The position numbers and the translations under genes were made by a program. The notes beneath the pieces are model-generated. The model saw only the letters and a list, made by a program, of their open reading frames with translations, had not been told where the DNA came from and made no database searches. Positions 1 through 64,000 of a DNA stretch of 64,000 bases are shown here, one piece after another. The stretch spans positions 2,741,171 to 2,805,170 of the forward strand of contig NZ_OZ243102.1 of the NCBI RefSeq assembly GCF_965212185.1. The letters are read 5' to 3'. Source of the DNA: Ekhidna sp. (GTDB lineage Bacteria > Bacteroidota > Bacteroidia > Cytophagales > Cyclobacteriaceae). Each line of letters opens with the position of its first letter. Positions within the stretch are counted from its first letter, which is position 1.

Positions 1-2806
1 TTACATCATTTCCAGAAAACAATGAATTTGGATCCATTGATACTCCTGTGAATACCAGATCTGGTAATGGTCCAGTTGTTACCTCTATAAAATCAGCAGC
101 AAATTGCTCATCTGTCTCAACGCCATCTCCAACAACAAGTGTCACATCATAAATTCCTTGATTGTTATAAAGTACTACTGGGTTTTGATCGGTAGATGTA
201 GCGGGAACTCCTCCCTCAAACGTCCAATTCCATGAAGTCACTTCACCCGTAGAAGCATCAGTGAATTGAACGGACTCTCCTCTAGAAACCGAATCAGTAT
301 CTACAGTGAAATTTGCATTTAGTGGTGGATCTTCAGCTTCACTAACAATAACATATGCAACGATTGTCTTACTATCTTCAGATGTGCTATTACTTACGGT
401 TAATGCAACATCATATACACCAATTGTTGAATAAGAAACCATTGGATTTTGATCAGTTGATGTAGCTGGTGTTCCACCTGCAAATTCCCATGACCAACCG
501 GTTATATTACCTGTTGATAAATCGGTGAATTGGATTGTGTCTCCCTGCACAATACTTGAACTATCTGATTCAAATAATGCCACAAGAGGTGTTTCACTAG
601 ATATTATAATGTAATCTTCCTTGGTTTGAGTGTCATTATCAGCACCCGATGAAACAGTTTGGCTAACATCAAACACCCCAGCATTATTGTAAGTAATAGA
701 TGGATTTTGAGAAGTAGATGAGATTGGATCACCACCATCAAAGCTCCATGAACGAGAACTGACATTCGTCGACAAGCTTAAAAAGTTAATATCATCACCA
801 GGCATTGCCTGAGTTTTGCATGCCCCAAACTCAGAAGATATTGGAGCAGTTTCATCACAATCCGGACCATTGCAAATTAGGGCTAATCCCATGCAATATT
901 CTCCAACATCTTCTAGAAAAGTGTCCTCAAAAACAATTACATATCTGCCTGTTCCCTCAAGATTAAAAATACGAGAAGTAGAGGAAGCACCGGAACTGGT
1001 AGAACCAACAGATGCCCCAGTTGGATCATAAATTCTTGCTCTTGGAGATACTCCTTCGAAACAGTTTACTGATAAATAAATTGCATCTCCTGCAGTTGCT
1101 TCAAAAGTATACAAATCAACCTGGGTTTGTTGATCTAAAGGTCTGCTTATCACCTGATTCAGTGATATTTGTTCAGCCTTAATTACTGGAAACACTTTTT
1201 CAAGTGCTAAATTATAAGTACCTGTATTTTCTAAGAATGTCTCTTCAAAAACTATAGTATGGAATCCCGTTGTAGATATGGTAAGTGATCCGCTTTCATA
1301 AGAAGCACCAGAACTTACTGATCCCACAAAATCACCTACTTCATCATAAACCCTAGCTCGAGGAGCTACTCCACCTATTCCTTTAACAGCTAAATAAATC
1401 ACTTCATCAACTTCCGCATAGAAAGTATAAAGGTCGACTTGTGCAGATGTTGTAATTGTTCCATTAGTTAAATCTCCAAAATTCTTTGGTATTGCATTCT
1501 CAGGACTAGCAATCTTCTCTAAACCTAAGTTGTAGAGACCTGTATTTTCAAGAAAAGTCTCTTCGAAAACAAGAGTGTGCGTGCCAGTAGTCTCTATATA
1601 AATTCTTCCGCTTTCATAAGTAGCGCCAGAACTCACTGACCCAACAAAATCACCATTGGAATCATATACCCTAGCACTTACCGCAACGTCAAAACCTTTT
1701 GCGGATATATAAATTGCTTCGCCGGCAGACGCAGTAAATGTATATAAATCAACTTGTGCAGGAGACGTTATTTCACCGGAGATCAAATCCCCAAAATTCT
1801 TAGGAGCTGCATTAACTGCAGATGCAATTTTCTCTAATCCTATGTTATAGAGACCTGTATTTTCGAGAAAAGTCTCTTCAAAAACAAGGGTGTGCGTGCC
1901 TGAAGTTTCTATATAAATTCTTCCACTTTCATAAGTAGCGCCAGAGCTCACTGACCCTACAAAATCACCATTAGAATCATATACCCTAGCACTAACAGCA
2001 ACGTCAAAACCTTTTGCGGATATATAAATTGCTTCGCCGGCAGACGCAGTAAATGTATATAAATCAACTTGTGCTGGAGAGGTTATCTCACCGGAGATCA
2101 AATCCCCAAAATTCTTTGGTGTTGCATTAACTGCAGATGCAATTTTCTCTAATCCTATGTTATAGAGACCTGTATTTTCAAGAAACGTCTCTTCAAAAAC
2201 AAGGGTGTGCGTGCCTGAAGTTTCTATATAAATTCTTCCACTTTCATAAGTAGCTCCAGAGCTCACTGAGCCAACAAAATCACCATTAGAATCATATACC
2301 CTAGCACTAACAGCAACGTCAAAACCTTTTGCGGCTATATATATTGCTTCGCCTGCAGTCGCAGTGAATGTATATAAATCCACCTGTGCAGCGGATGTTA
2401 TTTCACCTTCTATTAAGTCGCCAAATTGTTTACTAATCGCATTAGTAGCAGGATTGATTCTCTCAAACCCAATATTATAAGTTCCAGTTTGATCACCGAA
2501 TGTATCCTCAAAAGTGAGTGTGTGCGTACCAGTAGTTTGAATAGTTACCCTGCCGCTTTCATATGAAGCGCCTGAACTTACCTCACCAATCTCATCCCCT
2601 CCAGGCTCGAATACTTCAACACGTGGTGCAACCCCAAACCCTTTTGCAGCTATGTATATAACATCTCCTGCATTGGCTGAGAATGAGTAAGAATTAATTT
2701 GTCCAACAGAGGTTAACTCACCGGTTATTAAATCTCCAAAAGAGATTGTTTGACCAGTACTTACAAATGATGATAATAGGAATAAAAGAAGAGCTAATTG
2801 TCTCAT
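1..2806 (-). CDS. Large secreted repeat protein, 5' end complete (ATG at 2804-2806) and 3' end beyond window start. It has a signal peptide, five tandem ~100-aa PPC/pre-peptidase-C-like repeats and then three PKD-like domains.
   Basis: Hand translation of the minus strand from 2806 stays open to position 1 (MRQLALLLFLLSSFVSTGQ...). Repeat signature GDLIxGEITSxAQVDLYTFTAxAGEAIYIAAKGFDV...GTHTLVFEETFLENTGLYNIG occurs five times. PKD-like motif FTDxSTGxxTSWxWxFxGG.PATSTDQNPxxxY occurs three times. It is absent from the ORF track because there is no stop in the window. Confidence 0.7.
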   Translation of the reverse strand, partial: MRQLALLLFLLSSFVSTGQTISFGDLITGELTSVGQINSYSFSANAGDVIYIAAKGFGVAPRVEVFEPGGDEIGEVSSGASYESGRVTIQTTGTHTLTFEDTFGDQTGTYNIGFERINPATNAISKQFGDLIEGEITSAAQVDLYTFTATAGEAIYIAAKGFDVAVSARVYDSNGDFVGSVSSGATYESGRIYIETSGTHTLVFEETFLENTGLYNIGLEKIASAVNATPKNFGDLISGEITSPAQVDLYTFTASAGEAIYISAKGFDVAVSARVYDSNGDFVGSVSSGATYESGRIYIETSGTHTLVFEETFLENTGLYNIGLEKIASAVNAAPKNFGDLISGEITSPAQVDLYTFTASAGEAIYISAKGFDVAVSARVYDSNGDFVGSVSSGATYESGRIYIETTGTHTLVFEETFLENTGLYNLGLEKIASPENAIPKNFGDLTNGTITTSAQVDLYTFYAEVDEVIYLAVKGIGGVAPRARVYDEVGDFVGSVSSGASYESGSLTISTTGFHTIVFEETFLENTGTYNLALEKVFPVIKAEQISLNQVISRPLDQQTQVDLYTFEATAGDAIYLSVNCFEGVSPRARIYDPTGASVGSTSSGASSTSRIFNLEGTGRYVIVFEDTFLEDVGEYCMGLALICNGPDCDETAPISSEFGACKTQAMPGDDINFLSLSTNVSSRSWSFDGGDPISSTSQNPSITYNNAGVFDVSQTVSSGADNDTQTKEDYIIISSETPLVALFESDSSSIVQGDTIQFTDLSTGNITGWSWEFAGGTPATSTDQNPMVSYSTIGVYDVALTVSNSTSEDSKTIVAYVIVSEAEDPPLNANFTVDTDSVSRGESVQFTDASTGEVTSWNWTFEGGVPATSTDQNPVVLYNNQGIYDVTLVVGDGVETDEQFAADFIEVTTGPLPDLVFTGVSMDPNSLFSGNDV
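1180..2750. repeat. Tandem ~300-bp intragenic DNA repeats, at least 4-5 copies. The copies around 1560-1990, 1860-2290 and 2160-2590 are nearly identical.
   Basis: Long near-identical strings recur with ~300-bp period, for example tgtattttcgagaaaagtctcttcaaaaacaagggtgtgcgtgcc...ctcactga around 1860 and 2160. Confidence 0.7.
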
Positions 2807-2865
2807 TTTTATAAAATTAAGTGGTGACTAAGAAAGTAATTGAATTTACAAAAAATCAAAGATTT

Positions 2866-2890
2866 GTGCGATACCCCTGTAGGGGTATTT
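2866..2890. terminator. Possible bidirectional hairpin (ATACCCCTGTAGGGGTAT followed by TTTT) between the two minus-strand genes.
   Basis: Perfect 8-bp inverted repeat followed by a T run, seen directly. Confidence 0.3.
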
Positions 2891-2955
2891 TATAAGTTTG
2901 ATGTTCGAATCAGACCTTTAGTAATACTTTCCAGGAGACTATTTCCTCAATTCGC

Positions 2956-5184
2956 TTAAAGATTAAGCCAATAAGTTATTTTGAATGTGAGTGCTCGGGT
3001 ACGTGGTTGACCTATATTGAATCCTCCTTCATGGTAAGCAAAGTAGTTATCCGTATAAACAAGGAATATATCTGAGACAGGCTTAAATCTCCATTGAAAA
3101 CGAGTATTGATATTCATGTTTTCAATTTGACTATTGTATTGAATGAAAGTCGTCCAGAAAATCTTCTTTGTGAAGGTAAAATCAAATCTTGGTCCAATCA
3201 AGTAAAGTGAGGTGGTGGTATATGGCTCTGGAAGGAGGATTCGATTTAATGCAAAGTCAATGGAAGTAAAGCCCAATGGCTGGTATCGATAACCCACAGA
3301 TCCTTCCAAATTGATCCGATTTCCATTAAAATATTGACCAGATCTTGTATTTAGTCTAAAGAATATCTTCTTGCGTTGGTCTGATTCATATCGTGCGATG
3401 AACTGGTAATTAGTATACTCAGAATCTGAAGGTAACTCTACTCCTCCAGTACCACTTGGATCAAATGAATCAAATAAATAAGTGTATTGCTTTCTTAGGC
3501 GTGTGAAAAAACTGGAAGTATTCCTAAAGGAAATCTCGTATTGTAAATTGTAATCCCAATCCAAAAATCCATAGGTATCATTACCTACCATATCAAAATC
3601 AAATGCGGGACCATGGCTCTGAATCTTTCCCCTTTCCGGAAACCATATGTATCTAACGGTAGTGGCTAATTGTCTAATATCATTTCTCCTTACAAAACCA
3701 ACTTCCGGATTATAGTCAGCTCCAATTAATTGTGAAAAAATATCTACCGACCATTTCTGGATATCATAATTCATGAAAAAACCTCCGGCATAAGGTGAAG
3801 TAGTAGGTTCTGGACCAAATGTTCGGTGATAGAATGCCTTTCCATTCCAAACATTATTACTGCTTGCAAGGCGATACTCAACCCCAAAAGTTCTATTGAA
3901 CTCATTCAAGGAAGTGGTGTCGTATTCACTGGGTGACTCAAACGTTTGTTTATTTATTGCAAAGAAATTAATGTTTGACCGACTAAAAACCTTCTGTTGC
4001 AAGCTAACCATCGAATAATTGTACGAGGGTAATCCAATGGAAGCATCTCTCCCGGCTTGCATTGACAAAATTCCTAATCGCAAATCATCGGATACCTTAC
4101 CACTTAAGCGCATGCCGAATGGAATTTGATTTTGAACATTCTGACCTGTCAAAGTATCAATTGCAATTCCAATTCGTCTTGAGAAAAAAGGTCGCGTACT
4201 CCCTGTACCAAAACCTGAAAAAAGGTCTGCATTCTCAAGAAAAAATTGGCGCCTTTCCGGAAAGAAAATTTCAAATCGATCCAGGTTTGTAACCTGTTGA
4301 TCAACCTCCACTTGCGAGAAATCAGGATTTACAGTCACATCAAGATTGAGTCCGGGCGTAACCGCATACTTTATATCAAACCCGGTTGATGGCTTAAAGT
4401 CTTCACCGGTATTTTCTTCAAAATCACGTTGAGTATTGGTGGCAACATAGGGGATCACTGAAATATTGGTTCCTGGTTTTTTTGTTGGTTCATCCCAAAC
4501 TAATTGTCTGTTATTGGCCAAATTGAAAATTGGAAAAGTTCGTCTTACGGGAGACCAGGTGCTTCTTTCAGCATACTCACTATCCACACGATAGAAGTTT
4601 ACCAACCATGAATCAACTCCTTCACTAAATCGAAGTGTTTTAAAAGGAATTGCCATTTCTACTATCCAGTATTTTTCGAATTGCTGAGCTTCTGCATACC
4701 ATTTATTGTCCCAATCCATGCTAAAACTCCCACCTCCAGTACCACCATTAACAATAAGTGCTTCTCTCATCACTCCAAAAGGGTTGACACCAAACAAAAA
4801 GCCGTTGGTACGATCTGAAAAAGGATCTAGAATAACGGAAAAACTATCATTTGCTGCACCTCTAAAATCTCTTCTGAGTGATGGAGTAACATAACCTCTA
4901 GGCTGAGGTAAATTATGCATGACACCCAACACATAGATGTTTTCATCATCATAAAGTATTTTGGCTACTGTCTGCGCTTGAGCAGGAAGTGAATCGGTGG
5001 GGAAATTTTGTGTAAACTGATAGGCTGAATCTGCAAGACTCCAGGCCTGTTCATCCGGGATACCGTCAATCTTTATTTTACCATCGACTTTTTTGATGGT
5101 AATTGACATCCTCTGACCATACCCTGACAGAGAAGTAAGTATCAAAATACAAATAATTAACCCTCTCATATTAAACAGCTGCAA
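2956..5184 (-). CDS. Secreted 742-aa protein, probably an outer-membrane protein with an N-terminal carbohydrate-binding (CBM9-like) region. It resembles the DUF5916-type proteins of Bacteroidetes.
   Basis: ORF track; signal peptide MRGLIICILILTSLSGYGQ; N-terminal KIDGIPDEQAW motif; beta-rich C-terminal half with many aromatic/Gly alternations. The family assignment is from memory, not a search. Confidence 0.5.
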   Translation of the reverse strand: MQLFNMRGLIICILILTSLSGYGQRMSITIKKVDGKIKIDGIPDEQAWSLADSAYQFTQNFPTDSLPAQAQTVAKILYDDENIYVLGVMHNLPQPRGYVTPSLRRDFRGAANDSFSVILDPFSDRTNGFLFGVNPFGVMREALIVNGGTGGGSFSMDWDNKWYAEAQQFEKYWIVEMAIPFKTLRFSEGVDSWLVNFYRVDSEYAERSTWSPVRRTFPIFNLANNRQLVWDEPTKKPGTNISVIPYVATNTQRDFEENTGEDFKPSTGFDIKYAVTPGLNLDVTVNPDFSQVEVDQQVTNLDRFEIFFPERRQFFLENADLFSGFGTGSTRPFFSRRIGIAIDTLTGQNVQNQIPFGMRLSGKVSDDLRLGILSMQAGRDASIGLPSYNYSMVSLQQKVFSRSNINFFAINKQTFESPSEYDTTSLNEFNRTFGVEYRLASSNNVWNGKAFYHRTFGPEPTTSPYAGGFFMNYDIQKWSVDIFSQLIGADYNPEVGFVRRNDIRQLATTVRYIWFPERGKIQSHGPAFDFDMVGNDTYGFLDWDYNLQYEISFRNTSSFFTRLRKQYTYLFDSFDPSGTGGVELPSDSEYTNYQFIARYESDQRKKIFFRLNTRSGQYFNGNRINLEGSVGYRYQPLGFTSIDFALNRILLPEPYTTTSLYLIGPRFDFTFTKKIFWTTFIQYNSQIENMNINTRFQWRFKPVSDIFLVYTDNYFAYHEGGFNIGQPRTRALTFKITYWLNL

Positions 5185-5261
5185 AGGTAGAATGCTAATT
5201 ATGAGAATTTTGACCGCTCATACAATAACTAGCTTTTCAATTTGGTAATAATAATTAAGCC

Positions 5262-5286
5262 CCCCGACACGTCAGGGGGCTCATTC
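5262..5286 (-). terminator. Rho-independent terminator downstream of ftsZ (end of the dcw operon).
   Basis: On the minus strand, GAGCCCCCTGACGTGTCGGGGGGC is followed by a TTAATTATT U-rich tract. Confidence 0.55.
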
Positions 5287-5464
5287 TTGGCAGAATGCCG
5301 GAACAAGTCCAGCTACCCTAACTTTTGGGTCAGGGCATGTATGACTAACACCTACTGTTAACCATTTTTTTGCTCACAACTACTTATTATTTGTAGTCAT
5401 GAAATCCCGATGCTTCGCCTACCTAAAGGCAGAATAGGTCGGGATGGATTAAAAGCCATGGCTT

Positions 5465-7024
5465 TTAATCCACATTATCATGTAAGAATTTATTATTACC
5501 TAATATCTGATTCTCTTCATTCAGATTGAATTTTGAAATGTTTCGCTCCGAAGAGTGTGGAACATTTTGAAGTTTGACCTTTTTTCGTTCATAAGCAGGT
5601 ACATCTAGACGTTCTTTGAATTCCTCAGTTGGCATTTCAAACTTCTTGTTATCAAACATTGCTTCACGCTCTGCTCGTTCTTGTGCCAATCGCACTTGCT
5701 TAGAGCTAGGAGAAGCATGAAATGCATCAGCAATATCTACCTCATCTTCATGTACTTCTTCCTCTTCGTCGTTTTCAAATGCATTCGTGAAATCGAACTC
5801 GAAAGAAGACTGCTCGGAAGGTTTCTTGCTTCGTTGTTCTTCCTCTTCTACTTCTCTTTTGATTTCATCTTTTAAAGAGCTGAATTCATAATTCCAGTCT
5901 TCAACGTCTTCTTTGTCGCTTTCATCTTCAATCTCAAACATGAAATCTGAAGTATTGCCTCGCTTTTTAGTATCATCAATCTCTTTCTGGGAAAGCAAGT
6001 CGAATCGTTTGGCTTCTTCATCTTTTGAGATGTATTCACCCTCTTCATCAACTTTACCAAAACCAGTGGCGATCACTGTCACTCGGATATTCTCACCCAG
6101 TGAACTATCAACACCGTGACCGAAGATTACCTCAGCATTGTCTCCGGCATATTCCTGAATATAATCTGTTATATCAGTCAATTCATCCATTTGTAGTTCA
6201 GCTTCCTCTCCTGAGATGATGGAAAGCAAAATTTTCTCTGCACCATAAATGTCCTGCTGATTCAACAATGGGGAGTTAAGTGCTTCTTCTGCAGCTCTTC
6301 TTGCTCTGTTGTCACCGATCGTTTTAGCCGATCCCATGACCGCAGGACCTGCACCCTTCATTACGGTTTTAACATCTTCGAAATCTACATTTACATAGCC
6401 GGGAACGGTAATGATCTCAGCTATGCCCTTTGCTGCTGTGGTTAATACATTGTCAGCCTGACCGAATGCTTCGCTGATGGAAAGATTTCCATAAATCTCT
6501 CTCAGTTTATCATTCATAATAACAAGGACTGTATCGCAGTACTTTTTAAGTTCTTTGATACCATCCTCCGCAGCTTTCATTTTTTTCTTACCCTCAAAAG
6601 CAAATGGAGCAGTTACAATACCCACGGTGAGGATATCGAGTTCACTTGCTACCTGTGCAATAACAGGGGCTGCACCAGTACCGGTACCACCACCCATTCC
6701 GGCTGTTATGAAGATCATTTTCGTGTCTTGCGAGAGTAGGTCACGAATCTCTTCTTTACTTTCGATTGCGGCATTTTTGCCTCTTTCAGGATTTGCTCCT
6801 GCACCTAACCCACTGGTCAGGTTTGTTCCGATTTGTAGCTTACTTGGAACCGCACTGCTCTCTAGAGCCTGATGGTCCGTATTGCAAACCACAAATTCTA
6901 CATCCCGGATTCCCAGGCTGTACATGTGATTAACAGCGTTGCTGCCGCCACCACCAACACCCACCACCTTGATGATGGATTTATGATGTGACGGTAAGTC
7001 GAATTGATACATATTTTCTGCCAT
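5465..7024 (-). CDS. ftsZ: Cell division GTPase FtsZ with a long acidic C-terminal linker.
   Basis: GVGGGGSNAVNHM and GGGTGTGAAPVIA tubulin signature motifs; D/E-rich tail of ~200 aa. Confidence 0.97.
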   Translation of the reverse strand: MAENMYQFDLPSHHKSIIKVVGVGGGGSNAVNHMYSLGIRDVEFVVCNTDHQALESSAVPSKLQIGTNLTSGLGAGANPERGKNAAIESKEEIRDLLSQDTKMIFITAGMGGGTGTGAAPVIAQVASELDILTVGIVTAPFAFEGKKKMKAAEDGIKELKKYCDTVLVIMNDKLREIYGNLSISEAFGQADNVLTTAAKGIAEIITVPGYVNVDFEDVKTVMKGAGPAVMGSAKTIGDNRARRAAEEALNSPLLNQQDIYGAEKILLSIISGEEAELQMDELTDITDYIQEYAGDNAEVIFGHGVDSSLGENIRVTVIATGFGKVDEEGEYISKDEEAKRFDLLSQKEIDDTKKRGNTSDFMFEIEDESDKEDVEDWNYEFSSLKDEIKREVEEEEQRSKKPSEQSSFEFDFTNAFENDEEEEVHEDEVDIADAFHASPSSKQVRLAQERAEREAMFDNKKFEMPTEEFKERLDVPAYERKKVKLQNVPHSSERNISKFNLNEENQILGNNKFLHDNVD

Positions 7025-7051
7025 AATTATATTATTTAAAGTCCACAGTTA

Positions 7052-7072
7052 TTTAGTCGACAGTCGACTAAA
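7052..7072. repeat. GTCGAC-based palindromic element TTTAGTCGACAGTCGACTAAA in the ftsZ-ftsA spacer.
   Basis: Perfect palindrome seen directly; a member of a four-copy family in the dcw spacers. Confidence 0.6.
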
Positions 7073-7085
7073 TGTTTGTTGACAA

Positions 7086-8381
7086 TTAATTAATCTTATC
7101 ATCAAAATCGTCAATTAAAAGACCTTTTGTTTTCTCCAAAATGTTGGAAAAGAACTTATTGCCTTGTTTTATTTTTTTCTTTCCTTCTCCTTTGAAAGAA
7201 GGCGCTTCTGAGTATCTAGCCTCACGAATATCTAATGCCTTAAATCCAGAAAGAACCAAACCTACGGTTGTTGCAAACATTGGACTCTTGGCTGCATCAA
7301 CCTTTGACTTACCCAAGTGCTCATTTGGATAGCCTATGCGTGTGTCTAGTCCGGTCATGTATTCAAACAACTGGCTCAGATTGGTTAACTGTGAGCCACC
7401 ACCTGTGACTACTATCCCAGCAGCAAGCTTCTTGTTGTATCCAGAGCTTATAATCTCTGTATGAACAAGCTCAATGATCTCTTCCATCCTCGCCTCTATA
7501 ATGTGCGCTAGGTTTTTAATAGAAATCTCTTTTGGAGGTCGATTTCTCAAACCAGGAATAGAGACGATTTCATTTGGGCTAGCTTCCTCAGAAATGGCCT
7601 TGCCAAACTTAGTTTTCAGTAATTCCGCCTGATGTTCCATCACCATGCAACCTTGTTTGATGTCTGAAGTGATAATGTTTCCACCAAATGGAATCACAGC
7701 TGTATGGCGAATGATATTGTCATAGAAAACAGCTACATCCGTAGTGCCACCACCTATATCAACCAAGCATACACCTGCTTCTTTCTCCTCATCGCTTAAC
7801 ACAGATAAGCTGGACGCGAGTGGTTCCAAAATGAGATTCTCAATCTGGAGCCCAGCCTTTTTCACACACTTGTTTATGTTGTTAATGGCGTTGGTTTGTG
7901 CGGTGATTATATGGAAGTCAGCTTCCAGCTTCACGCCTGTCATTCCAACCGGGTCCATGATGCCATCTTCATAGTCCACAATGTAGTCTTGAGGCATCAC
8001 GTGAATAATTTCACTACCTGGAGGAGTAACAATGCGATGCATATCGCTATTGAGGCGAGTTAGATCCTCAATCGTAATCTCACCATCTTTATCTTCTCGG
8101 GTAATACCTCCGTGGTGTACAGCACTCTTAATATGCTGCCCGGCAATTCCCACATTTACGACTCCAATATCGATACCTGACTGATCACTAGCTTCAGCTA
8201 TTGCTTTTTCAATAGCCCTGACCGTTTTATCAATGTTTGTTACAATACCTCGGATCACACCATCAGATACCGCCTTGCCCATGCCGAGTATCTCTAGTTT
8301 TCCGTATTCATTTTTCTTACCTACAATGGCACAAATCTTTGTGGTGCCAATGTCTAGTCCAACGATGATTTTATCCTCCAT
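7086..8381 (-). CDS. ftsA: Cell division protein FtsA (actin-like ATPase).
   Basis: N-terminus MEDKIIVGLDIGTTKICAIVG; actin-fold motifs; position between ftsQ and ftsZ. Confidence 0.95.
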   Translation of the reverse strand: MEDKIIVGLDIGTTKICAIVGKKNEYGKLEILGMGKAVSDGVIRGIVTNIDKTVRAIEKAIAEASDQSGIDIGVVNVGIAGQHIKSAVHHGGITREDKDGEITIEDLTRLNSDMHRIVTPPGSEIIHVMPQDYIVDYEDGIMDPVGMTGVKLEADFHIITAQTNAINNINKCVKKAGLQIENLILEPLASSLSVLSDEEKEAGVCLVDIGGGTTDVAVFYDNIIRHTAVIPFGGNIITSDIKQGCMVMEHQAELLKTKFGKAISEEASPNEIVSIPGLRNRPPKEISIKNLAHIIEARMEEIIELVHTEIISSGYNKKLAAGIVVTGGGSQLTNLSQLFEYMTGLDTRIGYPNEHLGKSKVDAAKSPMFATTVGLVLSGFKALDIREARYSEAPSFKGEGKKKIKQGNKFFSNILEKTKGLLIDDFDDKIN

Positions 8382-8437
8382 AATTTCTTTATTTCTCGGT
8401 GATTATTCTATTTCGATTGATGAAAAACACCCCTATA

Positions 8438-8500
8438 GTCCCCTCAAGGGGACAATTGTCTCTAGAACTGATTCCCCCTTTGAAGGGGGTGAGGGGGATG
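8438..8500. repeat. Two adjacent C-run/G-run hairpins (GTCCCCTCAAGGGGAC and CCCCCTTTGAAGGGGG) plus a GACAATTGTC palindrome in the ftsQ-ftsA spacer.
   Basis: Inverted repeats seen directly. Similar CCCCC...GGGGG hairpins recur at 21159-21174 and 25743-25760. Confidence 0.45.
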
Positions 8501-8522
8501 TTATATGCCAAAATGTTTTGCA

Positions 8523-9281
8523 TTATTCACAAATAATTTGATTCTCAAACTTCAGATTTACCCGATCATAGGTATTCCAACCTTTCTTGGGTAAAATCTC
8601 TTTGTAGAAAGTCATCAACTTTGAAAACTTTCTTTCTAAATCCTCAGGATGGCCAAACTCTACAACCTGCTTCGTTACCTGTGGATACATTTCAATTTCT
8701 CCATCCTTTTTAATGAAGATATGTGCAATCTGGGCTTTCCAGAATTTATCATTTTCAATGAATGTGAGTAAATCATAGACTTGTTTGCCGTACTTACTTT
8801 CACTTAAATTCTTCTCCCACATAAACTCAAACTCCGTTTCCATTAGTGGGACTCTTGCGGTGTGCTTTGCATTGACAGGTAGTACTCTTCCTTCCGAGTC
8901 AATGTATTTATCTTTCTTTCCATCAATGAAGAGTCTTGCAATGGGCTTGCTTTGCTCAACCTTGACATTAAGCTTGCCCTTTAAGTCTCGATATACTTGA
9001 GCATCTTTCACGAATGGATTCAATTCCACCCGTTCCTCAAGCACTTTTGGATCCAACTTACCCATCTCTACACCGATTACATAGTCTGCACTTTTATCTG
9101 TCATGAGATCAATAACCTCTAATTGGTCGGTAAAGAAATTACCCTCTTGATCAGTAATCTCCACCTCAATTTCTTCAATGGATCGACTCTTATTTTTTAT
9201 TCCTGCGAAAGTGATCAACGTCAACAGCAGCAATCCACTGAAAGAGTAGATAAGAATATTTTTCTTTTCTTCTTTACTCAT
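8523..9281 (-). CDS. ftsQ: Cell division protein FtsQ-like (single N-terminal TM plus POTRA-like domain).
   Basis: Position between murC and ftsA; TM segment ILIYSFSGLLLLTLITFAGI; 8-nt overlap with the murC start. Confidence 0.8.
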   Translation of the reverse strand: MSKEEKKNILIYSFSGLLLLTLITFAGIKNKSRSIEEIEVEITDQEGNFFTDQLEVIDLMTDKSADYVIGVEMGKLDPKVLEERVELNPFVKDAQVYRDLKGKLNVKVEQSKPIARLFIDGKKDKYIDSEGRVLPVNAKHTARVPLMETEFEFMWEKNLSESKYGKQVYDLLTFIENDKFWKAQIAHIFIKKDGEIEMYPQVTKQVVEFGHPEDLERKFSKLMTFYKEILPKKGWNTYDRVNLKFENQIICE

Positions 9282-10668
9282 TGTCCTCGCTTTTTAGGTT
9301 GAACTTATTTTTCATGTATTCAGCGATCTTTGGCACTTCCCGATCGATATCACCGGCACCAAGAGTCACTACTATGTCCAGATTTCGATTTTCGAGTTCA
9401 TCAATTAAATGCTCTTTCGAAACCATTACTTTCTTCTCATTCTCCATTAGATCAAAAATGGACTTTGACGACACTCCTTCAATGGGTTCCTCTCTAGCCG
9501 GATAGATATCCAAAAGGATTACTTCGTCTGCCTTATCCAATGCTTCTGCAAATCCCTTCTTAAAATCATTGGTGCGAGAATAAAGATGCGGCTGAAAAAT
9601 CGCTGTGATCTTTCGTTTTCCTGCAAGGGACCTAACTGATTTTAAAAATGCATTGATCTCTTCAGGATGATGCGCATAATCGTCAATCAATGTGGCCTGA
9701 GGACTTCTGAAGACATACTCAAACCTTCTCTTAACACCTTTATACGATCTCATTATCTTTCTTATCTCGCGCCCTTCCATTCCCATATCTACCGCAACTG
9801 TAATTGCCGCAAGTGCATTTTCTACGTTATGGTAACCAGGGAACTCAAGATGAACATCTGAGATTTTTTCCATACCGTATCGGTAGGTAAATACAAATGC
9901 ACCATTAACAATTCGCAGAGCGTCAGCAATAGCGTCACCATTTCGAATTGCATAAGAGATGTATTTATTACCCGGATTGATTTTGAATCCTGCTTCAGAA
10001 TGCATCAATACTTTGCCGTCCTTAGGTGTTTTCTTTACGAACTCTTCATACGTATCCAACATGGCCGTCTCGTCTCCATAAATATCCAAATGATCAGGAT
10101 CCAATGAAGTGATGATGGTATAGTTCGGATTTAACTTCATGAAGGATCGATCATATTCGTCTGCTTCCACAACGACTGGCGCATTTTCATCTCCAATGAT
10201 GAGGTTGGAGCCTGTATTGGCCATAATCCCTCCAACAAATGCAGAACACCCTTTTCTTGAGTGACTCAAAAGGTGAGCAATCATGGAAGTGGTTGTTGTC
10301 TTTCCGTGAGTACCGGCCACAGCAATCGTAAAATGGTTCTCAGTGATCATACCCAGTACTTCAGACCGCTTCATTACAGTAAAGCCATTATCGTTGAAGT
10401 AGTTAAACTCCAGATGATCTTTTGGAATAGCTGGTGTATAGACAATTAGTGTTCCATCTCTCTCAAGAAATTTATCCTCAATCAAATCCAGCTGATCTTC
10501 ATAATGAACGTTAATTCCCTCTTCGATGAGCTGTTTGGTTAAATCTGATTCTGTTTTATCATAGCCTGCGACAGTTTTACCTTTCGCATGAAACCAACGA
10601 GCCAATGCACTCATTCCGATACCACCGATACCAATAAAATAGGCGTTATTTACTTCGATGAGTTTCAT
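9274..10668 (-). CDS. murC: UDP-N-acetylmuramate--L-alanine ligase MurC.
   Basis: FIGIGGIGMSALA and GTHGKTTTTSM Mur ligase motifs. Confidence 0.95.
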   Translation of the reverse strand: MKLIEVNNAYFIGIGGIGMSALARWFHAKGKTVAGYDKTESDLTKQLIEEGINVHYEDQLDLIEDKFLERDGTLIVYTPAIPKDHLEFNYFNDNGFTVMKRSEVLGMITENHFTIAVAGTHGKTTTTSMIAHLLSHSRKGCSAFVGGIMANTGSNLIIGDENAPVVVEADEYDRSFMKLNPNYTIITSLDPDHLDIYGDETAMLDTYEEFVKKTPKDGKVLMHSEAGFKINPGNKYISYAIRNGDAIADALRIVNGAFVFTYRYGMEKISDVHLEFPGYHNVENALAAITVAVDMGMEGREIRKIMRSYKGVKRRFEYVFRSPQATLIDDYAHHPEEINAFLKSVRSLAGKRKITAIFQPHLYSRTNDFKKGFAEALDKADEVILLDIYPAREEPIEGVSSKSIFDLMENEKKVMVSKEHLIDELENRNLDIVVTLGAGDIDREVPKIAEYMKNKFNLKSEDNE

Positions 10669-10735
10669 TGAATCAGACGCATTTTTAGTTGAAATAGAAC
10701 TTCAAATGCAGCTAACAGCTGTCTAATTATACTGC

Positions 10736-10764
10736 ACTGTCGACAGTCGACAGTCGACAGCCTC
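10736..10764. repeat. Three tandem GTCGACA heptads (CTGTCGACAGTCGACAGTCGACAGCC) in the murC-murG spacer.
   Basis: Seen directly; same family as 7052, 16055 and 19689. Confidence 0.6.
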
Positions 10765-10816
10765 AGGGAAGTAAATAGAGATAAATTGATTGGTCGATAT
10801 ATGGATCCTATATTCT

Positions 10817-11899
10817 TCATTTCTCCACCAATTTCACCACTTCGTTTGCTATATCAATGGCAGCATTTTCATGAGCCATAGCACTTATATTTTTTGACAG
10901 TTTTTGCTGTCGATCTTTATCTTTCAATAGCGCAATCGCCTCATCGATTAACTTATTCATCGCTTCTTTATCATCCACCATTTCAGCGGCTTCATGTGCT
11001 ACTAAAGCCTTTGCATTTATGGTTTGATGGTCCTCTGCAACATTGGGTGAAGGGACTAAAATCGAAGGTTTACCAGTCAGCATCAGCTCTGCAATCGAAA
11101 GTGCTCCTGCTCTCGATACCACTACATCTGCACATGCATATGCAAAGTCTATTTGAAAAATGAAGTCCTTAAGAACCACTTTGCTATCCAAGTCACCAGC
11201 GCGTTTTTCCATTTCCTCATGATAAAACCCACCACATTGCCAGATCAACTGAATGTCTTCATTTTTTAATTTTCCCAAACCCGCAAGGGCGCTTTCATTC
11301 AATGTTCTCGCTCCTAAGCTTCCTCCAATAATTAGGAGAGTTGGCTTGAATTCTTCTAAATCAAAATGCTTAAATGCTTCCGTTTTCCTATTTGGATTTA
11401 ATTTGATCGTTTTCCTTACCGGATTACCTGTTACAACCAGTTTCTCTGCCGGGAAATATTTTTCCATACCATCATGGGCCACACAGATCGTTCGTGCCGA
11501 TTTGGCTAACCACTTGTTTGTTAGGCCTGCATATGAATTTTGTTCCTGAATCAAAGTAGGAATACCTTTTTTTCCAGCCACATATAAGAGCGGTCCGCTT
11601 GCATATCCACCAACTCCTACCACCACATCGGGATTAAATTTTTTAATCAGTCTGGATGCTTGTTTTAGGCTAGATAGTAACTTAAAAGGAAACATGAGGT
11701 TATCAGCCGAAAGTTTTCGTTGGATACCACTGATCCATAATCCTTCAATCTCAAAACCTGCTTCAGGAACCTTTTTCATCTCCATCTTTCCCTTTGCTCC
11801 TACGAACAAGATTTCTACAGATTGAAGCATATCCTTCAAAGCTTGGGCAATGGAAATAGCTGGATAGATGTGGCCGCCTGTGCCACCACCACTAATCAT
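10817..11899 (-). CDS. murG: Undecaprenyldiphospho-muramoylpentapeptide beta-N-acetylglucosaminyltransferase MurG.
   Basis: N-terminus MISGGGTGGHIYPAISIA; GT28 architecture. Confidence 0.95.
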   Translation of the reverse strand: MISGGGTGGHIYPAISIAQALKDMLQSVEILFVGAKGKMEMKKVPEAGFEIEGLWISGIQRKLSADNLMFPFKLLSSLKQASRLIKKFNPDVVVGVGGYASGPLLYVAGKKGIPTLIQEQNSYAGLTNKWLAKSARTICVAHDGMEKYFPAEKLVVTGNPVRKTIKLNPNRKTEAFKHFDLEEFKPTLLIIGGSLGARTLNESALAGLGKLKNEDIQLIWQCGGFYHEEMEKRAGDLDSKVVLKDFIFQIDFAYACADVVVSRAGALSIAELMLTGKPSILVPSPNVAEDHQTINAKALVAHEAAEMVDDKEAMNKLIDEAIALLKDKDRQQKLSKNISAMAHENAAIDIANEVVKLVEK

Positions 11900-11925
11900 A
11901 ATGCGATATGTTCTTTCCTGCTCGA

Positions 11926-13077
11926 TTACGCTGCTTCTTTATATTGATTCCCTATCGTACCTCCGAAATTGTCTATCTCACCTCGGCTCACGCTTAATAT
12001 GATGCCTAGTGCCACTCCTGCAAATAGCTGTGAGGTTCCTCCCATACTTATGAAGGGTAATGTCAGTCCTGTAACTGGTCCCAAGCCAACAGCAACACCC
12101 ATATTAACCAGTGCTTGTATCACAAGTGCAAAACTCAGTCCGGCTGAAAGCAATCCACCATAAGCTCGATCATTTTGTTCTGCGGCTTTCATCCCTCTAT
12201 ACAATAATGCCAGGTAAAGGAAAAGAATTGTGACTCCTCCAATAAGCCCGTACTCTTCTAAAATGATTGCATAAATGAAATCTGAATATGGATGAGGTAA
12301 AAAATTTCTTTGATCACTTTGCCCGGGACCTTTCCCAATCACCCCCCCTGAGGCAATAGCAATATAAGCCTGCTTCGCCTGGTAAGGAGTTTCGTTATTG
12401 ATAAAGTCTTCAACTCTGGAGATTGCAGTTCCTCCTCTTTGTCCAACCATAAATGCAACCGATCCAAATGCTGAGCAGATCACCACGAGCATTGCTAAGT
12501 ACTTTACCGGAACTCTACCAATGAATAATACCAACATGCAAGTAAGGAAAAGCAGTATTGCTGATGAGAAGTTTGTTAGAGCAATCAATCCGCAGATTAA
12601 ACCAATCCAGAAAAGCATTGGAACAATCGCTTTTTGAAAATCATCAATGGATTGCTGACGCTTTGACAACATACTGGCTAGAGTAACCAATAAAGCTAGC
12701 TTAGCTAAATCTGATGGCTGAAATGCTTGATTGATGACAGGAATGGTCAACCAACGCGATGCTTCATTGATATTTGTACCAAATATCCATGTGAACAAAA
12801 GAAGAGGCACACTTAACCATAGGACTAAACGAGAAATCTTTGAATAGTATCGATAATCAATGCGGTGAGCTAACCATATGGCTATCAAACTAACCACTAC
12901 CAATACTGAATGCTTGACCAAGTAGTATTCAGTATTTCCATCCATCATTTTATAAGCCAGACTACCAGTGGCACTATAAACAACCAAAATACTGAATAGA
13001 GAAAGGATCAGAACGATGAACCAAATCACCGGGTCACCTTTCAGGTTTCGATATGCCCAATTTTTTATCTCGTTCAT
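11926..13077 (-). CDS. ftsW: Peptidoglycan glycosyltransferase FtsW (SEDS family).
   Basis: Multi-TM protein; SEDS C-terminal motif GLTLPFISMGGTS; position in the dcw cluster. Confidence 0.9.
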   Translation of the reverse strand: MNEIKNWAYRNLKGDPVIWFIVLILSLFSILVVYSATGSLAYKMMDGNTEYYLVKHSVLVVVSLIAIWLAHRIDYRYYSKISRLVLWLSVPLLLFTWIFGTNINEASRWLTIPVINQAFQPSDLAKLALLVTLASMLSKRQQSIDDFQKAIVPMLFWIGLICGLIALTNFSSAILLFLTCMLVLFIGRVPVKYLAMLVVICSAFGSVAFMVGQRGGTAISRVEDFINNETPYQAKQAYIAIASGGVIGKGPGQSDQRNFLPHPYSDFIYAIILEEYGLIGGVTILFLYLALLYRGMKAAEQNDRAYGGLLSAGLSFALVIQALVNMGVAVGLGPVTGLTLPFISMGGTSQLFAGVALGIILSVSRGEIDNFGGTIGNQYKEAA

Positions 13078-14453
13078 GCCTCTTTTGTTTTTAATGCCTT
13101 AGCGAGCTTATTTATTGCACGCTTAAATTTATCTCCACGATCCTCGTAATTATTAAATAGGTCAAAGCTGGCACACGCAGGAGAAAGCAAAACCACATCC
13201 CCTTCTTCGGCCCATTCATGTGCTTGCTTGATAGCTTCCTTAACAGATCCAACTTCTGCTATCATATTCAGTTTTGAACCAAAAAAATCAGTCAACCCGC
13301 TGTTATCCTTGCCCATACAAATGAGTCCCTTCACTTTATTCTTAACCAGTTTCTCTATCTGCGAATAATCGTTTCCTTTATCTACGCCTCCGGCTATCCA
13401 GATAATATTTCCTTTCACACCATCCAGGGCATAGTAGACAGAATCCACGTTGGTTGCCTTGGAATCATTGATGAATGCAGTTCCATCAATCTCTGTAACA
13501 AATTCGAGTCGATGGGGTGCGTTTTTAAAGTTCTTAAGCCCTTTCATCACACTTTCCATTGGAACATCCATGCAAAGCGAGCTCAAAACAGCCGCCATGC
13601 TGTTTACCATGTTATGCTTACCAATAAGTGAGATCTCTGAAACCGGAATTTGAAATTCTTCTGAGGCCTCTTTGTACTGGAAATTAAAAATCAGATGATC
13701 TTCTTCCAGATAAGCACTGAGTTTATTGTTATTTGAAGCAGTCATTGCAAACATGCTAGCTTCAATTTTTCTTCTGCTTATTTCTTCGGTGACAGGTTGC
13801 GAATCAGCACAGTAAACAAAAGCTTGCTCATTCGTTAGATTCTCAATGATTCGGAATTTTGAAGTGACGTACTTACTAAAATTGTACTCGTATCGATCCA
13901 GGTGATCTGGAGTAATATTCAGCAATACAGCAACATCAGGACGGAAATTTTGAATGCCATCCAATTGGAAACTGCTCACTTCCACTACATAATAGTGATA
14001 GCCTCCTTTCGCTACCAACCCTGCTAAACTTTTGCCCACATTGCCACCTAATGCTACCTTATATCCTGCCGTTTTTAACAGATGATAAGTCAGCATCGCT
14101 GTGGTCGTTTTGCCATTGGTTCCAGTAATCGCGATGACTTTAGCCTTTTCAATAAATCTGTATGCAAACTCTATTTCAGAAATGACTGAAATACCTTTAG
14201 TGACTATTTTTTTGACCAATGGTGCAGAGTCAGGAATACCAGGACTCTTTACAACAATAGAAGCATTCAAAATCAATTCTTCTGAATGTCCTCCTTCTTC
14301 AAAATCAATCTTCTGACCTTTGAGCGTTCTTCTGCGCTCAGCAGCCAGGTTTCCTCCATCAGAAAGGAATACTTCATAGCCCTTTTGACAAGCAAGTATA
14401 GCAGCGCCAACGCCACTTTCTCCACCGCCCAATATGACTATGCGTTCTTTCAT
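13074..14453 (-). CDS. murD: UDP-N-acetylmuramoylalanine--D-glutamate ligase MurD.
   Basis: MKERIVILGGGESGVGAAIL and ITGTNGKTTTA motifs. Confidence 0.95.
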   Translation of the reverse strand: MKERIVILGGGESGVGAAILACQKGYEVFLSDGGNLAAERRRTLKGQKIDFEEGGHSEELILNASIVVKSPGIPDSAPLVKKIVTKGISVISEIEFAYRFIEKAKVIAITGTNGKTTTAMLTYHLLKTAGYKVALGGNVGKSLAGLVAKGGYHYYVVEVSSFQLDGIQNFRPDVAVLLNITPDHLDRYEYNFSKYVTSKFRIIENLTNEQAFVYCADSQPVTEEISRRKIEASMFAMTASNNNKLSAYLEEDHLIFNFQYKEASEEFQIPVSEISLIGKHNMVNSMAAVLSSLCMDVPMESVMKGLKNFKNAPHRLEFVTEIDGTAFINDSKATNVDSVYYALDGVKGNIIWIAGGVDKGNDYSQIEKLVKNKVKGLICMGKDNSGLTDFFGSKLNMIAEVGSVKEAIKQAHEWAEEGDVVLLSPACASFDLFNNYEDRGDKFKRAINKLAKALKTKEA

Positions 14454-14821
14454 TATTCTTCGTCTTTTACTTTTTTGTCAATTATTGCATCGAAACACTT
14501 AGAGTAAATAGACATTAGGTCATATCCATCCTTTAAGAAATCATTGATTAGGCTGATTTTTTGCTTCTTATTAGCCATTTCAAGCTGATCTAAAATGAAG
14601 AGTACCTCATCGGTTTCATCTTCCAATCGTCCCAAAATCTGATTAAATACCATTTCTGAAGGAGCTTTTAGCAGCTTAAGAAATAAATCATCAATCTTTC
14701 GGGCACATCTGATAAGCATTGATGTGGCTTGCACTAAGGTCCCAGATGGGATCAACTCAGAAAGCTGCACGGAGCTCTTCTGGAATTTTTCGTTTAGTTC
14801 ATGAATTTGCGTTACTGTCAT
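14453..14821 (-). CDS. Hypothetical 122-aa all-helical protein inserted between mraY and murD, translationally coupled to both.
   Basis: ORF track. Its start overlaps the mraY stop and its stop overlaps the murD start. No TM segment and no recognisable motif. Confidence 0.55.
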   Translation of the reverse strand: MTVTQIHELNEKFQKSSVQLSELIPSGTLVQATSMLIRCARKIDDLFLKLLKAPSEMVFNQILGRLEDETDEVLFILDQLEMANKKQKISLINDFLKDGYDLMSIYSKCFDAIIDKKVKDEE

Positions 14822-15996
14822 TATCTGATTTTTAGAGTTGCTAGTGTGAAAATGGCTAAGAGAATTCCCACAGTCCAGAATCGCGCGACGATCTTGGCCT
14901 CATGAAGTCCCTTCTTTTGATAATGGTGATGGAGTGGTGACATCAAAAAGATGCGCCTTCCTTCACCATATTTCTTTTTGGTATACTTGAAATAAGACAC
15001 CTGTATGATCACCGATAAATTCTCGATAACCAGAATCCCGCATAATATCGGAATCAATAATTCTTTTCTAATAACCAATGCTAAAACCGCGATGATCCCA
15101 CCCAGTGAAAGGCTGCCGGTATCTCCCATGAAAACCTGCGCCGGGAACGCATTGTACCAAAGGAAACCGATGCATGCACCTACAAAGGCGGTACAGAAAA
15201 TCACCAGTTCTCCAGAGTTTGGTATGAACATGATGTTGAGATAGTCAGCGAAAATTGCATTACCTGATAGGTAGGCTAGAACTGCTAATGTCAAACCAAT
15301 GATCGCACACGTTCCGGCTGCTAAGCCATCTAACCCATCGGTAATATTTGCTCCGTTTGAAACTGCGGTGACGATAAATATTACCACCAGCACATATAAT
15401 ACCCATGAATATTCAGATAGAAATTCTGGCATTAACCAGTCATAATTAAACTCATTGTTTGCTACGAATGGTATCGTGGTTAGTAGCGTGTTTTCATCCT
15501 TAAAGGCTTCTCCCGAAAAATCCCTGACTACAATGTCATCATTGTAAACCATCACAAGGCCAACGATAAGTCCTAGCCCTATTTGACCCACAACCTTGAA
15601 CTTTCCTCTAAGTCCTTCTTTGTTCTTCTTTTTTACTTTGAGATAGTCATCTAAAAAGCCAATAGAGCCCATCCACAGAGCAGAGATGATCAATAGAATA
15701 ATATAAATGTTGTCCAGATTAGCAAAGAGCAGTGTTGGGATAACAATGGCTGAAATAATGATAATTCCTCCCATTGTAGGTGTTCCCTTTTTCTCCATCT
15801 GACCATCAAGACCAAGGTCTCTAATTGATTCGCCCAGCTGATATCTTCTAAGCATTTCGATGAGATACTTGCCGAAGGTTATGGTGATTAATAGGGATAG
15901 CAATGCTGCCATGCCCGCTCGGAACGAGATGTACTGAAACAATCCCGCTCCCGGGAAGTCTATTTGATTGAGATATTCGAAGAGATAGTTTAACAT
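14821..15996 (-). CDS. mraY: Phospho-N-acetylmuramoyl-pentapeptide transferase MraY.
   Basis: 10-TM protein with MraY/WecA motifs (DDxxK-like [15 protein letters not shown]; HHH near C-terminus). Confidence 0.95.
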
Positions 15997-16054
15997 TACT
16001 CTTGCAATATTTTATCATCCAAACAAATCCGCAATCGCATATAAATCGAATAAA

Positions 16055-16080
16055 CAGTCGACAGTTGACAGTCGACAGTT
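16055..16080. repeat. Heptad repeat CAGTCGACAGTTGACAGTCGACAGTT in the mraY-murE spacer.
   Basis: Seen directly; same family as 7052, 10736 and 19689. Confidence 0.6.
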
Positions 16081-16126
16081 ATAAGATTTATACCTTTGCC
16101 TTCGATATTTAGCTTAAATCCATTCA

Positions 16127-17578
16127 TCAATTCAATAGCTCTTTTAAAACCTCCTTGTCATCAAAGTGATGTCTCACACCATTTATCTCCTGATAGGTTT
16201 CATGGCCTTTTCCTGCTACCAAAATGATATCCTCATCATTGGCCAGATTACAGGCTGTCCGTATCGCTTCCTTTCGATCTTCAATAACCATCACATTCCT
16301 TTCCTTTGATTTTGGAATTCCCGTTCGCATATCTTCCAAAATCTGTTTCGGATCTTCTGTTCTGGGATTATCAGATGTCAAAATGATTTTATCACTAAAC
16401 TGTGCAGCTATACCTGCCATTTTTGGACGCTTGGTCTTATCTCTATCTCCACCACAGCCGACCACAGTTACCAGTAATTCGTTCTTTGTTCTTAATTTAT
16501 CAATCGTTTGCAAAACATTCTCCAATGCATCCGGCGTATGTGCATAATCCACAATTGCCATTACATTGGTCGTGTTTTCCACCTTTTCAAATCGACCACT
16601 TGCACCAGTGGTCGTTGACAAACCACTCAATACCTCTTCTTTCTCTTCCTCGAGCAATAGCGCAACAGCATATGCAGTAAGGAGATTATAAGCATTGAAT
16701 TCTCCGATGAGCTTGAACCACACATCTACCCCATCAAAATTTAGCTCTAAGCCCTGCAGTGTATCATGAATGATCCTGACTTTAAAATCAGCCATGGACC
16801 GGATAGCCATTCTGTTCCTTTCAGCTTTGGTATTTTGAAGCATCACCATTCCTCTCTTGTCATCTACATTGACTAAAGCGAATGCATCTGATGAAAGACC
16901 ATCGAACAGAAGCTTTTTTGCTGCGATGTACTCGTCAAAAGTTTTGTGATAATCCAGGTGATCATGGGAAATATTGGTAAATACTCCTCCTGAGAAATGT
17001 ATACCTGCAACTCGATTTTGAACCAGGGCATGGGAGCTTACCTCCATGAATGCGTGCGTACAACCACCTTCAACCATTTCGGCCAAAAGTTGGTTAAGCT
17101 GTACTGCATCCGGAGTAGTAAAGCTGGCATTTAAGATCTTATGGTTAATCTTGTTCTCTACGGTTGAAAGTAAGCCCACCGAATAGCCCAGGTTTTGAAA
17201 AAGCTCAAACAGCAACGTTGCACAAGTGGTCTTACCGTTAGTGCCGGTGATGCCTACAAGCTTTAATTTCTCTGATGGTCGTCCATGAAAATTTGATGCA
17301 ATGATACCAAGTGCCTCCGCTGAATTGTCTGTTTGAACAATCGTAACACCTTTATCTAAATCAGAAAGAATTTGCTCACATACAATAACTTTCGCTCCTT
17401 TCTCGATTGCGGTATCGATGAAATCATGCCCATCCACAGTCAGTCCCTTCACCGCCACAAACAGGAATCCTTTCTCAACTTTTCGTGAATCAAAAGTCAC
17501 ACCTGCTACTTCTTCATCACGATTTCCAGTGATGGACTTTAGCGAAACGCCAAACAATATGTCTTTCAGCGTTTGCAT
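16127..17578 (-). CDS. murE: UDP-N-acetylmuramoyl-L-alanyl-D-glutamate--2,6-diaminopimelate ligase MurE.
   Basis: GITGTNGKTT motif and the DNPRTED motif typical of MurE. Confidence 0.95.
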   Translation of the reverse strand: MQTLKDILFGVSLKSITGNRDEEVAGVTFDSRKVEKGFLFVAVKGLTVDGHDFIDTAIEKGAKVIVCEQILSDLDKGVTIVQTDNSAEALGIIASNFHGRPSEKLKLVGITGTNGKTTCATLLFELFQNLGYSVGLLSTVENKINHKILNASFTTPDAVQLNQLLAEMVEGGCTHAFMEVSSHALVQNRVAGIHFSGGVFTNISHDHLDYHKTFDEYIAAKKLLFDGLSSDAFALVNVDDKRGMVMLQNTKAERNRMAIRSMADFKVRIIHDTLQGLELNFDGVDVWFKLIGEFNAYNLLTAYAVALLLEEEKEEVLSGLSTTTGASGRFEKVENTTNVMAIVDYAHTPDALENVLQTIDKLRTKNELLVTVVGCGGDRDKTKRPKMAGIAAQFSDKIILTSDNPRTEDPKQILEDMRTGIPKSKERNVMVIEDRKEAIRTACNLANDEDIILVAGKGHETYQEINGVRHHFDDKEVLKELLN

Positions 17579-19677
17579 CAGCTTAATTGAAGTTTAATGG
17601 TTGAACCTTTTGATAGTCTTCCTCCCGGAGACATGGATTGGGTGGCCACTCGTCCTCTACCTTTTACTTGTACTTCTAACCCTAAATTTTCTAGCACGTA
17701 GATCGCATCACGTAATGTCATTCCACGAACATCCGGCACCACCTCATATTTCACTTTATTTCCTTTCCAATAAACAGCATCGTTTATGACATTTGTTTTC
17801 ACCCATTCTGATTCAGTTTCAGAATGATTGGATATTCCAAACTCGTTGCAAATCATTGTCAACTCATCACGCTTGCCCGCTTTGATGTATGGAAAGACCC
17901 CTGTGATGTAAGAGCGCTCCTGTGTTCCAACTTCATGCATATCAAGCTCTAATGAATAGATCTTATCGGCTATTTCTTTAAAGACCGGAGCAGATACATC
18001 GCTACCGTAGATTTGATACCCTTTTGGATTATCAATAACTACAATACAGCTGTATCTAGGAGCTTCCGCTGGGAAATATCCAGCAAATGATGTGTAGTAT
18101 TCTTTAACGTAACGACCGTTTTTTACCTTTTTAGCCGTACCTGTTTTACCAGCAATTTTGTAGTGACTGTAATTAATGTTTTGAGCGGTACCACGCTCTA
18201 CAACACCTTCCATCATCAACTTAACCTTTCTTAAAGTCTCCTTTGAAGCGATTCGATCATTGATGATTTCCGTATCAAACTCATCAACCATTCGATCCGC
18301 TTTCATGACACCTTTGACAATCATGGGTTTCACCATTTTGCCATCGTTTGCTACCGCATTGTAAAGCGTCAACATTTGCAGTGGCGTCATCTTTAGCTCA
18401 TAGCCATGAGACATCCAAGGCAAACTCACTCCACTCCAGGTACTATCTGATGGATCTTTAATGTAGGGTTTACCCTCACCAACCATTTGAAAATCGAGTG
18501 GTTCATGAAGGTTCATGTGCTTTAAGTAATCAATAAATTTCTCTGGATTGTTGCCGAAATAATGAGAGATCAACTTTGCCACACCAATGTTTGAAGATTT
18601 CTCAAAAACCTCCTGAATAGTCAGCTTACCAAAACCATCAGGCTTATGATCACGCATGGTTTTGTCAAAAAACTCAAGCTTGCCATCACCGGTATCAATC
18701 GAATCATTGAGCTTAATATCAGTTTCCTCCAGCAAAGCAATCATACTTGCCAACTTGAAGGTAGAGCCCGGCTCCCTTGAACCCTGACTGCCCACTGCAT
18801 AATTGTATCTTTCATAGTAATCGCCATCACTGTTTCTGCTGAGATTGGAAATGGCTTTGATCTCCCCGGTCTGAACCTCCATTACTACTGCTACTCCATA
18901 ATCTGCATCATGCTTTTGTAGTTCGTTTAATAAAGCTGACTCAGTTACATCTTGAAGATCTACATTAATGGTTGTCTGGATATCATAACCATCGACTGGG
19001 CGTCTTTCAGTGCCATCATAAATGGGTCTCCAGCCACCACCAGCCATTTTTTGATAAAGTCCTTTCCCGCTAACTCCAGCAAGTTGTTTATTGAAACTAT
19101 ACTCCAGTCCCACAGTCCCACGATCATTGGCATTGACACTGCCGATCGTGCGTATACCTAAATGGGAGAAAGGCAGAAAGCGTTTTTCTACCTTTTCAAA
19201 AATGACTCCTCCTTTTAGCCTACCCTCTTTAAAAAGCGGCCAGTTCTCCATATTCTTTTTATCCTGGTAGCCGATCTCCTTGCGATTAAGAGTCAGGTAG
19301 CGCCGACCCTTCTTTCGAGCATTATCGATCTTCCGTTTGTATTGGGTAGGAGTTAAATCTCCATAATACCTGGAAAGCAGATAACACAGAGAATCAATGT
19401 TGTTTTTATAAAGGCCATTTGATGGTAAATACGGATCCAGCGCCAATCGATAGAATGGAAGTGACGTAGCTAGCAAACTACCATCATCAGCATAGATGTT
19501 GCCACGAGTTGCTTTTACGTTCATCACCTGAAGACCCAGCGTCTCACCCATGCTTCTCCACTTGTCGCCTTCTACGTATTGAACTTTAGCAATACGAAAA
19601 ATCACCGCTCCTGCTACCAGAAAGGTTAGCAAAAAGGCGATACGCACACGTAATACTATGTCTCTTTTGATGCTCAT
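17578..19677 (-). CDS. ftsI: Penicillin-binding protein 3 / FtsI transpeptidase with a C-terminal PASTA domain.
   Basis: N-terminal TM; STFK, SNIG and KTGTA active-site motifs; C-terminal PASTA-like YEVVPDVRGMTLRDAIYVLENLGLEV. Confidence 0.9.
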   Translation of the reverse strand: MSIKRDIVLRVRIAFLLTFLVAGAVIFRIAKVQYVEGDKWRSMGETLGLQVMNVKATRGNIYADDGSLLATSLPFYRLALDPYLPSNGLYKNNIDSLCYLLSRYYGDLTPTQYKRKIDNARKKGRRYLTLNRKEIGYQDKKNMENWPLFKEGRLKGGVIFEKVEKRFLPFSHLGIRTIGSVNANDRGTVGLEYSFNKQLAGVSGKGLYQKMAGGGWRPIYDGTERRPVDGYDIQTTINVDLQDVTESALLNELQKHDADYGVAVVMEVQTGEIKAISNLSRNSDGDYYERYNYAVGSQGSREPGSTFKLASMIALLEETDIKLNDSIDTGDGKLEFFDKTMRDHKPDGFGKLTIQEVFEKSSNIGVAKLISHYFGNNPEKFIDYLKHMNLHEPLDFQMVGEGKPYIKDPSDSTWSGVSLPWMSHGYELKMTPLQMLTLYNAVANDGKMVKPMIVKGVMKADRMVDEFDTEIINDRIASKETLRKVKLMMEGVVERGTAQNINYSHYKIAGKTGTAKKVKNGRYVKEYYTSFAGYFPAEAPRYSCIVVIDNPKGYQIYGSDVSAPVFKEIADKIYSLELDMHEVGTQERSYITGVFPYIKAGKRDELTMICNEFGISNHSETESEWVKTNVINDAVYWKGNKVKYEVVPDVRGMTLRDAIYVLENLGLEVQVKGRGRVATQSMSPGGRLSKGSTIKLQLS

Positions 19678-19688
19678 TTTTTCAAGTC

Positions 19689-19737
19689 AACAGTCGAAAG
19701 TTTTCAGTCGACTGCCAAGCTGTGGACTGTCGACTAA
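19689..19737. repeat. Dispersed CAGTCGA/GTCGAC repeats (CAGTCGAAAGTTTTCAGTCGACTGCCAAGCTGTGGACTGTCGAC) in the ftsI-ftsL spacer.
   Basis: Seen directly; same family as 7052, 10736 and 16055. Confidence 0.5.
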
Positions 19738-19766
19738 TAAGTATTTTGATATTTTTTGCACCGCTA

Positions 19767-20189
19767 TTAATCATCGAATTCTTCTACACTTCTAATTAAG
19801 ACGGGTAACTCCTTACTCTCTTTTAAGCCGAGCTCTGCCGCTCGTTTTGCCACCTCTGACTGTTTGCTTTCATACATGAAATCTGCTTTCAGGGTAGTAT
19901 AATCCGCTCTGAGATCTTCAACTTCTGTTTCCAGGTGGTTGATGTCTCTGATTTTCTTCTCTGCGTAATGGCGGTTGCCGATATACAGCAGACATAAGAA
20001 TGCCAGAAATAGAATTTGGGGAAGAAAACGCACGTGTATCACCTCACTCATGGAAGTGTCCATGCGTAGAAAGCGATTGATGAGACGGAATAAGCCTCCT
20101 CGCTCTTCTCTTTGGGGTAATTTGTAGGTGTTCTTCATCTTTTTAAAGTTTGAAATTTGAAGCTGGGAGTTTGAAGGAATCACTTCCAC
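19767..20189 (-). CDS. ftsL: FtsL-like cell division protein (small bitopic protein; the true start may be an internal Met).
   Basis: Position between rsmH and ftsI; single TM FLPQILFLAFLCLLYIG followed by a coiled-coil-like region. Confidence 0.55.
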   Translation of the reverse strand: MEVIPSNSQLQISNFKKMKNTYKLPQREERGGLFRLINRFLRMDTSMSEVIHVRFLPQILFLAFLCLLYIGNRHYAEKKIRDINHLETEVEDLRADYTTLKADFMYESKQSEVAKRAAELGLKESKELPVLIRSVEEFDD

Positions 20190-20200
20190 CTTCTAGCTTC

Positions 20201-21139
20201 CTACTTCACACTTCTTTTCTTGCCAATACGCAGCTTAGCGCTTCTCGCTCTGCTGTTTTTTTCAATTTCTGCCGCTGTGGGGATGATGGGCTTTCGGTTC
20301 ACCGGGTCTAACACCCTGATTGGATTCCCATAAAAGTCTTTTTCATCGACCCCTTTAATATTTCCTTTGTTTATGAAATTCTTGACTGGCCGGTCTTCCA
20401 ATGAGTGATAACTCATCACCACGAGTCTGCCTTCTGCCTTTAGCACCTCGCCTGCCTGTATCAAAAATTCCCTGAGTGCTTCCATCTCTTCATTTACCTC
20501 AATCCGAATGGCCTGAAAGACCTGTGCGAGGTATTTGAGATCTCGACCTCTCGGAGCATGTTTCAGCGCAATGGCTTTCAATTGCTCGTTGGTCTCGATG
20601 GGCTGGTTCATTCGGAAATTCACAATCTCTCTTGCGAGTGTTCGCGCATTTCTGATTTCCCCGTACGCACTTAAAATATGTATCAGATCCTTTTCCTCGT
20701 ATTCGTTGACTATCTCCCTGGCGCTTTTTGCAGCGGCCTGATCCATACGCATATCCAACACACCTTCTGCCCTAATGGTGAATCCACGCGATGGTTCGTC
20801 AAACTGATGGGAGCTTACTCCCAAATCCGCCAGGATGCCATCTACTTCCGTGATGCCATGTAGTCTGAGGAATTTTTTCAGGTATCTGAAATTTGATTCA
20901 ATAAATGTGAAAGAACATTTTGTGCCCTCCTCCGCTAATGCTTCGGTGAGCCTATCGGCATTTTGTTCAGCATCTTTATCCTGATCAAAAGCAATGAGGT
21001 GGCCGGTAGTCAATTTGTCGAGTATTGCTTTGCTGTGACCGCCACCTCCAAAGGTCACATCCACGTATACTCCATCTGGTTTTATGTCCAGCCCGTCCAG
21101 GCATTCCTGCAACATGACCGGGTTGTGGTACTGACTCAT
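20201..21139 (-). CDS. rsmH: 16S rRNA (cytosine1402-N4)-methyltransferase RsmH (MraW).
   Basis: DVTFGGGGHS SAM-binding motif; position after mraZ. Confidence 0.95.
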   Translation of the reverse strand: MSQYHNPVMLQECLDGLDIKPDGVYVDVTFGGGGHSKAILDKLTTGHLIAFDQDKDAEQNADRLTEALAEEGTKCSFTFIESNFRYLKKFLRLHGITEVDGILADLGVSSHQFDEPSRGFTIRAEGVLDMRMDQAAAKSAREIVNEYEEKDLIHILSAYGEIRNARTLAREIVNFRMNQPIETNEQLKAIALKHAPRGRDLKYLAQVFQAIRIEVNEEMEALREFLIQAGEVLKAEGRLVVMSYHSLEDRPVKNFINKGNIKGVDEKDFYGNPIRVLDPVNRKPIIPTAAEIEKNSRARSAKLRIGKKRSVK

Positions 21140-21158
21140 GGTTTTTTCCTCCCCCTAA

Positions 21159-21174
21159 CCCCCTCCAGAGGGGG
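21159..21174. repeat. CCCCCTCCAGAGGGGG hairpin in the mraZ-rsmH spacer.
   Basis: Seen directly; related to the hairpins at 8474-8489 and 25743-25760. Confidence 0.4.
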
Positions 21175-21199
21175 AAATATTTCAGGCTTCATTACCAAA

Positions 21200-21643
21200 C
21201 TATTCATCCAGGAATTTCTGTGCCAGCTCTGAGTATTCGGTATCGTCACTAATCATGTGCTTATCAAATACTTCAGGATTCCACATTTCAATATAGTTGC
21301 CCGTGCCGATGAGGAGTGCCTCCTTTTCTATCTGTGCATGAGCGAGCATTTGCTTGGGGATCAAAATGCGATTAGCATTATCCAGCTCCACCTGTGCGAT
21401 GCTCCTGAAAAATGTCCTTTTCAACTTCCGTTGTTCAGGATCGAATTCACTAAGTGATGAGATCTTGTGGTGTATCTTTTTATACTCCACCATTGGGTAG
21501 AGGATTAGGTTCGGCTCGAATCCCTTCCGAATTACTAGTTCTGCAGTGGAGACCTCCGGAAGGTTGTTCTTGATCTTTGCAGGCAAGACCAACCTTCCTT
21601 TAGTATCCAACTTACACTCATACTCGCTTGTAAAAAACGCCAT
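21200..21643 (-). CDS. mraZ: Transcriptional regulator MraZ. The likely true start is the Met at 21643, because the ORF-track N-terminal extension looks non-native.
   Basis: Two MraZ half-domains with the DxKGR motif (CKLDTKGRLVLPAKI); first gene of the dcw cluster. Confidence 0.85.
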   Translation of the reverse strand: MAFFTSEYECKLDTKGRLVLPAKIKNNLPEVSTAELVIRKGFEPNLILYPMVEYKKIHHKISSLSEFDPEQRKLKRTFFRSIAQVELDNANRILIPKQMLAHAQIEKEALLIGTGNYIEMWNPEVFDKHMISDDTEYSELAQKFLDE

Positions 21644-21870
21644 ACTGAGCCTTGAAAAATATAAACCACCGAGACAAATGTAATCAACTTTTCCTATTTT
21701 CCTCCACTTTCCCCCACTTTCACACACAAAATAGAGAAAAATGTGAATTTGAGCATTAAATCAATGATTTTAAGCAATAAATGAATGTTCTGTGAATGAG
21801 TGAGTTATGGAAATAAGACGGCTATGCCACTATTTTTGAAGATTTTTTGGAATTTTGAGCTTGTATATTG

Positions 21871-21909
21871 GAATTTGGGATTTTTGGTGGGAGATGGTGG
21901 GGAAAATGT
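21871..21909. promoter_or_regulatory. Candidate MraZ operator: three TGGG(A/G) direct repeats (starts 21876, 21888, 21898) with ~10-12 bp period, ~230-270 bp upstream of mraZ.
   Basis: GGAATTTGGGATTTTTGGTGGGAGATGGTGGGGAAAATG seen directly. MraZ proteins bind TGGGN direct repeats with a 10-bp period (established for E. coli and Mycoplasma). Spacing and orientation here are imperfect. Confidence 0.25.
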
Positions 21910-22053
21910 TGAATTCGGAAATAATGAATTAAGAATTTTGGGATTTGTCAAAGAAAATAATGAGAATATGTGCAGTTAAATAGCAATGATATAAGTGCAA
22001 CATCAAGGCCTGAACGCTCTAACGAAAGTAGTTTGTCAAACCATAAACAAGTT

Positions 22054-22083
22054 TTTGGTTCGTGGGGACACGACCCGAGGCAG
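22054..22083 (+). repeat. Copy 1 of a ~35-bp hairpin element, consensus TTTTCGGTTCGTGGGGACACGAACCGAGGCA.
   Basis: GGTTCGTG/CACGAACC stem with GGGA loop; three same-orientation copies at 22054, 23074 and 23287. Confidence 0.6.
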
Positions 22084-22297
22084 TAAAATTGGATTAAAAG
22101 GATTTATGAACTGAATGATAGATTAGGTTTTAAATACATCCACAACAATAAAGATGATGGAGGGTATTATTATAACAATAGATACAGTTCAGAAAAATGA
22201 CTATTGAAGAAGCACATAAACGTAACCTAACGTTAAAGGAGTATTTGAAGCTATTAGGTTAATTACCGTAGATTTGCTTACCCATAACTAATTCGTA

Positions 22298-22897
22298 ATG
22301 AATAAATTACCATTTCTATTTCTATTCTTTGTTTTGTTTTCTTGTGAAGAAAAGGATACTATAAACTTTGAGTATGGACAAAAAGAATACGTATATGATA
22401 GAAGTGGGAAACAATATGATCTTGATCCGAACAAAATATACTGTGGTCCGGGTTTTGGAAGAAAGTTTTGTCGCTTTTTATATAAGTATGAGGAGACAAT
22501 CTGGGCAGATGCAGAAAATTACTATAGCGACTTTTCAGATATAAAATTTTCAGGCTTTGCAGACGATCTATATTTTCTATCCTTCTTAAATCTTGATAGT
22601 ACTACTTCATATTGTGAAGGATGGAAATTAGGTGAAACAACTTACGATGGAATAAAATGGAATATTGAACTCAAAAAAGATGAGGATGATGTTTTGTGGT
22701 TTGGGTATGATTATTATGGGATTAGTGAAGAAATTGAATATTCTATAACTTATAAATATGAAGTAATTGATGGTTTACTTCACTTTTCAAGTTCTGAAGA
22801 TCAAACATTTATTTTCCATCCTTCTGAAAAAAATTATTCAGAAGATTCTGTTGAGACAGGCGAAATAATTTTCCTGGAAGGATGTAAGTTTTTCTAA
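22298..22897 (+). CDS. Hypothetical lipoprotein, 199 aa.
   Basis: ORF track; signal peptide plus lipobox LFFVLFSCEE; Y/D/E-rich mature part; flanked by the hairpin elements. Confidence 0.55.
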   Translation: MNKLPFLFLFFVLFSCEEKDTINFEYGQKEYVYDRSGKQYDLDPNKIYCGPGFGRKFCRFLYKYEETIWADAENYYSDFSDIKFSGFADDLYFLSFLNLDSTTSYCEGWKLGETTYDGIKWNIELKKDEDDVLWFGYDYYGISEEIEYSITYKYEVIDGLLHFSSSEDQTFIFHPSEKNYSEDSVETGEIIFLEGCKFF

Positions 22898-23073
22898 TTT
22901 TTCCACTGAAAAAGATTTATCCAACTGTAAATAATATCAGTTGCGGAAGATGTCGAATCACGTCCGACATGACACAGTTATAGTCTTAAGAATGACTTAA
23001 TTGGAGCGAGCATTTCATTTTGGTGTTAATCGTCTTGCCATGGTTTGTGTCTTCACAAATCATTAAACCAACT

Positions 23074-23106
23074 CTTTCGGTTCGTGCGGACACGAACCAA
23101 GGCAAT
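23074..23106 (+). repeat. Copy 2 of the hairpin element (CTTTCGGTTCGTGCGGACACGAACCAAGGCAAT).
   Basis: Perfect 8-bp stem seen directly. Confidence 0.6.
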
Positions 23107-23286
23107 ATGAGTCCATGAATAAAGATTATTCGCATTAAGATAGTTTGGTATGTTGTGCTTCGGCCTTACTCTTTCTTAGCATATAGTTGTCGCTTAAAAT
23201 CTTCTTCATAGTAAGTGCTAACCGAGTTTTGAATGAGTTCAGACTCAGCCAATGTCCATCTTTCAAAAGCCACTAAATAAGACCCA

Positions 23287-23321
23287 AGTTTTCGGTTCGT
23301 GGGGACACGAACCGAGGCATT
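23287..23321 (+). repeat. Copy 3 of the hairpin element (AGTTTTCGGTTCGTGGGGACACGAACCGAGGCATT).
   Basis: Perfect 8-bp stem seen directly. Confidence 0.6.
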
Positions 23322-23399
23322 AGATGAAATTGGTTTGAAGAATAAATTGAAATGAATATACTAAATTGAAAAGGCCTAACCATAAAAGAACTCTATACT

Positions 23400-23882
23400 A
23401 TGACACCTTTCATTATCGGAAACATTCAATTCACATTATCGCTCATTGTTTACTCCATGATTGCCGTTTGGTATGTGCAGCCTAAGCTCAAACAAATGGA
23501 ATGGAATAAGGCAATTGTTCCATTGCTTTTGGTACATGCTTTTAGATATGGCCCACTCACACTTCTAATGCCGGGTCAGGTTTCCAATGAGGCGCCTTTA
23601 GATGTGGTACAGACCATTGCCTATGGTGATTTGGCTTCAGGAATTCTGGCGATTATAACAGCTTTATTGGTTTGGAATAAAGCGGCAGGCGCCAAACTTG
23701 CTATCTGGCTATTTACTATTGTTGGTTTTGGAGATGTTGCGTTAGCTTCAGCCAAAGGTATAGGTGCCGGACTTCTTGATATACCAATGGGCTTCAATCT
23801 CTACATCCTTAATTTCTATGTTCCGATGTTGATTGTTACTCATTTCATGATTATTCTATTACTAACGAAAAGGAGTACTTAG
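23400..23882 (+). CDS. Hypothetical integral membrane protein, 160 aa with ~4 TM helices.
   Basis: ORF track; hydrophobic segments; followed by a hairpin and T tract at 23896-23917. Confidence 0.55.
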   Translation: MTPFIIGNIQFTLSLIVYSMIAVWYVQPKLKQMEWNKAIVPLLLVHAFRYGPLTLLMPGQVSNEAPLDVVQTIAYGDLASGILAIITALLVWNKAAGAKLAIWLFTIVGFGDVALASAKGIGAGLLDIPMGFNLYILNFYVPMLIVTHFMIILLLTKRST

Positions 23883-23895
23883 CATGAAGCAAACG

Positions 23896-23917
23896 ATTCC
23901 TTGCGGGAATGATTTTT
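23896..23917 (+). terminator. Intrinsic terminator (ATTCCTTGCGGGAAT followed by GATTTTT) after the membrane-protein gene.
   Basis: Hairpin plus T run seen directly. Confidence 0.45.
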
Positions 23918-23980
23918 AAGAGATTCTGTGATTAATAATCATCAAGGACTGCTCATAGAAATCTTTTGGAAGTAATCAAT

Positions 23981-24030
23981 CTGACCAATAGTGCTTCCTG
24001 AGTCTGGTCTTAGCGTCTCGTTAAGATCGC
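23981..24030. repeat. Composite repeat: GACCAATAGTGCTTCC motif followed by a degenerate copy of the GGTCTTAGCG...CGCTAAGACC palindrome.
   Basis: Seen directly; related copies at 24333-24355 and 24517-24539, and GACCAATAGAGCTTCC at 24567-24582. Confidence 0.5.
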
Positions 24031-24332
24031 TAATCCAAAAACATCAAATCAACCCTTTCTCGCCACAATAATCTTTGCACTGTGCTATAACCATTCACGC
24101 GGCTCATCCACGAAACCTGCCACCACAGGAAACCAACAATCCTTTCTCTTTTTGACAATATTTTAGACTGTCGATGAAATACCCTTGTATTCATTTCTAA
24201 TAAATACATCAATCCAATGAATGACTGTAAATGTTACAAAATTGAATTTATCCTGATGCCGGATGGTATATTTTCTACCCATACTATCACAACTGATATA
24301 TAACTACATTTCTGGAAATACCTATAAGGTTT

Positions 24333-24355
24333 GGTCTCAGCGAGACGCTAAGACG
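24333..24355. repeat. Palindromic element GGTCTCAGCGAGACGCTAAGACG (copy 2).
   Basis: 10-3-10 inverted repeat with one mismatch. Confidence 0.55.
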
Positions 24356-24516
24356 AGAGAAGTCTATTCAGATTCCCAAGTCTCATTCGTACCTCATTCG
24401 CAAGGGAATAGGGATTGGGGTTATGCCGTATTCCCTTGGGAGGACAATTTTAAATTGTCCGAGTCATGGGAATCTCAGGTCCTTAGCTGATAAGCAACTT
24501 TGGTGATGTTGGGTTT

Positions 24517-24539
24517 GGTCTTAGCGAGACGCTAAGACC
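24517..24539. repeat. Perfect palindrome GGTCTTAGCG-AGA-CGCTAAGACC (copy 3), immediately downstream of the SRPBCC gene.
   Basis: Perfect 10-bp arms seen directly. Confidence 0.6.
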
Positions 24540-24563
24540 AATGAAGATTTCGAAGTATAACGA

Positions 24564-25037
24564 TCAGACCAATAGAGCTTCCAACTGATTACAAGCCAGC
24601 TCCCATCCTTCGGCCATGCCCATCTCGGCCATTTGTTTAAGGGCCTCTGCTGAAGCAAATGTGGTAATGGATGTAACGGTGGTCGATGATCCGTTTGAGT
24701 CAAATTTCACTGACATTTGCATCGGTGGAATTCCCGTTGATGCATTGCCATCCTCATCCACAAAATAGTCTTCCGCTTCCAGTCGCTTATGCTGCTCTAT
24801 TTTCAGATAGTCCATGCGCCCTCGATGCACATCCCCTTCCGGTCCTACCATGTTATAAATCCAGTAGCCACCTTCCTTAAAATCCATTTCATCTATTTTG
24901 CAAGTGTATGGTTGTGGTGCCCACCACTGGCATAGGATTGCAGGATCGCTCCATACTTTTTCTACGGGTGCATCAAAGGTGCGCACGGCAATCAACCGGT
25001 TATTTTCCAGGTCTTCGGTGAATGTAGTTTTGTTCAT
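24564..25037 (-). CDS. SRPBCC-superfamily protein (Aha1/activator-of-Hsp90-ATPase-like or polyketide-cyclase-like), 157 aa.
   Basis: ORF track; typical ArsR-partner SRPBCC sequence (VEKVWSDPAILCQWWAP...); 13-nt gap from the upstream ArsR gene. Confidence 0.75.
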   Translation of the reverse strand: MNKTTFTEDLENNRLIAVRTFDAPVEKVWSDPAILCQWWAPQPYTCKIDEMDFKEGGYWIYNMVGPEGDVHRGRMDYLKIEQHKRLEAEDYFVDEDGNASTGIPPMQMSVKFDSNGSSTTVTSITTFASAEALKQMAEMGMAEGWELACNQLEALLV

Positions 25038-25049
25038 TGTTGTAGGTGT

Positions 25050-25364
25050 TTATTTCATATTTTTTAATAGGTCATCCAATTGATCAAATCGATCTCGCCA
25101 GAGCTGCTTAAAAGGCTCCAGCCATTCGATGATCTCCAATAGTTTTTCAGGTTTAATGTGACAGTATCGTTCCCTTCCTTCTTTGGAGATAGAAATCATG
25201 TCACACTCCTCCAGCACTTTCACATGCAATGAAACCCCCTGACGTGAGATTGAAAACTGCTCTGCAAGCGCATTCAGATTCTTCGGTTTTTCAATAAGAG
25301 CAGTTAGAATCTCACGACGAGTGGGATCGGCAATGGCTTGAAAAATATCTCTACGTTGCTCCAT
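25050..25364 (-). CDS. ArsR/SmtB-family winged-helix transcriptional regulator. The ATG at 25364 is likely the start, because the ORF-track start at 25373 is a TTG.
   Basis: HTH signature DPTRREILTALIEKPKNLNALAEQFSISRQGVSLHVKVLEE. Confidence 0.85.
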   Translation of the reverse strand: MEQRRDIFQAIADPTRREILTALIEKPKNLNALAEQFSISRQGVSLHVKVLEECDMISISKEGRERYCHIKPEKLLEIIEWLEPFKQLWRDRFDQLDDLLKNMK

Positions 25365-25374
25365 AATATGCAAG

Positions 25375-25420
25375 TAAGTGCTTGCAAATATATACGCAAG
25401 TGTTTACTTGCGCAATATTT
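25375..25420. promoter_or_regulatory. Two imperfect palindromes (GCAAGTAAGTGCTTGC and CGCAAGTGTTTACTTGCG) immediately upstream of the ArsR gene; a candidate autoregulatory operator.
   Basis: Inverted repeats seen directly. ArsR/SmtB proteins typically bind 12-2-12-type inverted repeats overlapping their own promoter. Confidence 0.35.
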
Positions 25421-25514
25421 TGTCAATAAAACCTTAGAACAGTATTATGAAATGTGAATGAAAAAGTAAGGACATAAAAAAACCATCAACTAAGATGGCA
25501 TCAGTCAATTATCT

Positions 25515-25722
25515 GTCCTGTCGCTGCAGGCTGAGAATTAGCACCAATTATCACACGCTGGTGATCTGGTTGCCAAGGCTGCATGGGGCCCAGTCCCTTC
25601 ACCTTTCCTGATAATTACATTAAAAGTACACATGCAGATTGTAAATAGTTCAAATGCAAATACTTAAATAAGAAATCATAACAATGGATTAATTGTGAGG
25701 CAATGTGAATTTGCCTTTTTTC
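25515..25722 (+). ncRNA. Candidate structured RNA: a GC-rich segment (25515-25610) with partial TPP-riboswitch (THI-box)-like primary sequence, followed by an intrinsic terminator at 25698-25722.
   Basis: GGCTGAGAA...TATCAC...GATCTGG...GCCA...GGGG strings resemble E. coli thiM aptamer segments (CUGAGA, GAUCUGG, P5-like CUGG..CCAG). The terminator is AGGCAATGTGAATTTGCCT followed by TTTTTT. No full fold could be verified by hand. Confidence 0.3.
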
Positions 25723-25948
25723 TCAACATAACAACCCCCTAGCCCCCTTTGATAAGGGGGAATTTGACCGGATCAGGCCTGTCTACAGGAAAAGGCTGGT
25801 CAGGCATGACACCACAATTGAACTTCATTGAAAATTATTGTAACTATTTATTCGACAATTACGATTAATATATTAATTTCGGTTTTGTCGAATAAATAAA
25901 CCCTTATGAAGTGACGAAACTGCCTAACTCAAATAAAGGAAAAACAAT

Positions 25949-27628
25949 ATGAGAAAAATTCCATTCATTCTGTTACTTATCGCGTCCTCCATTTTCACCG
26001 CATGTGGACAAACTCCATCTAACTTAATACCTGGTTTTGTACCGCATAAAGGCATCTCTACACCCATGCATCAAGCGCATGTTGGTCGAATCGTATTTAT
26101 GTCAAATACGCGTCCACTTAAAGACTGTAGTGAAAGTGATTTTCTATCCTCTTTTGAGATAAATGAAAGTTGCGATTTAAATTTCACTGTGTTCATGGGT
26201 AATTCTCTGACTAATTACCTGCATGAATTAGACACTACATTAACTGCTGAAGAACTAATACAAAAAGGGAATTTCCAGTTTTCATTCATTGTAGATGATA
26301 GCTTATTATATACAGAAAATCTCAATCTAGGTGCAGGGCTTCCGGCTCAAAAAAACGAAAATACAATCCTGCGTAAACCATTTTTAAGTAGCACCAATAT
26401 TGATTCCTGGGGTCGGTTTTTATGGATGCGGTTTTATTATAGAAATGGTGGTGAAGCTGCTTTGGAAACAGGCATTCATACACTTAAAATAGAAATACGC
26501 CCATACCTGAAAAATGGTGAAATTATCGTTGGTGATATTATTGCTGAAGGTGAAATCAACTTAAAAATGGCTGAGTTAGACAAGGTATCAGAAGAGCAAA
26601 TAGCCATTCAGCCAATTAAAGAAAATAGCGGTTGGGAGCTATCAAAAAATGGTTTTGATGAAGAAAAGATTAGGGGGCTCAATGAAAAAATTGCTCAAAA
26701 TAGATTTAAAAACATTACGAGTGTTGTAGTTATCAAGAATGGTAAACTTCTAATTGAAGAGTATTTTAATGGTGCTAGTAGAAACACATTACATGATACA
26801 CGCTCAGTGGGGAAATCATTCGCATCTACCCTGACAGGTATTGCCATTGAAGAAGGACATCTGAAAAATACCGATCAAACACTTAGCGAATTTTATGACC
26901 TCACCCAATTTGCTAATTATTCAACTAAAAAGGATAGTGTAACACTACAAAGCCTCTTAACTATGAGCTCCGGTTTTGACGGTTCCGACAATAAGTTCAA
27001 TTCACCAGGGAGTGAAGATGAAATGCAACTTACCGATAACTGGGTGAAATTCACTTTAGATCTATCCATGGATAACACAAGAAAGGTTGGCGAGGTATGG
27101 GATTATTTCACAGCAGGTGTTTTGGTTCTGGGTGATATTATAGACAAATCTGTCCCGGGAGGATTAGAAAAATATGCAGATGAAAAGCTATTTCAACCTT
27201 TGGATATCTCTAATTATAAATGGTTTTATACTCCACAAAACGTACCGTATACTGGAGGAGGTTTAGAAATGAATTCCTTAGATTTTGCAAAGTATGGCCA
27301 ACTCTATAAAAACAAAGGTGTTTGGAATGGAAGGCATATTTTGTCGTCAGATTGGGCAACTAAGACCATGACCAATTATTTTGAAGGGAAGCCCAATCAA
27401 ACTGCTTATGGCTACTTATTCTGGAATCAGGAATTTTCTGTTGGTGACAAAAAATATGAAGCTTTTTTATGCAGTGGCAATGGAGGAAATAAAATTATTG
27501 TTTTTAAAGATCAGCCTTTGGTTGTTGTTATAACAGCTACAGCTTATGGTCAGCCATATGGTCATTCACAGGTTGATCAAATGTTGGAGAACTTTATTTT
27601 ACCTGCTGTAATCAAAGAGCCAAATTGA
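25949..27628 (+). CDS. Lipoprotein with a C-terminal beta-lactamase-related serine hydrolase domain, 559 aa.
   Basis: Lipobox IFTACGQ; S-x-x-K motif SVGKSFAS inside a beta-lactamase-fold region, with YxN- and KTG-like elements downstream. Confidence 0.65.
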   Translation: MRKIPFILLLIASSIFTACGQTPSNLIPGFVPHKGISTPMHQAHVGRIVFMSNTRPLKDCSESDFLSSFEINESCDLNFTVFMGNSLTNYLHELDTTLTAEELIQKGNFQFSFIVDDSLLYTENLNLGAGLPAQKNENTILRKPFLSSTNIDSWGRFLWMRFYYRNGGEAALETGIHTLKIEIRPYLKNGEIIVGDIIAEGEINLKMAELDKVSEEQIAIQPIKENSGWELSKNGFDEEKIRGLNEKIAQNRFKNITSVVVIKNGKLLIEEYFNGASRNTLHDTRSVGKSFASTLTGIAIEEGHLKNTDQTLSEFYDLTQFANYSTKKDSVTLQSLLTMSSGFDGSDNKFNSPGSEDEMQLTDNWVKFTLDLSMDNTRKVGEVWDYFTAGVLVLGDIIDKSVPGGLEKYADEKLFQPLDISNYKWFYTPQNVPYTGGGLEMNSLDFAKYGQLYKNKGVWNGRHILSSDWATKTMTNYFEGKPNQTAYGYLFWNQEFSVGDKKYEAFLCSGNGGNKIIVFKDQPLVVVITATAYGQPYGHSQVDQMLENFILPAVIKEPN

Positions 27629-27674
27629 AACGGATGATGAATTAAAGACAATTATAGAAACTGAATTAATTGAT

Positions 27675-28004
27675 ATGAAAGGAACTAACCTAGGAGAGCT
27701 GGAAGAGATCGTATTGCTGGTCGTAGCAAATCTTTTTGATAATGCCTATGGCATTCTGATCAAACAGGAGATTGAAGAGAAATGCAACAGGACTATTACG
27801 ATCAGCACTGTACACAATGTACTGCAACGACTCAGCGAAAAGGACTATTTGGAGTCACGATACAGTGATCCTACACCCGAACGTGGTGGTAAACGAAAGC
27901 TCCTGTTTCGGGTAACAAAAGCAGGGCAAGCAGCGCTCAAGACGTCACGCTCTATGCGGGAAGATTTATGGTCAGGAATTCCTAAAGTTGCATTTGAACA
28001 ATGA
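27675..28004 (+). CDS. PadR-family transcriptional regulator.
   Basis: Winged-helix PadR pattern (VLLVVANL...GILIKQEIEE...STVHNVLQRLSEKDYLE). Its stop overlaps the start of the downstream permease. Confidence 0.8.
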   Translation: MKGTNLGELEEIVLLVVANLFDNAYGILIKQEIEEKCNRTITISTVHNVLQRLSEKDYLESRYSDPTPERGGKRKLLFRVTKAGQAALKTSRSMREDLWSGIPKVAFEQ

Positions 28005-30673
28005 AAGCAGCTCCACCCAAATTATTAACGATTCTACTCTCTAAGTACTGCCATCCGGTATTGTGGGAATCTATTGAAGGAGATTTGATGGAGCAATTCC
28101 AACTTGATTTGAAGCAAAAAGACAAGCGAAAAGCTCGTGTCAACTATTTCTTCAACGCACTGGCCTTTCTTCGATATCACCGACTCAGAAAAAGGCAACA
28201 CTCAAAAACACTTAATCACATGGCGCTTATTCAAAACTACCTCAAGGTCTCTTACAGGGATCTTAAACGTAACAAGACCTTTACGGGCATCAACCTTTTC
28301 GGACTAATCGCAGGAATGACTGTGTCTCTCCTGATGTTTCAATACGTTCTCTTTGAGACCAGCTTTGACAACTTTAATACAGATGCCGATCGGATGTATC
28401 GGATAATCAATGACCGCTATCAAAATGGTGAACTAGTCCAGCATGGGGCCATTACCTACCCAACCATTGGACCGACAATGAAAGCTGACTTTCCCGAGAT
28501 TGAGTCTTACACACGCATGACCTACAGCGGGTCAAACTTCATTAACTACACTGAGAAAATCTACCGAACAGGTGATTACCTGATTGCAGACGAGCATTTC
28601 CTTTCCTTCTTCGATTATGAATTGATTAAAGGTGACAAGGCTGAATGCCTAGACGCTCCGTTCAAAATGGTGCTTACCAAAACATTTGCAGAAAAACTCA
28701 TCGGAAAAGGTGAAGAAGTAACTGATCTGATTGGGAAATCCATTCATTTCAACTACCCAACTCCATTCATGATTTCAGGAATCTTAGAGGATCCTCCTAA
28801 GAATTCTCATTTACAATTTGGCTTCATTACCTCGTATAAATCTTTCATTACCATTGTAGGCGAAGGTGCTGACGCCAGCTGGGAATGGTCTGATTTCTAC
28901 CATTATGTAAAACTCAAAGTAGGTGTCAATCAGGCTAGTTTGAATAGTAAGCTTGCTGATTTTGGGACACAATACTTTAAAGATGGAGAGGTTTCCGGTG
29001 GTGAAGAAAAGTTCTCCTTACAGCCATTAAATGAGATTCATCTTAATGACACCATGGAATACGAAATCGGTGTGGTGACTGATGGTAATACGGTTTGGCT
29101 TATGCTTTACATCGCCATATTCATCATCGTTATCGCATGGATCAATTACATCAACTTAAACACCAGTCGGGCTATTCAACGGGCAAAAGAAGTGGGCATA
29201 CGAAAATCAGTGGGTGCTCAAAAAAGTCAGATCATCCGCCAATCGTTCATTGAGACATTACTGCTAAACGTTATAGCGCTTGTACTATCTATTGGGTTAG
29301 TGATTTGGTTACAACCAATCTTTAATATCCTGACAGGTTTGGATTTAAGCATATTTATCATCTTAGAATCCAGCATTTGGGGCATTCCATTTCCAATACT
29401 CCTTTTCTTCACCTTCATGATCTCACTGGCACTTGTTGCATTGTATCCGGCATTGCTCGTCACCAGATTTAGCACGCAGGATGTATTGAAAGGCAGCTTC
29501 AGACTAAAAGGTGAAATTGCCTGGCTGAGAAAAGGGATGGTCATTTTCCAATTTTCGCTTGCTGTGGTTCTTATTACCGCCACCATTGCCATTGCAAAAC
29601 AAATCGACTTCATGGTTAATCAAGATCTTGGTGTAGATGTGGACAATACCATGGTAGTTTATGGGCCGGTTATGACCGAATGGGATAGTACGTTCATCAA
29701 TAAAATTGATCAGTTTAAAAATGACTTAAGCTCATTATCAGGTGTTGAAATAGCTACGATTTCGAATCGCGTGCCCGGCTCTAATATGGGAAGGGTATTT
29801 CAGATTACTTCAGATGCGGATCCTGAAGCTCGAAATTTGACTTCCAATTTCATGAATGTGGATCATGAGTTTTCTGAGTTATACAATGTGGAGTTGGTAG
29901 CTGGGAGAGATTTTGGATTCACTGACCATGATTTTGATGGCGACAAAGTGAAGAATATAATCATCAATGAATCTGCCGTTTCATTGCTAAAGTTCCGCAT
30001 ACCAGAAGAAGCGATTGGCAGATCCATCAACTTTTATGATAAAGACTGGACCATCATTGGGGTCATCAAGGATTTTCATCAGGTATCGCTTCATAATAAG
30101 ATCGAACCCATTTTGTTGATACCCTACTACGACACTGGCAATAACTTCTCAGTCAAATTTTCATCTCAGCCCAATCCTGCACTGGTAGAAGCGGTTGAGA
30201 AAAGGTACCATCAGTACTTTCCAGGTAATTATTTCGATTATTACTTTTTGGAGGATGAAATCAAATCGCTATACAACACTGATGTTCGAGTAAGTAAAAT
30301 TTCGCACGTTTTTGCTGCCTTATCAATCATCATCGCGATTTTGGGATTATATGGATTGGTGATGATCACGCTGGTTCGAAAGACAAAGGAAATAGGCATT
30401 CGAAAAGTGCTGGGTGCCAACTTAGGCCAGCTCTTAGCGATAATCAGTAAAGAATTTCTATCGCTTGTACTGATTGCTATTTTGGTAGGTGCACCAATCA
30501 GTTATTTTGCCTTAATGGAATGGAAAGCAGGGTTCGCTTATTCCATCAATATTGGATTTGGAATTATTCTTTTATCCGCTTTGGTATTGCTTTTGATTTC
30601 AGTGATAACCATTGGGTTTCAAACTAAAAAGATCACAAAAAATAACCCGGTAGAATCGTTAAGGTGGGAGTAG
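28001..30673 (+). CDS. FtsX-family ABC transporter permease (MacB-like, two FtsX domains, ~10 TM) with the N-terminal permease-prefix region typical of PadR-associated permeases.
   Basis: Two blocks of four TM helices with large periplasmic loops; 4-nt overlap with the PadR gene; no ATPase gene adjacent. Confidence 0.75.
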   Translation: MKAAPPKLLTILLSKYCHPVLWESIEGDLMEQFQLDLKQKDKRKARVNYFFNALAFLRYHRLRKRQHSKTLNHMALIQNYLKVSYRDLKRNKTFTGINLFGLIAGMTVSLLMFQYVLFETSFDNFNTDADRMYRIINDRYQNGELVQHGAITYPTIGPTMKADFPEIESYTRMTYSGSNFINYTEKIYRTGDYLIADEHFLSFFDYELIKGDKAECLDAPFKMVLTKTFAEKLIGKGEEVTDLIGKSIHFNYPTPFMISGILEDPPKNSHLQFGFITSYKSFITIVGEGADASWEWSDFYHYVKLKVGVNQASLNSKLADFGTQYFKDGEVSGGEEKFSLQPLNEIHLNDTMEYEIGVVTDGNTVWLMLYIAIFIIVIAWINYINLNTSRAIQRAKEVGIRKSVGAQKSQIIRQSFIETLLLNVIALVLSIGLVIWLQPIFNILTGLDLSIFIILESSIWGIPFPILLFFTFMISLALVALYPALLVTRFSTQDVLKGSFRLKGEIAWLRKGMVIFQFSLAVVLITATIAIAKQIDFMVNQDLGVDVDNTMVVYGPVMTEWDSTFINKIDQFKNDLSSLSGVEIATISNRVPGSNMGRVFQITSDADPEARNLTSNFMNVDHEFSELYNVELVAGRDFGFTDHDFDGDKVKNIIINESAVSLLKFRIPEEAIGRSINFYDKDWTIIGVIKDFHQVSLHNKIEPILLIPYYDTGNNFSVKFSSQPNPALVEAVEKRYHQYFPGNYFDYYFLEDEIKSLYNTDVRVSKISHVFAALSIIIAILGLYGLVMITLVRKTKEIGIRKVLGANLGQLLAIISKEFLSLVLIAILVGAPISYFALMEWKAGFAYSINIGFGIILLSALVLLLISVITIGFQTKKITKNNPVESLRWE

Positions 30674-30706
30674 CTATTTGGTTATTGACTTAATTATTAG
30701 TTAGAC

Positions 30707-31162
30707 CTAATAGTTAATCTCTCTTCCATCTTGCAACACAACATGGCCGGTTTCTAAAAGTATTTTCAGCTTTGCCAGGTTCTGCTTAACTCCTTTTTGT
30801 GGTCCTTTTAAAATCAACGAAGAAAGGAACTTTGGTAGCGGAACTTTGAAATCGATTTGATCATGGATGGTCGTTTGTTTTTCATCTCCATCAAACCTCA
30901 AATCACGTCTTACGGAGGGCCGCTGACCTGGCAGGGATTGGATGATTATTCGCTCATTTTCTTTGAATACAATAACATTAAATTTTTGCTTGTCTTTTTT
31001 ACGGATTTGCAGATATTCAGCTCCAATACCTTCCTCATCATTTATTTTTTCAACGCTCCTGACGTAATAATTCCACTTGGGATTGTTGCCCTGATCGCTA
31101 ACGAATGCAAACACATCGGAAAGAGGCTTGTCTATCGATATGGAATTAGAGATACTCAGCAT
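30707..31162 (-). CDS. Hypothetical protein, 151 aa, possibly SRPBCC/Bet v1-like fold.
   Basis: ORF track; alternating beta/alpha pattern. The assignment is weak. Confidence 0.4.
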   Translation of the reverse strand: MLSISNSISIDKPLSDVFAFVSDQGNNPKWNYYVRSVEKINDEEGIGAEYLQIRKKDKQKFNVIVFKENERIIIQSLPGQRPSVRRDLRFDGDEKQTTIHDQIDFKVPLPKFLSSLILKGPQKGVKQNLAKLKILLETGHVVLQDGREINY

Positions 31163-31171
31163 GCATTGGTT

Positions 31172-31390
31172 TTAAGCAGGTGAAGATTTGGCTAGTACCT
31201 TTCTAATTAAAAATGTGCCGATAGGAAAATGCTTGACACAATAGATGTATGCATCTCGTTCTGAACCGAAGGATTCAGCAACTTTTTCATCATGGATGAC
31301 TATGTATTGACCTTTGTATTGCTCAATTAAATCCTGCTCATTTTTGAGGTAAAATTTGTGCTGTTTGTCAAGTAGCTCACCCATAAGCAC
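31172..31390 (-). CDS. Hypothetical small protein, 72 aa.
   Basis: ORF track; downstream of the SPFH gene and after a bidirectional terminator, so it may have its own promoter. Confidence 0.4.
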   Translation of the reverse strand: MLMGELLDKQHKFYLKNEQDLIEQYKGQYIVIHDEKVAESFGSERDAYIYCVKHFPIGTFLIRKVLAKSSPA

Positions 31391-31422
31391 TCAAGTTAGC
31401 ACTTTAAATGGTACAGTGATTT

Positions 31423-31449
31423 AAAAAAAGCGCACCTAAGTGCGCTTTT
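31423..31449. terminator. Bidirectional intrinsic terminator AAAAAAAGCGCACCTAAGTGCGCTTTT at the end of the SPFH gene.
   Basis: GC-rich 8-bp stem flanked by an A run and a T run. Confidence 0.6.
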
Positions 31450-32566
31450 ACCGTGTTCCTGGAGTGAAGATACTCCTCAATTGATCAACAATCTGCCCAT
31501 TGCCGGTGACCGTGATTTCTCCGATCTTGTCCGCAATCTTTTCGACATATTCCATCTCTTTCAACTTGAAGAGCATTGCATTATCCTCCATCAACTTGGC
31601 TGTGTTCAACAAGCTCCTAGTAGACGCTGTTTCTTCCCTTCGGGTGATCACGTTTGCCTGAGCTTGTTTTTGAGCCACCAGCACCTGGTTCATGATCTCT
31701 TTCATGTCACCAGGCAAGATGATATCTCTAACTCCGCAACCTTTGATCTCCACTCCCAACTCACTTGCTTTTTCTACAAGCGCTTCTTTCACATATGCTG
31801 AAATAGACTCCTTGCTTTCTAGCAATTCATCCAAGGTCAATTGACCAATGTACTCCCTCAATGCAAATTGCATGAAGATGTACAATTGCTTCTCATAGTC
31901 CTTATTATCAACCACAGCCTTTTCTACATCCACTACTTTATACTGTGTGTAGAAATTGATTCGCAAAGCAGCCTTGTCTTTGGTTAGGATTTCCTGACCT
32001 GAAATCTCCAACTGCAACTGTCTCATATCAGCTTTTCTTACGAGAAGCTCCTGAGCATTTTTCCAGAAGTAGTAGTCTCCAGGACCTACGACCCTTTCAA
32101 CCTTTCCATCCACGAAAAGCACTCCCTTTTCATAAGATTCCACAGTTAGCATTCGCACATAAGGCACCAATTCTTTCCGTTTAATTGAAAGTAAATCTAC
32201 CGCTTCTGTGATTTCGATTTTACTCAAATCCACTTTGACGAATGAATACTCAATCAATCCTTTCCAGAAAGCGTGTTTGCCCGTAGTAAGAACTGCCTTG
32301 AATCTACCATCTTCATATTGAAGCGCCAATTCATTGTCTCGCACCTCAACAATCATTAAATGTTCAGCCAATCTTTCATCCCTCAAAAGCACATTTAAGT
32401 CGATTGAAGGATAGAATGGTTTTGCCAAGTCATACTTTACGACTTGCTCATACGGAAAGATCCAGTAGACACCTTCAGTGATTACTCTTTTGTAGCCACC
32501 TGAAGTCCTGTAGACCAATCCGATTTGTCCTGCATTGATTCTAATCCTTTGCATCGTTATACACAT
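31448..32566 (-). CDS. SPFH/band-7 (stomatin/prohibitin-like) domain protein, 372 aa.
   Basis: SPFH core with ILTKDKAALRINFYTQYKVVD-type motif and a C-terminal coiled coil rich in Q/A/K. Confidence 0.7.
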   Translation of the reverse strand: MCITMQRIRINAGQIGLVYRTSGGYKRVITEGVYWIFPYEQVVKYDLAKPFYPSIDLNVLLRDERLAEHLMIVEVRDNELALQYEDGRFKAVLTTGKHAFWKGLIEYSFVKVDLSKIEITEAVDLLSIKRKELVPYVRMLTVESYEKGVLFVDGKVERVVGPGDYYFWKNAQELLVRKADMRQLQLEISGQEILTKDKAALRINFYTQYKVVDVEKAVVDNKDYEKQLYIFMQFALREYIGQLTLDELLESKESISAYVKEALVEKASELGVEIKGCGVRDIILPGDMKEIMNQVLVAQKQAQANVITRREETASTRSLLNTAKLMEDNAMLFKLKEMEYVEKIADKIGEITVTGNGQIVDQLRSIFTPGTR

Positions 32567-32872
32567 TTAGTTAAAAAAATACTCTTCAAAAAGAAAGCAG
32601 CATGATAGCTGGCCGTCTGTCGATTGAGGAAAATCTGACATTGAGTTCGATGATGAATAAATCGTTTAACTGAAGGGGCTCTTCTCCGCTCGTAATCCAT
32701 ACAGATTACAAGGACTGATTTGCTGCTTCAATCAAAAGATCCAGTCATTCCGAACGGAATCCTGTCTGTTTTTCAGTCGCTCTTCAAACTGCATCACGAA
32801 TCCGAAGATTCGATCTGCTGGACAGCTACCTTCTGCTCTCACTAGCTGTCAGTTTTACAAGATGACAAGCTT

Positions 32873-33062
32873 GGATCTGGAGTGACTATCCAGTCTCACC
32901 TTAACAGGGTGATGCTCTAACCAACTGAGCTACATTATCCCAATCCCCGAAGGGCGAAAATGACGGGAATCGAACCCGCGACTTTCACGTGCTTGCTTTA
33001 CCTCTAAGCTATCTTGAACCTTAATCAAGAGAGGGATTCGAACCCTCGTTCCAGCGTGGTGG
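32873..33062 (-). other. Cluster of degenerate tRNA-like sequences. It holds a tRNA-Asn-like 5' two-thirds (anticodon loop CTGTTAA, D-arm GCTCAGTTGGTTAGAGC) with an aberrant T-loop TAGTCAC and a broken acceptor stem. It also holds two orphan T-arm-like segments (GCGGGTTCGATTCCCGT at about 32962-32981 and GAGGGTTCGAATCCCTC at 33031-33047).
   Basis: Hand folding of the minus strand: canonical D and anticodon arms but non-pairing acceptor stems and a non-canonical T loop. This could be a pseudogene or integration scar, and needs tRNAscan-SE/ARAGORN. Confidence 0.35.
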
Positions 33063-33413
33063 GAAACTTTCATCAGGTACTGAGCAGCATATTCCGAAGA
33101 ACACTATGGCGCTATACAGAAACGCTCATCAGGTCTCCTTACCTTCTTCATTCCCAGCTTCTCTTTCGAGAAGATCTTGTGCTATTAAAAGCAATCTCTT
33201 ATTCAAAGAACTTTTTCTTTATTTCAGAGGAAATGGATGGCTATTCACCAATCCACTTCCTTAAATCGCCACAACTAATCTTTTCTGATCAGTCAAGACG
33301 ACCACCATCCGCTTAGAGCTTTTTCAAAACATGGCCAGACAAACGGAATCTGACGTTATGGCCTTCAACCATTCTCTAAGCACAAGACACCCGTTTTGCA
33401 TCTGCTTCAGGTG

Positions 33414-33486
33414 CGGTACCAAGGGGGTTCGAACCCCTGACCTTCGCATAGACAGTGCGACATTCTACCTACTGAACTATGGTACC
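33414..33486 (-). tRNA. tRNA-Asp (anticodon GTC), 73 nt with no encoded CCA.
   Basis: Hand fold: acceptor GGTACCA/TGGTACC, D-stem GTTC/GAAT, anticodon stem TCGCA/TGCGA with loop CTGTCTA, T-arm AGGGG-TTCGAAC-CCCCT. Confidence 0.8.
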
Positions 33487-33491
33487 GTTTG

Positions 33492-33562
33492 TAACCGATA
33501 CAGGAATCGAACCTGCTTCTTTGGGGTCAAATCCCAATATCCTAGCCATTGGACCAATCGGT
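33492..33562 (-). tRNA. tRNA-Gln (anticodon TTG), 71 nt.
   Basis: Hand fold: acceptor AACCGAT/ATCGGTT, short D-stem, anticodon stem TTGGG/CCCAA with loop ATTTGAC, T-arm GCAGG-TTCGATT-CCTGT. Confidence 0.7.
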
Positions 33563-33565
33563 TTT

Positions 33566-33649
33566 GTGGACGTCTCGAGAATCGAACTCGATAAGTCACA
33601 TGACATCTGTTTTACGGACAGACCTGACTCTCCAACGTCAGCGCACTTC
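33566..33649 (-). tRNA. tRNA-Tyr-like (anticodon GTA; type II with long variable arm), 84 nt, with atypical features that suggest a possible pseudogene.
   Basis: Anticodon stem TCTGT/ACAGA with loop CCGTAAA (C at position 33 instead of U); T-arm TCGAG-TTCGATT-CTCGA; acceptor stem GGAAGTG vs GACGTCC pairs only 5 of 7 in my hand fold. Confidence 0.4.
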
Positions 33650-33661
33650 CAAAAAAGGCAC

Positions 33662-33700
33662 AAAAAAACCCTAACCGATACGGGCCAGGGTTGCTGTCAA
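33662..33700 (-). terminator. Intrinsic terminator (AACCCTGGCCCGTATCGGTTAGGGTT followed by TTTTTT on the minus strand), immediately upstream of the tRNA cluster and downstream of the small ORF 33714-33926.
   Basis: Hairpin plus U7 tract read on the minus strand. Confidence 0.45.
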
Positions 33701-33713
33701 CAGACAATAAATC

Positions 33714-33926
33714 CTATGCGCTATCGGGAAACCTTACAGAGAGGTAATCGTTCATTAAATCCAGATTCGTTTGGGCATACCTCTCCCATTGACGGAAATC
33801 CGAAAACCAAATAATATTCTGTTTATGTATCATTTCACCATTTTTGAATACAAACAAAAAACCCAAGCTTTTGGCTTGGGTTTCGAAATTTCTATATGTT
33901 AGATCATTCAATCTATACCAAGCCAA
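33714..33926 (-). CDS. Hypothetical small protein, 70 aa; it may be spurious.
   Basis: ORF track only; followed by a terminator-like hairpin. Confidence 0.25.
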   Translation of the reverse strand: MAWYRLNDLTYRNFETQAKSLGFLFVFKNGEMIHKQNIIWFSDFRQWERYAQTNLDLMNDYLSVRFPDSA

Positions 33927-34318
33927 TGCTTATATATGTAATCAAAAGACAGTATTTCTGTCCCTTGATAATTATTGATATGTAAAATGTGTTGCTTCAT
34001 TATTTTCATTTTAGCTCTGCAAGTATCGGAAAGATTTTATTAACAACAAAATTTAATTTTGAATTTGTTAATAAAAAATAAATTCCTACTTTCGCATTAT
34101 TAATTAGAATCGAATGAAAAAGAGTAGTAATCAAAAACGAAAACTTCTTCGATCGGGCTCCTCTCATCAAGGTATGTGAATAATCGCCCGATCACCTGGA
34201 TCGGGAATACCTAATAATATTTCCTATCAATGCCTTTGGTACAGGTTACAACCTGTTTGACGTATCTCGCGGAATTTACTATTAACCGGGACTAGTTGGT
34301 CCCACAACAGAAACTATT

Positions 34319-34834
34319 ATGGCATTCAATTTAGCCGATCAATATTTTGTGAAGGCGCTTGAGATGTATGACTATAACTTGGAAGAGGTCGTTGAAAACT
34401 TAAACTATTCTTTGAGCTATGATCCGGAGCATCCTGCTGCGAATGAGCTAATGGGTCGAATGTATATGGATCAGTTCGGTGAGTTAGAGAAAGCAAAAGT
34501 CTACCTCGATGAAGCCATGGCTGCTGATCTTTCCAACCTACAGGTTTGTGAAAGTATAACCCGCTGGCACATCAAGATGAGAGCTTACAAAGATGCTTTG
34601 CTTGTCATCAGCTATGCTTCCGGATTACCCGGGGCGCAGATGGATCAATGGATTCGAATGGAAGCTTTGATCTACGAACTATGCAAAGAATATGCTAAAG
34701 CCATGGACCTGCTAAAACGGGCCCTTGATGAAAGCGTAAGTTCTGAGTATAGCTACTTCCTGAAAGGAGAGCTTAATCGTGTGTGCTCCAAGCATAGAAA
34801 TACGTTAGCATTTAATTACAATTACAATGGATAA
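34319..34834 (+). CDS. Hypothetical helical (TPR-like) protein, 171 aa.
   Basis: ORF track; its stop overlaps the next ORF by 8 nt. Confidence 0.5.
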   Translation: MAFNLADQYFVKALEMYDYNLEEVVENLNYSLSYDPEHPAANELMGRMYMDQFGELEKAKVYLDEAMAADLSNLQVCESITRWHIKMRAYKDALLVISYASGLPGAQMDQWIRMEALIYELCKEYAKAMDLLKRALDESVSSEYSYFLKGELNRVCSKHRNTLAFNYNYNG

Positions 34835-35705
34835 GAGACCACCAGGAGGTGGTCTCATTTTTTGTATACTTCAAAGGCATAAAAGCTTTTTTAATGTGGA
34901 GATCATTCAGTTTTGGCAACATAATTGTTTTATCCAATTCATGAGACTCACCATACTTCTAATCCCATTCCTATTGATCAGCTGTTTGCCTGCCAGGCTA
35001 GTACCACAGGATTTTTCCATCGAAAAGAACAATTATGAAGCCTATATTGAATTGGATTCTGTGACAATTGCACTGGCCAATCTAAAAGCAAAAGGCGACC
35101 ATTATGTCTTTGGATTGGAAATCGAAAACAAAAGCACACAACCTATTTTTATTGATATGAATAGAATAAAGAAATTTGCTCATCCATACTCCTATCGAGA
35201 CCCTGAAAAGAAGAAGTTGTACCAAGAGGTGACATCCGCCATGACACCTGAACAAGTAGATGCTTTTTTTACAGTAAAACAGCAAGATGCTGAGGCAGCT
35301 GCCTTGTTCTTATTTCTTGTGGGTGCAGCCATTATCACACATGATATTATTGAGGATGAGCGAGATTGGAATAAATCCACCTGGACCGAAGCAGACGAAA
35401 AAAAATCCAACACACGAGATGCAGTTACAGTAGCCACCTTGATGGCGACTGACATTCTGATAGATGTGGCTATAGAAAGTGAAGCGTCCGCTCAAGTGGA
35501 GCTTCACTACTTACCAAACGAACTTTTTGATAGAGAAATCATCTATCCAGGTGAAACCTATTTTGGAAAAATTTTCTTTAAAAATTTTGAAGAAATTAAA
35601 GAACATCATCGCATTACTTTTCCACTGGAAGGCAAGAACCTCCATTTTGATTTTAGAAAAGCGAATGCTGAAGAAAGAAGGTTTTTATATGAGCAGGGTC
35701 ATTAA
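34827..35705 (+). CDS. Hypothetical lipoprotein. If translation starts at the internal Met at 34944 (MRLTILLIPFLLISC), the product is a 254-aa lipoprotein.
   Basis: ORF track; signal peptide and lipobox only appear after the internal Met. It is convergent with the transglutaminase gene. Confidence 0.5.
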   Translation: MDKRPPGGGLIFCILQRHKSFFNVEIIQFWQHNCFIQFMRLTILLIPFLLISCLPARLVPQDFSIEKNNYEAYIELDSVTIALANLKAKGDHYVFGLEIENKSTQPIFIDMNRIKKFAHPYSYRDPEKKKLYQEVTSAMTPEQVDAFFTVKQQDAEAAALFLFLVGAAIITHDIIEDERDWNKSTWTEADEKKSNTRDAVTVATLMATDILIDVAIESEASAQVELHYLPNELFDREIIYPGETYFGKIFFKNFEEIKEHHRITFPLEGKNLHFDFRKANAEERRFLYEQGH

Positions 35706-35710
35706 GTACT

Positions 35711-36556
35711 CTATGCTTTAAGCTCCATATCCAAATTGAATTGCATTTTCGATTTTGCTCCACCTCTAATTGTACCGCTTACAGGCATTGTATTTTCATA
35801 ATGCGCACTCTTTGCAATTGGAATATGCGTATGCCCTGCTGCTATTCCGTGAGTAGGGTCAAATCCTAGCCATCCTGCACCCGGAATGTAAGCGATAACC
35901 CAGGCATGCAACTCAAAAACAGGCTCTTCTACATCCAGGTAATAGTATCCACTTACAAAACGTGAAGCTACACCAAGATGCCTCAAACATTGAATTTGTA
36001 GCCATGCTAAGTCACGACAAGAGCCTCTTCTTAAGCGAAATGTATCATTTGGTGACATTGGTACTCCCTCCTCTCGTATTTCAACCTTAAAATCAGAATG
36101 AATCTGCTGGGTGAGTGCCAGGATAAATGAGGCAGTATCATTTTTAGCAGATTTGAGAATTGCGTTTAGGTAACTAACTATCTCATTGGATAACTCAGTA
36201 TGATTTAATGAAGCTGTTAAAAGGTGTTTTAATTGATTAGGATATTCAAATGGAACGGTGAGAAATGATCCGGGATAAATGAGGTAGTTGAATGGATTAA
36301 ATTCTTGAATTGTTACCGTGCAATCGAGTGTGATTTTTAATTCTTTATGCAGCCCCTCAAACCAACAAAAAAGAACCATATTATTTTCAATGTCCATTTG
36401 CTCTGAAAAGCCCACTGGATCAGGAGAGACTTTCAAATGAAACTTTTCTACCGTGAGATAATGATCTGTGGATGGTTTAAATCGTAATGTATGAGGTTCA
36501 AAAAACACCTCGTCATCAAATTGATAAATCGTTTCATGATGTATTTTAAGATCCAT
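35711..36556 (-). CDS. Transglutaminase-like cysteine protease/ligase family protein (Bact_transglu_N plus transglutaminase core).
   Basis: Cys-His-Asp triad context RGSCRDLAWLQIQCLRHLG ... ELHAWVIAY ... GFDPTHG; N-terminal MDLKIHHETIYQFDDEV region typical of the family. Confidence 0.85.
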   Translation of the reverse strand: MDLKIHHETIYQFDDEVFFEPHTLRFKPSTDHYLTVEKFHLKVSPDPVGFSEQMDIENNMVLFCWFEGLHKELKITLDCTVTIQEFNPFNYLIYPGSFLTVPFEYPNQLKHLLTASLNHTELSNEIVSYLNAILKSAKNDTASFILALTQQIHSDFKVEIREEGVPMSPNDTFRLRRGSCRDLAWLQIQCLRHLGVASRFVSGYYYLDVEEPVFELHAWVIAYIPGAGWLGFDPTHGIAAGHTHIPIAKSAHYENTMPVSGTIRGGAKSKMQFNLDMELKA

Positions 36557-37326
36557 TAGCTACCGCTCCATTTACCTTCATCAAACATATCTTCCTCTTC
36601 CATATTGTTGGAGATATAGATTTTTTCGATCCAATCATCAGGTAAATCATTGATGGCTTCACTTATTTTTGAATCCCACATTTTTGAAATATCGGATAGC
36701 TCATCTTTCTTATACCTGGTCTCTGTTATGTTAAAAGAATCTTTTTCATAATGAACTACATCAATGGGAAAATCAACGTCATTGGCACTAATGCGTGTCG
36801 CATCAAAAGAGAGTAGCCCTGCTTTTAAAGCAAATTTCAATGAAGAATTATATCGAATGGAGCGATCAAGAATTGGCTTGCCATACCCACTATTTCCAAT
36901 GATTACAAATGGCGATCCTTCTGATACTTCCACCCAATTACCCTCGGGATACAATAAAAATATTTTATGCTCATCATCGTCTTCGAGCTGCCCACCAACA
37001 ATAGAAAAGAGGTTGAAGCTAAGGCCCGATTCCTTCAATGATGCTTTATCTTCATTAGCTGCCCTTTTTACCTGATCAGCAAAGGCATTCACTGCTTTGT
37101 ACAGCTTATTGAATGATTCATCATTTTCTTCAATTATTTCCTTGAAATAGGTGATGGCTTTATCTCGAACAGAACGAAGGCCTGATGTCATAATGAAGAA
37201 TGAGTGTTTTTTCTTATTTACTGTGAAGACCTTCTTGGCCTTTGCAGTTTCATTTCCAGAGGTAATCCGAGTATCAGCAATGCCTATGAAACCGGTTTTG
37301 AGTTTAATGCCTAAGCAATATGTCAT
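36556..37326 (-). CDS. Anbu (ancestral proteasome beta-subunit-like) Ntn-hydrolase peptidase.
   Basis: N-terminus MTYCLGIK, with Thr nucleophile at position 1 after Met removal and Asp at position 17 (IGIADTR). Size ~256 aa. It is embedded between the alpha-E and transglutaminase genes with 4-nt and 1-nt overlaps. Confidence 0.7.
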   Translation of the reverse strand: MTYCLGIKLKTGFIGIADTRITSGNETAKAKKVFTVNKKKHSFFIMTSGLRSVRDKAITYFKEIIEENDESFNKLYKAVNAFADQVKRAANEDKASLKESGLSFNLFSIVGGQLEDDDEHKIFLLYPEGNWVEVSEGSPFVIIGNSGYGKPILDRSIRYNSSLKFALKAGLLSFDATRISANDVDFPIDVVHYEKDSFNITETRYKKDELSDISKMWDSKISEAINDLPDDWIEKIYISNNMEEEDMFDEGKWSGS

Positions 37327-38300
37327 TGATTTGTTGTTTGTGTTTGATTTGAAAAATTATCCCACGAAAAGAAAGTCAAATAAATAGCGTTAGACACCTC
37401 ATTAAGTTCCAATTGGAAGTTATCAAGGTACTCATGAAGACCTACGTTGAATACTTCTTCAATGTCGGCGTATTCAAGGTTTGATTTTAATCGTCCTAGT
37501 CTCTTCTCAGCCATATTAGCATATCCCTGACTACTTCCAGTAATCGCTTGAAGTGATTCCTCTGCTTCCTCCAGACAATTCATCATCGATCGTGGAAATT
37601 CTTTATCGAAGATGAGAAATTCAGAAATAAACAAAGGCGACAGCTTCCCTCGTTTTTTACGGTACATATCATAAGCACTTACTGATTTAAGTAAAGAGGC
37701 CCATTGAACCAAATCCAAAGGTGACCCCACTTCCTCAACTGAAGGTAAGAGCATGTGATACTTTACATCCAACACCCTTGAAGTTTTATCGGCTCGCTCA
37801 ATCAGCTGACCTATCTTACCAAAATGATATCCTTCGGTTCTGGAAATAGTGGAATCAAAAATTCCATATAACAGCTGACAACTCTTTTTAACTTCTAAAA
37901 AGTAGTTTCGAGGGTCATGCTTTTCCCACTGTTTTTTGTTTACTCCTTCCCTTACATGATAGTAAAGTGAATTGATTTGTTCCCACACTTCTCGTGTAAT
38001 ATCCGGCCGAATGGCTCGAGCATTCTCACGGGCATTGCAGATGCTATTGTAGATAGAGTTTGGGTTGTTTTCATCGAAACCAAGGAAATGAATGACACTT
38101 GTTTTATCAACATTATCATGGGTACTTTCATAAAGATTATAATCTCCGGTGGTCACAATAACCGGTTTCCATTGCTCTGTTCCCCCTGGTGGCATTTCCA
38201 AAGAAAGGTTGAAATTAACATCCAGAAAGCGTGCATAATTTTCCGCACGTTCAACATATCTATTCATCCAATACAGGGCATCTGCAACTCTACTTAGCAT
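37323..38300 (-). CDS. Alpha-E domain protein (DUF403).
   Basis: Hallmark N-terminus MLSRVADALYWMNRYVERAENYARFLDV; all-helical, ~325 aa. Confidence 0.85.
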   Translation of the reverse strand: MLSRVADALYWMNRYVERAENYARFLDVNFNLSLEMPPGGTEQWKPVIVTTGDYNLYESTHDNVDKTSVIHFLGFDENNPNSIYNSICNARENARAIRPDITREVWEQINSLYYHVREGVNKKQWEKHDPRNYFLEVKKSCQLLYGIFDSTISRTEGYHFGKIGQLIERADKTSRVLDVKYHMLLPSVEEVGSPLDLVQWASLLKSVSAYDMYRKKRGKLSPLFISEFLIFDKEFPRSMMNCLEEAEESLQAITGSSQGYANMAEKRLGRLKSNLEYADIEEVFNVGLHEYLDNFQLELNEVSNAIYLTFFSWDNFSNQTQTTNQ

Positions 38301-38312
38301 CTCTTTTCTTGT

Positions 38313-39749
38313 TTATTTGTCCAGTACCCATGTGTCCTTGCTCCCACCTCCTTGAGATGAGTTAACTACCAATGAACCCTTCTTTAAAGCCACCCGTGTC
38401 AAAGCCCCAGGAATAATCTTAATGTCCTTTCCATACAAAATATAGGGCCGCAAGTCTACATGTCTTCCTTCAATGGATCCTTCGGTTAAGGTTGGAACTC
38501 TGGAAAGATTTAATACTGGTTGTGCGATGTAATTTCTGGGGTTCTCTAATATTTTGGCTCTGAATTCTTCATGCTCTTTTTTGGTAGCCTTAGGTCCAAT
38601 CAGCATACCATATCCACCAGAAGCATCTGTTTGCTTTATGACCAGATTGGCAATATTTTCTATAACATATTTTAAGTCTTTTTTCTCGCCACATAAGTAG
38701 GTCGGTACATTAGGTAAAATGATGTCTTCATCCAGGTAGTATTTTACTATCTTATCAATATATGTGTAAACCGCTTTGTCATCGGCCACTCCCGTGCCTG
38801 GAGCATTTACAAGGACTACATTTCCCTTTTTGTAAGCATTGAATAATCCGGGTGTCCCAAGGAGTGAATCTTTTCTAAAAACCTTCGGATCGAGAAATTC
38901 ATCATCCACTCTTCTATATATCACATCCACACGCTGTAGCCCACGAATCGTTTTCATATAGACAATATCATCTTCAACCACTAAATCCCTCCCTTCTACT
39001 AACTCCGCTCCCATTTGCTGTGCCAAGTAGGAGTGCTCGAAATAGGCGGAATTGTATATTCCAGGTGTAAGTACTGCTATTGTTGCCGGAGTTATTGGTG
39101 TGAGTGACTCCAGCATATCTCTCAAATGATGCGAATAATCCTGCACTGGGCGAACATTCAATTTTTCGAATACTTCAGGAAATGTTCGCTTAAGAATTTC
39201 GCGATTTTCCAGCATGTAGGATACACCTGATGGGCACCTAAGGTTATCCTCCAGCACATAAAATCTCCCATCACCGTCACGAATGATGTCACTACCACTG
39301 ATGTGTGTCCAAACATTTTGTGGTGGTTTTAAGCCTTCGCATTCTTTTAGATATTCGCCTGAAAAAATCAGGTCTTTTGGTATAATCTTATCCTTTAAGA
39401 TCTTCTGCTCATTGTATAGATCACTAATGAAAAGATTGAGTGCTTCAATTCGCTGTTTGAGACCTTTCTCCAAAAAAGCCCAATCCTTTCCACTTATTAT
39501 CCTGGGAATTAAGTCGAGATGCAGTATCCGTTCAACGCCCTGATTATCACTGTAAACATTAAAGGTCATCCCTAAGGACAACTGCGCTCTATCAGCTGAG
39601 TGCTGCAGGAAATTGAGCCTTTTCCAGCCCATTTTCTGTATCCGTTCCTTGAATATCTGGTAATGAGGTTGAATTGAATGATCCTCCATCACCATCTCAT
39701 CGAAGAAGCCTGTAGTATCGTAGGAATCAAACTGTATCTTAGGCATCAT
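38313..39749 (-). CDS. Circularly permuted type-2 ATP-grasp protein (DUF404/DUF407).
   Basis: ~478 aa; conserved blocks LIPRIISGKDW, YVLEDNLRCPSGVSY and RVALKKGSLVVNSSQGGGSKDTWVL; first gene of the four-gene operon. Confidence 0.85.
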   Translation of the reverse strand: MMPKIQFDSYDTTGFFDEMVMEDHSIQPHYQIFKERIQKMGWKRLNFLQHSADRAQLSLGMTFNVYSDNQGVERILHLDLIPRIISGKDWAFLEKGLKQRIEALNLFISDLYNEQKILKDKIIPKDLIFSGEYLKECEGLKPPQNVWTHISGSDIIRDGDGRFYVLEDNLRCPSGVSYMLENREILKRTFPEVFEKLNVRPVQDYSHHLRDMLESLTPITPATIAVLTPGIYNSAYFEHSYLAQQMGAELVEGRDLVVEDDIVYMKTIRGLQRVDVIYRRVDDEFLDPKVFRKDSLLGTPGLFNAYKKGNVVLVNAPGTGVADDKAVYTYIDKIVKYYLDEDIILPNVPTYLCGEKKDLKYVIENIANLVIKQTDASGGYGMLIGPKATKKEHEEFRAKILENPRNYIAQPVLNLSRVPTLTEGSIEGRHVDLRPYILYGKDIKIIPGALTRVALKKGSLVVNSSQGGGSKDTWVLDK

Positions 39750-39874
39750 CGGAAGGAGTTAAGTAAAGAACCAGGACCTCAGGTAAGTTACGTATTTGAT
39801 TCCATAAGGTCACATTGAATTAGCTCTCATATTTTTCACCCCTCAAAAGATTATTGAGCTGGATATTTTGCACC

Positions 39875-40531
39875 CTAATCGTCTAATGCTTTCCATCTGG
39901 CTCCCATAAATAGCACCCAAAGCATCCAGATCACTTCTCCGAATGTGAGATAGTCCAGCACGTCGATCAATAACCCTTTGATACCCAGAAAATAGGCGAA
40001 TGCCGATATGGTATATCCTGCACCGGCCAGAATCAAAAACCAACCAATTATTCGCGGAAATAAGGGTGAGCGAATGATCATATAACCTTGAGGCAGTAGC
40101 CATAAACCCCAGAAAATTGTAGCGATGATGGTACCTCTTGAGCTTTGCTTAAGTAAAGAAACCACTTGATCAGGCTGATCCAGAACCTCTAGTACCATTA
40201 GCTGATCAGCGGTACTGAGCATAGCTATCGGAATTCCCAGAAAAGCGAAAATGGCCATGAGAATAGTAGCATCCTTATATTTAGAATAAAACAGCTTGTA
40301 TAGAAACCAGACAGCTGCAACGCTAAATAATTGGGTTATTAAACTGCCAGCTATACCAAGCCGAAAAAGCATTTCATTCGCCAGGATGTTCGAAGCTGTG
40401 AGCTCCGGATCGCTCAAGACGATTAATTGGGACGGGACATACAAGAGACTGAACATTCCCAGAACTGCCCAAAGTGGGTAAATGATTCTCAGCCAGGTTA
40501 CGGCATTTTTTTGTTGTGTAAGTGTGTGCAT
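39875..40531 (-). CDS. Hypothetical multi-TM membrane protein (DUF4386-like), 218 aa.
   Basis: ORF track; 5-6 hydrophobic helices. Confidence 0.5.
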   Translation of the reverse strand: MHTLTQQKNAVTWLRIIYPLWAVLGMFSLLYVPSQLIVLSDPELTASNILANEMLFRLGIAGSLITQLFSVAAVWFLYKLFYSKYKDATILMAIFAFLGIPIAMLSTADQLMVLEVLDQPDQVVSLLKQSSRGTIIATIFWGLWLLPQGYMIIRSPLFPRIIGWFLILAGAGYTISAFAYFLGIKGLLIDVLDYLTFGEVIWMLWVLFMGARWKALDD

Positions 40532-40596
40532 AGTAGATGTTTAACCCTTTGATGAGTAGGATACGCAAATGGTTGCTTCGTAGTAAAAGAAAAATT

Positions 40597-40890
40597 TCAA
40601 GGCTTACCCAACAAAGGCTTTAGCTGTGGATGCATTTGTGAAGTAAGGAATTCCGTGATGGTGAATTCAGCCAGCTTATGAGTAAAGAATGGATCTTCTG
40701 ATATCATCTGTTCTACTTCCTCTTTTGAATCGGCTAGCGCCAGAATAATCCCACCTGTTCGCGGTACTTTTCTTCCGGAAGCCACAAACTTATTTTGCTT
40801 GTAGTACCGATGAAGATATTTCACATGCTCAGTCATGTGAGCATCAAGTTCTTCCAGCGGAACGATATAGTTTAAATCAATGATGTACAT
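40597..40890 (-). CDS. YciI-family protein (YCII-related domain).
   Basis: 97 aa; YciI-like pattern with conserved His in LHRYYKQNKFVASGRKVPRTGGIILA. Confidence 0.65.
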   Translation of the reverse strand: MYIIDLNYIVPLEELDAHMTEHVKYLHRYYKQNKFVASGRKVPRTGGIILALADSKEEVEQMISEDPFFTHKLAEFTITEFLTSQMHPQLKPLLGKP

Positions 40891-40891
40891 A

Positions 40892-41251
40892 CTACTCCTT
40901 CCTTAAAATACTCTCCATTTTCTTTCCCCTGGCCAGCTCATCGATGAGCTTGTCTAAATAGCGAATCTCCTGCATCAGTGGCTCTTCTACCTCCTCTACC
41001 CGGATGCCGCAGACCACTCCTTTGATCAATTTCCGATTGGGATTCATTTTTGGAGCTTGGGCAAAGAAATCTTCGAAATTTGTTTTGTTCTCGATGACAG
41101 CTTCCAGCCCCTTTTGATCATATCCGGTCAGCCATTCAATAATCAGATCTACATCTTCTTTGGTCCGTCCTTTTTTCTCTGCTTTGGTGATGTAGTGAGG
41201 GTAGACCCCAGCAACACTCATGGTATAGATTCGGTGCTTTACTACAGCCAT
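40892..41251 (-). CDS. DUF2200-like hypothetical protein. The likely start is the internal Met at 41251 (the ORF track extends to 41296).
   Basis: [34 protein letters not shown]-type conserved block (family recalled from memory). Confidence 0.45.
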
Positions 41252-41255
41252 GTCT

Positions 41256-41795
41256 TTAGTCTTTAGGCAAATACTTCTCAGGTATTGGATTATCATCTCG
41301 CTCTCCTGTCCAGTAAATGTTAACGACCCACCATCTTTCTTTGTCTTTCATCAATTGAATGCTATTTATCCCTCGCGTAAAAGGTTTCTCATCTGCCTCA
41401 CTACGATAAGATTCATAGGTGCTAAAAATATGGGTGAGAGAACCGAATGATTCAGTAACCCGGTAAATCTCTTTTTCAAAAAAACCATTCTCTTCTAACC
41501 AGGATCCTGAAGTCTCCACATATTGTGAAGGACTCATCACTCGATATCCAATTTTTCCTTCTTCATTGGGTCCAGACGGAATCAACTGAGCATCGTTCGT
41601 AAATAAATACTTAAACAATTCCCAGTTTCTTTTCTCTCCAGCCGCTCCAGAAATCACCTCATATAATGTTTCAATTGTGGAATCCAATGTTTGAACTTTA
41701 TTCAGGTATTTGTCTTGAGCAAATGAATTAAAAATGATTCCTAAAGTGAAGATTGAAATTATAATTGATTTGTTCATGAGCAGTTTTTTATTCAA
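41256..41795 (-). CDS. Secreted hypothetical protein, possibly NTF2-like/SnoaL-like fold.
   Basis: Signal peptide [21 protein letters not shown]; ~160-aa mature domain. Confidence 0.4.
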
Positions 41796-41885
41796 GTTAC
41801 TAAAAACTCTAATTCAACATTGCGAGATTTTCCTATCAGTTGCGTAGAAATTGTTAACTTAAATTCAACTAATCCAATCCATGCC

Positions 41886-43775
41886 ATGAAAAAGGTTTCT
41901 TTCTTTCTAATATTTTCTTTTGTTGCAACGCTCATCTTCAGTCAAGCCGTCCGTGAAAAGCTTGAAGAAATTGCCATTATTGATCAAAAAATCATGATGC
42001 CAATGCGGGACGGAGTTCGGCTGGCAACAGACATCTATCGTCCTAAAACAGACAAGAAAGTACCCATCATCTTTTCAAGAACTCCCTACAATTTTAATAG
42101 CTGGGGGGATGGAGAGGAACGAACAAGAACCTATCAACGAGCTTTAGAGGCCGTAGAAAAAGGGTTCGCATACGTGGTTCAAAATGAAAGAGGGAGGTAT
42201 TATTCGGAGGGAGAATGGGACATTTTAGGAGTCCCTCTCACTGATGGCTATGATGCTTTCTCATGGATGTCTGATCAAGATTGGAGTAATGGCAAGATTG
42301 GTACCCTTGGTTGCTCATCAACGGCAGAGTGGCAGATGGCCGTAGCAGCATTGGATCACCCCTCACATGCTGCCATGGTTCCTATGGGTTATGGAGCTGG
42401 CGTTGGGAAAGTTGGTGACTTTTATGAGCAAGGCAATTGGTACCGGGGAGGAGCTTTTCAGATGCTCTTTGCTTCATGGCTTTACAGCGTGGAGCATGAC
42501 AAATTCAAACCAAGAATTCCTGCAGGCGCCACCCAAGAAGACTTAATAAGAATTTCAAGATTTTATGATTTGGCACCAGAAAATCCGCGAATTGATGATA
42601 TGCTAGCAGCTATGTCTCATTTACCTGTCCAGGACATGCTGGTAAATATGGGAGGCAAACGCGAGATTTTTGATGAAATGATCAGACGTAAACCCAACGA
42701 TCCAGCATGGTTTGAGGGTGGACTCTATCATGACAATATGGAATTAAAAAAGCCAAGCTTTTGGTTCGTTTCCTGGTACGATGTATCGGTAAGTCCAAAT
42801 TTGGCATTATTCAATCATGTGAGAAATCATCCCGATCCGAAGGTTGCGGACAACCAATACCTGGTGATTGCACCAACATTGCATTGCGGCTACCAAAGAG
42901 CTACTGAAAATACGATGGTAGGTGAAATGAGTGTTGGAGATGCTCGTTTAAATTATGACGAGTTGATTTATGGTTGGTTTGATCATTGGCTAAAAGAAGA
43001 CGGAAAAAGTGATTTTCTGGAAGATTTACCTAGAGTTCAATATTATTTGATGGGGAAAAATGAGTGGAAGACTTCAGATACCTGGCCACCAAAAGAAGCG
43101 AATATGACCTCACTTTATCTAGATAGTGAGGGTAACGCGAATAGTTTGTTTGGTGATGGTAAATTGTCATTAAACCCTCCTGCTAAACCAAATCAAGACA
43201 ATTATACTTACGATCCTCATAACCCTGTTTTTTCATATGGTGGGAATGTATGTTGTACGGGAAATGCCATTGACGCTGGAGCTCGAGACCAACGAGAGAT
43301 GGAAACACGTAATGATATTTTGGTGTACACTTCCGAGCCACTTACCGAAGGAATTGAAGTTTCAGGATTTATTGAAATGTCACTTTATGTTTCCTCGGAT
43401 GTAAAGGATACGGATTTTACAATTAAGCTAATCGATGTACATCCCGATGGCACGGCTTACAATCTGGATGAGACCATTCAGCGAGCACGTTACCGCGAAG
43501 GATATGATAAGGAGGTATTTATGGAAGAGGGTGAGGTCTACAAAATTGATTTAACTCCTCTTTCCACTAGTAATTACTTTGCAAAAGGCCACAGAATTAG
43601 AATAGAGGTTGCAAGCAGTAACTTTCCTCGTTTTATGAGAAATCTGAATACCGGGGGAAACAATTATGATGAGACAGAAGGTGTCATAGCTCACAACACT
43701 ATACACCACTCAGCAGAATACCCATCCCAAATCAAACTTCCAATTGTTGGTGATTTAAACATTGAGGATAAATAG
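41886..43775 (+). CDS. CocE/NonD-family hydrolase (X-Pro dipeptidyl-peptidase S15-like alpha/beta hydrolase with C-terminal beta-sandwich). The start is taken at the Met at 41886, which begins the signal peptide.
   Basis: [14 protein letters not shown] and GCSSTAEW (nucleophile elbow) motifs; C-terminal X-PDAP_C-like domain. Confidence 0.8.
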
Positions 43776-43796
43776 TTAAAATCGAATAGTTAGTCT

Positions 43797-44408
43797 ATGG
43801 GATTGAATTTTTCATTTATTAAATCATTACAGAGAGCATCACCAGTTGCTTTTGGTGCTATAGATATGTTAAAAGAGGAACTTATCTACTCCAGCGGTCA
43901 TGCAGAACAGCTCCTTGGATATAGTAAAGAAGAGTTGAAGGAGCACAGTAAAAACTATTTTGAATCAATTGTTCATCCTGACGATCAAGAAAAATCGAGG
44001 CAAAAAATCAAACAATTAATGAATAGTAATGTAGGTGAGATTGTTGAATGTACTTTAAGAGTCCGTCGATCAGACAATGCATATCTCACCTTCTATATAC
44101 GGGATATTGTTTTCGATAGGAATGATGAAAACTCACCTGTCAAATACACAACGATTGTTCAGGATGTTTCCGATATAGTAGCATTAGAAAACGAACTCAA
44201 AGAGAAGGTAGAAATAATACGCAAGGTATCTTATAAGAATTCACATGAGTTAAGAGCTCCTGTAGCGAATATCATTGGGTTAATATCGTTAATCAAGGAA
44301 GAGAATTTCAAAACGGAATACAACGCAAAAATCTTCCATCATCTTGAGAAGACAGTTTCCAAACTAGATAGAATCATTCATGAGATTAATAACCTGTCAA
44401 ATATTTAA
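43797..44408 (+). CDS. PAS domain plus HisKA (DHp) domain protein lacking an HATPase domain; a truncated sensor kinase or stand-alone phosphotransfer protein.
   Basis: H-box SHELRAPVANIIGLISLI near the C-terminus. The ORF ends ~40 aa after the H-box, and a convergent terminator follows at 44413-44431. Confidence 0.6.
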   Translation: MGLNFSFIKSLQRASPVAFGAIDMLKEELIYSSGHAEQLLGYSKEELKEHSKNYFESIVHPDDQEKSRQKIKQLMNSNVGEIVECTLRVRRSDNAYLTFYIRDIVFDRNDENSPVKYTTIVQDVSDIVALENELKEKVEIIRKVSYKNSHELRAPVANIIGLISLIKEENFKTEYNAKIFHHLEKTVSKLDRIIHEINNLSNI

Positions 44409-44436
44409 AAAAGGCAACTCAGTGAGTTGCCTTTAG
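44406..44436. terminator. Bidirectional intrinsic terminator AAAAAGGCAACTCAGTGAGTTGCCTTT between convergent genes.
   Basis: 9-bp perfect stem flanked by A and T runs. Confidence 0.6.
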
Positions 44437-44499
44437 GCATTCCAAATCCCCACTTGGATGCCTGCCTTTCGCCATGTTTAACCCCCATAGCTATTTTCA

Positions 44500-45360
44500 T
44501 TATTCACCAACTTGAAATGTTCTTGAAATGTTGAATCCAAAATGTAATTCACCGTTAAAAAAATCATTGTTTGTTTCCGTCAGGAAACCTTTTGGAACCA
44601 TGGCAGTGGCATTGGTAAACTGTAATTGAAAAACATGCCCACCTGTTTCTATATCAAATCCGATAGCAATAGGGTTGAAAGCCGAATTATTAATTTTTCT
44701 AGCCATATAGTAGTATTCTACTACTAACGCTACTCTCTGAGAAAGCTTAACTCTACCTCCTAATCCTAACCCATATGCATCATTGTTAGTGTCCTCAGCA
44801 GTAATCAGATTTTTATGTACCCACGTTGGCATTATCTGTATTGAAACACTGGAACTCAATTTTCTAGCAATTAGTAGCTGATTTGTATTTGCTAACTTAT
44901 CAGTGAACCCTAAATCCAACTCAGGCATACGAAGAGTTTTAACCGAAATAGAACTAAACCAAGTCATAGATACCGGCATACCACCACCATTCATTTGTCT
45001 CAATAAGCGGTACTTTACAAATCCATCATAAGTTTTTTCAAAAGAACTCCTTCCCAGTCCAACATAAAGCCTATCCGAAAGCGCATACTCTAATCCAAAT
45101 CTTACGGTAGCATTATCCAACCCGTAAAGCTCATAGCTCCCACCATCGATGGTTCCAAATCGGTGAGAGATAATAAAATCCATGACCCCTTTCCTCCTCG
45201 TCTCAATCGAATGACCATTAATAATTCGTGTTCCTTTAAAAGTAGCCTCAACAATCGTTGCTTCTTTTGATTGCTCGTCTTCAACTAAGGATAGTAAATC
45301 ATCTTGTGCACATACACTTCCTGAAACCAGCAGTAGTATAAATATCAGATTCCTCATCAC
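44500..45360 (-). CDS. Outer-membrane beta-barrel protein (porin-like), 286 aa.
   Basis: Signal peptide; alternating hydrophobic beta-strand pattern; C-terminal ...FQVGE. Confidence 0.5.
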   Translation of the reverse strand: MMRNLIFILLLVSGSVCAQDDLLSLVEDEQSKEATIVEATFKGTRIINGHSIETRRKGVMDFIISHRFGTIDGGSYELYGLDNATVRFGLEYALSDRLYVGLGRSSFEKTYDGFVKYRLLRQMNGGGMPVSMTWFSSISVKTLRMPELDLGFTDKLANTNQLLIARKLSSSVSIQIMPTWVHKNLITAEDTNNDAYGLGLGGRVKLSQRVALVVEYYYMARKINNSAFNPIAIGFDIETGGHVFQLQFTNATAMVPKGFLTETNNDFFNGELHFGFNISRTFQVGE

Positions 45361-45911
45361 TTCTTCATGAAATTGAATGAAACATCTACATCTACAACTT
45401 CGGCGATATTCTTAATCACCAGCTTCGGTATTTTAATTTTATGATCCTCTAAAGCAACCTTGAAAATGGTATTTGCACCAATTACATCTTCTTTAATATC
45501 AAATGTTACCTCACTTTCTATTGGCCTTTTCACTCCATGAATTTCGAGTTCTCCATTGGCTTTGGCTGTGATTGTTCCAGGTTTAGAAAAATCATATGAT
45601 GAGAAATTTGCAATCTTTCCTTTGAAAGAAGCTTTTGGATACTTTTCTGACTCTAGATAATTTTCATTGAAATGCTCCTCCATTAAGCTTTTTTCAAAAT
45701 GGAAATTCTTAATAAGCATGGTCACAGCCACGGTTCCTTTATCAAGATCTATGGCACCAACTGCCTTTTCATTTGTGGCTTCTATATCTTCTAGCGGGGC
45801 TTCTGAGTAGAAATGGGCCACTCCTTGTTTGTCAATTAACACATTTTGTGCTACGACAAGCTTCATTGTCAGTAATAAAATAGCTACGGCGAAAGTTTTT
45901 AAATAAGTCAT
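45357..45911 (-). CDS. YceI-like periplasmic lipid/polyisoprenoid-binding protein.
   Basis: Signal peptide; YceI-like motifs (FHFEKSLMEEHFNENYLESEKYPKASFKGK); 4-nt overlap with the downstream porin-like gene. Confidence 0.7.
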   Translation of the reverse strand: MTYLKTFAVAILLLTMKLVVAQNVLIDKQGVAHFYSEAPLEDIEATNEKAVGAIDLDKGTVAVTMLIKNFHFEKSLMEEHFNENYLESEKYPKASFKGKIANFSSYDFSKPGTITAKANGELEIHGVKRPIESEVTFDIKEDVIGANTIFKVALEDHKIKIPKLVIKNIAEVVDVDVSFNFMKK

Positions 45912-45934
45912 AATTATATGTTTAGGGATTATTA

Positions 45935-46738
45935 CTAATTATCAAGAGCTCCATCATCTACCCAGCATGCAATTAGGCCTATTTGGGTCTGTGTGAGTGT
46001 CCTTCCTCTTGGCATAGAGCCATTTGCAGTTCTTGCTTTGATCCTACTGGCGCTAGATTGAATTGATGTGAACGTCCGAAGGTCAGGAGATACACTTCCG
46101 TTGTGACATCCGGAAATGGCACAATTGGTCTCAATTATTGCTTTAATTGAATTTTCATAGCTGACGCCCGTTAAAATATTTACTGATTCAGACGTCTCGC
46201 ACCCGGTGGCATCTATCACGGCTACATCATATGATCCATTACCTAAGTTTGAGAATAAATTGCTTGCCTGTGAAACACCACCATTGATTGAATACCTATA
46301 AGGCTCTACACCACCAGAAGCATCAATCTCAATACTTCCTTCTGTAGTTTCGCAAGCTGTATTTGAAACCTGGACGTCATTAAGATTGACTCCTTCTTCA
46401 TTTTTGACTGCTACTTCAATTTCAGATGAACAACCAGCAGAATCTGTAACTACAACTAAATAGGTGCCTGCTACTAATTCAGTAAAGTTGCCATCGCTGT
46501 TCGATTCGAAATCTGTTGAAAATGTATAGGGATTCGATCCCCCTGAAGCTATTAACCTAAATGATCCATCCGATACGCTACAAGTGGCATCAGTTACTAC
46601 GTCAACTTCCAATTCTACCGGAGAAGTTGTGCAATCAACCTCGGGTGATATTTGCTCTGAAGTACATGAAATGATTAATGATATGAAGACCATCAATACC
46701 AGCTTTTGAATAGAATTACTCATAGTGTTGTAAATCAA
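45935..46738 (-). CDS. Lipoprotein with two SprB-type repeats and a Cys-containing C-terminal domain.
   Basis: Lipobox LIISCTSE; repeats TDATCSVSDGSFRLIASGGSNPYTFS and TACETTEGSIEIDASGGVEPYRYS. Confidence 0.45.
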   Translation of the reverse strand: MIYNTMSNSIQKLVLMVFISLIISCTSEQISPEVDCTTSPVELEVDVVTDATCSVSDGSFRLIASGGSNPYTFSTDFESNSDGNFTELVAGTYLVVVTDSAGCSSEIEVAVKNEEGVNLNDVQVSNTACETTEGSIEIDASGGVEPYRYSINGGVSQASNLFSNLGNGSYDVAVIDATGCETSESVNILTGVSYENSIKAIIETNCAISGCHNGSVSPDLRTFTSIQSSASRIKARTANGSMPRGRTLTQTQIGLIACWVDDGALDN

Positions 46739-46834
46739 TTTTGATATACAAAACTAGATTTGAGTCACATGCTTTAGAGCATACTAATCCGGCAACTACT
46801 GGCACAAAACCGTCAGACTAACACTATTCCGACA

Positions 46835-48478
46835 TTATTTGGCTGAATTGATCGAAGAAGGGCTTATACCAAACTCTTTTTTAAAGCTTTTCGCAAAATA
46901 AGATGGGTTATTAAAGCCTGTCATGTAGGCAACTTCGGAGATGCTTTGGCCGCTGCTTTGCAGTAGTTCTTTTGCTTGATGAAGGCGTACGCTTGAAATT
47001 AACTGAATAGGCGATTTATTCGTAATGGCTTTAAGTTTACGTTGCAACTGTCGCTCACTAATTCCTACCTCCTTGCATAGCATATCAACACTGAAGTGTT
47101 CCTTATTATAGTTTTTTTCAATGATTTTGATGATACTTTCTAAAAATGCATCATCTCTAAGAATCGGGGTTTGAATGTCATTAGGATCTGATACTAAATA
47201 CAACGTAGATTTTTCCATCATTCCCGGAATGGATAGATACCCATATTCAGAAAAAGAAACATCTGCTCCTGAAAGTAAATATCTCACGGCTTGGGAGACG
47301 AGAATCTGATTAAATTGAGACTCGTTGAGGAGCGCATCAACAAACTCCTTATTGCTTACATTCACCAAATTGTTTCCACTGATAGCGCCCTCTTTCATAT
47401 CAATTACGATAGCTATTTCAATAGATAAGCTTTTCATAAAATTCACCAAATCCATTCCACAATTGACTGCTTTACTGGGGCCGTCAAAGGTTGAAATAAA
47501 TGACAATCCATCAAATTGAGTATTCTTGCCCTTCCCTTTTTTGATGATCTCTTTAATTAAAACTTTAACATTCGAACCTTCATCAGTTTCGCCCTTAAGT
47601 TTACCAGCAACGATTGTAAAAAGCCTTTCATCATGTGACTTCTCCGGCTCTATTTCATACAAAAAATCCTTAATTTCCTTCAGCACATTCTTTGTATTCC
47701 CTACCCAAAAAAGATGATCCTGTCCTTCCAATTCGATAAATTTTGAGTTTCTTATTCGATCAGCGATAAATCTCCCTTCTTCAACTTTTACATCTATGTC
47801 GTGTGTTCTTTGCATGATCAATGCAGGTACTTTTATTGACCCAAGAATATCTATGATATCAACCTGAGTATTCATTTTCGTCAGAACCATTGCTGCACTA
47901 GGACTTGCTCCAGATCTAAAGTAATTAGACAACCAGTCCATAAATTTTTTGTCATCTGCTTTAGATGGGGCCAAAGATTCCAAATCCATATCTCCACTAC
48001 CCCAACTGTTTTCGATCATATCATATACAACCTTTCTTTCCTCATCCGTTGGAGCCCAGGGGTAGTCTTTGCTGTATCTGCGTTTGGCGAAGATCCCAAA
48101 GGAAATCATACCTAGTGTACGATCAGGGTATGTTGCAGCGAATAAAGCAGATGCTGAGCCACCCTCAGAGTGACCAAACAAAATTGCTTTTTCAGAACCA
48201 ACTGCGTCCATGACAGCCCGTATATCATCCATTCGCTCTTCCAGCGTGGAAAACTCAACCAATCGATCAGAAAGCCCGGTTCCTCTCTTATCGAAAAGAA
48301 TCACACGTGCTACTTTCCCAAGTTCTAATAAGAAACTGACAAGTTCTGGACATGCCCACATTAAATCAATGTTAGAAACCCATCCAGGGATATAAACTAA
48401 ATCTTTGGTTCCAGAACCAAAAACCTGATAGGCTATATTGATGCTTCCACTTTTTGTATACTGGGTGATCGGCTTCAT
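46835..48478 (-). CDS. Fusion of an alpha/beta hydrolase and an AraC-family HTH transcriptional regulator.
   Basis: N-terminal alpha/beta hydrolase with GHSEGG nucleophile elbow; C-terminal AraC HTH (ISEVAYMTGFNNPSYFAKSFKKEFG). Confidence 0.75.
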   Translation of the reverse strand: MKPITQYTKSGSINIAYQVFGSGTKDLVYIPGWVSNIDLMWACPELVSFLLELGKVARVILFDKRGTGLSDRLVEFSTLEERMDDIRAVMDAVGSEKAILFGHSEGGSASALFAATYPDRTLGMISFGIFAKRRYSKDYPWAPTDEERKVVYDMIENSWGSGDMDLESLAPSKADDKKFMDWLSNYFRSGASPSAAMVLTKMNTQVDIIDILGSIKVPALIMQRTHDIDVKVEEGRFIADRIRNSKFIELEGQDHLFWVGNTKNVLKEIKDFLYEIEPEKSHDERLFTIVAGKLKGETDEGSNVKVLIKEIIKKGKGKNTQFDGLSFISTFDGPSKAVNCGMDLVNFMKSLSIEIAIVIDMKEGAISGNNLVNVSNKEFVDALLNESQFNQILVSQAVRYLLSGADVSFSEYGYLSIPGMMEKSTLYLVSDPNDIQTPILRDDAFLESIIKIIEKNYNKEHFSVDMLCKEVGISERQLQRKLKAITNKSPIQLISSVRLHQAKELLQSSGQSISEVAYMTGFNNPSYFAKSFKKEFGISPSSINSAK

Positions 48479-48550
48479 GATGATTTGATCAGCTATCTAA
48501 ATCAATTAATAAACATAGCGATCAGAATTGACTCTTCAAGGAATCAGACA

Positions 48551-48595
48551 GAAAAAGATCAGGTGTGTGCATCACTACTACCTGATACTTTTTAG
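48551..48595. terminator. Bidirectional terminator hairpin (ATCAGGT...ACCTGAT) with flanking T/A runs.
   Basis: 7-bp stem seen directly, followed by TTTTT on both readings. Confidence 0.45.
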
Positions 48596-48606
48596 AGTAG
48601 AATCAC

Positions 48607-48993
48607 CTATTTAATTCGATCCAATCGACCCTTTTTCTTAACGATATTTCTATAATCACATTGGATCGTTTTTGACTTTTCAAGCCATCTCTTCAAATCG
48701 TCTTCATCAATTTGGTCAGCTGAAGTGTATCGAATGGAAGCATCTTTAAATTTTCCGGTCCCCACTTTTAAATCTGACTCATCAAAATCAGCCCCACTCC
48801 AGAACATTAATCGAATGCAATCTTTCAGTTTGCTGTAACCCACAATCGGATTACCATCCAAAAACCAAACCGGATGTCTGTGCCATATCCTACTTTCAGC
48901 TTCAGAGAGATGCTTATTGATGGTATTCATCAGAAGGTGACAGATTTGTTGATCTGCTGGAGATTGGGTTTTATTGAATTCACTGATTTCCAC
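48607..48993 (-). CDS. DUF1801 (YdhG-like) domain protein.
   Basis: 128 aa; typical DUF1801 pattern with W/H-rich core (RIWHRHPVWFLDGNPIVGYS). Confidence 0.55.
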   Translation of the reverse strand: MEISEFNKTQSPADQQICHLLMNTINKHLSEAESRIWHRHPVWFLDGNPIVGYSKLKDCIRLMFWSGADFDESDLKVGTGKFKDASIRYTSADQIDEDDLKRWLEKSKTIQCDYRNIVKKKGRLDRIK

Positions 48994-49029
48994 GATTTGA
49001 TTTGCTATTTTAATTTACAATGCTTCAAC

Positions 49030-50211
49030 CTAAAAAGCTTCTCCAATAAAAAAATAGTAACCCAAACCATCCTCAGACACTGCAACATCAAAACGTGTGA
49101 AGATATCCTTGCTACGAAAGATAAGGAATCGCACACCTGTTCCCCCTGTAACCTTGAGTTTACTCATATCAAGTTTTGTTGCCCCGGCACTCACTGTCCC
49201 AACTCCAACAAAAGCAGCAGCACCCCATCGCTTGCTAAATGGAAATGGTAAAAATCGATATTCAGACTGGGCTGCTAACAACGTCTTATCACGATATCTT
49301 CCCAGATAATATCCACGCATTAAGGACTCTCCTCCCATCAAGCTAAGCTGACTAAAAGGTGCATTACCCTGAACCTCAGAAAAATAAATTTGAGATGCTA
49401 GAACCTGAGATTCAGCTAAAGAGTGATAATATCGAGCATCAAAAAAATATGATGTGAACTCGAAATCACTTCCCCAGGCATCATCGTATCTGAGGAATCC
49501 GGTTTCTCCAAAAAATCCTTCGCGAACATTGAGGACATTATGCCGGCTGTCATATACCAAACCCAATCCAAGACCAATATTTCTGAATTTTAGAAGGCCA
49601 GCAGGCATTTCATACGGTTCATTTGACAATGATGTAAGACTTACATTCGATAGTTTATGCAAATCTGACTCAAATCCCAGGTAAAGGTTTTTGTACACCT
49701 TTCTCAAGACACGCTCACGAATGCTTATGCTTCCTGCATCTATTTGTGCTAATTCTTCCCCATCTGTATCTGGGCCGATACCGAAGTAAAGCAATGGAAA
49801 CTGCTGGAGTCTTACCCTTCCCAGCATAATCCATTTACTCTTATCACTGTAAAGTGCATGATCCATCCACAATCCATACTGTTGTTCCAGGGTGATGAAA
49901 CTAAAAGCATTGATCTCACTTAGCCGATTCTTAACATCTCGGTTTGCGTGGTATACATAAATGGCACTAACTCCCAGTTCCCATTTTGTTTCTGGAGCAT
50001 AAGCCAACGTAGGATAGGCAATGAATTTTGGCCTCTCAATGGAAGTGGTATCGTTGAATACTGAATTCCAGACGCGTTTGACTAATCCAGTTTCCTGAGC
50101 ATGTGTTGGAAATAACAACCCTGCAATCAAACTTATGACAGGTAGAATTCTCAAACGTAATGATTGAATGCCCATTCGAAAAAGATAAATACGTTCCAAT
50201 TTTAGCAGCAA
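49030..50211 (-). CDS. Outer-membrane beta-barrel protein (Omp85/bacterial-surface-antigen-like).
   Basis: Signal peptide; amphipathic beta-strands; C-terminal aromatic YYFFIGEAF. Confidence 0.45.
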   Translation of the reverse strand: MLLKLERIYLFRMGIQSLRLRILPVISLIAGLLFPTHAQETGLVKRVWNSVFNDTTSIERPKFIAYPTLAYAPETKWELGVSAIYVYHANRDVKNRLSEINAFSFITLEQQYGLWMDHALYSDKSKWIMLGRVRLQQFPLLYFGIGPDTDGEELAQIDAGSISIRERVLRKVYKNLYLGFESDLHKLSNVSLTSLSNEPYEMPAGLLKFRNIGLGLGLVYDSRHNVLNVREGFFGETGFLRYDDAWGSDFEFTSYFFDARYYHSLAESQVLASQIYFSEVQGNAPFSQLSLMGGESLMRGYYLGRYRDKTLLAAQSEYRFLPFPFSKRWGAAAFVGVGTVSAGATKLDMSKLKVTGGTGVRFLIFRSKDIFTRFDVAVSEDGLGYYFFIGEAF

Positions 50212-50259
50212 ATAATTGACTTGAACTGAAATAGCAACATTTAGTTATATATTTCCATC

Positions 50260-51009
50260 ATGTCCAACTCCGTTTATTACCAACTAGTCGAGTCTGAACT
50301 AGAGCAATGGAAACACACCATGCGCAAAAAACCTTCTTTTTGGAATAAGACTACCAAGAAAGTACAGAAGAAAATCAATAACATCATACCGGAAAAAGTA
50401 CATCGCGCCATCACTAAAGCCATAAAAGAGATCACCAGAGGAGTGATCTCTGGCTCAGGGTTTACTACCAAAAAAAGAATAGAGGTTCCTTCCTTGGAAG
50501 AAATTGAATCCAAAGTAAAAGAACGGATCAACTTCTACTCCTCTTCTGCAGCAGTGGAAGGGGCTGCTACAGGATTTGGTGGCTTCTTATTAAGTCTGGC
50601 AGATTTTCCTTTGTGGTTGACTTTAAAGATGAAGATGTTATTTGAAATTGCCTCTCGTTATGGCTATGACACGAAAGACTACAAAGAACGTGTATATATC
50701 CTGTATATCTTCCAACTCACCTTTTCCAGTCAGCAGCATCGAAACATGATTTTCGAAAAGATGGAAAACTGGACAATCACTAAAGATCAACTACCTGATG
50801 ATATGAATGCCTTCGATTGGCGCACCTTTCAACTTGAATACAGGGATTACATTGATCTTGCCAAACTCTTGCAGTTGATTCCAGGTGTAGGTGCTATTGC
50901 AGGAGCTTTGGTCAATCACAAACTCACCAATAAGCTTGGCAAGACAGCTATGAACGCTTATCGAATGAGACATAATCGATTTAAGGAAGTGAGGTTAATC
51001 AATGAATAA
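50260..51009 (+). CDS. EcsC-family protein.
   Basis: EcsC-like pattern (AAVEGAATGFGG...ALVNHKL), 249 aa. Confidence 0.6.
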   Translation: MSNSVYYQLVESELEQWKHTMRKKPSFWNKTTKKVQKKINNIIPEKVHRAITKAIKEITRGVISGSGFTTKKRIEVPSLEEIESKVKERINFYSSSAAVEGAATGFGGFLLSLADFPLWLTLKMKMLFEIASRYGYDTKDYKERVYILYIFQLTFSSQQHRNMIFEKMENWTITKDQLPDDMNAFDWRTFQLEYRDYIDLAKLLQLIPGVGAIAGALVNHKLTNKLGKTAMNAYRMRHNRFKEVRLINE

Positions 51010-51471
51010 CATGCGCTTAATATTCATTTTTGATGATGTTTTCAATGAAGTAACTCCCAAAATCCACATAATAGCTCCTGTCAAAGAGGGAATTACAACC
51101 ATAACCACCAACAAAATATGAATAAGGTTATTGGAAATCGAATTTTCTATTATCTCAAGGCCAACTACTTGCAGGTATGATTTAATCAGTGTTATTATCC
51201 AATTGGCATAATTTGATACGATGAACATGGCAATCATGATCACCTTGTACGTATGACCGTACTTTGTATACGGAATTATTAGTATCAAGCTTAGTATAAT
51301 TAATGAACCAATAATTCCGTTTAAGTGTGCAGCTAAGCTAGCGCTAAGGTTTCCTTCCATTTTGCCTGTAGCCACTATAGTGACATAAATGCCCGTAAGC
51401 AATCCCAGAAAAAACAGAATTGAAGCTGATTTTATAACAAACCTTTGATAAAATTTATTTTCACTATTCAT
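50995..51471 (-). CDS. Hypothetical membrane protein (4 TM), 158 aa.
   Basis: ORF track; hydrophobic helices. Confidence 0.45.
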   Translation of the reverse strand: MNSENKFYQRFVIKSASILFFLGLLTGIYVTIVATGKMEGNLSASLAAHLNGIIGSLIILSLILIIPYTKYGHTYKVIMIAMFIVSNYANWIITLIKSYLQVVGLEIIENSISNNLIHILLVVMVVIPSLTGAIMWILGVTSLKTSSKMNIKRMLFID

Positions 51472-51536
51472 TAAACTCTAATTGATTACTAATATTTATG
51501 AGAATAAGGCGACAATTTCTATAGGGTATTTTTTGG

Positions 51537-53750
51537 TTAGAAAGAAAAGGATAGGGATGCTTTTATAAACCTCGGGGTGCCTGGCGTGAAATGTATCTCC
51601 TCTATAGGTTCACTTTCATTACTAAGCCTAGACTCTGTGGCGAACTGTGTTTCCTTCCATTCCACATTAAAAACGTTCTGAGCCTGAAGGTTTAATTCAA
51701 GCTTATCCCATACATATCCTAAATTGAGATCTGTTATTTTATAACCTTCTGCGGTAATGGAGCCATCTTCATTTGCTGGGCGATCTCCCAGCCATCTGAG
51801 ATGAATCCCTCCAAAAAGACCCTTATCATCATTAAAACTTACTCCACTCGTTAACGTAAAATTTGGAGCAAGAGGAATCAGGTTTGCGTTTTCTAAATTA
51901 TCTGCCTGTCGTGCGGAGGTGTACGTAATATCAGTATCAAATACAATTGCCTTAATTGGTTGATAACGAAATCCAAGATCTAAGCCCTTTCGCTTTGAGC
52001 GCCCACTTGGTTCTACTATACCCGCATCACCTACATATACAAATTCTTGCTCCAGATATAAATACCAGATTGCTGTATTAATCAGCAGGTTTTCAACCGG
52101 TTTCCATATCGAACCTACATCGAAACCATAAGCGGCAGGTAAAATATTGGAAGTATAACTTTCGGAAACCAAACGACTATCGTTGGTATGAAATCCCTTA
52201 CCAGCCTTTAAAAAAAGCTGCAATAATGACGAGTGATTGTACTCAATACTGATTTTCGGACTAATAATTGAAGCACTTCTATCCGCAGATTGGTACGAAG
52301 TGTCAATTAAATCGATATAAAGAAATTCAAACCAATCAAACCTCAAACCTGGGTTTATTCGCCACTTTCTTATGTCCAGATTTGACTGAAAATATGCAGA
52401 GATACTTGTTTCATTTATATCTCCTAACCGGATTCGTTTCAATATCTCTCTTCTATTTTTAGTACTACTTAATTCATTATTTGAAATAAGGTCATTTCGA
52501 AGCGCTATCCCAAGCTTGAAATCACCATCTAAGGATCCTTGCGTGAAATAATTTTCAAAATCTGCCTTAAAACCAAGTAGCTCTCTTTCTTCTTTCTGCC
52601 TGATTTGATCTCCATTAACTGGATCTAATAGGAAAAAGGTAAAATTGGAGTATAAGTCAAAATCATAGTGGCTGAAATATAGCTGACTGGAAAAGAATCT
52701 GGAATGGCTTAATTGTGATTTATAACTTAAAGAAGCATTGGTTCTACTGGTGAATCCACCCTCTGTATCATCGATTGCTCCAAACCTACCAATCGCGCCA
52801 TTATTAACAGATCGCTCTGGTATTTGACCGGAAGCATTCCATTGACTTTTAAAATGAGATAATAAAATATTCCATTTATTACTTTCACTTTGATGTGAAT
52901 ACTTTCCGAAAATATTTACTCTCAGAAAATTCTGAGGACTCTCAAAAGGACCATCTGTCTGTAGTAATTCAGATGCTATGTAGCTCTTGTTCTTGCTTTC
53001 GCTAACTAGCTTAAACAATCCCAGGAATCGATTGGTATTGAATTGGCCTCTCTCAATTTTGATTTCACTCTCGTTCAAGTATTCTTTGGATTCAAAATTC
53101 ACATAGCCTGCAGTATTAAAGTTACCTTCTGAGCTGTAGTACGGTCCTTTTCCATATCTGATCTGATCGATCGTTTCAGGAATAAGAAAATGTAAATCTG
53201 CATATCCTTGCCCATGGGCATGAGATACCAGATTGACGGGAAGGCCATCAACTGCTATCGCTACATCGGTTCCATGATCAACGTCGAAACCACGAAGAAA
53301 TATTTGCTCTGCCTTTCCACCTCCGGCATGCTGCCCAACGAACAAACCAGGAACTCTGGTCAAAACTTCCTGGGATGAATTCACCGGGTCTAAGGAAATA
53401 TCCACCTGTACAAGGTCATCTAAAACATTTCTCTGAGAACTGATTACTATTTCTTCTAGAGAAGTAATATTGGATTTCAATTGGATTGACAATGTACCAT
53501 CAGTGAATTCGACAATATGCACATATGGCTCAAATCCTATGTGACTGAAAATCAATGAGTCTGCGAGGTTTATTTCTATAAAATGAACCTGTCCTTGTTG
53601 ATCACTATGTGCATGCAATTGCTGAGTTGCATTCAATACATGAGCTCCAATTATTGGTTGGTTCTGCTCATCTATGATTTTTACATTGAATGATTGAGCA
53701 TGCATGCATATACTCAATGAGTAAAGAAGCACAAATACTCCGCCCCTCAT
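51537..53750 (-). CDS. TonB-dependent receptor (N-terminal carboxypeptidase-regulatory-like domain, plug, 22-strand barrel).
   Basis: Signal peptide; plug-region motifs; C-terminal ...LSFSF terminal Phe; 737 aa. Confidence 0.8.
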   Translation of the reverse strand: MRGGVFVLLYSLSICMHAQSFNVKIIDEQNQPIIGAHVLNATQQLHAHSDQQGQVHFIEINLADSLIFSHIGFEPYVHIVEFTDGTLSIQLKSNITSLEEIVISSQRNVLDDLVQVDISLDPVNSSQEVLTRVPGLFVGQHAGGGKAEQIFLRGFDVDHGTDVAIAVDGLPVNLVSHAHGQGYADLHFLIPETIDQIRYGKGPYYSSEGNFNTAGYVNFESKEYLNESEIKIERGQFNTNRFLGLFKLVSESKNKSYIASELLQTDGPFESPQNFLRVNIFGKYSHQSESNKWNILLSHFKSQWNASGQIPERSVNNGAIGRFGAIDDTEGGFTSRTNASLSYKSQLSHSRFFSSQLYFSHYDFDLYSNFTFFLLDPVNGDQIRQKEERELLGFKADFENYFTQGSLDGDFKLGIALRNDLISNNELSSTKNRREILKRIRLGDINETSISAYFQSNLDIRKWRINPGLRFDWFEFLYIDLIDTSYQSADRSASIISPKISIEYNHSSLLQLFLKAGKGFHTNDSRLVSESYTSNILPAAYGFDVGSIWKPVENLLINTAIWYLYLEQEFVYVGDAGIVEPSGRSKRKGLDLGFRYQPIKAIVFDTDITYTSARQADNLENANLIPLAPNFTLTSGVSFNDDKGLFGGIHLRWLGDRPANEDGSITAEGYKITDLNLGYVWDKLELNLQAQNVFNVEWKETQFATESRLSNESEPIEEIHFTPGTPRFIKASLSFSF

Positions 53751-53753
53751 AAA

Positions 53754-55754
53754 TCAATTGTAGTTTATATTAAGCATTGATTCGGATACCTCTATGGATG
53801 CTTTTCCACTACGAAAGAGAGGTATTGAGAATGTGAATTTTGATCCCACACCAATCTGTGATTCAATCTTTAATTCGCCTTTATTTTTTCTGATAAAATC
53901 AAGACATAATTGCATGCCAAGTCCTGTTCCCATTTCCCGATTGGTACCGGGCTTTGTAAAATGTGTGGAAGTATCTAGTAACTTCTTGATGTCTTCATCG
54001 GACATGCCGGTACCTGAATCAATGATTGAAACAAATAAATAATTCTCATCTTTCGAATATTGGACAGCTATAGATCTGCCTTCATAACTAAACTTAATGG
54101 CATTGGCCAGTATATTTCGAACCACAAATTCTGCTATTCGAACATCTCCGAATACGGAAAAATCATTTTTCTGCTTAAATTCAATTGCTATGTTTTTACG
54201 CTCTAAATCCTCTTTGAACAATCGTAAGCATCTATTTATCACCTCGTTGATTTCAAAATAACGGTGATTAACTTTTAAAGTACCCATCTGAGATTTAGCC
54301 CAATTGAGGAGATTATCAATAAGAATTTCCACGTTATTAAGTGATTCTTCTAATCGATCCAATATCTCTCTTTCTTTTTCTCTACTTAATTCAATTGAGT
54401 CATCATTTAAAATTCTTATAAAACTGCTTACTGTACCAATTGGAGATCTTAAATCATGAGAAATGATTGAGAAAAACTTATCCTTAACTAGAGAGGACTG
54501 CTTCAGTTTTTCTTCGGACCTCAGTAGTTTCTTATTAAGCAGTTTTAATTCGTTATTATGATAAGACAACTTCCTATTGGACTTTTCTAAATCCTTTCTG
54601 AACGAAACCTCCTTTAATGAATATTTATAACGAAATCTAATGAGCCAAATACTGGCAAATCCGATAGAAAAAAGTAACCATGCACCGTCTTCAACAAAGC
54701 AGTGGAAATCCAATCGACCATAAATTATTGAAAAAGTCAAATAGGAAAACAACGATATAAGAACGACTATCAGCGAATTTTTCCATTCCCACAAAAGAAA
54801 TATGGCGGAAATAATAAAAACAGCAGAGTAATTGATGTTATAGATGAGGGCATTTTCTAAAGGAACCTGAGATGTCGCAAAAGAAAGGAAAATAACTATT
54901 GGTATAAGGCACATGTATGCCAGCGCACGAGCTGATAATTTACCTACAGCATTTGCATAGTTTGCCATGATAAAGTAAAGAACCAGCCCAACTCTTATTG
55001 CAAATACAGACTTCCAAGTTTCTTCAAAGAAAAGGTAATCTGGAAAGATTGGTATTAATATTACCGCGATCCATACCAATCTTCGATGTAATTTATTTGC
55101 CGTTTTTGATACTTCTGCTATTTCGTCATGAGATGTATTTTCATCATTATTTTTAATTAACACATTAGGTGCATAATCACTTAATCCCGCCTCCTTCCGC
55201 CTTTTCACATCGAGGAGCATCACCGTTGCACAAAAGCACATGAATGTGATTACAAATACAACTTGTAATTCTTCAAACCATTCAATTGGATATCCGATTG
55301 AAAAACCAATTTCCAGTTCATTCAATATGTATAAAATCACAAATTCACTAAATGAAATGATAATCCACATGATGCTGCTTTTATTCATTTCATAATCTGA
55401 AAAAATCAGCAAGAAGAAAGGAGAAATCATGAGCCAGTATATAGCTGGCGAGGTTATACCACCACTAAAGAGAATCTCAACTAAAAATACGATGTTGGCA
55501 TACACAGCTAATAGATTGACTGATTCAATTAATCGCTTTCTAACATACAAATTAGCTGCAATGTGAATCGTACCTAATACTCCGAACAACCCCATGTATG
55601 CCGCGATTTTGAAATCAATCACATAAAAACTAAGGCTGGTTACGAGGAGAACTAACATGGAGAGTATTAGCACCTCAATCAAAACTTTACGCTTGTGCCA
55701 ATCTTCCTGTGCTGGATGGCACATTAGCTTGTAATATCTGTTGATCTTATTCAT
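53754..55754 (-). CDS. Sensor histidine kinase with a large polytopic (>=8 TM) N-terminal sensor region.
   Basis: H-box IISHDLRSPIGTV; G2 box GTGLGMQLC; 3-nt gap to the TonB receptor gene; overlaps the upstream receiver gene. Confidence 0.8.
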   Translation of the reverse strand: MNKINRYYKLMCHPAQEDWHKRKVLIEVLILSMLVLLVTSLSFYVIDFKIAAYMGLFGVLGTIHIAANLYVRKRLIESVNLLAVYANIVFLVEILFSGGITSPAIYWLMISPFFLLIFSDYEMNKSSIMWIIISFSEFVILYILNELEIGFSIGYPIEWFEELQVVFVITFMCFCATVMLLDVKRRKEAGLSDYAPNVLIKNNDENTSHDEIAEVSKTANKLHRRLVWIAVILIPIFPDYLFFEETWKSVFAIRVGLVLYFIMANYANAVGKLSARALAYMCLIPIVIFLSFATSQVPLENALIYNINYSAVFIISAIFLLWEWKNSLIVVLISLFSYLTFSIIYGRLDFHCFVEDGAWLLFSIGFASIWLIRFRYKYSLKEVSFRKDLEKSNRKLSYHNNELKLLNKKLLRSEEKLKQSSLVKDKFFSIISHDLRSPIGTVSSFIRILNDDSIELSREKEREILDRLEESLNNVEILIDNLLNWAKSQMGTLKVNHRYFEINEVINRCLRLFKEDLERKNIAIEFKQKNDFSVFGDVRIAEFVVRNILANAIKFSYEGRSIAVQYSKDENYLFVSIIDSGTGMSDEDIKKLLDTSTHFTKPGTNREMGTGLGMQLCLDFIRKNKGELKIESQIGVGSKFTFSIPLFRSGKASIEVSESMLNINYN

Positions 55755-56139
55755 AGGCCAGTTGATTAAAAATCATCTCTTTAAGTACATTTTTGGTCAG
55801 AGGCTTTGAGTAGACACCTGTCACATTTTTCCTGTTCTTCAAAAAATATTCATCAAGAAGGCATGATGTCACAATAAATATTGAGGGCACTTTCTCCAAT
55901 GTTGGAACCAATCTTTCGAAATGCTCTAAAAATTCAATGCCGTCCATGATCGGCATGTTGATATCAAGTAGGATAATATCAGGCACTATGTTGCCATCCT
56001 CTTGATGGTCTACTAAATACTTCATAGCATCAAAACCATTGTAAAATGATTCTTTTTGGAATCCGCTTACTACCTCATTTAGATAGAGGCCGTACAGTTT
56101 ATGCACTAATTCATCATCATCAATTATGTAAATTTTCAT
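55747..56139 (-). CDS. Single-domain response regulator (CheY-like receiver).
   Basis: DD pair at N-terminus; phospho-acceptor D in ILLDINMP; conserved T (FIVTS) and K (YSKPL). Confidence 0.85.
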   Translation of the reverse strand: MKIYIIDDDELVHKLYGLYLNEVVSGFQKESFYNGFDAMKYLVDHQEDGNIVPDIILLDINMPIMDGIEFLEHFERLVPTLEKVPSIFIVTSCLLDEYFLKNRKNVTGVYSKPLTKNVLKEMIFNQLAYE

Positions 56140-56162
56140 CTTGCTGGGGGTTTATGGTTATT

Positions 56163-57347
56163 TCATGCATTCCATTCAAAATAGAATGTGGTACCCTTCC
56201 CTGGTTTTGAGTCGTACCAAATCTCACCACCTCGTTGTATCAAAATGGTTTTAACAGTATAGAGACCGATTCCACACCCATCAATCTCATTTTCATGTAA
56301 TCTTTCAAATGGGTCAAAAATTCTATCACCAACGTCTGGGGCAATTCCTTCTCCATTATCTTTTACAAAAAAGGTATTCGATGATCCATCAATTACTCCG
56401 ATTTCAATGTGAGCCCTATCACAGTTACAGTACTTGATTGCGTTGGTGATGAGATTCTGAAAGACGATCTCCAGTAATATTCCTTCAGTGTGAAGGACAG
56501 GTAGATCATTAGAAAACGAAAAATTCATTTCCCTGACGTTCAGTCGTTCTATCAGTGATACAAGTAAATTTTTCACAACTACTTTCTCTTTTTTAAGCGA
56601 ATTCAACTTGTTTCTGGCAAAAGCTAACAACCCATCGATCATTTGAGTCATTCGATCAATGAACGACCCCATTTTCTCTTCGTAAACAAGAAAATTCTCA
56701 GGATCATATTTGATTAGCTCATAAAGCGAACGCATGCTCTGCAGGGGGCTTTTGAGGTCGTGAGCGATCATTCGTGCGAACTGAAGCAGTCGAGCATTTA
56801 TTTCTGCAAGCTCTTTATTTTGAGCACTTAAATCTCTTTGATTTCTTTCTAATTCAAATTCAGAGACTACTGAGTTCGCTAATGTCCTTAGTGCATTTTT
56901 TTGTGCTAAGTTCAATTTTTGCGGGACCCTGTCTATTACACATAGCGTACCTAATTTGTATCCTTTTGGGCTTACAAGCGGGTATCCGGCATAAAATTTT
57001 ACCTTGTGTTTTTTAACAACATAATTGTCTTTCCACTCTTCATCGAGCGAGGTATCTGGAATTTCATAGATTCCATTACCCTTAATAGTAATTTTGCAAA
57101 ACGAAATGTCTCTCGGGATTTCCTTTTCTTTAATAGATTCATCTCCTTGAATGGACTTGAACCAGTTTCTTTCGGAATCCATGAGTGTGATAAGAGACAC
57201 CTCAGTTCCGCAAATAAACGATGCAAGTTTTGCAATGTCGTCATACTTATTATCAGGTAAAGAATCTAATAACCCATAGCTATCCAGATCTTTAATTCGA
57301 TTTGATTCTTCATCAATATCGGTCTGTAGAATTGAATGTAGTGTCAT
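56163..57347 (-). CDS. GAF-domain sensor histidine kinase.
   Basis: GAF region, then H-box IAHDLKSPLQSM and HATPase G-boxes (DNGEGI, GCGIGLYTV). Confidence 0.8.
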   Translation of the reverse strand: MTLHSILQTDIDEESNRIKDLDSYGLLDSLPDNKYDDIAKLASFICGTEVSLITLMDSERNWFKSIQGDESIKEKEIPRDISFCKITIKGNGIYEIPDTSLDEEWKDNYVVKKHKVKFYAGYPLVSPKGYKLGTLCVIDRVPQKLNLAQKNALRTLANSVVSEFELERNQRDLSAQNKELAEINARLLQFARMIAHDLKSPLQSMRSLYELIKYDPENFLVYEEKMGSFIDRMTQMIDGLLAFARNKLNSLKKEKVVVKNLLVSLIERLNVREMNFSFSNDLPVLHTEGILLEIVFQNLITNAIKYCNCDRAHIEIGVIDGSSNTFFVKDNGEGIAPDVGDRIFDPFERLHENEIDGCGIGLYTVKTILIQRGGEIWYDSKPGKGTTFYFEWNA

Positions 57348-57476
57348 AATCTCAAGGTTGAGACTAATGACGCATTAAACTCCATGCCAATGATTATAAG
57401 TATATGATTTTCAGATGATTAACTGAATCTTAGAATTAATTTTTAATCCTAAATTTCAGCAATTGATGAAATTTAA

Positions 57477-59300
57477 TCAATAGAGTTTACGCTTATCAAT
57501 TTTCAATTTGCGAATCTTAGACTCCAATGTTTTCGCATTAATTCCCAACACCTCTGCGGCACCTCCTGCCCCACTTACTTTACCTTCTGTTGAAATCAAT
57601 ACGTCAATGATTGCTTGTCTTTCAGAATCCACTAATCTGTTTCCGTGTGGTAATGATGATCTTTTATTGATCAATGGATCCTCAATAATTAGTTGATTAT
57701 TAGATGTGATCATGGCTCTTTCAATCACGTTTTCAAGTTCCCGAACATTTCCCGGCCAATCATAATTCATCAACTTCCTCATTGTATCTTCAGGAATGGA
57801 AGAGATACGTTTACCCATAGTGTTTTCGAATTTTTTTAAAAAATGGGCAACTAGTGCTTGAATATCAGATTTTCGTTCTCTCAATGGAGTGGGATAGATT
57901 GGAAATACATTTAATCGATAGAATAAGTCTTCTCTAAATTCTTTTTCTTCTATTGCAAGAGAAAGATTCTTGTTTGTAGCGGCGATTACCCGAACGTCTA
58001 CCTTTATAGTTTCGTTACCACCAACCCGTTCAAATTCTCCCTCTTGAAGTACTCTAAGAAGTTTTGCTTGAATTTCCAGCGAAAGCTCACCCACCTCGTC
58101 TAAGAAAATAGTACTCTTATCTGCCAGCTCAAATTTTCCTATTTTTTTTGCAACCGCTCCAGTAAATGCTCCTTTTTCGTGACCAAAAAGCTCGCTTTCA
58201 GCAAGTTGAGAAGGTAATGCTGCACAATTGATTTTTATTAATGCATTGGCATTTCTACTACTCAGGTTATGAATGGCTCGTGCGAAGAGTTCTTTACCTG
58301 TCCCGGTCTCACCTATTATCAAAACGGTACTTGAGGTTTTACTGACCTGTTCTACTTTCTTTAGTAGTTTTTGAAAATTCTTGTTTTCAGCAACTATTTC
58401 ATCGAAGTTGTATTCTACATTTATCTCATCACGCAAGTATTCATTTTCATTTTCCAGCTTATTCTTGAGTTCTTTTATTTCGCTGAGTGCCTCAAGTAAT
58501 AACTCCTCATTTTTTTTCCGTATTGTTATATCTCTTACAATACTGCACTTAAACTCCTGCCCCTGCCAACGGATGATATTGTTGGTAATTTCAACTGGGA
58601 ATTCTGTTCCATCTCTTCTTCGATGTTTTGTTACAAAAGTTAAGGTTCCCTTTTCTTTTGTTTCATCCCACAAAGCTTTTGATTTTTCGTAAGTGAATTT
58701 TGGGTTTACATCACTTCCTCTCTTTCCAATCAGTTCTTCTTTTGCATAGCCCAATAGATCTGCAGCTGCCTGATTCACTCGGATAAATCTCAAGTCATTA
58801 TCAAACCAATAGACTCCATCAGAAATGCTCTCGATGGTAAAATCTGAAAATTGAAGATTCTGTTTTTCTATATGATATTCTGATATATCACAAATTGTTC
58901 CATATAATCGCTTCACACGCCCAAGATCATCTTTTGATGCTGCACCTGTTGCTCTTACATGTTTGCGGATCCCATTGTGATCTTCGATATCACAGTATAC
59001 AATGTACGGATTTCCGTTTGCTATCGCATTGTTTATTTTATTGTAAGCCTCTGCTTGCTCTTCTTCTGAGGAAAACTTTATGATTTCCTCAAGCTTAGGA
59101 GGCTTTAATCCTTCAGGTAGGCCATAAATATCATAAACTTCCTTTGACCACTTGATGTATTCCGTATCAAGATCATACTCCCATATACCTGTTTGTGTTT
59201 GATGAAATGCATCCTCCAGCTCTTTTATTTTCGATCCTGCTTCATTCAGCTTAATGATCAAATTGTCATCAACAACTTCCAATCGATCTTTGCTCATCAT
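57477..59300 (-). CDS. Sigma-54-dependent transcriptional activator with two PAS domains and no receiver domain.
   Basis: Walker A GETGTGKE, GAFTGA motif, arginine finger region, C-terminal Fis-type HTH. Confidence 0.85.
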   Translation of the reverse strand: MMSKDRLEVVDDNLIIKLNEAGSKIKELEDAFHQTQTGIWEYDLDTEYIKWSKEVYDIYGLPEGLKPPKLEEIIKFSSEEEQAEAYNKINNAIANGNPYIVYCDIEDHNGIRKHVRATGAASKDDLGRVKRLYGTICDISEYHIEKQNLQFSDFTIESISDGVYWFDNDLRFIRVNQAAADLLGYAKEELIGKRGSDVNPKFTYEKSKALWDETKEKGTLTFVTKHRRRDGTEFPVEITNNIIRWQGQEFKCSIVRDITIRKKNEELLLEALSEIKELKNKLENENEYLRDEINVEYNFDEIVAENKNFQKLLKKVEQVSKTSSTVLIIGETGTGKELFARAIHNLSSRNANALIKINCAALPSQLAESELFGHEKGAFTGAVAKKIGKFELADKSTIFLDEVGELSLEIQAKLLRVLQEGEFERVGGNETIKVDVRVIAATNKNLSLAIEEKEFREDLFYRLNVFPIYPTPLRERKSDIQALVAHFLKKFENTMGKRISSIPEDTMRKLMNYDWPGNVRELENVIERAMITSNNQLIIEDPLINKRSSLPHGNRLVDSERQAIIDVLISTEGKVSGAGGAAEVLGINAKTLESKIRKLKIDKRKLY

Positions 59301-59412
59301 TCCAGGCTTTACATTAAGTTACAACTTTTTTATATAAAATAACCTCAGCGGGGAGCTGAGGCTAATCACCACCATCATCCACCGGACCTTAAAAGGTCCA
59401 TCTAATCAATCT

Positions 59413-60693
59413 TTATGATTCGCTAATGATTCGTATTCTATTTATAACTAGTGGTCCAAGTTCAAATTCAGACTCCATCAAATTCTTCGCTATAGCAACT
59501 CCTTTTGAATGGTAACCTGAACCATAATAAATTTCAGCCGCTTGGTAAAGTGCCATCGGTTCGTATGTTTTACCTAGCACTTCACTTTCAATAATCTCAA
59601 GAGCTTTCTTCTTTTGGTCATCATTAAAATATGCCCATGCTAAAAGACTGAATATTTCAGGTGTGGGCCTCCTATGTATTTCTGTCGTCGCAATTCTGAT
59701 CGCTTCTTTAGCGTCATTGGAAGCTAAAAGTGGAATCAGATAGCTATTGTAAATTGGTGACTTTGCTTTACTGATGAAATGTTCTCTATGTAATTCAGCT
59801 CGTTTCAAATTTCCCATCGTTTCTTCAATGTCAGCCAACAATAATAAGTATTCAGGATTGCCATAGTTACTTACTAAATATTCGCTTAGCCTCTTTGCTA
59901 AATCAAAATTCTTATCGTGTGAAAAGGCAATCCAGGCAATCCCTTTTAACGTATGATGGTTATTAGCATCAAATGACAATGATTTCAGATAAGTTTCATA
60001 TGATTTATTGATCATACCATCATGGCCGTATAAATCTCCTAAATGACTCAATAACCAATTTCTTTCTGAAGGTGATGTGACATGTTTTATAGCCTTCTCA
60101 GTATAATAAATAGCAGAATCGAGATGTCCTTCATGATCCTTGAACTTAGCTATTCGAACGAAATAGGAGAATGAATCATCTCGCTTGGTTTTTTCTAATA
60201 GTCGTTTGCACGCGTTATAGTTCGCGAGCTCTAGCTCACCATCAAACTGCATCAATAAAGGGCCATATTTTTCTTTTGTTAATGATGCTGCCTTAACCGC
60301 ATAGTTTACTGCTGATTCAAAATTGTGTAGCATCATTTCTGAATGACTCAAAAGAAGGAGGTTATTGACCTTATGATTTCCTTGTACAAGTCCATTAGCC
60401 TTTTCTAGAAGGGTCTTATTAAGATTTAAATACTTAGCTTTTCCGGTAACTCTATAAAGCTTTATAGAAGCTTTGGCCGCCTGCTGAAGGTAAATATGTC
60501 CGTTTGAGTTTTTGGAGGCTTTTTGTAGCCAAAATTCTAACTCCTCTTGAGCTCCGATGAATTCCTTTTGTAAATCAATTTTCCAAAAAGTCTTCAAATC
60601 TGAATCATCAACAATTCGAATTATGTCGTCAGACTTTGGCTGACATCCGACAAAAATTGATGCACACAATACAATATTCAAAATAAGTCTCAT
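59413..60693 (-). CDS. TPR-repeat lipoprotein. The likely start is the Met at 60693 (the ORF track extends to 60807).
   Basis: Signal peptide and lipobox LCASIFVGCQ; TPR-like helical repeats. Confidence 0.5.
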   Translation of the reverse strand: MRLILNIVLCASIFVGCQPKSDDIIRIVDDSDLKTFWKIDLQKEFIGAQEELEFWLQKASKNSNGHIYLQQAAKASIKLYRVTGKAKYLNLNKTLLEKANGLVQGNHKVNNLLLLSHSEMMLHNFESAVNYAVKAASLTKEKYGPLLMQFDGELELANYNACKRLLEKTKRDDSFSYFVRIAKFKDHEGHLDSAIYYTEKAIKHVTSPSERNWLLSHLGDLYGHDGMINKSYETYLKSLSFDANNHHTLKGIAWIAFSHDKNFDLAKRLSEYLVSNYGNPEYLLLLADIEETMGNLKRAELHREHFISKAKSPIYNSYLIPLLASNDAKEAIRIATTEIHRRPTPEIFSLLAWAYFNDDQKKKALEIIESEVLGKTYEPMALYQAAEIYYGSGYHSKGVAIAKNLMESEFELGPLVINRIRIISES

Positions 60694-60751
60694 ATCAAAA
60701 AAGTAAAAAATCGAGACCAGGCATAGGCCTAATCCCGATATACTATTCAAC

Positions 60752-61315
60752 CTAATTACTATGTGAAGATGCAATGTATGGGAAGCTATTACTATGCGTC
60801 CTATCATTACTATCTACATTGTCTGTAGAAACTCCATCCTTTACCGGGTTATCAGCACCCTCTGATGATTGATCAGAAAATGCAAGTGTCAATGTGATGT
60901 CTATTACATCATCATCGAGTGTTCTTCCATTAAGGGTTCCATATGACGAAGGGCTCTTTGATAAGTCACAGGATAAAACATCAGCTGCAAGTATTTCAGC
61001 CAATGTCTGATTATTTGCTCCCAGTATATTTTCATAAGAATTCGGATCTAAGAAAATATATGTTTGTAAAGCATCGAGAATCCCTTTGAAATGATTTGAA
61101 TTTTTAGACTTTCCTTCGGATGGTAAAATTTCATTGAATCCGTTTTTAACATCAGAATTTCCAAAAAAATTAAAAACTGTATTAATGGCTGGTCTCCCCA
61201 TTTGATCAACCGTATGATAAACTTTCGGTTCCTCAATGATGGGCTGGTCATCATCCCCACACGCTGATAAAGAAATAAATGCGAGAGAGATTAGAATTAA
61301 TTTTATACTTTTCAT
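60752..61315 (-). CDS. Hypothetical lipoprotein, 187 aa.
   Basis: Lipobox ISLSACGDD; 13-nt gap to the upstream gene. Confidence 0.45.
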   Translation of the reverse strand: MKSIKLILISLAFISLSACGDDDQPIIEEPKVYHTVDQMGRPAINTVFNFFGNSDVKNGFNEILPSEGKSKNSNHFKGILDALQTYIFLDPNSYENILGANNQTLAEILAADVLSCDLSKSPSSYGTLNGRTLDDDVIDITLTLAFSDQSSEGADNPVKDGVSTDNVDSNDRTHSNSFPYIASSHSN

Positions 61316-61328
61316 ATTTTCTAAAATT

Positions 61329-62081
61329 TTATTGTTGAACCATTTTGCTTTCTAGCCATACATTAAATGTTGAACTAGTAGAGAGCATTGACTTTGGAAC
61401 TTCCACAACAAACGACAACACATTAGTACCTGCAAGTGCATCTTGTCCTGGGTTATTAAATGCGGCTGGATAAGGCTCATTTGTATCCGAATTTAATCGG
61501 TCACCGCTATATACTCCTGTATTGTTCTCATCGCTAAGTGCAGCACCGAGACCATTTACAATGCTTCTAAATTGAAAAAGATCAAAATAGAAGGGATCGT
61601 CTGTTGCACCGGCAAAAAGTTTAGTTCCATCATTGCTTCCAATTTTAGCATTTTGTCCATGTGGTGTTACTTCCACCTTTACTTCAACACCATCCTTTTC
61701 AAGGATACTTGAAAGGCCGGTTTGTGAAGGAGTTACAACACCATAAGTGATTGCATTTCCATTCTCAAAATACACTTGAATTACCTGATCTTCTACCAGG
61801 TCACCATCATTATCAATGTTGAATTCATACATAACTTCCTCATCAAATTGGGCATCAGATGTAGCGGATGGAGCAAGTAAACCATTGACAGTTCCAATAA
61901 AAACATAATTCTGCGAATTTGAAGGGCTTTCAAATGCAAATAAGTCTGCAATGTCCGCTACAGAAGATCCACTAGAAAGTGAGCCGACTGCCGGAGCATC
62001 TACGTGATCCGCTCCTCTCAGAAAGATCACACCAAATGTCAGAGTTGTAACCCCGACCAGTAAATACACGATTTTCTTCAT
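61329..62081 (-). CDS. Secreted hypothetical protein with an N-terminal ADHVDAP motif (DUF4331-like).
   Basis: Signal peptide; GADHVDAPA motif right after the cleavage site (family recalled from memory). Confidence 0.4.
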   Translation of the reverse strand: MKKIVYLLVGVTTLTFGVIFLRGADHVDAPAVGSLSSGSSVADIADLFAFESPSNSQNYVFIGTVNGLLAPSATSDAQFDEEVMYEFNIDNDGDLVEDQVIQVYFENGNAITYGVVTPSQTGLSSILEKDGVEVKVEVTPHGQNAKIGSNDGTKLFAGATDDPFYFDLFQFRSIVNGLGAALSDENNTGVYSGDRLNSDTNEPYPAAFNNPGQDALAGTNVLSFVVEVPKSMLSTSSTFNVWLESKMVQQ

Positions 62082-62347
62082 TTCTATTTTTTTAATAAAA
62101 CGATTAATTGCTTACCGGCTTTCCAAAGGGCATGCCACAACTTGTAATAAACTGATTATCAATTGATTAAATAAATTAAGTGCGATTAGATAATTCTTTT
62201 ATTTAGGAGATTGATGAAATAAAAGGAATGCTATTTTAAACTTTTCAATAAATCAATCCTGAATTCACCAAGAATAAAGCATGACTGATTTAAGCTTACA
62301 GGATTAATCAATGTCGATAACTGTTAGGTCAATTCTGTTAACAATAA

Positions 62348-62596
62348 ATGACTTTTTATTTCGATATAGGAAGGTTCTGGTCAATGCTTTTTATCTTTCC
62401 TAAAAGCCTTATTTTGATGATAGAATTAAACGCTGAAAACAAAACCATTTTACTGGAAGCGCTGGAAGACATGATGTATAAATTATCTCTTCAACTTGAT
62501 GAAATGAAGGGTAGACCACTGGATAAGCAAAGAAAAGAGCTTACCTCAAAGCAATCAAAAGTGGAGAAACTACAGCATCAGATTTCATTAGCATAA
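62348..62596 (+). CDS. Hypothetical small protein, 82 aa.
   Basis: ORF track only. Confidence 0.3.
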   Translation: MTFYFDIGRFWSMLFIFPKSLILMIELNAENKTILLEALEDMMYKLSLQLDEMKGRPLDKQRKELTSKQSKVEKLQHQISLA

Positions 62597-62598
62597 CC

Positions 62599-63093
62599 AT
62601 GTCCAGTTTTAAGATACGTCCCCGGTTCAGACACATCGTTCAAGGTAAGAAAGAGGAATTGGAAAAACGTCTTTTGCGAGGTATAGAAGAAAAAACTGAT
62701 ACATTTATCTCAAATTACCTTCCTGGACATTTGTACATCAAAATCCACCCAAACGAACAACACTTTTGGTCACCACAACTGCATCTGACGTTTGAGCAGG
62801 AAGAAGATCATGTGATAATTCGCGGATTGTATGGTCCCAATCCAACTGTCTGGGCCATCTTTTTCTTTAGCTATGTGGCTTTAGGGCTATTTACTCTTTT
62901 TCTTGGTATGTGGGGGCTTACAAAGTGGAGCCTTGGTCTTGATTCCTCAATACTTTGGTCTATCCCCGTCTTTGCCGTTTTAGCCTTAATACTTTACTTC
63001 TCTGCACAGGCCGGACAGAAACTAGGAGCACAACAGATGTTTGATATCCATCATTTGTATGAGGATTTAATTGAAGATAAGGTTGCTATTTAA
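62599..63093 (+). CDS. Hypothetical membrane protein (2 TM), 164 aa.
   Basis: ORF track; two hydrophobic helices; 2-nt gap from the upstream ORF. Confidence 0.4.
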   Translation: MSSFKIRPRFRHIVQGKKEELEKRLLRGIEEKTDTFISNYLPGHLYIKIHPNEQHFWSPQLHLTFEQEEDHVIIRGLYGPNPTVWAIFFFSYVALGLFTLFLGMWGLTKWSLGLDSSILWSIPVFAVLALILYFSAQAGQKLGAQQMFDIHHLYEDLIEDKVAI

Positions 63094-63098
63094 TGCCT

Positions 63099-64000
63099 TT
63101 AGTCTTTAATCCATTTTTCCAGCACATTAGCAAGAGCATTGTTAATAATGGGTTTGCTTACAAAATCATCCATTCCTGCTTCATAGCATTTTTCTTTATC
63201 AGCAAGCATAGATCCTGCAGTTAAAGCGATGATGGGAATTCTACTGCCATTCTCTGCTTTTCGAATTTTACGCGTAGCATCAAAACCATCCATTTCAGGC
63301 ATCTGAACATCCATTATTACAATGTCTGGTTTCTCAAACGAAAATTTCTCAAATGCTTCTATCCCGTTTGCTGCCTCAATTACTTTCGCATTAGGTAGCG
63401 CTTTTTTTAGCATGGCTTTAGCAATTACCATGTTATTGGCATTATCTTCTGCAATAAGCACTTTCAACTTATCATTAGTAGATACTACCTTTTTAGGTGT
63501 ATTTGGTTCTATACTACTTGTTCTTGCTTGAGTTGAGCGCTCGAATGCAACCTCAAAAAAGAAAGTACTACCTTCTCTAAATGTGCTTTTCACTTCAAGT
63601 TGACTGTTCATCAGGGATAAAAGTGTATTAGAAATCGAAAGTCCTAATCCGGTACCTCCATATTTTCTTGTTGTAGACGGATCTTCTTGAGAGAATGCTT
63701 CAAATATCTTCTCTACATTTTCAGGTTTGATACCTATTCCAGTATCTAGCACTGAAAACTTAAAATGGATTTTACCATCTTCTAACTCTCCCAACACTTC
63801 AACTTTCAGTTCAATCAGTCCTTCATTCGTAAACTTTACAGCATTAGCTAAAAGATTTACAAGCACCTGTCTTAATCTAATATCATCAGCTAAGACATAC
63901 TGATATTTCTGATCCATGAGTGTTAATTTCAACTCAATATTCTTTCGATTGGCTTTATAGCTGGTCATCTGTACTACGTGATTGCACAGCTCAAAAAGAT
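63099..64000 (-). CDS. Hybrid sensor histidine kinase, C-terminal part (HATPase plus receiver). Its 5' end lies beyond the right window edge.
   Basis: Minus-strand frame stays open to position 64000 upstream of the ORF-track Met (…LFELCNHVVQMTSYK…); G-boxes DTGIGI and GGTGLGLSI; receiver with DVQMPEMDG. Confidence 0.75.
   Translation of the reverse strand, partial: LFELCNHVVQMTSYKANRKNIELKLTLMDQKYQYVLADDIRLRQVLVNLLANAVKFTNEGLIELKVEVLGELEDGKIHFKFSVLDTGIGIKPENVEKIFEAFSQEDPSTTRKYGGTGLGLSISNTLLSLMNSQLEVKSTFREGSTFFFEVAFERSTQARTSSIEPNTPKKVVSTNDKLKVLIAEDNANNMVIAKAMLKKALPNAKVIEAANGIEAFEKFSFEKPDIVIMDVQMPEMDGFDATRKIRKAENGSRIPIIALTAGSMLADKEKCYEAGMDDFVSKPIINNALANVLEKWIKD

Follow-up and report, generated by a model that had tools for sequence, protein, structure and literature searches.

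Heptanucleotide repeats built on GTCGAC occupy four intergenic junctions of the dcw cluster in the DNA examined here, a 64-kb window from Ekhidna sp. (Cytophagales) in which that cluster lies on the minus strand; they are real, non-random and dcw-restricted. On balance, these repeats are best read as a local version of a genus-wide heptanucleotide repeat family that takes the form (ACUnnnn)n on mRNA and, with similarly moderate confidence, as hairpin-forming heptad fillers, generated by slippage and acting in cis on the polycistronic message. In Ekhidna such heptads occur almost only before division genes, and a role in tuning their expression at the RNA level is probable.

GTCGAC heptads and predicted hairpins in the window

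GTCGAC occurs 11 times in the 64-kb window against 4.5 expected, a count that none of 100 shuffles reached, and nine of the 11 sites fall within four spacers of the dcw cluster, the gene names of which were confirmed by NCBIfam. Transcribed from the minus strand, these are the ftsA-ftsZ (61 nt), murG-murC (148 nt), murE-mraY (130 nt) and ftsL-ftsI (89 nt) spacers, i.e. the four junctions at which the original prediction had placed the heptads, and all four sites are as it described them. Its companion claim, that other spacers of the window lack the motif, also held, since among the 20 same-strand spacers of at least 25 nt GTCGAC/ACU heptads are present in 4/8 dcw spacers vs 0/12 others. The heptad features are as follows.

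7041..7083, minus strand: ftsA-ftsZ intercistronic hairpin, palindromic core 7052-7072 plus outer helices
10732..10766, minus strand: murG-murC array, three perfect GTCGACA units at 10739-10759
16040..16092, minus strand: murE-mraY array, (ACUGUCG)(ACUGUCA)(ACUGUCG)ACUG on the mRNA
19681..19737, minus strand: ftsL-ftsI heptad spacer, degenerate units in both orientations

The units found at the four loci are GTCGACA, GTTGACA, GTCCACA, GTCAACA and GTCGAAA, and the arrays read (ACUGUCG)n on the mRNA; beyond the heptad the four copies have nothing in common, their flanks being unlike one another. Strict period-7 arrays are confined to 10733-10764 and 16051-16081, and runs of at least three ACT in register to two minus-strand (sense) stretches, 16056-16079 and 19685-19708. 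As a separate observation, the non-dcw spacer at 57348-57476 (one of the 12) holds three in-register ATT.

Because GTCGAC is its own complement, this flavour of heptad pairs with itself and gives especially strong stem-loops. The hairpins sit between co-oriented genes, and the predicted cores at ftsA-ftsZ, murG-murC and murE-mraY have z-scores of -3.4 to -4.4, with stems that extend into locus-specific, non-repeat flanks. At ftsA-ftsZ, positions 7052-7072 read TTTAGTCGAC-A-GTCGACTAAA (UUUAGUCGAC-U-GUCGACUAAA on the mRNA), a perfect 10+10 palindrome; this hairpin is the strongest inverted repeat of the window, has a predicted RNA fold of -15.3 kcal/mol (z -4.4; 0/200 shuffles equally stable), and is followed by a 16-nt unpaired A/U leader (7025-7040) up to the ftsZ AUG (7024). 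The murG-murC array, about 65 nt upstream of the murC start, is scored by TRF as period 7, 3.1 copies and 100% match (10739-10760); on the mRNA it is laid out as a 5' arm CUGUCGAC, a loop UGUCGACU and a 3' arm GUCGACAG, with an outer CUG/CAG helix closing the structure, and the fold of 10725-10775 reaches -18.2 kcal/mol (z -3.4). At murE-mraY, 16054-16080 is CAGTCGA-CAGTTGA-CAGTCGA-CAGTT (TRF period 7, 3.7 copies, 16054-16079), embedded in an extended imperfect hairpin (-17.0 kcal/mol, z -4.3) with a locus-specific outer stem, UAUAAAUC/GAUUUAUA. The ftsL-ftsI spacer pairs a 5' arm of AGUC-type heptads (UUAGUCGACAGUCCACAG) with a 3' arm of GACU-type heptads (GACUGAA AACUUUC GACUGUU GACUUGA) through an 11-bp stem that includes one G.U pair, the whole spacer folding at -19.1 kcal/mol (z -2.0). 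Its 3' arm, with ACT four times in register (19685-19708), ends 3 nt before the ftsI AUG, and the last ACU ends 7 nt before it. Two heptad elements of the window are thus start-proximal, that of ftsI and, as a degenerate version, that of ftsZ; the other two, before murC and mraY, lie 55-65 nt upstream of the start codon and are not adjacent to it.

None of the Rfam 15 covariance models matched within 5000-22500 even at E <= 1, and at the gathering threshold the whole window yielded tRNAs and one SAM riboswitch only. It is very improbable that the elements are intrinsic terminators or attenuators, or internal promoters, that divide the cluster into transcription units. A consensus scan did give a weak terminator-like site at 16076-16057 (minus strand) and another at 7050-7074 (plus strand), and GTCGACA/GTTGACA resembles a -35 hexamer, but three of the four sites lack a U-tract after the stem on the sense strand, the region is no richer than its shuffles in terminator-like and promoter-like hits, the Bacteroidota promoter consensus differs, and the genes downstream are essential.

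A phase-locked ACU on the sense strand

In a trinucleotide phasing test on 39 dcw spacers from seven genomes, ACT at i, i+7 and i+14 occurred 20 times on the sense strand and once on the antisense strand, against a shuffle mean of 0.014; the same spacers held no ACT triples at periods 5, 6, 8 or 9, and ACT ranked first of the 64 trinucleotides for period-7 register. ACU stays in register, while the other four positions of the heptad drift. The census of 12 related genomes drew on about 260 kb in total rather than on whole genomes, the material being 64 kb of the source genome and pieces of about 20 kb from relatives, and the dcw enrichment rests on these: all 13 sense-strand arrays with ACU every 7 nt lie in dcw spacers (6.6 kb), whereas 180 kb of CDS, read on the sense strand, has no such array, nor do the 77.5 kb of non-dcw flanking DNA. 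That the element is tied to operon-internal dcw junctions, as first proposed from the window, is thereby borne out for about 260 kb of Ekhidna-type sequence. Twelve of the 13 sense arrays end 3-24 nt before the next start codon.

The (ACUnnnn)n arrays are often preceded by a complementary (nnnnAGU)n arm, and the four antisense arrays found in spacers, set against the 13 sense ones, are such partner arms. Where relatives have heptad spacers with other units, these form periodically bulged predicted hairpins (z -2.0 to -3.8) followed by an unpaired leader of 15-22 nt. Since the arm nearest the leader is A/C-rich, the mRNA there folds less well than its complement would, which is in line with selection for an open initiation region.

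The same data bear on whether the repeats are operators, with a dimeric regulator or nucleoid protein on AGTCGAC-N-GTCGACT or on GTCGAC spaced at 7 bp coordinating the four junctions. The perfect palindrome at 7052-7072 would suit such a protein, as would a hexamer that recurs at four sites of a 13-kb stretch and is almost absent from the remainder of the 64 kb, and heptameric direct repeats bind proteins elsewhere (ctx promoter; SARP regulators). Relatives, however, carry quite different heptads at the same positions, so that no single DNA sequence is conserved; the strong strand bias and the adjacency to start codons point to RNA; the sites are operon-internal and not at the operon promoter; and the likely MraZ boxes of the window (about 21693-21722, upstream of mraZ, period 10; GTGGGGGAAA GTGGAGGAAA) are unrelated. 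We consider an operator improbable. Among the three options first offered for the element (a regulator-binding site, an RNA processing or stability hairpin, or a REP-like repeat), a blend of the latter two fits best, given lineage-specific insertions, predicted hairpins and GTCGACA in many phyla among the matches listed, and the evidence neither backs nor refutes a DNA-binding regulator.

Turnover, conservation and a possible mode of action

Compared across the relatives, heptad spacers are lineage-specific insertions between dcw genes that otherwise overlap or abut. Relatives may have, in the same cluster and at the same positions, heptads of other, quite different units, or a CCCCC...GGGGG hairpin module where the window has GTCGAC heptads; heptad arrays and this unrelated module can stand in for each other. 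Copies of this module are also present in the window, as follows.

8382..8522, minus strand: ftsQ-ftsA spacer, CCCCC...GGGGG hairpin module without heptad array, in a comparable position
21140..21199, minus strand: mraZ-rsmH spacer, CCCCC...GGGGG hairpin module (UUUCCCCCUCUGGAGGGGGUUAGGGGGAGG)
25743-25760: further copy of the CCCCC...GGGGG module, non-dcw

The four junctions differ in their history. The murG and murC genes overlap by ATGA or abut in seven relatives (L121, L123, L124, L126, L127, L128 and L129), and the fillers of the window, L125 and L137 at this junction all differ, each being flanked by a duplicated ATGA, a duplication needed to retain both stop and start codon. The murE-mraY junction measures 3-6 nt in L123 and L126 and holds the CCCCC/GGGGG module in L121, L125, L127, L128 and L137; ftsL and ftsI overlap (GTGA) in L123. 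As for MITE features, no duplication is evident at murE-mraY or ftsL-ftsI, and the copies lack shared termini. Among the four window copies, only that at ftsA-ftsZ and, in part, that at ftsL-ftsI are common to Ekhidna lutea; among the relatives compared, the murG-murC and murE-mraY copies belong to the window's lineage alone, and may be recent and merely tolerated. Three of the four junctions lack any spacer in close relatives, which can therefore do without the arrays at those points.

Such turnover is what would be expected of neutral or selfish filler, i.e. functionless slippage-prone repeats or REP-like palindromes kept where they do no harm, e.g. in the read-through spacers of a long operon, with the orientation and position biases reflecting insertions tolerated beside a start codon. 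We hold this to be possible but doubtful. For it speak the presence, absence and wholesale replacement of spacers between close species, the swapping of heptads with the CCCCC/GGGGG module, the confinement of two copies to one lineage, and the wide spread of the (GTCGACA)3-4 tract, which, among the matches listed, is found across many phyla and for the most part outside dcw clusters, even within coding loops in unrelated phyla, and behaves there as a generic repeat with no orientation bias relative to starts. It accounts poorly, however, for the ACU held in register while four other positions drift, for the ratio of 13 sense to 4 antisense arrays, the latter being partner arms, for the lack of arrays in 77.5 kb of non-dcw DNA, and for an ftsA-ftsZ spacer whose conservation across three species far exceeds that of synonymous sites.

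That spacer is 61 nt long in all three genomes with a GTCGAC-type copy, and the window matches E. lutea (L125) at 54/61 positions and L137 at 53/61. Spacer identity is 0.89 for the window against E. lutea and 0.96 for L121 against L123, while flanking third-codon positions stand at about 0.55. Some of the conservation here belongs to a generally constrained neighbourhood, in that third-position identity over the initial 120 nt of ftsZ is 0.82-1.00 in all pairs; the differences that separate the window hairpin from that of E. lutea show no clear compensatory pattern. The ftsA-ftsZ copy is nonetheless a candidate for purifying selection. Its constant length also bears on phase variation, in which gain or loss of 7-nt units would switch the downstream genes: the units are tandem, and heptanucleotide tracts drive phase variation in some pathogens, but with only two to four, mostly imperfect, units ahead of essential housekeeping genes such switching is hardly credible.

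Under the favoured reading, i.e. cis-acting hairpin fillers, the arrays would have arisen as 7-nt units slipped during replication, with further input from inverted duplication and from modules exchanged among spacers, an origin also proposed for heptanucleotide simple repeats generally; in the window's lineage, the unit may have reached murE-mraY and murG-murC from the ancestral copies at ftsA-ftsZ and ftsL-ftsI. Presumably co-transcribed within the dcw polycistronic mRNA, the arrays would act in cis at the RNA level, where a hairpin between the cistrons and, after it, an unstructured leader, poor in G and phased by ACU, that extends to the start codon could set the initiation efficiency of ftsZ, ftsI, mraY and murC and/or the stability of the flanking mRNA, in a bacterium without Shine-Dalgarno pairing. 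Against this reading count the spacer-free junctions of close relatives, the exchange of arrays with an unrelated module, the two window arrays 55-65 nt away from a start codon, and the generic behaviour of GTCGACA in other phyla. A bolder proposal, which we regard as unlikely though worth stating, is that ACU-phased arrays and their complementary arm form a dedicated, hitherto unrecognized post-transcriptional signal of Shine-Dalgarno-less Bacteroidota that sets ftsL, ftsI, ftsA and ftsZ stoichiometry, either as a docking array for a multi-OB-fold/cold-shock-type RNA-binding protein (~7 nt per domain) or as an RNase III-type processing hairpin, the GTCGAC flavour being a self-complementary variant that has lately reached additional junctions.

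An effect of the arrays on translation or mRNA processing would reveal how Shine-Dalgarno-less Bacteroidota adjust internal cistrons once translational coupling is broken, and would open the function of a repeat class to simple reporter tests. Were the dedicated signal real, the long-unexplained STRR and TAACTGA repeats would gain a testable function in the culturable E. lutea; were the arrays neutral, they would still be a neat case of repeated colonization and module swapping at essential gene junctions.

Comparison with known repeat systems

REP/BIME elements of enterobacteria are likewise short imperfect palindromes between genes of the same operon, lying within the mRNA and varying in presence between close relatives; they are known to stabilize upstream mRNA segments and to modulate neighbour expression, and the Ekhidna hairpin modules, extragenic imperfect palindromes in transcribed position with a predicted stable stem-loop, are likened to them. 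REPs differ in not being tandem 7-nt units and in having a conserved sequence of 35-40 nt, hundreds of copies and mobilization by a RAYT transposase. The four Ekhidna copies have no shared 20-40 nt consensus and hold the heptad alone in common. MraZ operator boxes are also direct repeats tied to the dcw cluster, but they are G-rich, spaced at about 10 bp and upstream of mraZ; the heptads, operon-internal and of period 7, differ in sequence, period and position and do not qualify as an MraZ operator.

Heptanucleotide STRR repeats have been known since 1990, and their units CCCCAGT and CAACAGT, which read ACUGGGG and ACUGUUG on the other strand, are close to the ACUGUCG/ACUGUCA of Ekhidna. To our knowledge, no dcw association, start-codon phasing or hairpin pairing has been described for STRR. 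These cyanobacterial repeats, together with the long simple sequence repeats that have units of 5-11 nt (Mrazek 2007), resemble the Ekhidna arrays in being heptanucleotide, tandem, non-coding, multi-locus and prone to decay into related units; STRR arrays differ in that they are usually longer and genome-wide in filamentous cyanobacteria. In Nostoc, reporter expression was altered by deleting heptamer repeats (bioRxiv 10.1101/2022.06.06.494920), and heptanucleotides are the commonest long simple repeat in prokaryotes, by the account of Mrazek 2007 given in PMC4679880.

The TAACTGA repeats, i.e. (ACUGAUA)n direct repeats in forward orientation a few nucleotides from start codons, are found in Beggiatoaceae, cyanobacteria and five Bacteroidetes (MacGregor 2015, PMC4679880); equivalent spacers of close relatives are shorter and repeat-free, and a translational role has been proposed for repeats that are otherwise unexplained (PMC4679880). 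The suggestion that no such element had been described thus stands for dcw clusters and fails for heptamer repeats just upstream of start codons, which are published (PMC4679880). Both kinds are intergenic, tandem, start-proximal, mostly forward and mixed with other heptamers, they precede essential genes in organisms where Shine-Dalgarno sites are few, and ACUG is common to (ACUGAUA)n and (ACUGUCG)n. The Ekhidna arrays have head-to-tail 7-nt units (TRF), are non-coding and multi-locus with mixed related units, and show the forward orientation just upstream of start codons seen for TAACTGA in Maribeggiatoa and Flexibacter, which supports their assignment to the heptanucleotide tandem-repeat class as opposed to a unique dcw operator. 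Unlike TAACTGA, the Ekhidna unit is built on a palindrome, so that its arrays double as hairpins, inverted arms are as a rule paired, and the arrays are, in the sequence available, concentrated in one operon rather than scattered over about 170 loci. The Ekhidna dcw cluster, in which roughly a dozen orthologous junctions can be set side by side across a dozen genomes of a single genus, is a compact comparable system, and what it adds to the class is an ACU core that keeps its phase on the mRNA strand as far as start codons, systematic pairing with complementary arms, and a clear link to a division and cell-wall operon, including an ftsZ-upstream copy that appears to be under selection.

GTCGAC heptads in the dcw spacers

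The window belongs to a species of Ekhidna (Reichenbachiellaceae, Cytophagales, Bacteroidota), its MurG being 100 % identical to a protein annotated as Ekhidna sp., and contains a complete division/cell-wall (dcw) gene cluster, listed here with the repeats of its spacers and neighbouring RNA features.

Features of the window
Minus strand: complete dcw cluster, mraZ-rsmH-ftsL-ftsI-murE-mraY-orf122-murD-ftsW-murG-murC-ftsQ-ftsA-ftsZ
7052-7072, 10739-10759, 16054-16080 and 19681-19737: GTCGAC heptad arrays of the ftsA-ftsZ, murG-murC, murE-mraY and ftsL-ftsI spacers
5261-5279, 8382-8522, 21140-21199 and 25743-25760: CCCCC-GGGGG filler, also in many relatives' dcw spacers
10796-10801, 11904-11909, 16103-16108 and 19748-19752: ATATC(G), at the matching position in relatives
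14453-14821, minus strand: orf122, a conserved 122-aa ORF wedged between mraY and murD and overlapping both
21693-21722, minus strand: period-10 G-rich direct repeat GTGGGGGAAA GTGGAGGAAA ATAGGAAAAG, upstream of mraZ
25506-25617, minus strand: SAM riboswitch (RF00162, 60.5 bits)
32860-33563: three tRNA genes

The heptads lie at all four dcw sites exactly as the original prediction gave them, and its statement that other spacers lack them is borne out: among the 20 spacers of 25 nt or more that part same-strand genes in the window, the heptads are present in four of eight from the dcw cluster and in none of the other 12. The 64 kb contain 11 GTCGAC sites (4.5 expected), a count that none of 100 shuffles reached, and nine of these sites fall inside the four spacers. 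Tandem Repeats Finder reports a period of 7 for both the murG-murC array (10739-10760, 3.1 perfect copies) and the murE-mraY array (16054-16079, 3.7 copies). Since the dcw genes are on the minus strand, the mRNA reads (ACUGUCG)n across the arrays. The window also holds a 315-bp tandem repeat (1509-2407, 2.9 copies, 93 % match).

Folded as sense RNA, each array forms the core of a predicted stem-loop far more stable than shuffles, the predictions being purely thermodynamic: -15.3 kcal/mol (z -4.4) at ftsA-ftsZ, -18.2 kcal/mol (z -3.4) for the murG-murC core, -17.0 kcal/mol (z -4.3) for the murE-mraY core, and z -2.0 for ftsL-ftsI with the entire spacer folded. The predicted stems extend past the shared heptads into locus-unique sequence, with outer stems of UUUA/UAAA at ftsA-ftsZ, CUG/CAG at murG-murC and UAUAAAUC/GAUUUAUA at murE-mraY, and the strongest inverted repeat of the entire window is the ftsA-ftsZ spacer. 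Rfam returned no family at the dcw spacers, either at the gathering threshold or at E <= 1.

Turnover and conservation of the spacers

Comparison extended to the dcw clusters of eleven relatives (MurG identity 68-88 %) and to one metagenome contig, L132, the single contig returned by a metagenome scan anchored on the conserved ftsZ 5' end. The arrays are real and sit in inserted, co-oriented intercistronic spacers. At murG-murC, seven relatives have no spacer, the genes abutting or overlapping by ATGA, and the window, E. lutea (locus L125) and the relative at L137 have differing fillers of 94-148 nt, each flanked by a duplicated ATGA. There is no true spacer at murE-mraY in L123 and L126 (3-6 nt), L130 (7 nt) or L129 (overlap), and a CCCCC...GGGGG hairpin module takes the place of the window's heptads in L121, L125, L127, L128 and L137. 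Likewise, ftsL and ftsI overlap in L123, L129, L130 and L131, and are parted by a different filler in L121, L126, L127 and L137. The dcw spacers are lineage-specific fillers. An identity as MITEs finds no clear support, as the fillers have no shared termini and their sole duplication, ATGA, is explained by the keeping of stop and start codons.

GTCGAC heptads are common to the ftsA-ftsZ spacers of the window, L125 and L137 and, partly, to the ftsL-ftsI spacers of the window and L125, and are unshared elsewhere. The murG-murC and murE-mraY copies are found in the window's lineage only, and the unit has therefore spread recently within the cluster. At like positions, relatives carry other heptads, namely ACUCGAA/ACUCAAA before ftsZ, CUUCAAA before ftsL and UUACUAA before ftsA, as well as CAAGnnn...ACUUGAA as inverted arms. 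Arrays fade in relatives with MurG identity of 73 % or less, the exception being a 69 % relative whose ftsQ-ftsA spacer has the same AGUC/GACU heptads in the form of nested arms. The GTCGAC unit of the window, in which AGUC and GACU are fused, is thus a self-complementary flavour of a genus heptad family.

Between the window and E. lutea, identity across the 61-nt ftsA-ftsZ spacer is 89 %, and E. lutea and L137 agree there at 60 of 61 positions; L121 and L123 share 96 % identity in the ACUCGAA-type spacer. For comparison, third-codon positions of ftsA and ftsZ show about 55-62 % identity. Between different spacer types identity drops to 0.5-0.6, and the spacers are thus conserved within a type and swapped wholesale between types. 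A caveat comes from the first 120 nt of ftsZ (6905-7024), where third-position identity is 0.82-1.00 as against about 0.5 further in, for all pairs among six Ekhidna-type genomes; this is a local constraint rather than a recombination patch, and it points to a general nucleotide-level constraint on the ftsZ 5' end. As a source of the spacer conservation, a recombination patch fails for the window and E. lutea; it could account for L121 and L123, which also show unusual similarity over the final 60 nt of ftsA. The main rival to a functional reading, that the arrays are merely tolerated filler, is possible, if rather unlikely.

Other inserts accompany the heptads. The CCCCC-loop-GGGGG hairpin, which a second GGGGG and GGGGGATGT often follow, occupies in relatives the junctions where the window has heptads, occurs outside dcw too and has no Rfam match; the site at 5261-5279, without the second GGGGG, looks like a terminator after ftsZ. 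A third family in relatives (GTCATCCTGAGCnnnnnGAAGGATC / GTCATTCCGAA...TTCGGAATGAC) lies in the mraZ-rsmH, ftsL-ftsI and ftsQ-ftsA spacers (L121, L123, L125-L127 and L137) and is not above chance in the window. In many inserted spacers that are not homologous to one another, ATATC(G) stands 15-20 nt past the stop codon of the upstream gene; it has the same place in the 26-nt ftsW-murG spacer (TCGAAAAGGAAAGAACATATCGCATC), which is universally conserved. The frequency of ATATCG (14 of 68 spacers, 1.8 expected) suggests either that the fillers have a 5' module in common or that insertion favours one point. Lastly, orf122 has no Pfam or NCBIfam match and is present in all Ekhidna-type relatives; L131 has a 125-aa ORF at that position, and L130 has a 139-nt spacer and no such ORF. 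In a 77 % relative (L129:14551-15006), a 121-aa ORF of the 23S_rRNA_IVP type (four-helix bundle) lies between ftsA and ftsZ, in the loop between two heptad arms (5' arm TTATGAGTTGTGAGTTGCTGGTTGTGAG, 3' arm CAACTCGAAACTCAAAACTCAAAGACTT), a layout resembling an rRNA intervening sequence, the stem of which is cut by RNase III. The candidacy of orf122 as a protein of this type was rejected, there being no similarity to the L129 protein.

Strand, phase and a candidate role in the mRNA

Each of the 64 trinucleotides was scored for recurrence at positions i, i+7 and i+14, the sample being 39 dcw spacers of seven genomes. Sense-strand ACT stood out clearly, with 20 in-register matches in 10 spacers; periods of 5, 6, 8 and 9 gave none, the antisense strand gave one, and shuffles averaged 0.014. 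Across 12 genomes, a census covering the about 260 kb of sequence on which the dcw association rests found 13 sense-strand arrays, all within dcw spacers (6.6 kb in total), with none in 180 kb of coding sequence or 77.5 kb of non-dcw flanks; four antisense arrays, also in spacers, are partner arms. Twelve of the 13 sense arrays stop 3-24 nt upstream of the next start codon. Within the genus, the arrays are biased in strand and position and associated with dcw, and one of them is conserved.

An operator for a DNA-binding protein is improbable, because the biases are strand-specific and different species carry different sequences at the same place. Identification of the heptads with MraZ boxes was rejected, a separate period-10 G-rich repeat sitting upstream of mraZ that looks like the MraZ operator boxes. 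As this repeat falls within the mechanically listed mraZ ORF (GTG start at 21727), the true start is probably the ATG at 21643-21641, with which family matches beginning at residues 29-32 agree. Terminators or promoters are still less credible, consensus scans scoring no higher than shuffles and the sense-strand stems being without U-tracts at three of the four sites; along with phase variation, the least probable reading of all, they find little support.

In relatives, spacers with other heptad units are predicted to form periodically bulged hairpins (z -2.0 to -3.8), followed by an unpaired A/U leader of 15-22 nt and then the AUG. The start-adjacent heptad arms are A/C-rich and G-poor, and as mRNA they fold worse than their complement by +4 to +17 kcal/mol; the CCCCC/GGGGG modules have the opposite strand preference, folding better in the sense orientation. 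With all module types pooled, the difference is not significant (Wilcoxon p = 0.11), the contrast being informative only once split by module type. The weak predicted folding of the start-adjacent arms would fit a hairpin after which the initiation region stays open.

The reading that is favoured, with modest confidence, joins an origin by slippage, inverted duplication and module exchange to an action in cis on the polycistronic mRNA. With the ancestral ATGA coupling between dcw genes broken, the arrays would act as a hairpin joined to an open leader with ACU in phase, and may influence how the downstream cistron is initiated and/or how stable its segment of the mRNA is, in an organism that does without Shine-Dalgarno pairing.

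The GTCGACA tract in other phyla and known heptanucleotide repeats

The 20-mer GTCGACAGTCGACAGTCGAC occurs at at least 120 loci in a species-representative genome collection. Among the matches listed, its hosts include Acidobacteriota, Chloroflexota, Gemmatimonadota, Bacteroidota, Lentisphaerota and others, several MAGs are matched on many contigs, the arrays decay into GTCCACA, GTTGACA, GTCAACA and GTCGTCA, and only two of 120 loci touch a dcw cluster, about as many as chance would give. In itself, the GTCGACA tract is no dcw element. Its orientation relative to starts showed no bias (29 vs 25) by a home-made gene caller that is unreliable in high-GC DNA, as all six reading frames through the tract are open. 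Perfect-unit runs at the 120 loci among the matches listed are of 3 (76 cases), 4 (48), 5 (2) or 6 (1) units, a distribution with a sharp upper limit and not a geometric tail. Viral contigs gave three loci for the GTCGACA tract, one for CTCGAGA and none for GACGTCA, too few to judge whether GTCGACA is special.

In AT-rich Bacteroidota MAGs (loci L003, L013, L058, L084, L086, L092 and L120), (GTCGACA)3-4 is part of the reading frame of genuine enzyme domains (MetH activation domain, homocysteine S-methyltransferase, PyrD, Fmt and UbiD), where it encodes S-T-V-D-S-R-Q; slippage by one 7-nt unit would put these genes out of frame. The MetH loop with the tract is no longer or shorter than in homologues, one of which, 92 % identical and from another dataset, reads STVDGRQST. 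At Kiritimatiellae, Lentisphaeraceae and related MAG loci (L001, L012, L025, L099, L104 and L110), the tract is directly followed by a conserved GC-rich hairpin (GCGCGnnnnCGCGACGGA), which suggests a longer composite repeat in these genomes.

Heptanucleotides are described as outnumbering all other long simple repeats in most prokaryotic genomes, with polymerase slippage as the proposed origin (Mrazek et al. 2007, as related in PMC4679880). The TAACTGA direct repeats, which read (ACUGAUA)n in the mRNA, are mostly intergenic, in forward orientation and a few nt from start codons; they are described from Beggiatoaceae, cyanobacteria and five Bacteroidetes, one of them the cytophagalean Flexibacter litoralis, close relatives have shorter, repeat-free spacers, and ribosomal protein S1, cold-shock proteins and CsrA were suggested as candidate binders (MacGregor 2015, PMC4679880). 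In Nostoc, deletion of heptamer repeats is reported to alter reporter expression (bioRxiv 10.1101/2022.06.06.494920). The original prediction knew of no such element in dcw clusters; this stands for the GTCGAC-heptad sequence itself, which the literature search found in no paper, and not for its class, since heptanucleotide tandem repeats are already known, though not described for dcw clusters, and the GTCGAC heptads are therefore new as a variant, not as a kind.

Follow-up and report, generated by a model that had tools for sequence, protein, structure and literature searches.

Hairpin repeats in a strain-variable segment upstream of mraZ in Ekhidna are very probably REP elements of a Bacteroidota REP/RAYT system

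Among the closest described systems, the RAYTs of subclass 2.6 are found mostly in Bacteroidetes, carry the signature NH[LIV]H / WQ / YIH[QN]NP and have a median length of 179 aa (Quentin et al., 2018; PMC6006769). The REPs of this subclass are, as the norm, atypical RAYT-flanking hairpins without GT[AG]G that have further copies in the genome; these structures were termed 'atypical' and 'weaker', were found by manual inspection only, and were given no family consensus (PMC6006769). Table S1 of the same study contains the entry CCATGGTCTGTGGCACACAGAAC for Cytophaga hutchinsonii, which is close to the family present in the Ekhidna window analysed here. For group 5 RAYTs, the literature gives around 31 occurrences of the flanking 16-mer per replicon, and the abundance of the REP family described below appears to be modest.

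Reading of the sequence and a pattern search of the window, the whole 64-kb stretch of Ekhidna DNA that was analysed, revealed a hairpin of the form nn-GGTTCGTG-RRGA-CACGAACC-n'n'-GGC in three + strand copies at 22055-22081, 23077-23103 and 23292-23318. The initial annotation had described three same-strand copies, and its coordinates, consensus and loops (GGGA, CGGA and GGGA) are correct. The + strand matches to GGTTCGTGNNNNCACGAACC are located at 22057-22076 (one mismatch, CACGACCC), 23079-23098 and 23294-23313, and this pattern had no match in 100 dinucleotide-preserving shuffles, i.e., none expected against three exact or near-exact copies observed. The count of three stands as far as the listed copies go, but it missed a diverged fourth copy on the - strand, which was recovered by the covariance model. 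The putative REP copies of the window, and the doublet formed by two of them, are as follows.

22055-22081, + strand: REP copy a, TT-GGTTCGTG-GGGA-CACGACCC-GA-GGC, with one stem mismatch and one G-T basal pair
23037-23063, - strand: REP copy b, diverged, AT-GATTTGTG-AAGA-CACAAACC-AT-GGC as read on the - strand
23077-23103, + strand: REP copy c, TC-GGTTCGTG-CGGA-CACGAACC-AA-GGC, with one basal mismatch
23292-23318, + strand: REP copy d, the perfect consensus, TC-GGTTCGTG-GGGA-CACGAACC-GA-GGC
23037-23103, no strand: head-to-head REP doublet of copies b and c, with a 13-nt spacer and the GCC/GGC tags outermost

The unit is 27 nt long, with 10 bp in its stem, rather than the 8 bp originally reported, and 4 nt in its loop. 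The stem core GGTTCGTG/CACGAACC is conserved in sequence while the two basal pairs vary yet are complementary. An unpaired GGC is present 3' of every window copy, two bases past the core stem. When folded as single-stranded DNA, the four copies have energies between -5.3 and -12.2 kcal/mol, and their z-scores lie between -1.5 and -7.3. Copy d scores 47.6 bits against the covariance model R1 (E=2.8e-14; fold -12.2 kcal/mol, z=-7.3) and copy c 42.9 bits (-9.0 kcal/mol, z=-3.9), while copy b, with a compensated replacement of C-G by T-A and a single mismatch, scores 24.9 bits (E=2.6e-6; -5.4 kcal/mol, z=-2.7). Copy a reaches 41.3 bits (E=4.6e-12) and has the weakest fold (-5.3 kcal/mol), for which energy alone fails to separate the copy from shuffles. 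The joint fold of the b-c doublet is -17.1 kcal/mol (z=-4.6).

All four copies are intergenic and span less than 1.3 kb. They lie, together with the three copies of a second family of REP-like hairpins, in a segment whose content differs between Ekhidna lineages.

21993-24579, no strand: strain-variable segment of 2.6 kb between mraZ and the AHSA1/ArsR genes
24006-24028, - strand: second REP family, copy 1, GATCTTAACG-AGA-CGCTAAGACC-AG as read on the - strand
24333-24355, + strand: second REP family, copy 2, GGTCTCAGCG-AGA-CGCTAAGACG
24517-24539, + strand: second REP family, copy 3, GGTCTTAGCG-AGA-CGCTAAGACC, with a perfect 10-bp stem

This segment holds every REP copy of the window, of both families, plus ORF-poor DNA. 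Its ORFs 22298-22897 (lipoprotein-like) and 23400-23882 (membrane protein-like) have no Pfam matches, and neither the 35-aa ORF 23166-23273 between copies c and d nor the other ORFs listed there gave anything interpretable. Comparison by blastn with the related Ekhidna contigs L125 and L126 revealed homology to window positions 19000-21992 and 24580-25651 only; at the position of the segment these contigs have approximately 3.3 kb with a 192-aa ORF, PAP2 and AraC and no REP, and L124 has a third gene content at the same locus. The related Ekhidna contigs, which add up to 39 kb, gave no REP copy, either at the equivalent locus or elsewhere. The hint of repeated insertion given at the outset is therefore reasonable, as every copy is inside the segment that differs between lineages. 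Since four copies fall within 1.3 kb and none is found in the related Ekhidna contigs, the window copies could either be relics or have come in together with this segment. The wholesale replacement of the segment in related Ekhidna means that no clean pair of a filled and an empty REP site was found, and for that reason we infer mobility rather than observe it.

Regarding distribution, a genome scan detected the hairpin in at least 119 genome stretches, at least 104 of which have Bacteroidota titles, and the carriers among the matches listed include Pedobacter, Chitinophagaceae, Cyclobacteriaceae and other Cytophagales. A count of copies in the genome and its relatives had rightly been proposed with the first description, and the presence of the hairpin in many Bacteroidota means that it is not unique to the Ekhidna locus. 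In Pedobacter sp. UC225_65 at least six separate 8-kb blocks carry exact-core copies. Carriage by phages was dropped as a candidate, with only three matches in a collection of 2.9 million viral contigs. The second family is common in metagenomes and flanks a separate RAYT clade of its own. A literature search with both arm sequences of the first hairpin returned unrelated papers only, mostly primers, and the supplementary tables of REPs in PMC6006769 do not contain the sequence GGTTCGTG...CACGAACC.

Across the family, the GTAG tag typical of proteobacterial REPs is absent and a conserved GGC is found instead 3' of the 10-bp stem (G in 89/115, G in 96/115 and C in 79/115 copies). The basal pairs covary, the outer one occurring as UA, AU, GC or CG and the next as UA, CG or AU; the basal cells are paired in 95% of cases, a figure that drops to 29-40% once the partner is shifted, and the observed covariation was reached by none of 500 shuffles. 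The core also has compensated variants, namely GGTCT/AGACC, GATTC/GAATC, GGCGC/GCGCC and GGTAC/GTACC. It is the structure of the hairpin that is under selection.

Genes encoding Y1-transposase-like proteins are directly enclosed by a - copy upstream and a + copy downstream in four loci that had been collected through the hairpin (L023, L068, L027 and L074). Two further loci collected in this way are L110, a RAYT pseudogene for which the upstream exact copy alone was confirmed, and L101, in which a more distant RAYT homologue has a copy approximately 290 bp downstream. Three loci were obtained by other routes: L120 and L121 were fetched by RAYT protein similarity alone, independently of the hairpin, and L171 via the other repeat family. 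In L120 (Niabella drilacis) a - strand copy of 45.2 bits ends 10 bp upstream of the RAYT gene and a + strand copy of 47.1 bits starts 2 bp downstream of it, the flanks of the L121 gene score 36.7 bits (-) and 38.3 bits (+), and the L171 gene is also flanked by inverted copies. Inverted copies around a RAYT gene of approximately 185 aa, with the GCC/GGC tags outermost, are present in at least eight loci of other genomes, the L110 pseudogene counted. The RAYT locus L122/L123 has weak matches only to the hairpin model (19-30 bits).

The RAYT proteins match the NCBIfam model NF047646, 'REP-associated tyrosine transposase', over its full length (E=1e-19 to 1e-27), with scores of 69-96 bits against a cut-off of 80 that three of five proteins exceed. 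They also match Pfam Y1_Tnp and, weakly, NF033573, some homologues being below the NCBIfam or Pfam cut-offs, and several homologues are named 'REP element-mobilizing transposase RayT' by JGI. The sole PDB match is 4ER8, the E. coli TnpA-REP (E=6e-4), with which the HUH and YIxxNP motifs align. The translations are 185-186 aa long and contain MPNHVHFIW or MPNHIHLIW, FWQRDS or FWRRDS, and YIHNNP or YIHANP. As judged from its sequence, the protein is a single-domain HUH/Y1 nuclease, a RAYT with a predicted IS200-like fold, and its motifs NHVH, WQ and YIHNNP would fit the published subclass 2.6, or group 5 of Bertels, with which the motifs of subclass 2.4 overlap. No RAYT gene was detected by tblastn in the Ekhidna window.

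Regarding genomic context, 133 of 165 copies in other genomes lie outside crude ORF calls. The orientation of these 133 intergenic copies relative to both neighbour genes is unbiased (36 sense, 38 antisense), convergent contexts being enriched (30) and divergent ones depleted (9). The neighbour genes have no function in common (SDR, hydrolase, AHSA1, ParE and others), and copies are scattered among ordinary housekeeping genes. A single oriented copy is present in 59 of 95 sources (94 loci and the window). Close pairs comprise 16 in the -+ arrangement, 8 in the +- arrangement and 23 in tandem; -+ is the commonest close pair, and 13 of the 16 have gaps of 7-32 nt. Clusters reach nine copies, both tandem and inverted, and tandem arrays of the 3' half and tag only (GACACGAACC-nn-GGC) adjoin full copies. 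One REP site is shared by two species of Pedobacter (L013 and L100), which suggests stable inheritance.

What was observed here is the repeat itself, how it pairs and covaries, where it occurs, the statistics of its extragenic placement and orientation, and its physical linkage to RAYT genes. Because the hairpins are extragenic, unbiased in orientation and present as inverted doublets, and because RAYT genes are flanked by inverted copies, they are very probably REP elements, i.e., short non-autonomous mobile DNA of a Bacteroidota REP/RAYT system. The b-c doublet of the window is the arrangement of the RAYT flanks minus the gene and is REPIN-like. Three options had been raised in the initial annotation, and it is the small repeat family, REP or MITE-like, that agrees with the dispersal of the hairpin through Bacteroidota and with the inverted copies around RAYT genes.

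A role at the RNA level, whether as a 3'-end-forming or mRNA-stabilising stem-loop or as a terminator lacking a U-tract, and possibly on top of a REP origin, is improbable. It would accommodate the convergent enrichment and the median distance of approximately 85-120 nt between a copy and the nearest gene end, E. coli REPs are reported to affect mRNA decay and termination, and a GC-containing stem of 10 bp would hold up 3' exonucleases whichever way it faces. However, the copies are not followed by a T-tract (their tails are GGCAGTAAAA, GGCAATATGA and GGCATTAGAT) and a terminator scan flags none of them, which confirms the earlier statement that they are not simple terminators. A structural terminator would not preserve an identical stem, the RRGA loop and the GGC tag across several orders, and an RNA-level role leaves the inverted copies around RAYT genes unexplained.

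It is highly unlikely that the copies are recombination or boundary sites, attC-like or composite-transposon-like, of a small mobile cassette carrying the lipoprotein and membrane-protein genes. All copies are within the 2.6-kb lineage-variable segment, with palindromes close to both of its ends, copy a approximately 60 bp inside the left edge and copy 3 of the second family approximately 40 bp inside the right edge, but each edge has a different repeat family, the segment has no integrase or recombinase, and elsewhere the copies are scattered among housekeeping genes. The bracketing of the lipoprotein gene, to which attention had been drawn, is valid as a description of the locus; it has no demonstrated meaning, and the copies around this ORF (+ ... 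-) are the reverse of the RAYT-flank arrangement.

The other two options of the initial annotation, a conserved 5'-UTR RNA structure and protein-binding sites, were not supported. A cis-regulatory RNA, bound by a protein or ligand and controlling 22298-22897 and 23400-23882, is largely refuted by orientation, since antisense copies (38) balance sense copies (36) and copies are rarest in divergent, promoter-containing regions, convergent contexts outnumbering divergent ones by 30 to 9. Copies a and d do lie 216 and 81 nt upstream of these two same-strand ORFs and the stem covaries, as would be expected of such an RNA, but copy c is without a downstream gene, copy b is on the opposite strand, and the neighbour genes across genomes are unrelated. 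The cmscan check that had been proposed was applied to 21700-24000 and revealed no matching Rfam family, giving chance-level snoRNA/miRNA matches only at E<=10, none with E below 0.39. This reading is hardly tenable. Equally hard to sustain is a palindromic double-stranded operator for a dimeric transcription factor, or a site for a non-RAYT host DNA-binding protein: the element is asymmetric, with the RRGA loop and the one-sided GGC tag in fixed relative orientation, the covariation of the basal pairs is not required by selection on a double-stranded half-site, promoter-containing divergent regions are avoided, arrays reach nine copies and RAYT genes are flanked. These observations outweigh the perfect 8+8 palindrome with its 4-bp spacer and the strong sequence conservation that an operator would explain. 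CRISPR was dropped, as spacers of regular length are lacking and the tandem units follow each other directly head-to-tail, and so were an integron attC or DGR hairpin, as neither an integrase nor a reverse transcriptase is nearby.

For the REP elements, we infer RAYT binding, cleavage and transposition, and likewise any effect that they may secondarily have on transcripts. On the model of E. coli TnpA-REP and IS608 TnpA, the RAYT would bind the hairpin extruded in single-stranded DNA, presumably on the lagging-strand template at replication forks. It would read the stem together with the flanking tag and would then cut and rejoin DNA through a 5'-phosphotyrosine intermediate. In this way single REPs may spread into intergenic DNA, and head-to-head doublets (REPINs) may do so more efficiently.

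Three further proposals, namely a REP unusually conserved across orders, half-arrays as footprints of cleavage and REPs as junctions of gene replacement, are doubtful when taken jointly. The 8-bp core is near-invariant, and at least three orders of Bacteroidota share it together with the RRGA loop and the GGC tag. In Proteobacteria, by contrast, REPs usually differ between species. Conservation across orders, if true, would imply either a very old and tightly constrained recognition between RAYT and hairpin or an ongoing horizontal spread of the REPtron. The tandem arrays of 3' half and tag may have been left by a RAYT that cut within or close to the loop; if true, this would be a cleavage geometry unlike the GTAG-guided one of E. 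coli TnpA-REP. As the two families lie inside both edges of the variable segment, REPs might also have served as gene-replacement junctions by the dcw cluster.

Thus, the finding is real yet of an ordinary known kind, a REP family widespread in Bacteroidota, and no new kind of biology is opened by it. A conspicuous repeat is explained as ordinary selfish or domesticated DNA and no longer needs to be considered a candidate regulatory RNA. The analysis further yields a sharp consensus, together with a covariance model, for one REP family of Bacteroidota, a phylum in which descriptions of REPs have so far been limited to 'atypical secondary structures' from manual inspection, and ties the two REP families of the window to distinct RAYT clades. 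These may be used in genome annotation, for fewer false calls of sRNAs, terminators and riboswitches, and in the choice of substrates for the biochemistry of non-GTAG RAYTs.

In comparison with known systems, the family shares with the REPs of subclass 2.6 the phylum, a RAYT signature in a protein of approximately 180 aa, the lack of GTAG, and RAYT-flanking hairpins with other copies in the genome. The C. hutchinsonii sequence CCAT-GGTCTGTG-GCA-CACAGAAC is close to GCC-AT-GGTTCGTG-TCYY-CACGAACC here, the GGTCT/AGACC stem variant of that comparison is also present in the loci studied here, and the second family of the window (CTGG/CTAG-tagged, with a TCT/AGA loop) resembles the entries for Aequorivita and Flexibacter (PMC6006769). 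The family differs from the subclass 2.6 REPs in its sharp consensus, its covarying 10-bp stem, its 3' GGC tag and its near-identity in sequence across several orders.

Similarly, the REP/BIME system of E. coli with TnpA-REP (4ER8) comprises extragenic palindromes of 20-40 bp in inverted doublets and clusters and a single-copy HUH/Y1 nuclease gene between inverted REPs; the tag here, however, is a GGC that lies two bases 3' of the core stem (on the opposite strand, GCC-nn at the 5' side) rather than GTAG at the 5' foot, and the stem is without a conserved bulge and has a conserved RRGA loop. In the REPINs of Pseudomonas fluorescens (Bertels and Rainey, 2011; PMC3116915) an inverted, short-spaced pair is likewise the commonest close arrangement and mirrors the RAYT flanks, and the window pair 23037-23103 fits this pattern, whereas here the two REPs are much closer together (spacer mostly 7-32 nt), each of them forms a complete hairpin by itself and single copies predominate (59/95 sources). 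The ends of IS200/IS605 elements (e.g., IS608) also have subterminal single-stranded DNA hairpins for a Y1 HUH transposase and a short conserved outside sequence, but the family here has no TnpB partner, its RAYT flanks are identical inverted copies and not distinct left and right ends, and most dispersed copies are without a gene. The CGTC-tagged REPs of some Bacteroidetes are comparable: their stems have 8-9 bp and their loops 4-5 nt, a short tail is unpaired, and most of them form head-to-head dimers (Di Nocera et al., 2013; PMC3733652). The family here has neither a CGTC nor a GTAG tag, and while the CGTC repeats were reported without a transposase, this family flanks RAYT genes (PMC3733652).

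A search of the window for GGTTCGTGNNNNCACGAACC, with up to two mismatches allowed, returned three plus-strand matches, at 22057-22076 (one mismatch), 23079-23098 and 23294-23313, while no match was found in any of 100 dinucleotide-preserving shuffles of the window; the hairpin repeat is real and far above chance. Aligned with their flanks, the three copies are alike over only about 30-46 nt (TTTYGGTTCGTGSGGACACGAMCCRAGGCA), with a stem made up of an 8-bp core and two further pairs, and an unpaired GGC after it. No T-tract follows any of the three in the stretch read (21800-24000), and a terminator scan of the window reported no copy of this RRGA-loop hairpin. With three copies confirmed and the T-tract absent, the initial annotation, which described same-orientation hairpins that are not simple terminators, was accurate; the Rfam comparison that it proposed was run, and no Rfam family matches the RRGA-loop hairpin. 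The covariance model of the family (R1), applied without filters over the 64 kb, regained the three plus-strand copies at 41-48 bits and detected a fourth on the minus strand (match 23030-23071, 24.9 bits, E=2.6e-6), the stem of which has one mismatch and one compensated C-G to T-A change; beyond these four copies there was no convincing R1 score anywhere in the 64-kb window.

Features within the strain-variable segment 21993-24579 of the window
22055-22081, plus strand: RRGA-loop hairpin, copy a
22298-22897: ORF with a lipoprotein-type signal, no Pfam match
23037-23063, minus strand: RRGA-loop hairpin, copy b (the fourth copy), core AT-GATTTGTG-AAGA-CACAAACC-AT-GGC
23077-23103, plus strand: RRGA-loop hairpin, copy c
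23292-23318, plus strand: RRGA-loop hairpin, copy d
23400-23882: hydrophobic ORF, no Pfam match
24006-24028, minus strand: AGA-loop repeat copy
24333-24355, plus strand: AGA-loop repeat copy
24517-24539, plus strand: AGA-loop repeat copy

Copies b and c are arranged head-to-head with 13 nt between them and their GCC and GGC tags outermost. Folded as single-stranded DNA, the four copies gave energies of -5.3, -5.4, -9.0 and -12.2 kcal/mol and the doublet (23037-23103) gave -17.1 kcal/mol (z=-4.6). Copies a and d (22040-22115 and 23277-23360), both of which precede ORFs, have some likeness past the hairpin, with ...CAAGTTTT upstream and AAATTGGnTTnAA downstream, which may reflect a slightly longer duplicated unit or merely AT-rich upstream sequence.

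Regarding distribution, a scan for the exact 8+8 palindrome in one genome per species matched at least 119 stretches, as expected if the copies belong to a dispersed repeat family, a possibility raised in the initial annotation. Among the matches listed, 104 of 119 are Bacteroidota by record title, including many Pedobacter, Chitinophagaceae, Cyclobacteriaceae and other Cytophagales, and single Flavobacterium and Bacteroidales MAGs; in the other 15 listed (Actinomycetota, Collinsella, Chloroflexota and others) the loops mostly differ, and these matches resemble palindromes arisen by chance or ordinary terminators. The hairpin is nearly absent from viral contigs (three matches). Two Pedobacter species share one copy, with the same flanks, at orthologous positions (L013 at ~6058, L100 at ~4066), which indicates that individual copies persist vertically in the long term.

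The loop-oriented consensus is sharp and asymmetric, n-T-GGTTCGTG-RRGA-CACGAACC-A-n'-GGC, in which GA at loop positions 3-4 was set by the filter that oriented the copies, and the tag has G in 89/115, G in 96/115 and C in 79/115. Both basal pairs covary (outer pair UA 32, AU 21, GC 12, CG 6; inner pair UA 63, CG 12, AU 11), overall 95.6% of cells are paired, as opposed to 29-39% with a slid 3' partner, and none of 500 shuffles attained the observed covariation score. R1, which was built from this oriented alignment, picks up more diverged copies within the same loci, and its best 150 matches have double-sided changes in five of the ten stem pairs; compensated core variants were also found in an independent regex scan (GGTCT/AGACC, GATTC/GAATC, GTTTC/GAAAC, GGCGC/GCGCC, GGTAC/GTACC and GGTGC/GCACC). 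Despite such variants the core sequence is very strongly conserved, which points to sequence-specific recognition of the hairpin rather than to a requirement for a stable structure alone.

Crude ORF maps, drawn for every locus, gave the gene context of 165 oriented copies, of which 133 lie outside ORFs. Between co-directional neighbours 36 copies are sense and 38 antisense; 30 copies are located between convergent genes and just nine between divergent genes. An mRNA leader element is expected to be strongly sense-biased and promoter-proximal, and these counts therefore speak against the 5'-UTR RNA structure considered in the initial annotation; unbiased orientation in an extragenic, convergent-rich pattern is known behaviour of repetitive extragenic palindromes (REPs). 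Close pairs are common, the most frequent arrangement being minus-plus (16 pairs, with gaps of 7-32 nt in 13); 23 tandem pairs and eight plus-minus pairs also occur, and clusters reach nine copies. Some loci (L064 at ~3351-3430, L089 at ~3300-3440, also L015, L041, L058, L072 and L084) have full hairpins and then tandem units of only the 3' half and tag (GACACGAACC-nn-GGC), repeated every ~20-24 nt; the exact TTCGTG 5' arm is missing at 27 of 162 half-sites, some of the 27 having a diverged arm, and these units may be slippage products or footprints of near-loop cleavage.

Several multi-copy loci contain a gene of ~185 codons located exactly between one minus and one plus copy, and two of these genes encode Y1_Tnp, IS200-like proteins according to Pfam. 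Homologues of these two REP-associated tyrosine transposase (RAYT) proteins were detected by tblastn in 7 of the 119 loci ascertained through the hairpin. The gene surroundings in L023, L068 and L027 have the form GCC-nn-hairpin(TCYY loop)...ORF...hairpin(RRGA loop)-nn-GGC, or a one-base tag variant, and L074 has the same arrangement, as seen from a downstream copy and an exact upstream match. The L110 gene is a pseudogene that has an exact copy on its upstream side, and the hairpin-like copies on its downstream side are all diverged. The L101 homologue is more distant (32% identity), and a copy lies ~290 bp downstream of it; in L003 there is only a 41-residue RAYT fragment. Good Bacteroidota REP copies are present in two short contigs, L003 and L045, with the bin labels 'Bordetella parapertussis' and 'archaeon'; both are probably mis-binned Bacteroidota contigs. 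The RAYT proteins have the motifs MPNH(V/I)H(F/L)IW, FW(Q/R)RDS and YIH(N/A)NP; the one PDB entry that they match by sequence is E. coli TnpA-REP (4ER8), in an alignment that pairs the HUH and Tyr motifs, and the NCBIfam model NF047646 'REP-associated tyrosine transposase' aligns end to end (E=1e-19 to 1e-27; 69-96 bits against a cut-off of 80, with three of five proteins above). A database search returned ~1,800 homologues, of which JGI names several 'REP element-mobilizing transposase RayT'.

The association was also assessed independently of the hairpin, by scanning with R1 the contigs of three homologues chosen by protein search. In Niabella drilacis (L120) a minus copy (45.2 bits) ends 10 bp before the gene and a plus copy (47.1 bits) starts 2 bp after it, equivalent copies in L121 scored 36.7 and 38.3 bits, and L122/L123 have just weak hairpin variants beside the gene (19-30 bits). 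A same-clade RAYT with RRGA-loop flanks in the same orientation is present in L171, a locus fetched for the other repeat of the window.

This second palindromic repeat, GGTCTTAGCG-AGA-CGCTAAGACC, is unrelated to the first and has three copies in the window. It is itself a widespread REP family, detected in at least 120 stretches by a 19-nt exact scan of metagenome contigs, with the consensus R-GT-CTTAGCG-AGA-CGCTAAG-AC-Y-AG and a covarying basal pair. A RAYT of a different clade is found in L152, L176, L164, L149 and L185, with the repeat upstream in TCT-loop orientation and, in all but L176, where the downstream flank was not captured, a copy or near-copy downstream in AGA-loop orientation; the L152 reading frame has an internal stop, and is thus probably a pseudogene. 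This clade is ~27% identical to the first and scores 95.8 bits on NF047646; its motifs are SH(V/I)H, WQ and YIHNNP.

Regarding the genomic setting, two blocks of the window, 19000-21992 (mraZ and the sampled end of the dcw cluster) and 24580-25651 (AHSA1 and ArsR), are in synteny with L125/L126, contigs of related Ekhidna, at 84-90% nucleotide identity; between these blocks the two contigs have another 3.3 kb, with a 192-aa ORF and one gene each of the PAP2 and AraC families, and no REPs. A third Ekhidna lineage (L124) has yet another gene content here, the interval being wholly different in the three lineages. All four RRGA-loop copies are inside the resulting 2.6-kb strain-variable segment (21993-24579). 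The bracketing of the lipoprotein gene noted initially thus holds as local layout, an accident of position within a variable region rich in REPs; a functional unit is not supported. REP-like palindromes are present ~60 and ~40 bp inside the two edges of the segment. A 20-nt direct repeat (23979-23998 and 24563-24582; ATCTGACCAATAGTGCTTCC / ATCAGACCAATAGAGCTTCC), the second copy of which overlaps the 3' end of AHSA1 (24564-25037, minus strand), suggests a duplicated gene-end remnant in the ORF-poor stretch 23900-24560, and a 35-aa ORF between copies c and d (MAFERWTLAESELIQNSVSTYYEEDFKRQLYAKKE; 23166-23273, minus strand) may be a gene remnant.

As an extragenic hairpin repeat that forms inverted doublets and, in other genomes, flanks a single HUH/Y1 nuclease gene with inverted copies, the hairpins of the window are very probably a cluster of REP elements of a Bacteroidota REP/RAYT system. 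E. coli TnpA-REP and IS608 TnpA are HUH/Y1 enzymes, and by analogy with these the RAYT would act at the replication fork, where it would bind the hairpin as single-stranded DNA. Recognition would involve the stem together with its neighbouring tag, here GGC or GCC and two bases off the core stem, and the enzyme would then cut and rejoin the DNA via a phosphotyrosine intermediate. Since the head-to-head doublet corresponds to the flanks of a RAYT gene with the gene left out, it is, on the same analogy, likely to be the efficient mobile unit similar to a REPIN (an inverted REP doublet). Secondary effects on transcripts, such as putative 3'-end protection, are possible.

Systems of this kind are already in the literature. 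Quentin et al. (2018; PMC6006769) defined TnpA-Y1 subclass 2.6, which equals Bertels group 5: its hosts are mostly Bacteroidetes, its proteins carry NH[LIV]H / WQ / YIH[QN]NP with 179 aa as the median length, and beside its genes stand atypical hairpins that lack GTAG and have further copies in the genome. Motifs, length, host phylum and REP type would place the RAYT of the RRGA-loop family in this subclass; the motifs of subclass 2.4 overlap those found here, yet its REPs are the canonical GTAG type. Group 5 flanking 16-mers have ~31 occurrences genome-wide (Bertels et al., 2017), which indicates modest abundance. The AGA-loop REPs resemble the Aequorivita and Flexibacter entries of Quentin et al. 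(CTGG/CTAG tags, TCT loop; PMC6006769). The RRGA-family sequence is absent from the supplementary table of that study, the Cytophaga hutchinsonii entries of which (CCATGGTCTGTGGCACACAGAAC, GGTGGTCTGTGTGCCACAGACCATAGT) have the layout CC-AT-GGTCTGTG...CACAGACC in common with the RRGA-loop family and a stem variant also present among the core variants of the scanned loci; the RRGA-loop family is a new, well-defined member of this known kind.

Follow-up and report, generated by a model that had tools for sequence, protein, structure and literature searches.

A probable decayed REPtron downstream of an ArsR-SRPBCC operon in Ekhidna sp.

A REPtron consists of a gene for a REP-associated tyrosine transposase (RAYT, also called TnpA_REP) lying between inverted copies of its cognate REP (repetitive extragenic palindrome). 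REP sequence families have been described as specific to each tnpA_REP gene (PMC6006769). The described systems closest to the locus reported here belong to TnpA_REP subclass 2.6, which is the same as RAYT group 5 and occurs mostly in Bacteroidetes (PMC6006769; PMC5581495). Proteins of subclass 2.6 have about 179-180 residues, a HuH motif of the type NH[LIV]H, the motifs WQ and YIH[QN]NP, and a C-terminal SS (PMC6006769, Table 1), and their REPs lack the GT[AG]G foot (PMC6006769). The RAYT literature cited here reports no enzymatic activity for members of this subclass.

The window analysed here is a stretch of 64,000 nucleotides of Ekhidna sp. DNA, to which all positions refer. It contains, at 23975-24590, an apparent 600-bp non-coding gap downstream of an ArsR-SRPBCC operon. 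This gap is very probably a decayed REPtron, with a RAYT gene between inverted cognate REPs and a third REP by the end of the SRPBCC gene (Table 1). The locus is an ordinary case of a known kind, and its annotation needs correcting: what passed for a "non-coding" gap consists of a dead RAYT gene with REPs, and neither of its two small ORFs should be annotated as a gene. A sequence-only reading had proposed the remnant of an inserted element or a small repetitive element, or else an operator array. The first of these holds, in view of a widespread repeat family, a degraded transposase gene and a relative (locus L037) without the left part of the stretch; the operator array does not.

Table 1. 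Features of the decayed locus and its right-hand neighbour, in window coordinates.
Feature	Position	Strand	Description
DR1	23965-23998		truncated, diverged copy of the last 5 codons, stop and ~16 nt of 3' UTR of the SRPBCC gene
REP1	24006-24028	minus	GATCTTAACGAGACGCTAAGACC-AG on the minus strand; 2 mismatches to the consensus
RAYT / TnpA_REP (Y1 HUH transposase) pseudogene	24030-24282	minus	alignment to intact relatives
Pseudogene stop TAG	24032-24030	minus	nucleotide alignment to the intact L086 gene
Pseudogene C-terminal codons ~149-183	24129-24033	minus	further indels
Pseudogene codons 1-~51	24282-24130	minus	1-nt frameshift near 24178
REP2	24333-24355	plus	GGTCTCAGCGAGACGCTAAGACG; inverted relative to REP1
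Long imperfect hairpin	24367-24477		3' UTR of the SRPBCC operon; arms 24370-24384 / 24461-24475
REP3	24517-24539	plus	GGTCTTAGCGAGACGCTAAGACC; perfect copy
DR2	24548-24582		native 3' UTR plus last 5 codons and stop (EALLV*) of the SRPBCC gene
SRPBCC gene	24564-25037	minus	ArsR-SRPBCC operon

The three palindromes of the stretch are REP sequences. None would be expected by chance in 64 kb (expectation 0.00; 0/100 shuffles). REP3 had been recognised as a perfect copy at its correct position; REP2 had also been placed correctly, but differs from REP3 at two positions instead of one, and the degenerate first copy is indeed a palindrome but lies a few nucleotides to the left of 24011-24030. REP1, with its two mismatches, has the loop TCT on the plus strand and is therefore inverted relative to REP2 and REP3. 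It is found 2 nt past the stop codon of the RAYT pseudogene, on its downstream side, and REP2 is found 51 nt ahead of the ATG, so that the two enclose the pseudogene. REP2 and REP3 have the same orientation and are 161 nt apart; inverted REPs with a short spacer, as in a REPIN, do not occur in the window. The stem of REP3 lengthens to 12 bp (TTGG...CCAA), and its DNA hairpin has a folding energy of -12.6 to -12.9 kcal/mol (z about -8.5 to -8.8). The window holds only these three REPs, all at this locus: a search allowing up to 7 mismatches found no further copy, and a self-BLAST of the stretch against the 64-kb window found no second copy of any part.

Dispersal of the REP is known from other loci. 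The family has the consensus GGTCTYAGCG-AGA-CGCTAAGACC-AG, and its 23-mer is present in at least 120 loci; among the matches listed, 117 are from Bacteroidota, often several per genome, and the hosts are almost all Cytophagales, Sphingobacteriales or Chitinophagales. Across these three classes of Bacteroidota the neighbouring genes are unrelated. Only one of 253 REPs falls within a long ORF, compared with 71% of random positions. In more than half of the REP clusters (72 of 135) a single REP stands alone, without another REP within 900 nt, and a RAYT sequence of any kind is found in about 20 of the 120 loci listed. Adjacent REP pairs are inverted in 50 of 86 cases; in locus L072, true REP doublets with spacers of 24 nt stand on either side of the gene. 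Of 160 copies, 133 have a 3' AG tag, which gives the TCT strand the foot ...W-CT-GG. The canonical 5' tetranucleotide GT[AG]G is absent from the foot. As this is a published trait of subclass 2.6, it excludes the canonical REP classes and not a RAYT system. The 23-mer was not found in the accessible part of Table S1 of PMC6006769, and a full-text literature search with the half-palindromes returned chance primer matches only.

A 10-3-10 palindrome is also what one would expect of the site of a dimeric regulator, and three copies in 540 bp might be taken for an array of sites for a transcription factor, for instance the neighbouring ArsR-family protein. We give this explanation practically no credence. 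The sites are downstream of the operon and away from its promoter, the ArsR gene has a palindromic region of its own upstream (about 25375-25420), and a scan of the stretch for sigma-70 promoters found none. Moreover, the identical 23-mer recurs in more than 100 loci among unrelated neighbours and flanks RAYT genes.

The RAYT gene itself was recognised by comparison. The block 24131-24283 is 70-78% conserved in many loci, adjoins REPs in the loci examined, and has codon-patterned substitutions of the protein-coding type (18 loci); it terminates in CCCAT, which is an ATG on the minus strand. Three-frame translation shows that the conserved frame is that of neither small ORF but another one, on the minus strand, which is broken. 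In a tblastn comparison of the window with the intact protein of locus L086, residues 1-35 are 74% identical and residues 36-53 are 83% identical. Nucleotide alignment to L086 reveals an internal deletion of ~293 nt with its junction at 24130/24129, through which the HUH and catalytic tyrosine motifs (SHxH, YIHxNP) have been lost. The window locus thus has no intact HUH and tyrosine motifs as in a functional enzyme, and this loss, together with the frameshifts, means that the RAYT member in the window is dead. The window copy matches no protein family model because it is too broken, and its identity therefore rests on alignment to intact relatives. The two small ORFs of the stretch do exist as mechanical ORFs, but neither represents its real reading frame. 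We rejected both as genes: 24030-24212 (minus) is an out-of-frame read across the pseudogene, and 24263-24490 (plus) runs antisense over the pseudogene start codon (24280-24282) and through REP2 into the long hairpin. The sequence-only reading had set palindromes confined to this locus and small ORFs with conserved homologues as the signs of a coding region. That alternative was a false one: the palindromes do recur outside the locus, and the region has conserved protein homologues as well, in neither of the two small ORFs.

Fourteen other Bacteroidota loci have intact ORFs of 182-184 amino acids starting with MGRKYAIRDQ..FYFVTFTV, and these homologues exceed the curated cut-off (80 bits) of the NCBIfam model for REP-associated tyrosine transposases (NF047646). 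The protein of L086 reaches 105.3 bits on this model and 36.6 bits on Pfam Y1_Tnp (PF01797), and remains below the cut-off of 55 with 30.6 bits on the NCBIfam IS200/IS605 model (NF033573). The best relative of known structure for the family profile is E. coli TnpA_REP (PDB 4ER8; E = 2e-6), followed by ISDra2 TnpA. His60, Tyr145, His147, Asn149 and Pro150 are nearly invariant across the 14 aligned relatives, whose motifs read [SN]H[AIV]H, FWQQ, YIH[QN]NP and W.YSSA. The arrangement of REPs around the gene is equally regular. In 16 of 17 RAYT relative loci (the exception is L046), the REP closest to the gene on its upstream side is 34-103 nt before the ATG and has the loop TCT on the sense strand; the closest one on the downstream side follows the stop by 3-80 nt and has an AGA loop. 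The layout in the window, with REPs 51 nt upstream and 2 nt downstream, matches this REP-gene-REP order. In motifs, length, host and the missing GT[AG]G, the relatives match subclass 2.6 (RAYT group 5), as judged at the level of sequence motifs.

The two strands of the REP are not equivalent. C.A mismatches outnumber T.G mismatches in the stems by 56 to 2, which indicates that only one strand tolerates wobble, and the first REP after the stop codon of a host gene has TCT, the wobble-tolerant orientation, on the transcript strand in 53 cases versus 17 (p = 2e-5; the loci are non-independent). Both asymmetries might be seen as signs that the palindromes act primarily in RNA, as 3' stem-loops, terminators or mRNA stabilisers under transcript selection, the link to a transposase being secondary. 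The window offers some encouragement for this idea, as the SRPBCC stop codon is followed 24 nt further on by REP3, which shows its TCT loop on the strand of the SRPBCC transcript, and the 3' UTR folds strongly (24356-24563, minus strand: -65.2 kcal/mol, z = -6.07). Even so, we consider it very improbable. No U-tract follows, and a simple scan for intrinsic terminators found none in the stretch. The suggested Rfam search assigned the stretch to no credible RNA family: there was nothing at gathering score and, at E <= 10, only chance matches to eukaryotic snoRNAs and miRNAs. The near-invariance of 23 nt across three classes and the conserved, unpaired AG/CT tag argue for recognition by a protein, the fixed inverted geometry around RAYT genes is unexplained by an RNA role, and the orientation bias could equally arise from lagging-strand targeting by a single-strand DNA transposase.

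The GACCAATAG motif at both ends of the stretch belongs to a 35-nt segment, the 3' end of the SRPBCC gene, that is duplicated and brackets the whole REP1...REP3 unit. The left-hand repeat, DR1, contains GACCAATAGTGCTTCC and ends 7 nt before REP1; the right-hand repeat, DR2, contains GACCAATAGAGCTTCC, and the L037 orthologue ends in the identical sequence. DR1 and DR2 are identical at 29 of 35 aligned positions with one gap, and their alignment score of 38 compares with a maximum of 27 in 2000 shuffles. The GACCAATAGWGCTTCC motif had been placed one nucleotide too far to the right in DR1 (23984-23999 for 23983-23998), and its recurrence at 24567-24582 had been placed correctly. A flanking duplication of 35 nt is unexpected under HUH/Y1 chemistry; to our knowledge, HUH/Y1 elements make no target duplication and REPtrons do not move as units. 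We rejected the idea that the direct repeats stem from a tRNA or integrase-type att site, since each locus has a different sequence duplicated. In our view, the duplication arose as a by-product when the REP1...REP3 unit came to this site. A duplicated target brackets a REP-bounded unit also in L098, where the gene inside is intact and the native terminator follows the right-hand copy, and in L061/L114. Within REP clusters, REP pairs of all four orientations have direct repeats around them, and the duplications are thus no specific proof of unit transposition.

These duplications resemble the insertion of a unit, and the locus might accordingly be the remnant of a true IS200/IS605-type insertion sequence, or of an IS-like RAYT, with transposase and both ends moving as a unit, in place of a domesticated REPtron with independently moving REPs. 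Pfam places the family in Y1_Tnp, "Transposase IS200 like", and one genome has two paralogous RAYT copies (L026, L120). The ends of IS200/IS605 elements, however, are different subterminal hairpins in the same orientation, with no inverted repeats and no target duplication, whereas the ends in the window are inverted copies of one palindrome. The sub-threshold IS200/IS605 score against a passing RAYT score, the solitary REP clusters, the small share of listed loci with a RAYT sequence, and the direct repeats around REP pairs in every orientation all count against an insertion sequence. The 16-mers flanking group 5 genes are about as frequent as those of insertion sequences (Bertels 2017, PMC5581495), which speaks in its favour. 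On balance, we think this origin improbable and keep to a decayed REPtron.

Relatives in synteny were compared, as had been proposed earlier for recognising an insertion. The Ekhidna relative L037 has nothing of what lies to the left of ~24367, and synteny breaks 12 nt to the right of REP2. L037 keeps REP3 at the equivalent position and has a shorter version of the long hairpin. This hairpin has no match in any other locus and stands outside the REP family; its arms enclose two smaller hairpins, 24398-24441 and 24442-24460, the latter being the separate palindrome GGACAATTTTAAATTGTCC, which had been located correctly. Compared with L122, the whole block 23883-27674 (~3.8 kb) is an indel, with the element at its edge. 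L122 and L123 retain a homologue of the 160-aa gene next to unalignable intergenic DNA, and these homologues did not yield a clean empty site for the REPtron. A metagenome scan with the SRPBCC protein gave one match, 59% identical, on a 1.4-kb contig lacking a downstream REP, and look-ups of the proteins of two neighbouring genes returned no exact record. The REPs coincide with structural change, in keeping with the idea that such repeats mark or promote points of rearrangement.

By analogy with E. coli TnpA_REP and IS200/IS605 TnpA, a live RAYT copy would bind the REP folded as a single-stranded hairpin, the bound strand presumably being 5'-CT-GGTCTTAGCG-TCT-CGCTRAGACC. Cleavage and rejoining by the enzyme would then take place at the hairpin foot and could account for the spread of REPs and REP doublets. 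The wobble tolerance confined to one strand (56:2) lends this model indirect support. The element in the window would be unable to act in cis, and unless the genome holds a further RAYT copy at some other place, its REPs would be fossils. The present role of REP3 and the adjacent long hairpin is probably only that of 3' stem-loops of the ArsR-SRPBCC transcript. REP-bounded units of this Bacteroidota RAYT subclass, with or without the gene, might also insert whole at the 3' ends of host genes, leaving target duplications (35, 44 and 68 nt) and an intact host end. We regard this as unlikely; if it were true, the wobble rule and the 53:17 bias would reflect capture at a replication fork or transcript end. 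The cognate REP of a poorly described Bacteroidetes RAYT subclass has now become concrete, in the form of the strand sequence given above and its strand rule. As the consensus is valid across Cytophagales, Sphingobacteriales and Chitinophagales, it provides a defined substrate for biochemical tests of the subclass.

How does this locus compare with the known systems? The subclass 2.6 (group 5) REPtrons share with it a Y1 HUH protein of ~180 amino acids, the sequence motifs, the C-terminal SS and hosts in Bacteroidetes (PMC6006769; PMC5581495), as well as a gene flanked by hairpins without GT[AG]G and copies elsewhere in the genome. One of the subclass 2.6 REPs listed in PMC6006769, from Aequorivita, reads GCTAG-CGCGAGCG-TCT-CGCTCGTG, which has the same design, with an ...AGCG-TCT-CGCT... 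apex and a foot of the CT[AG]G type. The structures of subclass 2.6 were described as weak and atypical (PMC6006769), whereas the REP here has a clean stem of 10-12 bp that is near-invariant across three classes; a further difference is that the window copy is a pseudogene. The E. coli REP/BIME system with TnpA_REP and the Pseudomonas REPINs with group 2/3 RAYTs resemble it in having an HUH-Y1 gene flanked by inverted extragenic palindromes, and solitary REPs and inverted doublets (such as those of L072) between genes. They differ in host phylum and in the foot, which is GTAG there and CTGG-like here; the sequence here is conserved far beyond genus level, in contrast to the gene-specific REP families described in PMC6006769, and REP2 and REP3 in the window are direct, unlike their doublets. 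With IS200/IS605 elements and hairpin-ended MITEs, the family shares the Y1 HUH fold (PF01797), a strand-specific hairpin and, by analogy, probable recognition of single-stranded DNA, but there is no tnpB gene here and most copies are bare hairpins.

The 23-mer GGTCTTAGCGAGACGCTAAGACC occurs three times in the window at up to three mismatches, where chance would give no copy (see the table); a fourth was not found in the 64 kb even with seven mismatches allowed. Because REP1 matches on the minus strand, its loop reads TCT on the plus strand and its orientation is inverted relative to REP2 and REP3. A mismatch scan and direct reading of the stretch agree with the sequence-only reading on the three copies, and direct reading also on the palindrome at 24442-24460 and the two small ORFs; the motif GACCAATAGWGCTTCC does occur twice (23983-23998 and 24567-24582). 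Two of the positions given there were 1-5 nt off, the remainder being correct, and the second copy, credited with one mismatch to the perfect copy, has two. Apart from these small corrections, the observation is confirmed.

Features of the palindrome-bearing stretch (window positions)
Feature	Position	Strand	Description
Left repeat copy	23965-23998		truncated duplicate abutting REP1
REP1	24006-24028	-	2 mismatches to GGTCTTAGCGAGACGCTAAGACC; minus-strand match
RAYT pseudogene	24282-24030	-	tblastn and nucleotide alignment to L086
REP2	24333-24355	+	2 mismatches to GGTCTTAGCGAGACGCTAAGACC
Long composite hairpin	24367-24477		encloses the palindrome 24442-24460
REP3	24517-24539	+	perfect copy of GGTCTTAGCGAGACGCTAAGACC
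Right repeat copy	24548-24582		native SRPBCC end (EALLV, stop) and 16 nt of 3' UTR

Scanning one genome per species with the pattern GGTCTYAGCGNNNCGCTRAGACC, for which we estimate about two chance matches, returned at least 120 loci. Among the matches listed, 117 of 120 are from Bacteroidota, with sources in the Cytophagales (Roseivirga, Ekhidna, Cyclobacteriaceae, Microscillaceae, Fulvivirga, Ohtaekwangia), Sphingobacteriales (many Pedobacter, Desertivirga) and Chitinophagales (Taibaiella, Edaphocola, Flavipsychrobacter). The matches outside this phylum (L012, L060 and L090, from Caulobacteraceae, Bacilli and Spongiactinospora) were set aside as family members, their number being close to the estimated chance expectation for the pattern. 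Multiple loci per genome are common (at least 12 in Pedobacter sp. UBA5917, at least seven in P. miscanthi RS10). At up to four mismatches, the matches listed contain 256 copies in 135 clusters, 72 of them single-copy. Only 1 of 253 copies lies within a long ORF, compared with 71% when positions are drawn at random from these loci. Given this wide dispersal and near-absence from long ORFs, the 23-mer is by definition a REP (repetitive extragenic palindrome): it is palindromic, dispersed and strictly extragenic. The earlier suggestion of an operator array is therefore rejected, as the same sequence stands beside unrelated genes in more than 100 loci. Adjacent REPs are inverted in 50 of 86 pairs, and relatives contain REPIN-like inverted doublets, the L072 gene having REP-24 nt-REP on either side. 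In some genomes, 4-6 REPs form a dense array in which spacers of ~150-180 nt recur (L058 2724-3205, L046 5545-6146, L048 190-1365), apparently because a REP and its spacer were amplified locally in tandem.

Positions 24131-24283 are conserved at 70-78% in many fetched loci (BLAST), adjoining REPs in the loci examined. Substitutions in the alignment of this block follow a codon pattern, and its end, ...TTTCTACCCAT, reads ATG GGT AGA AA on the minus strand. In 14 loci the block opens an intact ORF of 182-184 aa with the motifs MGRKYAIRDQEKFYFVTFTV...SHxHL...FWQQHNHP...YIH[QN]NPV.AGFV...W.YSSA. The protein from one intact locus, L086 (Ekhidna sp. B1-GNL1-04), scores 105.3 bits against NCBIfam NF047646 'REP-associated tyrosine transposase' (RAYT; curated cut-off, 80), falls below the cut-off of the IS200/IS605 NCBIfam model (30.6 versus 55 bits) and is matched by Pfam Y1_Tnp. 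The best solved relative of a family profile made from the 14 relatives and the window's N-terminal fragment is E. coli TnpA_REP (4ER8; E = 2e-6), with ISDra2 TnpA second. The window's copy is badly damaged. With the L086 protein as tblastn query, residues 1-35 (74% identity) and 36-53 (83%) align in two frames, and nucleotide alignment to L086 reveals a 1-nt deletion near 24178, a ~293-nt deletion (junction 24130/24129, ~residues 52-148) in which the HUH motif and the catalytic tyrosine are both lost, and several indels within the final ~35 codons. REP1 follows the TAG stop (24032-24030) at once, as in L086. Thus, the RAYT gene in the window is dead, and the proposed decayed inserted element is upheld, in the form of a degraded RAYT gene with flanking REPs. 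The ORF at 24030-24212(-) was discarded as an out-of-frame read of this pseudogene. Elsewhere, L064 1114-1778 is a tandem partial duplication of a RAYT 5' part plus REP (387-nt period), L026 6843-7314 is a frameshifted RAYT copy in a genome with an intact one (L120), and L087 2477-2785 is a second, distant Y1 homologue (29% identical).

We compared the layout of 17 relative loci that carry a RAYT gene. In all except L046, the nearest REP upstream of the ATG lies 34-103 nt away and its sense-strand loop reads TCT, and the nearest REP after the stop lies 3-80 nt away with an AGA loop; the window retains the same REP-RAYT-REP layout (51 nt upstream, 2 nt downstream). The first REP after RAYT genes is AGA in 15 cases versus 0. 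After host genes, the first REP has the TCT orientation on the transcript in 53 cases versus 17 (p = 2e-5, from loci that are not independent), and REP3 follows this majority on the SRPBCC transcript. The TCT bias is compatible with targeting of the lagging strand and equally with selection for a 3' stem-loop in the RNA. When the repeat is oriented by its loop, AG directly follows the AGA-loop strand in 133 of 160 copies. Stem variants are also unequal, C6.A18 occurring in 56 copies versus two with T6.G18; therefore, only the strand 5'-CT-GGTCTTAGCG-TCT-CGCTRAGACC tolerates a G.T (or G.U) wobble. This is not an ascertainment effect, since the search pattern is symmetric at the positions concerned; expansion of a sub-lineage could contribute.

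The unit is bordered by an imperfect direct repeat of 34/35 nt with the core GACCAATAG, identical at 29 of 35 aligned positions and with a score unmatched in 2000 shuffles. As the left copy abuts REP1 and the right copy is the SRPBCC end, the repeat brackets the whole REP1...REP3 unit; the right copy is kept in L037 (Ekhidna sp. OZ245746). In L098, a 44-nt duplication of a host-gene 3' end brackets a REP(-)...REP(+) unit enclosing an intact RAYT, with the native terminator 3' of the right-hand duplicate, and in L061 and its orthologue L114 a 68-nt 3'-end duplication surrounds REP(-)...REP(+) with no gene between. Target duplication is not expected from HUH/Y1 transposition. The lengths vary among loci (34/35, 44 and 68 nt), and direct repeats flank REP pairs of every orientation in REP clusters, where they apparently stem from local tandem amplification. 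The host-gene-end duplications around REP units are unexplained and are not proof of unit transposition.

The SRPBCC 3' UTR (24563->24356) has a folding energy of -65.2 kcal/mol (z = -6.07). L037 carries a shorter version of the composite hairpin and REP3 in the same place, and its homology to the window ends at ~24367 (L037 ~1400), 12 nt right of REP2. Past this break, L037 has a convergent 377-aa gene in place of the window's pseudogene and 160-aa gene. The protein of the latter gene is identical to an NCBI Ekhidna sp. protein, which places the source in Ekhidna (Cytophagales). Relative to L122 (GCA_028285685), where PadR and MacB/FtsX genes lie 79 nt after the 160-aa gene, window positions 23883-27674 (~3.8 kb) are an indel; this block holds the RAYT-REP remnant at its left edge, SRPBCC, ArsR, a riboswitch and a 559-aa ORF. 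The riboswitch is a complete SAM-I element at 25506-25617(-), scoring 60.5 bits against RF00162. It has a terminator-like hairpin and a T-run, and lies in a segment (25420-25830, ~410 bp) absent from L037. The ArsR-SRPBCC operon follows on the same strand, with no methionine or cysteine gene, and the riboswitch may be an orphan left by rearrangement.

The dead gene, the conserved geometry and the extragenic, strand-asymmetric REP family are established here, and the stretch is explained as a decayed REPtron (a RAYT gene flanked by inverted cognate REPs) of a Bacteroidetes RAYT subclass. TnpA_REP cleaves and rejoins REPs (PMC6006769). By analogy with E. coli TnpA_REP and IS200/IS605, the REP hairpin recognised by a live enzyme would be single-stranded, with CT(GG) as its 5' foot, and the enzyme would mobilise REPs and doublets, a capacity presumably lost in cis at this locus. 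The lasting value lies in a well-defined REP consensus and strand rule for a poorly characterised RAYT subclass, and further in the long, unexplained duplications of host-gene ends.

The window and its relatives share the arrangement described for REPtrons of TnpA_REP genes (PMC6006769). Subclass 2.6 of these genes in Quentin et al. 2018, equivalent to the RAYT group 5 defined by Bertels et al. 2017 (PMC5581495), is "mostly present in Bacteroidetes", has a mean length of 179 aa, the motifs NH[LIV]H, WQ and YIH[QN]NP and a C-terminal SS, and is flanked by "atypical secondary structures" without GT[AG]G that have copies elsewhere in the genome (PMC6006769). At the level of sequence motifs, the window's RAYT family fits this subclass. 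The 23-mer likewise lacks the GT[AG]G foot of canonical REPs, as expected from the subclass trait. The exact 23-mer had no match in the accessible part of the PMC6006769 supplement or by full-text literature search; we regard the locus as a dead representative of a known kind of element. The listed subclass 2.6 REP of Aequorivita, GCT[AG]G-CGCGAGCG-TC[TC]-CGCTCGTG (PMC6006769), resembles the 23-mer in its loop, in the AGCG/CGCT at the stem apex and in its CT[AG]G-like foot.
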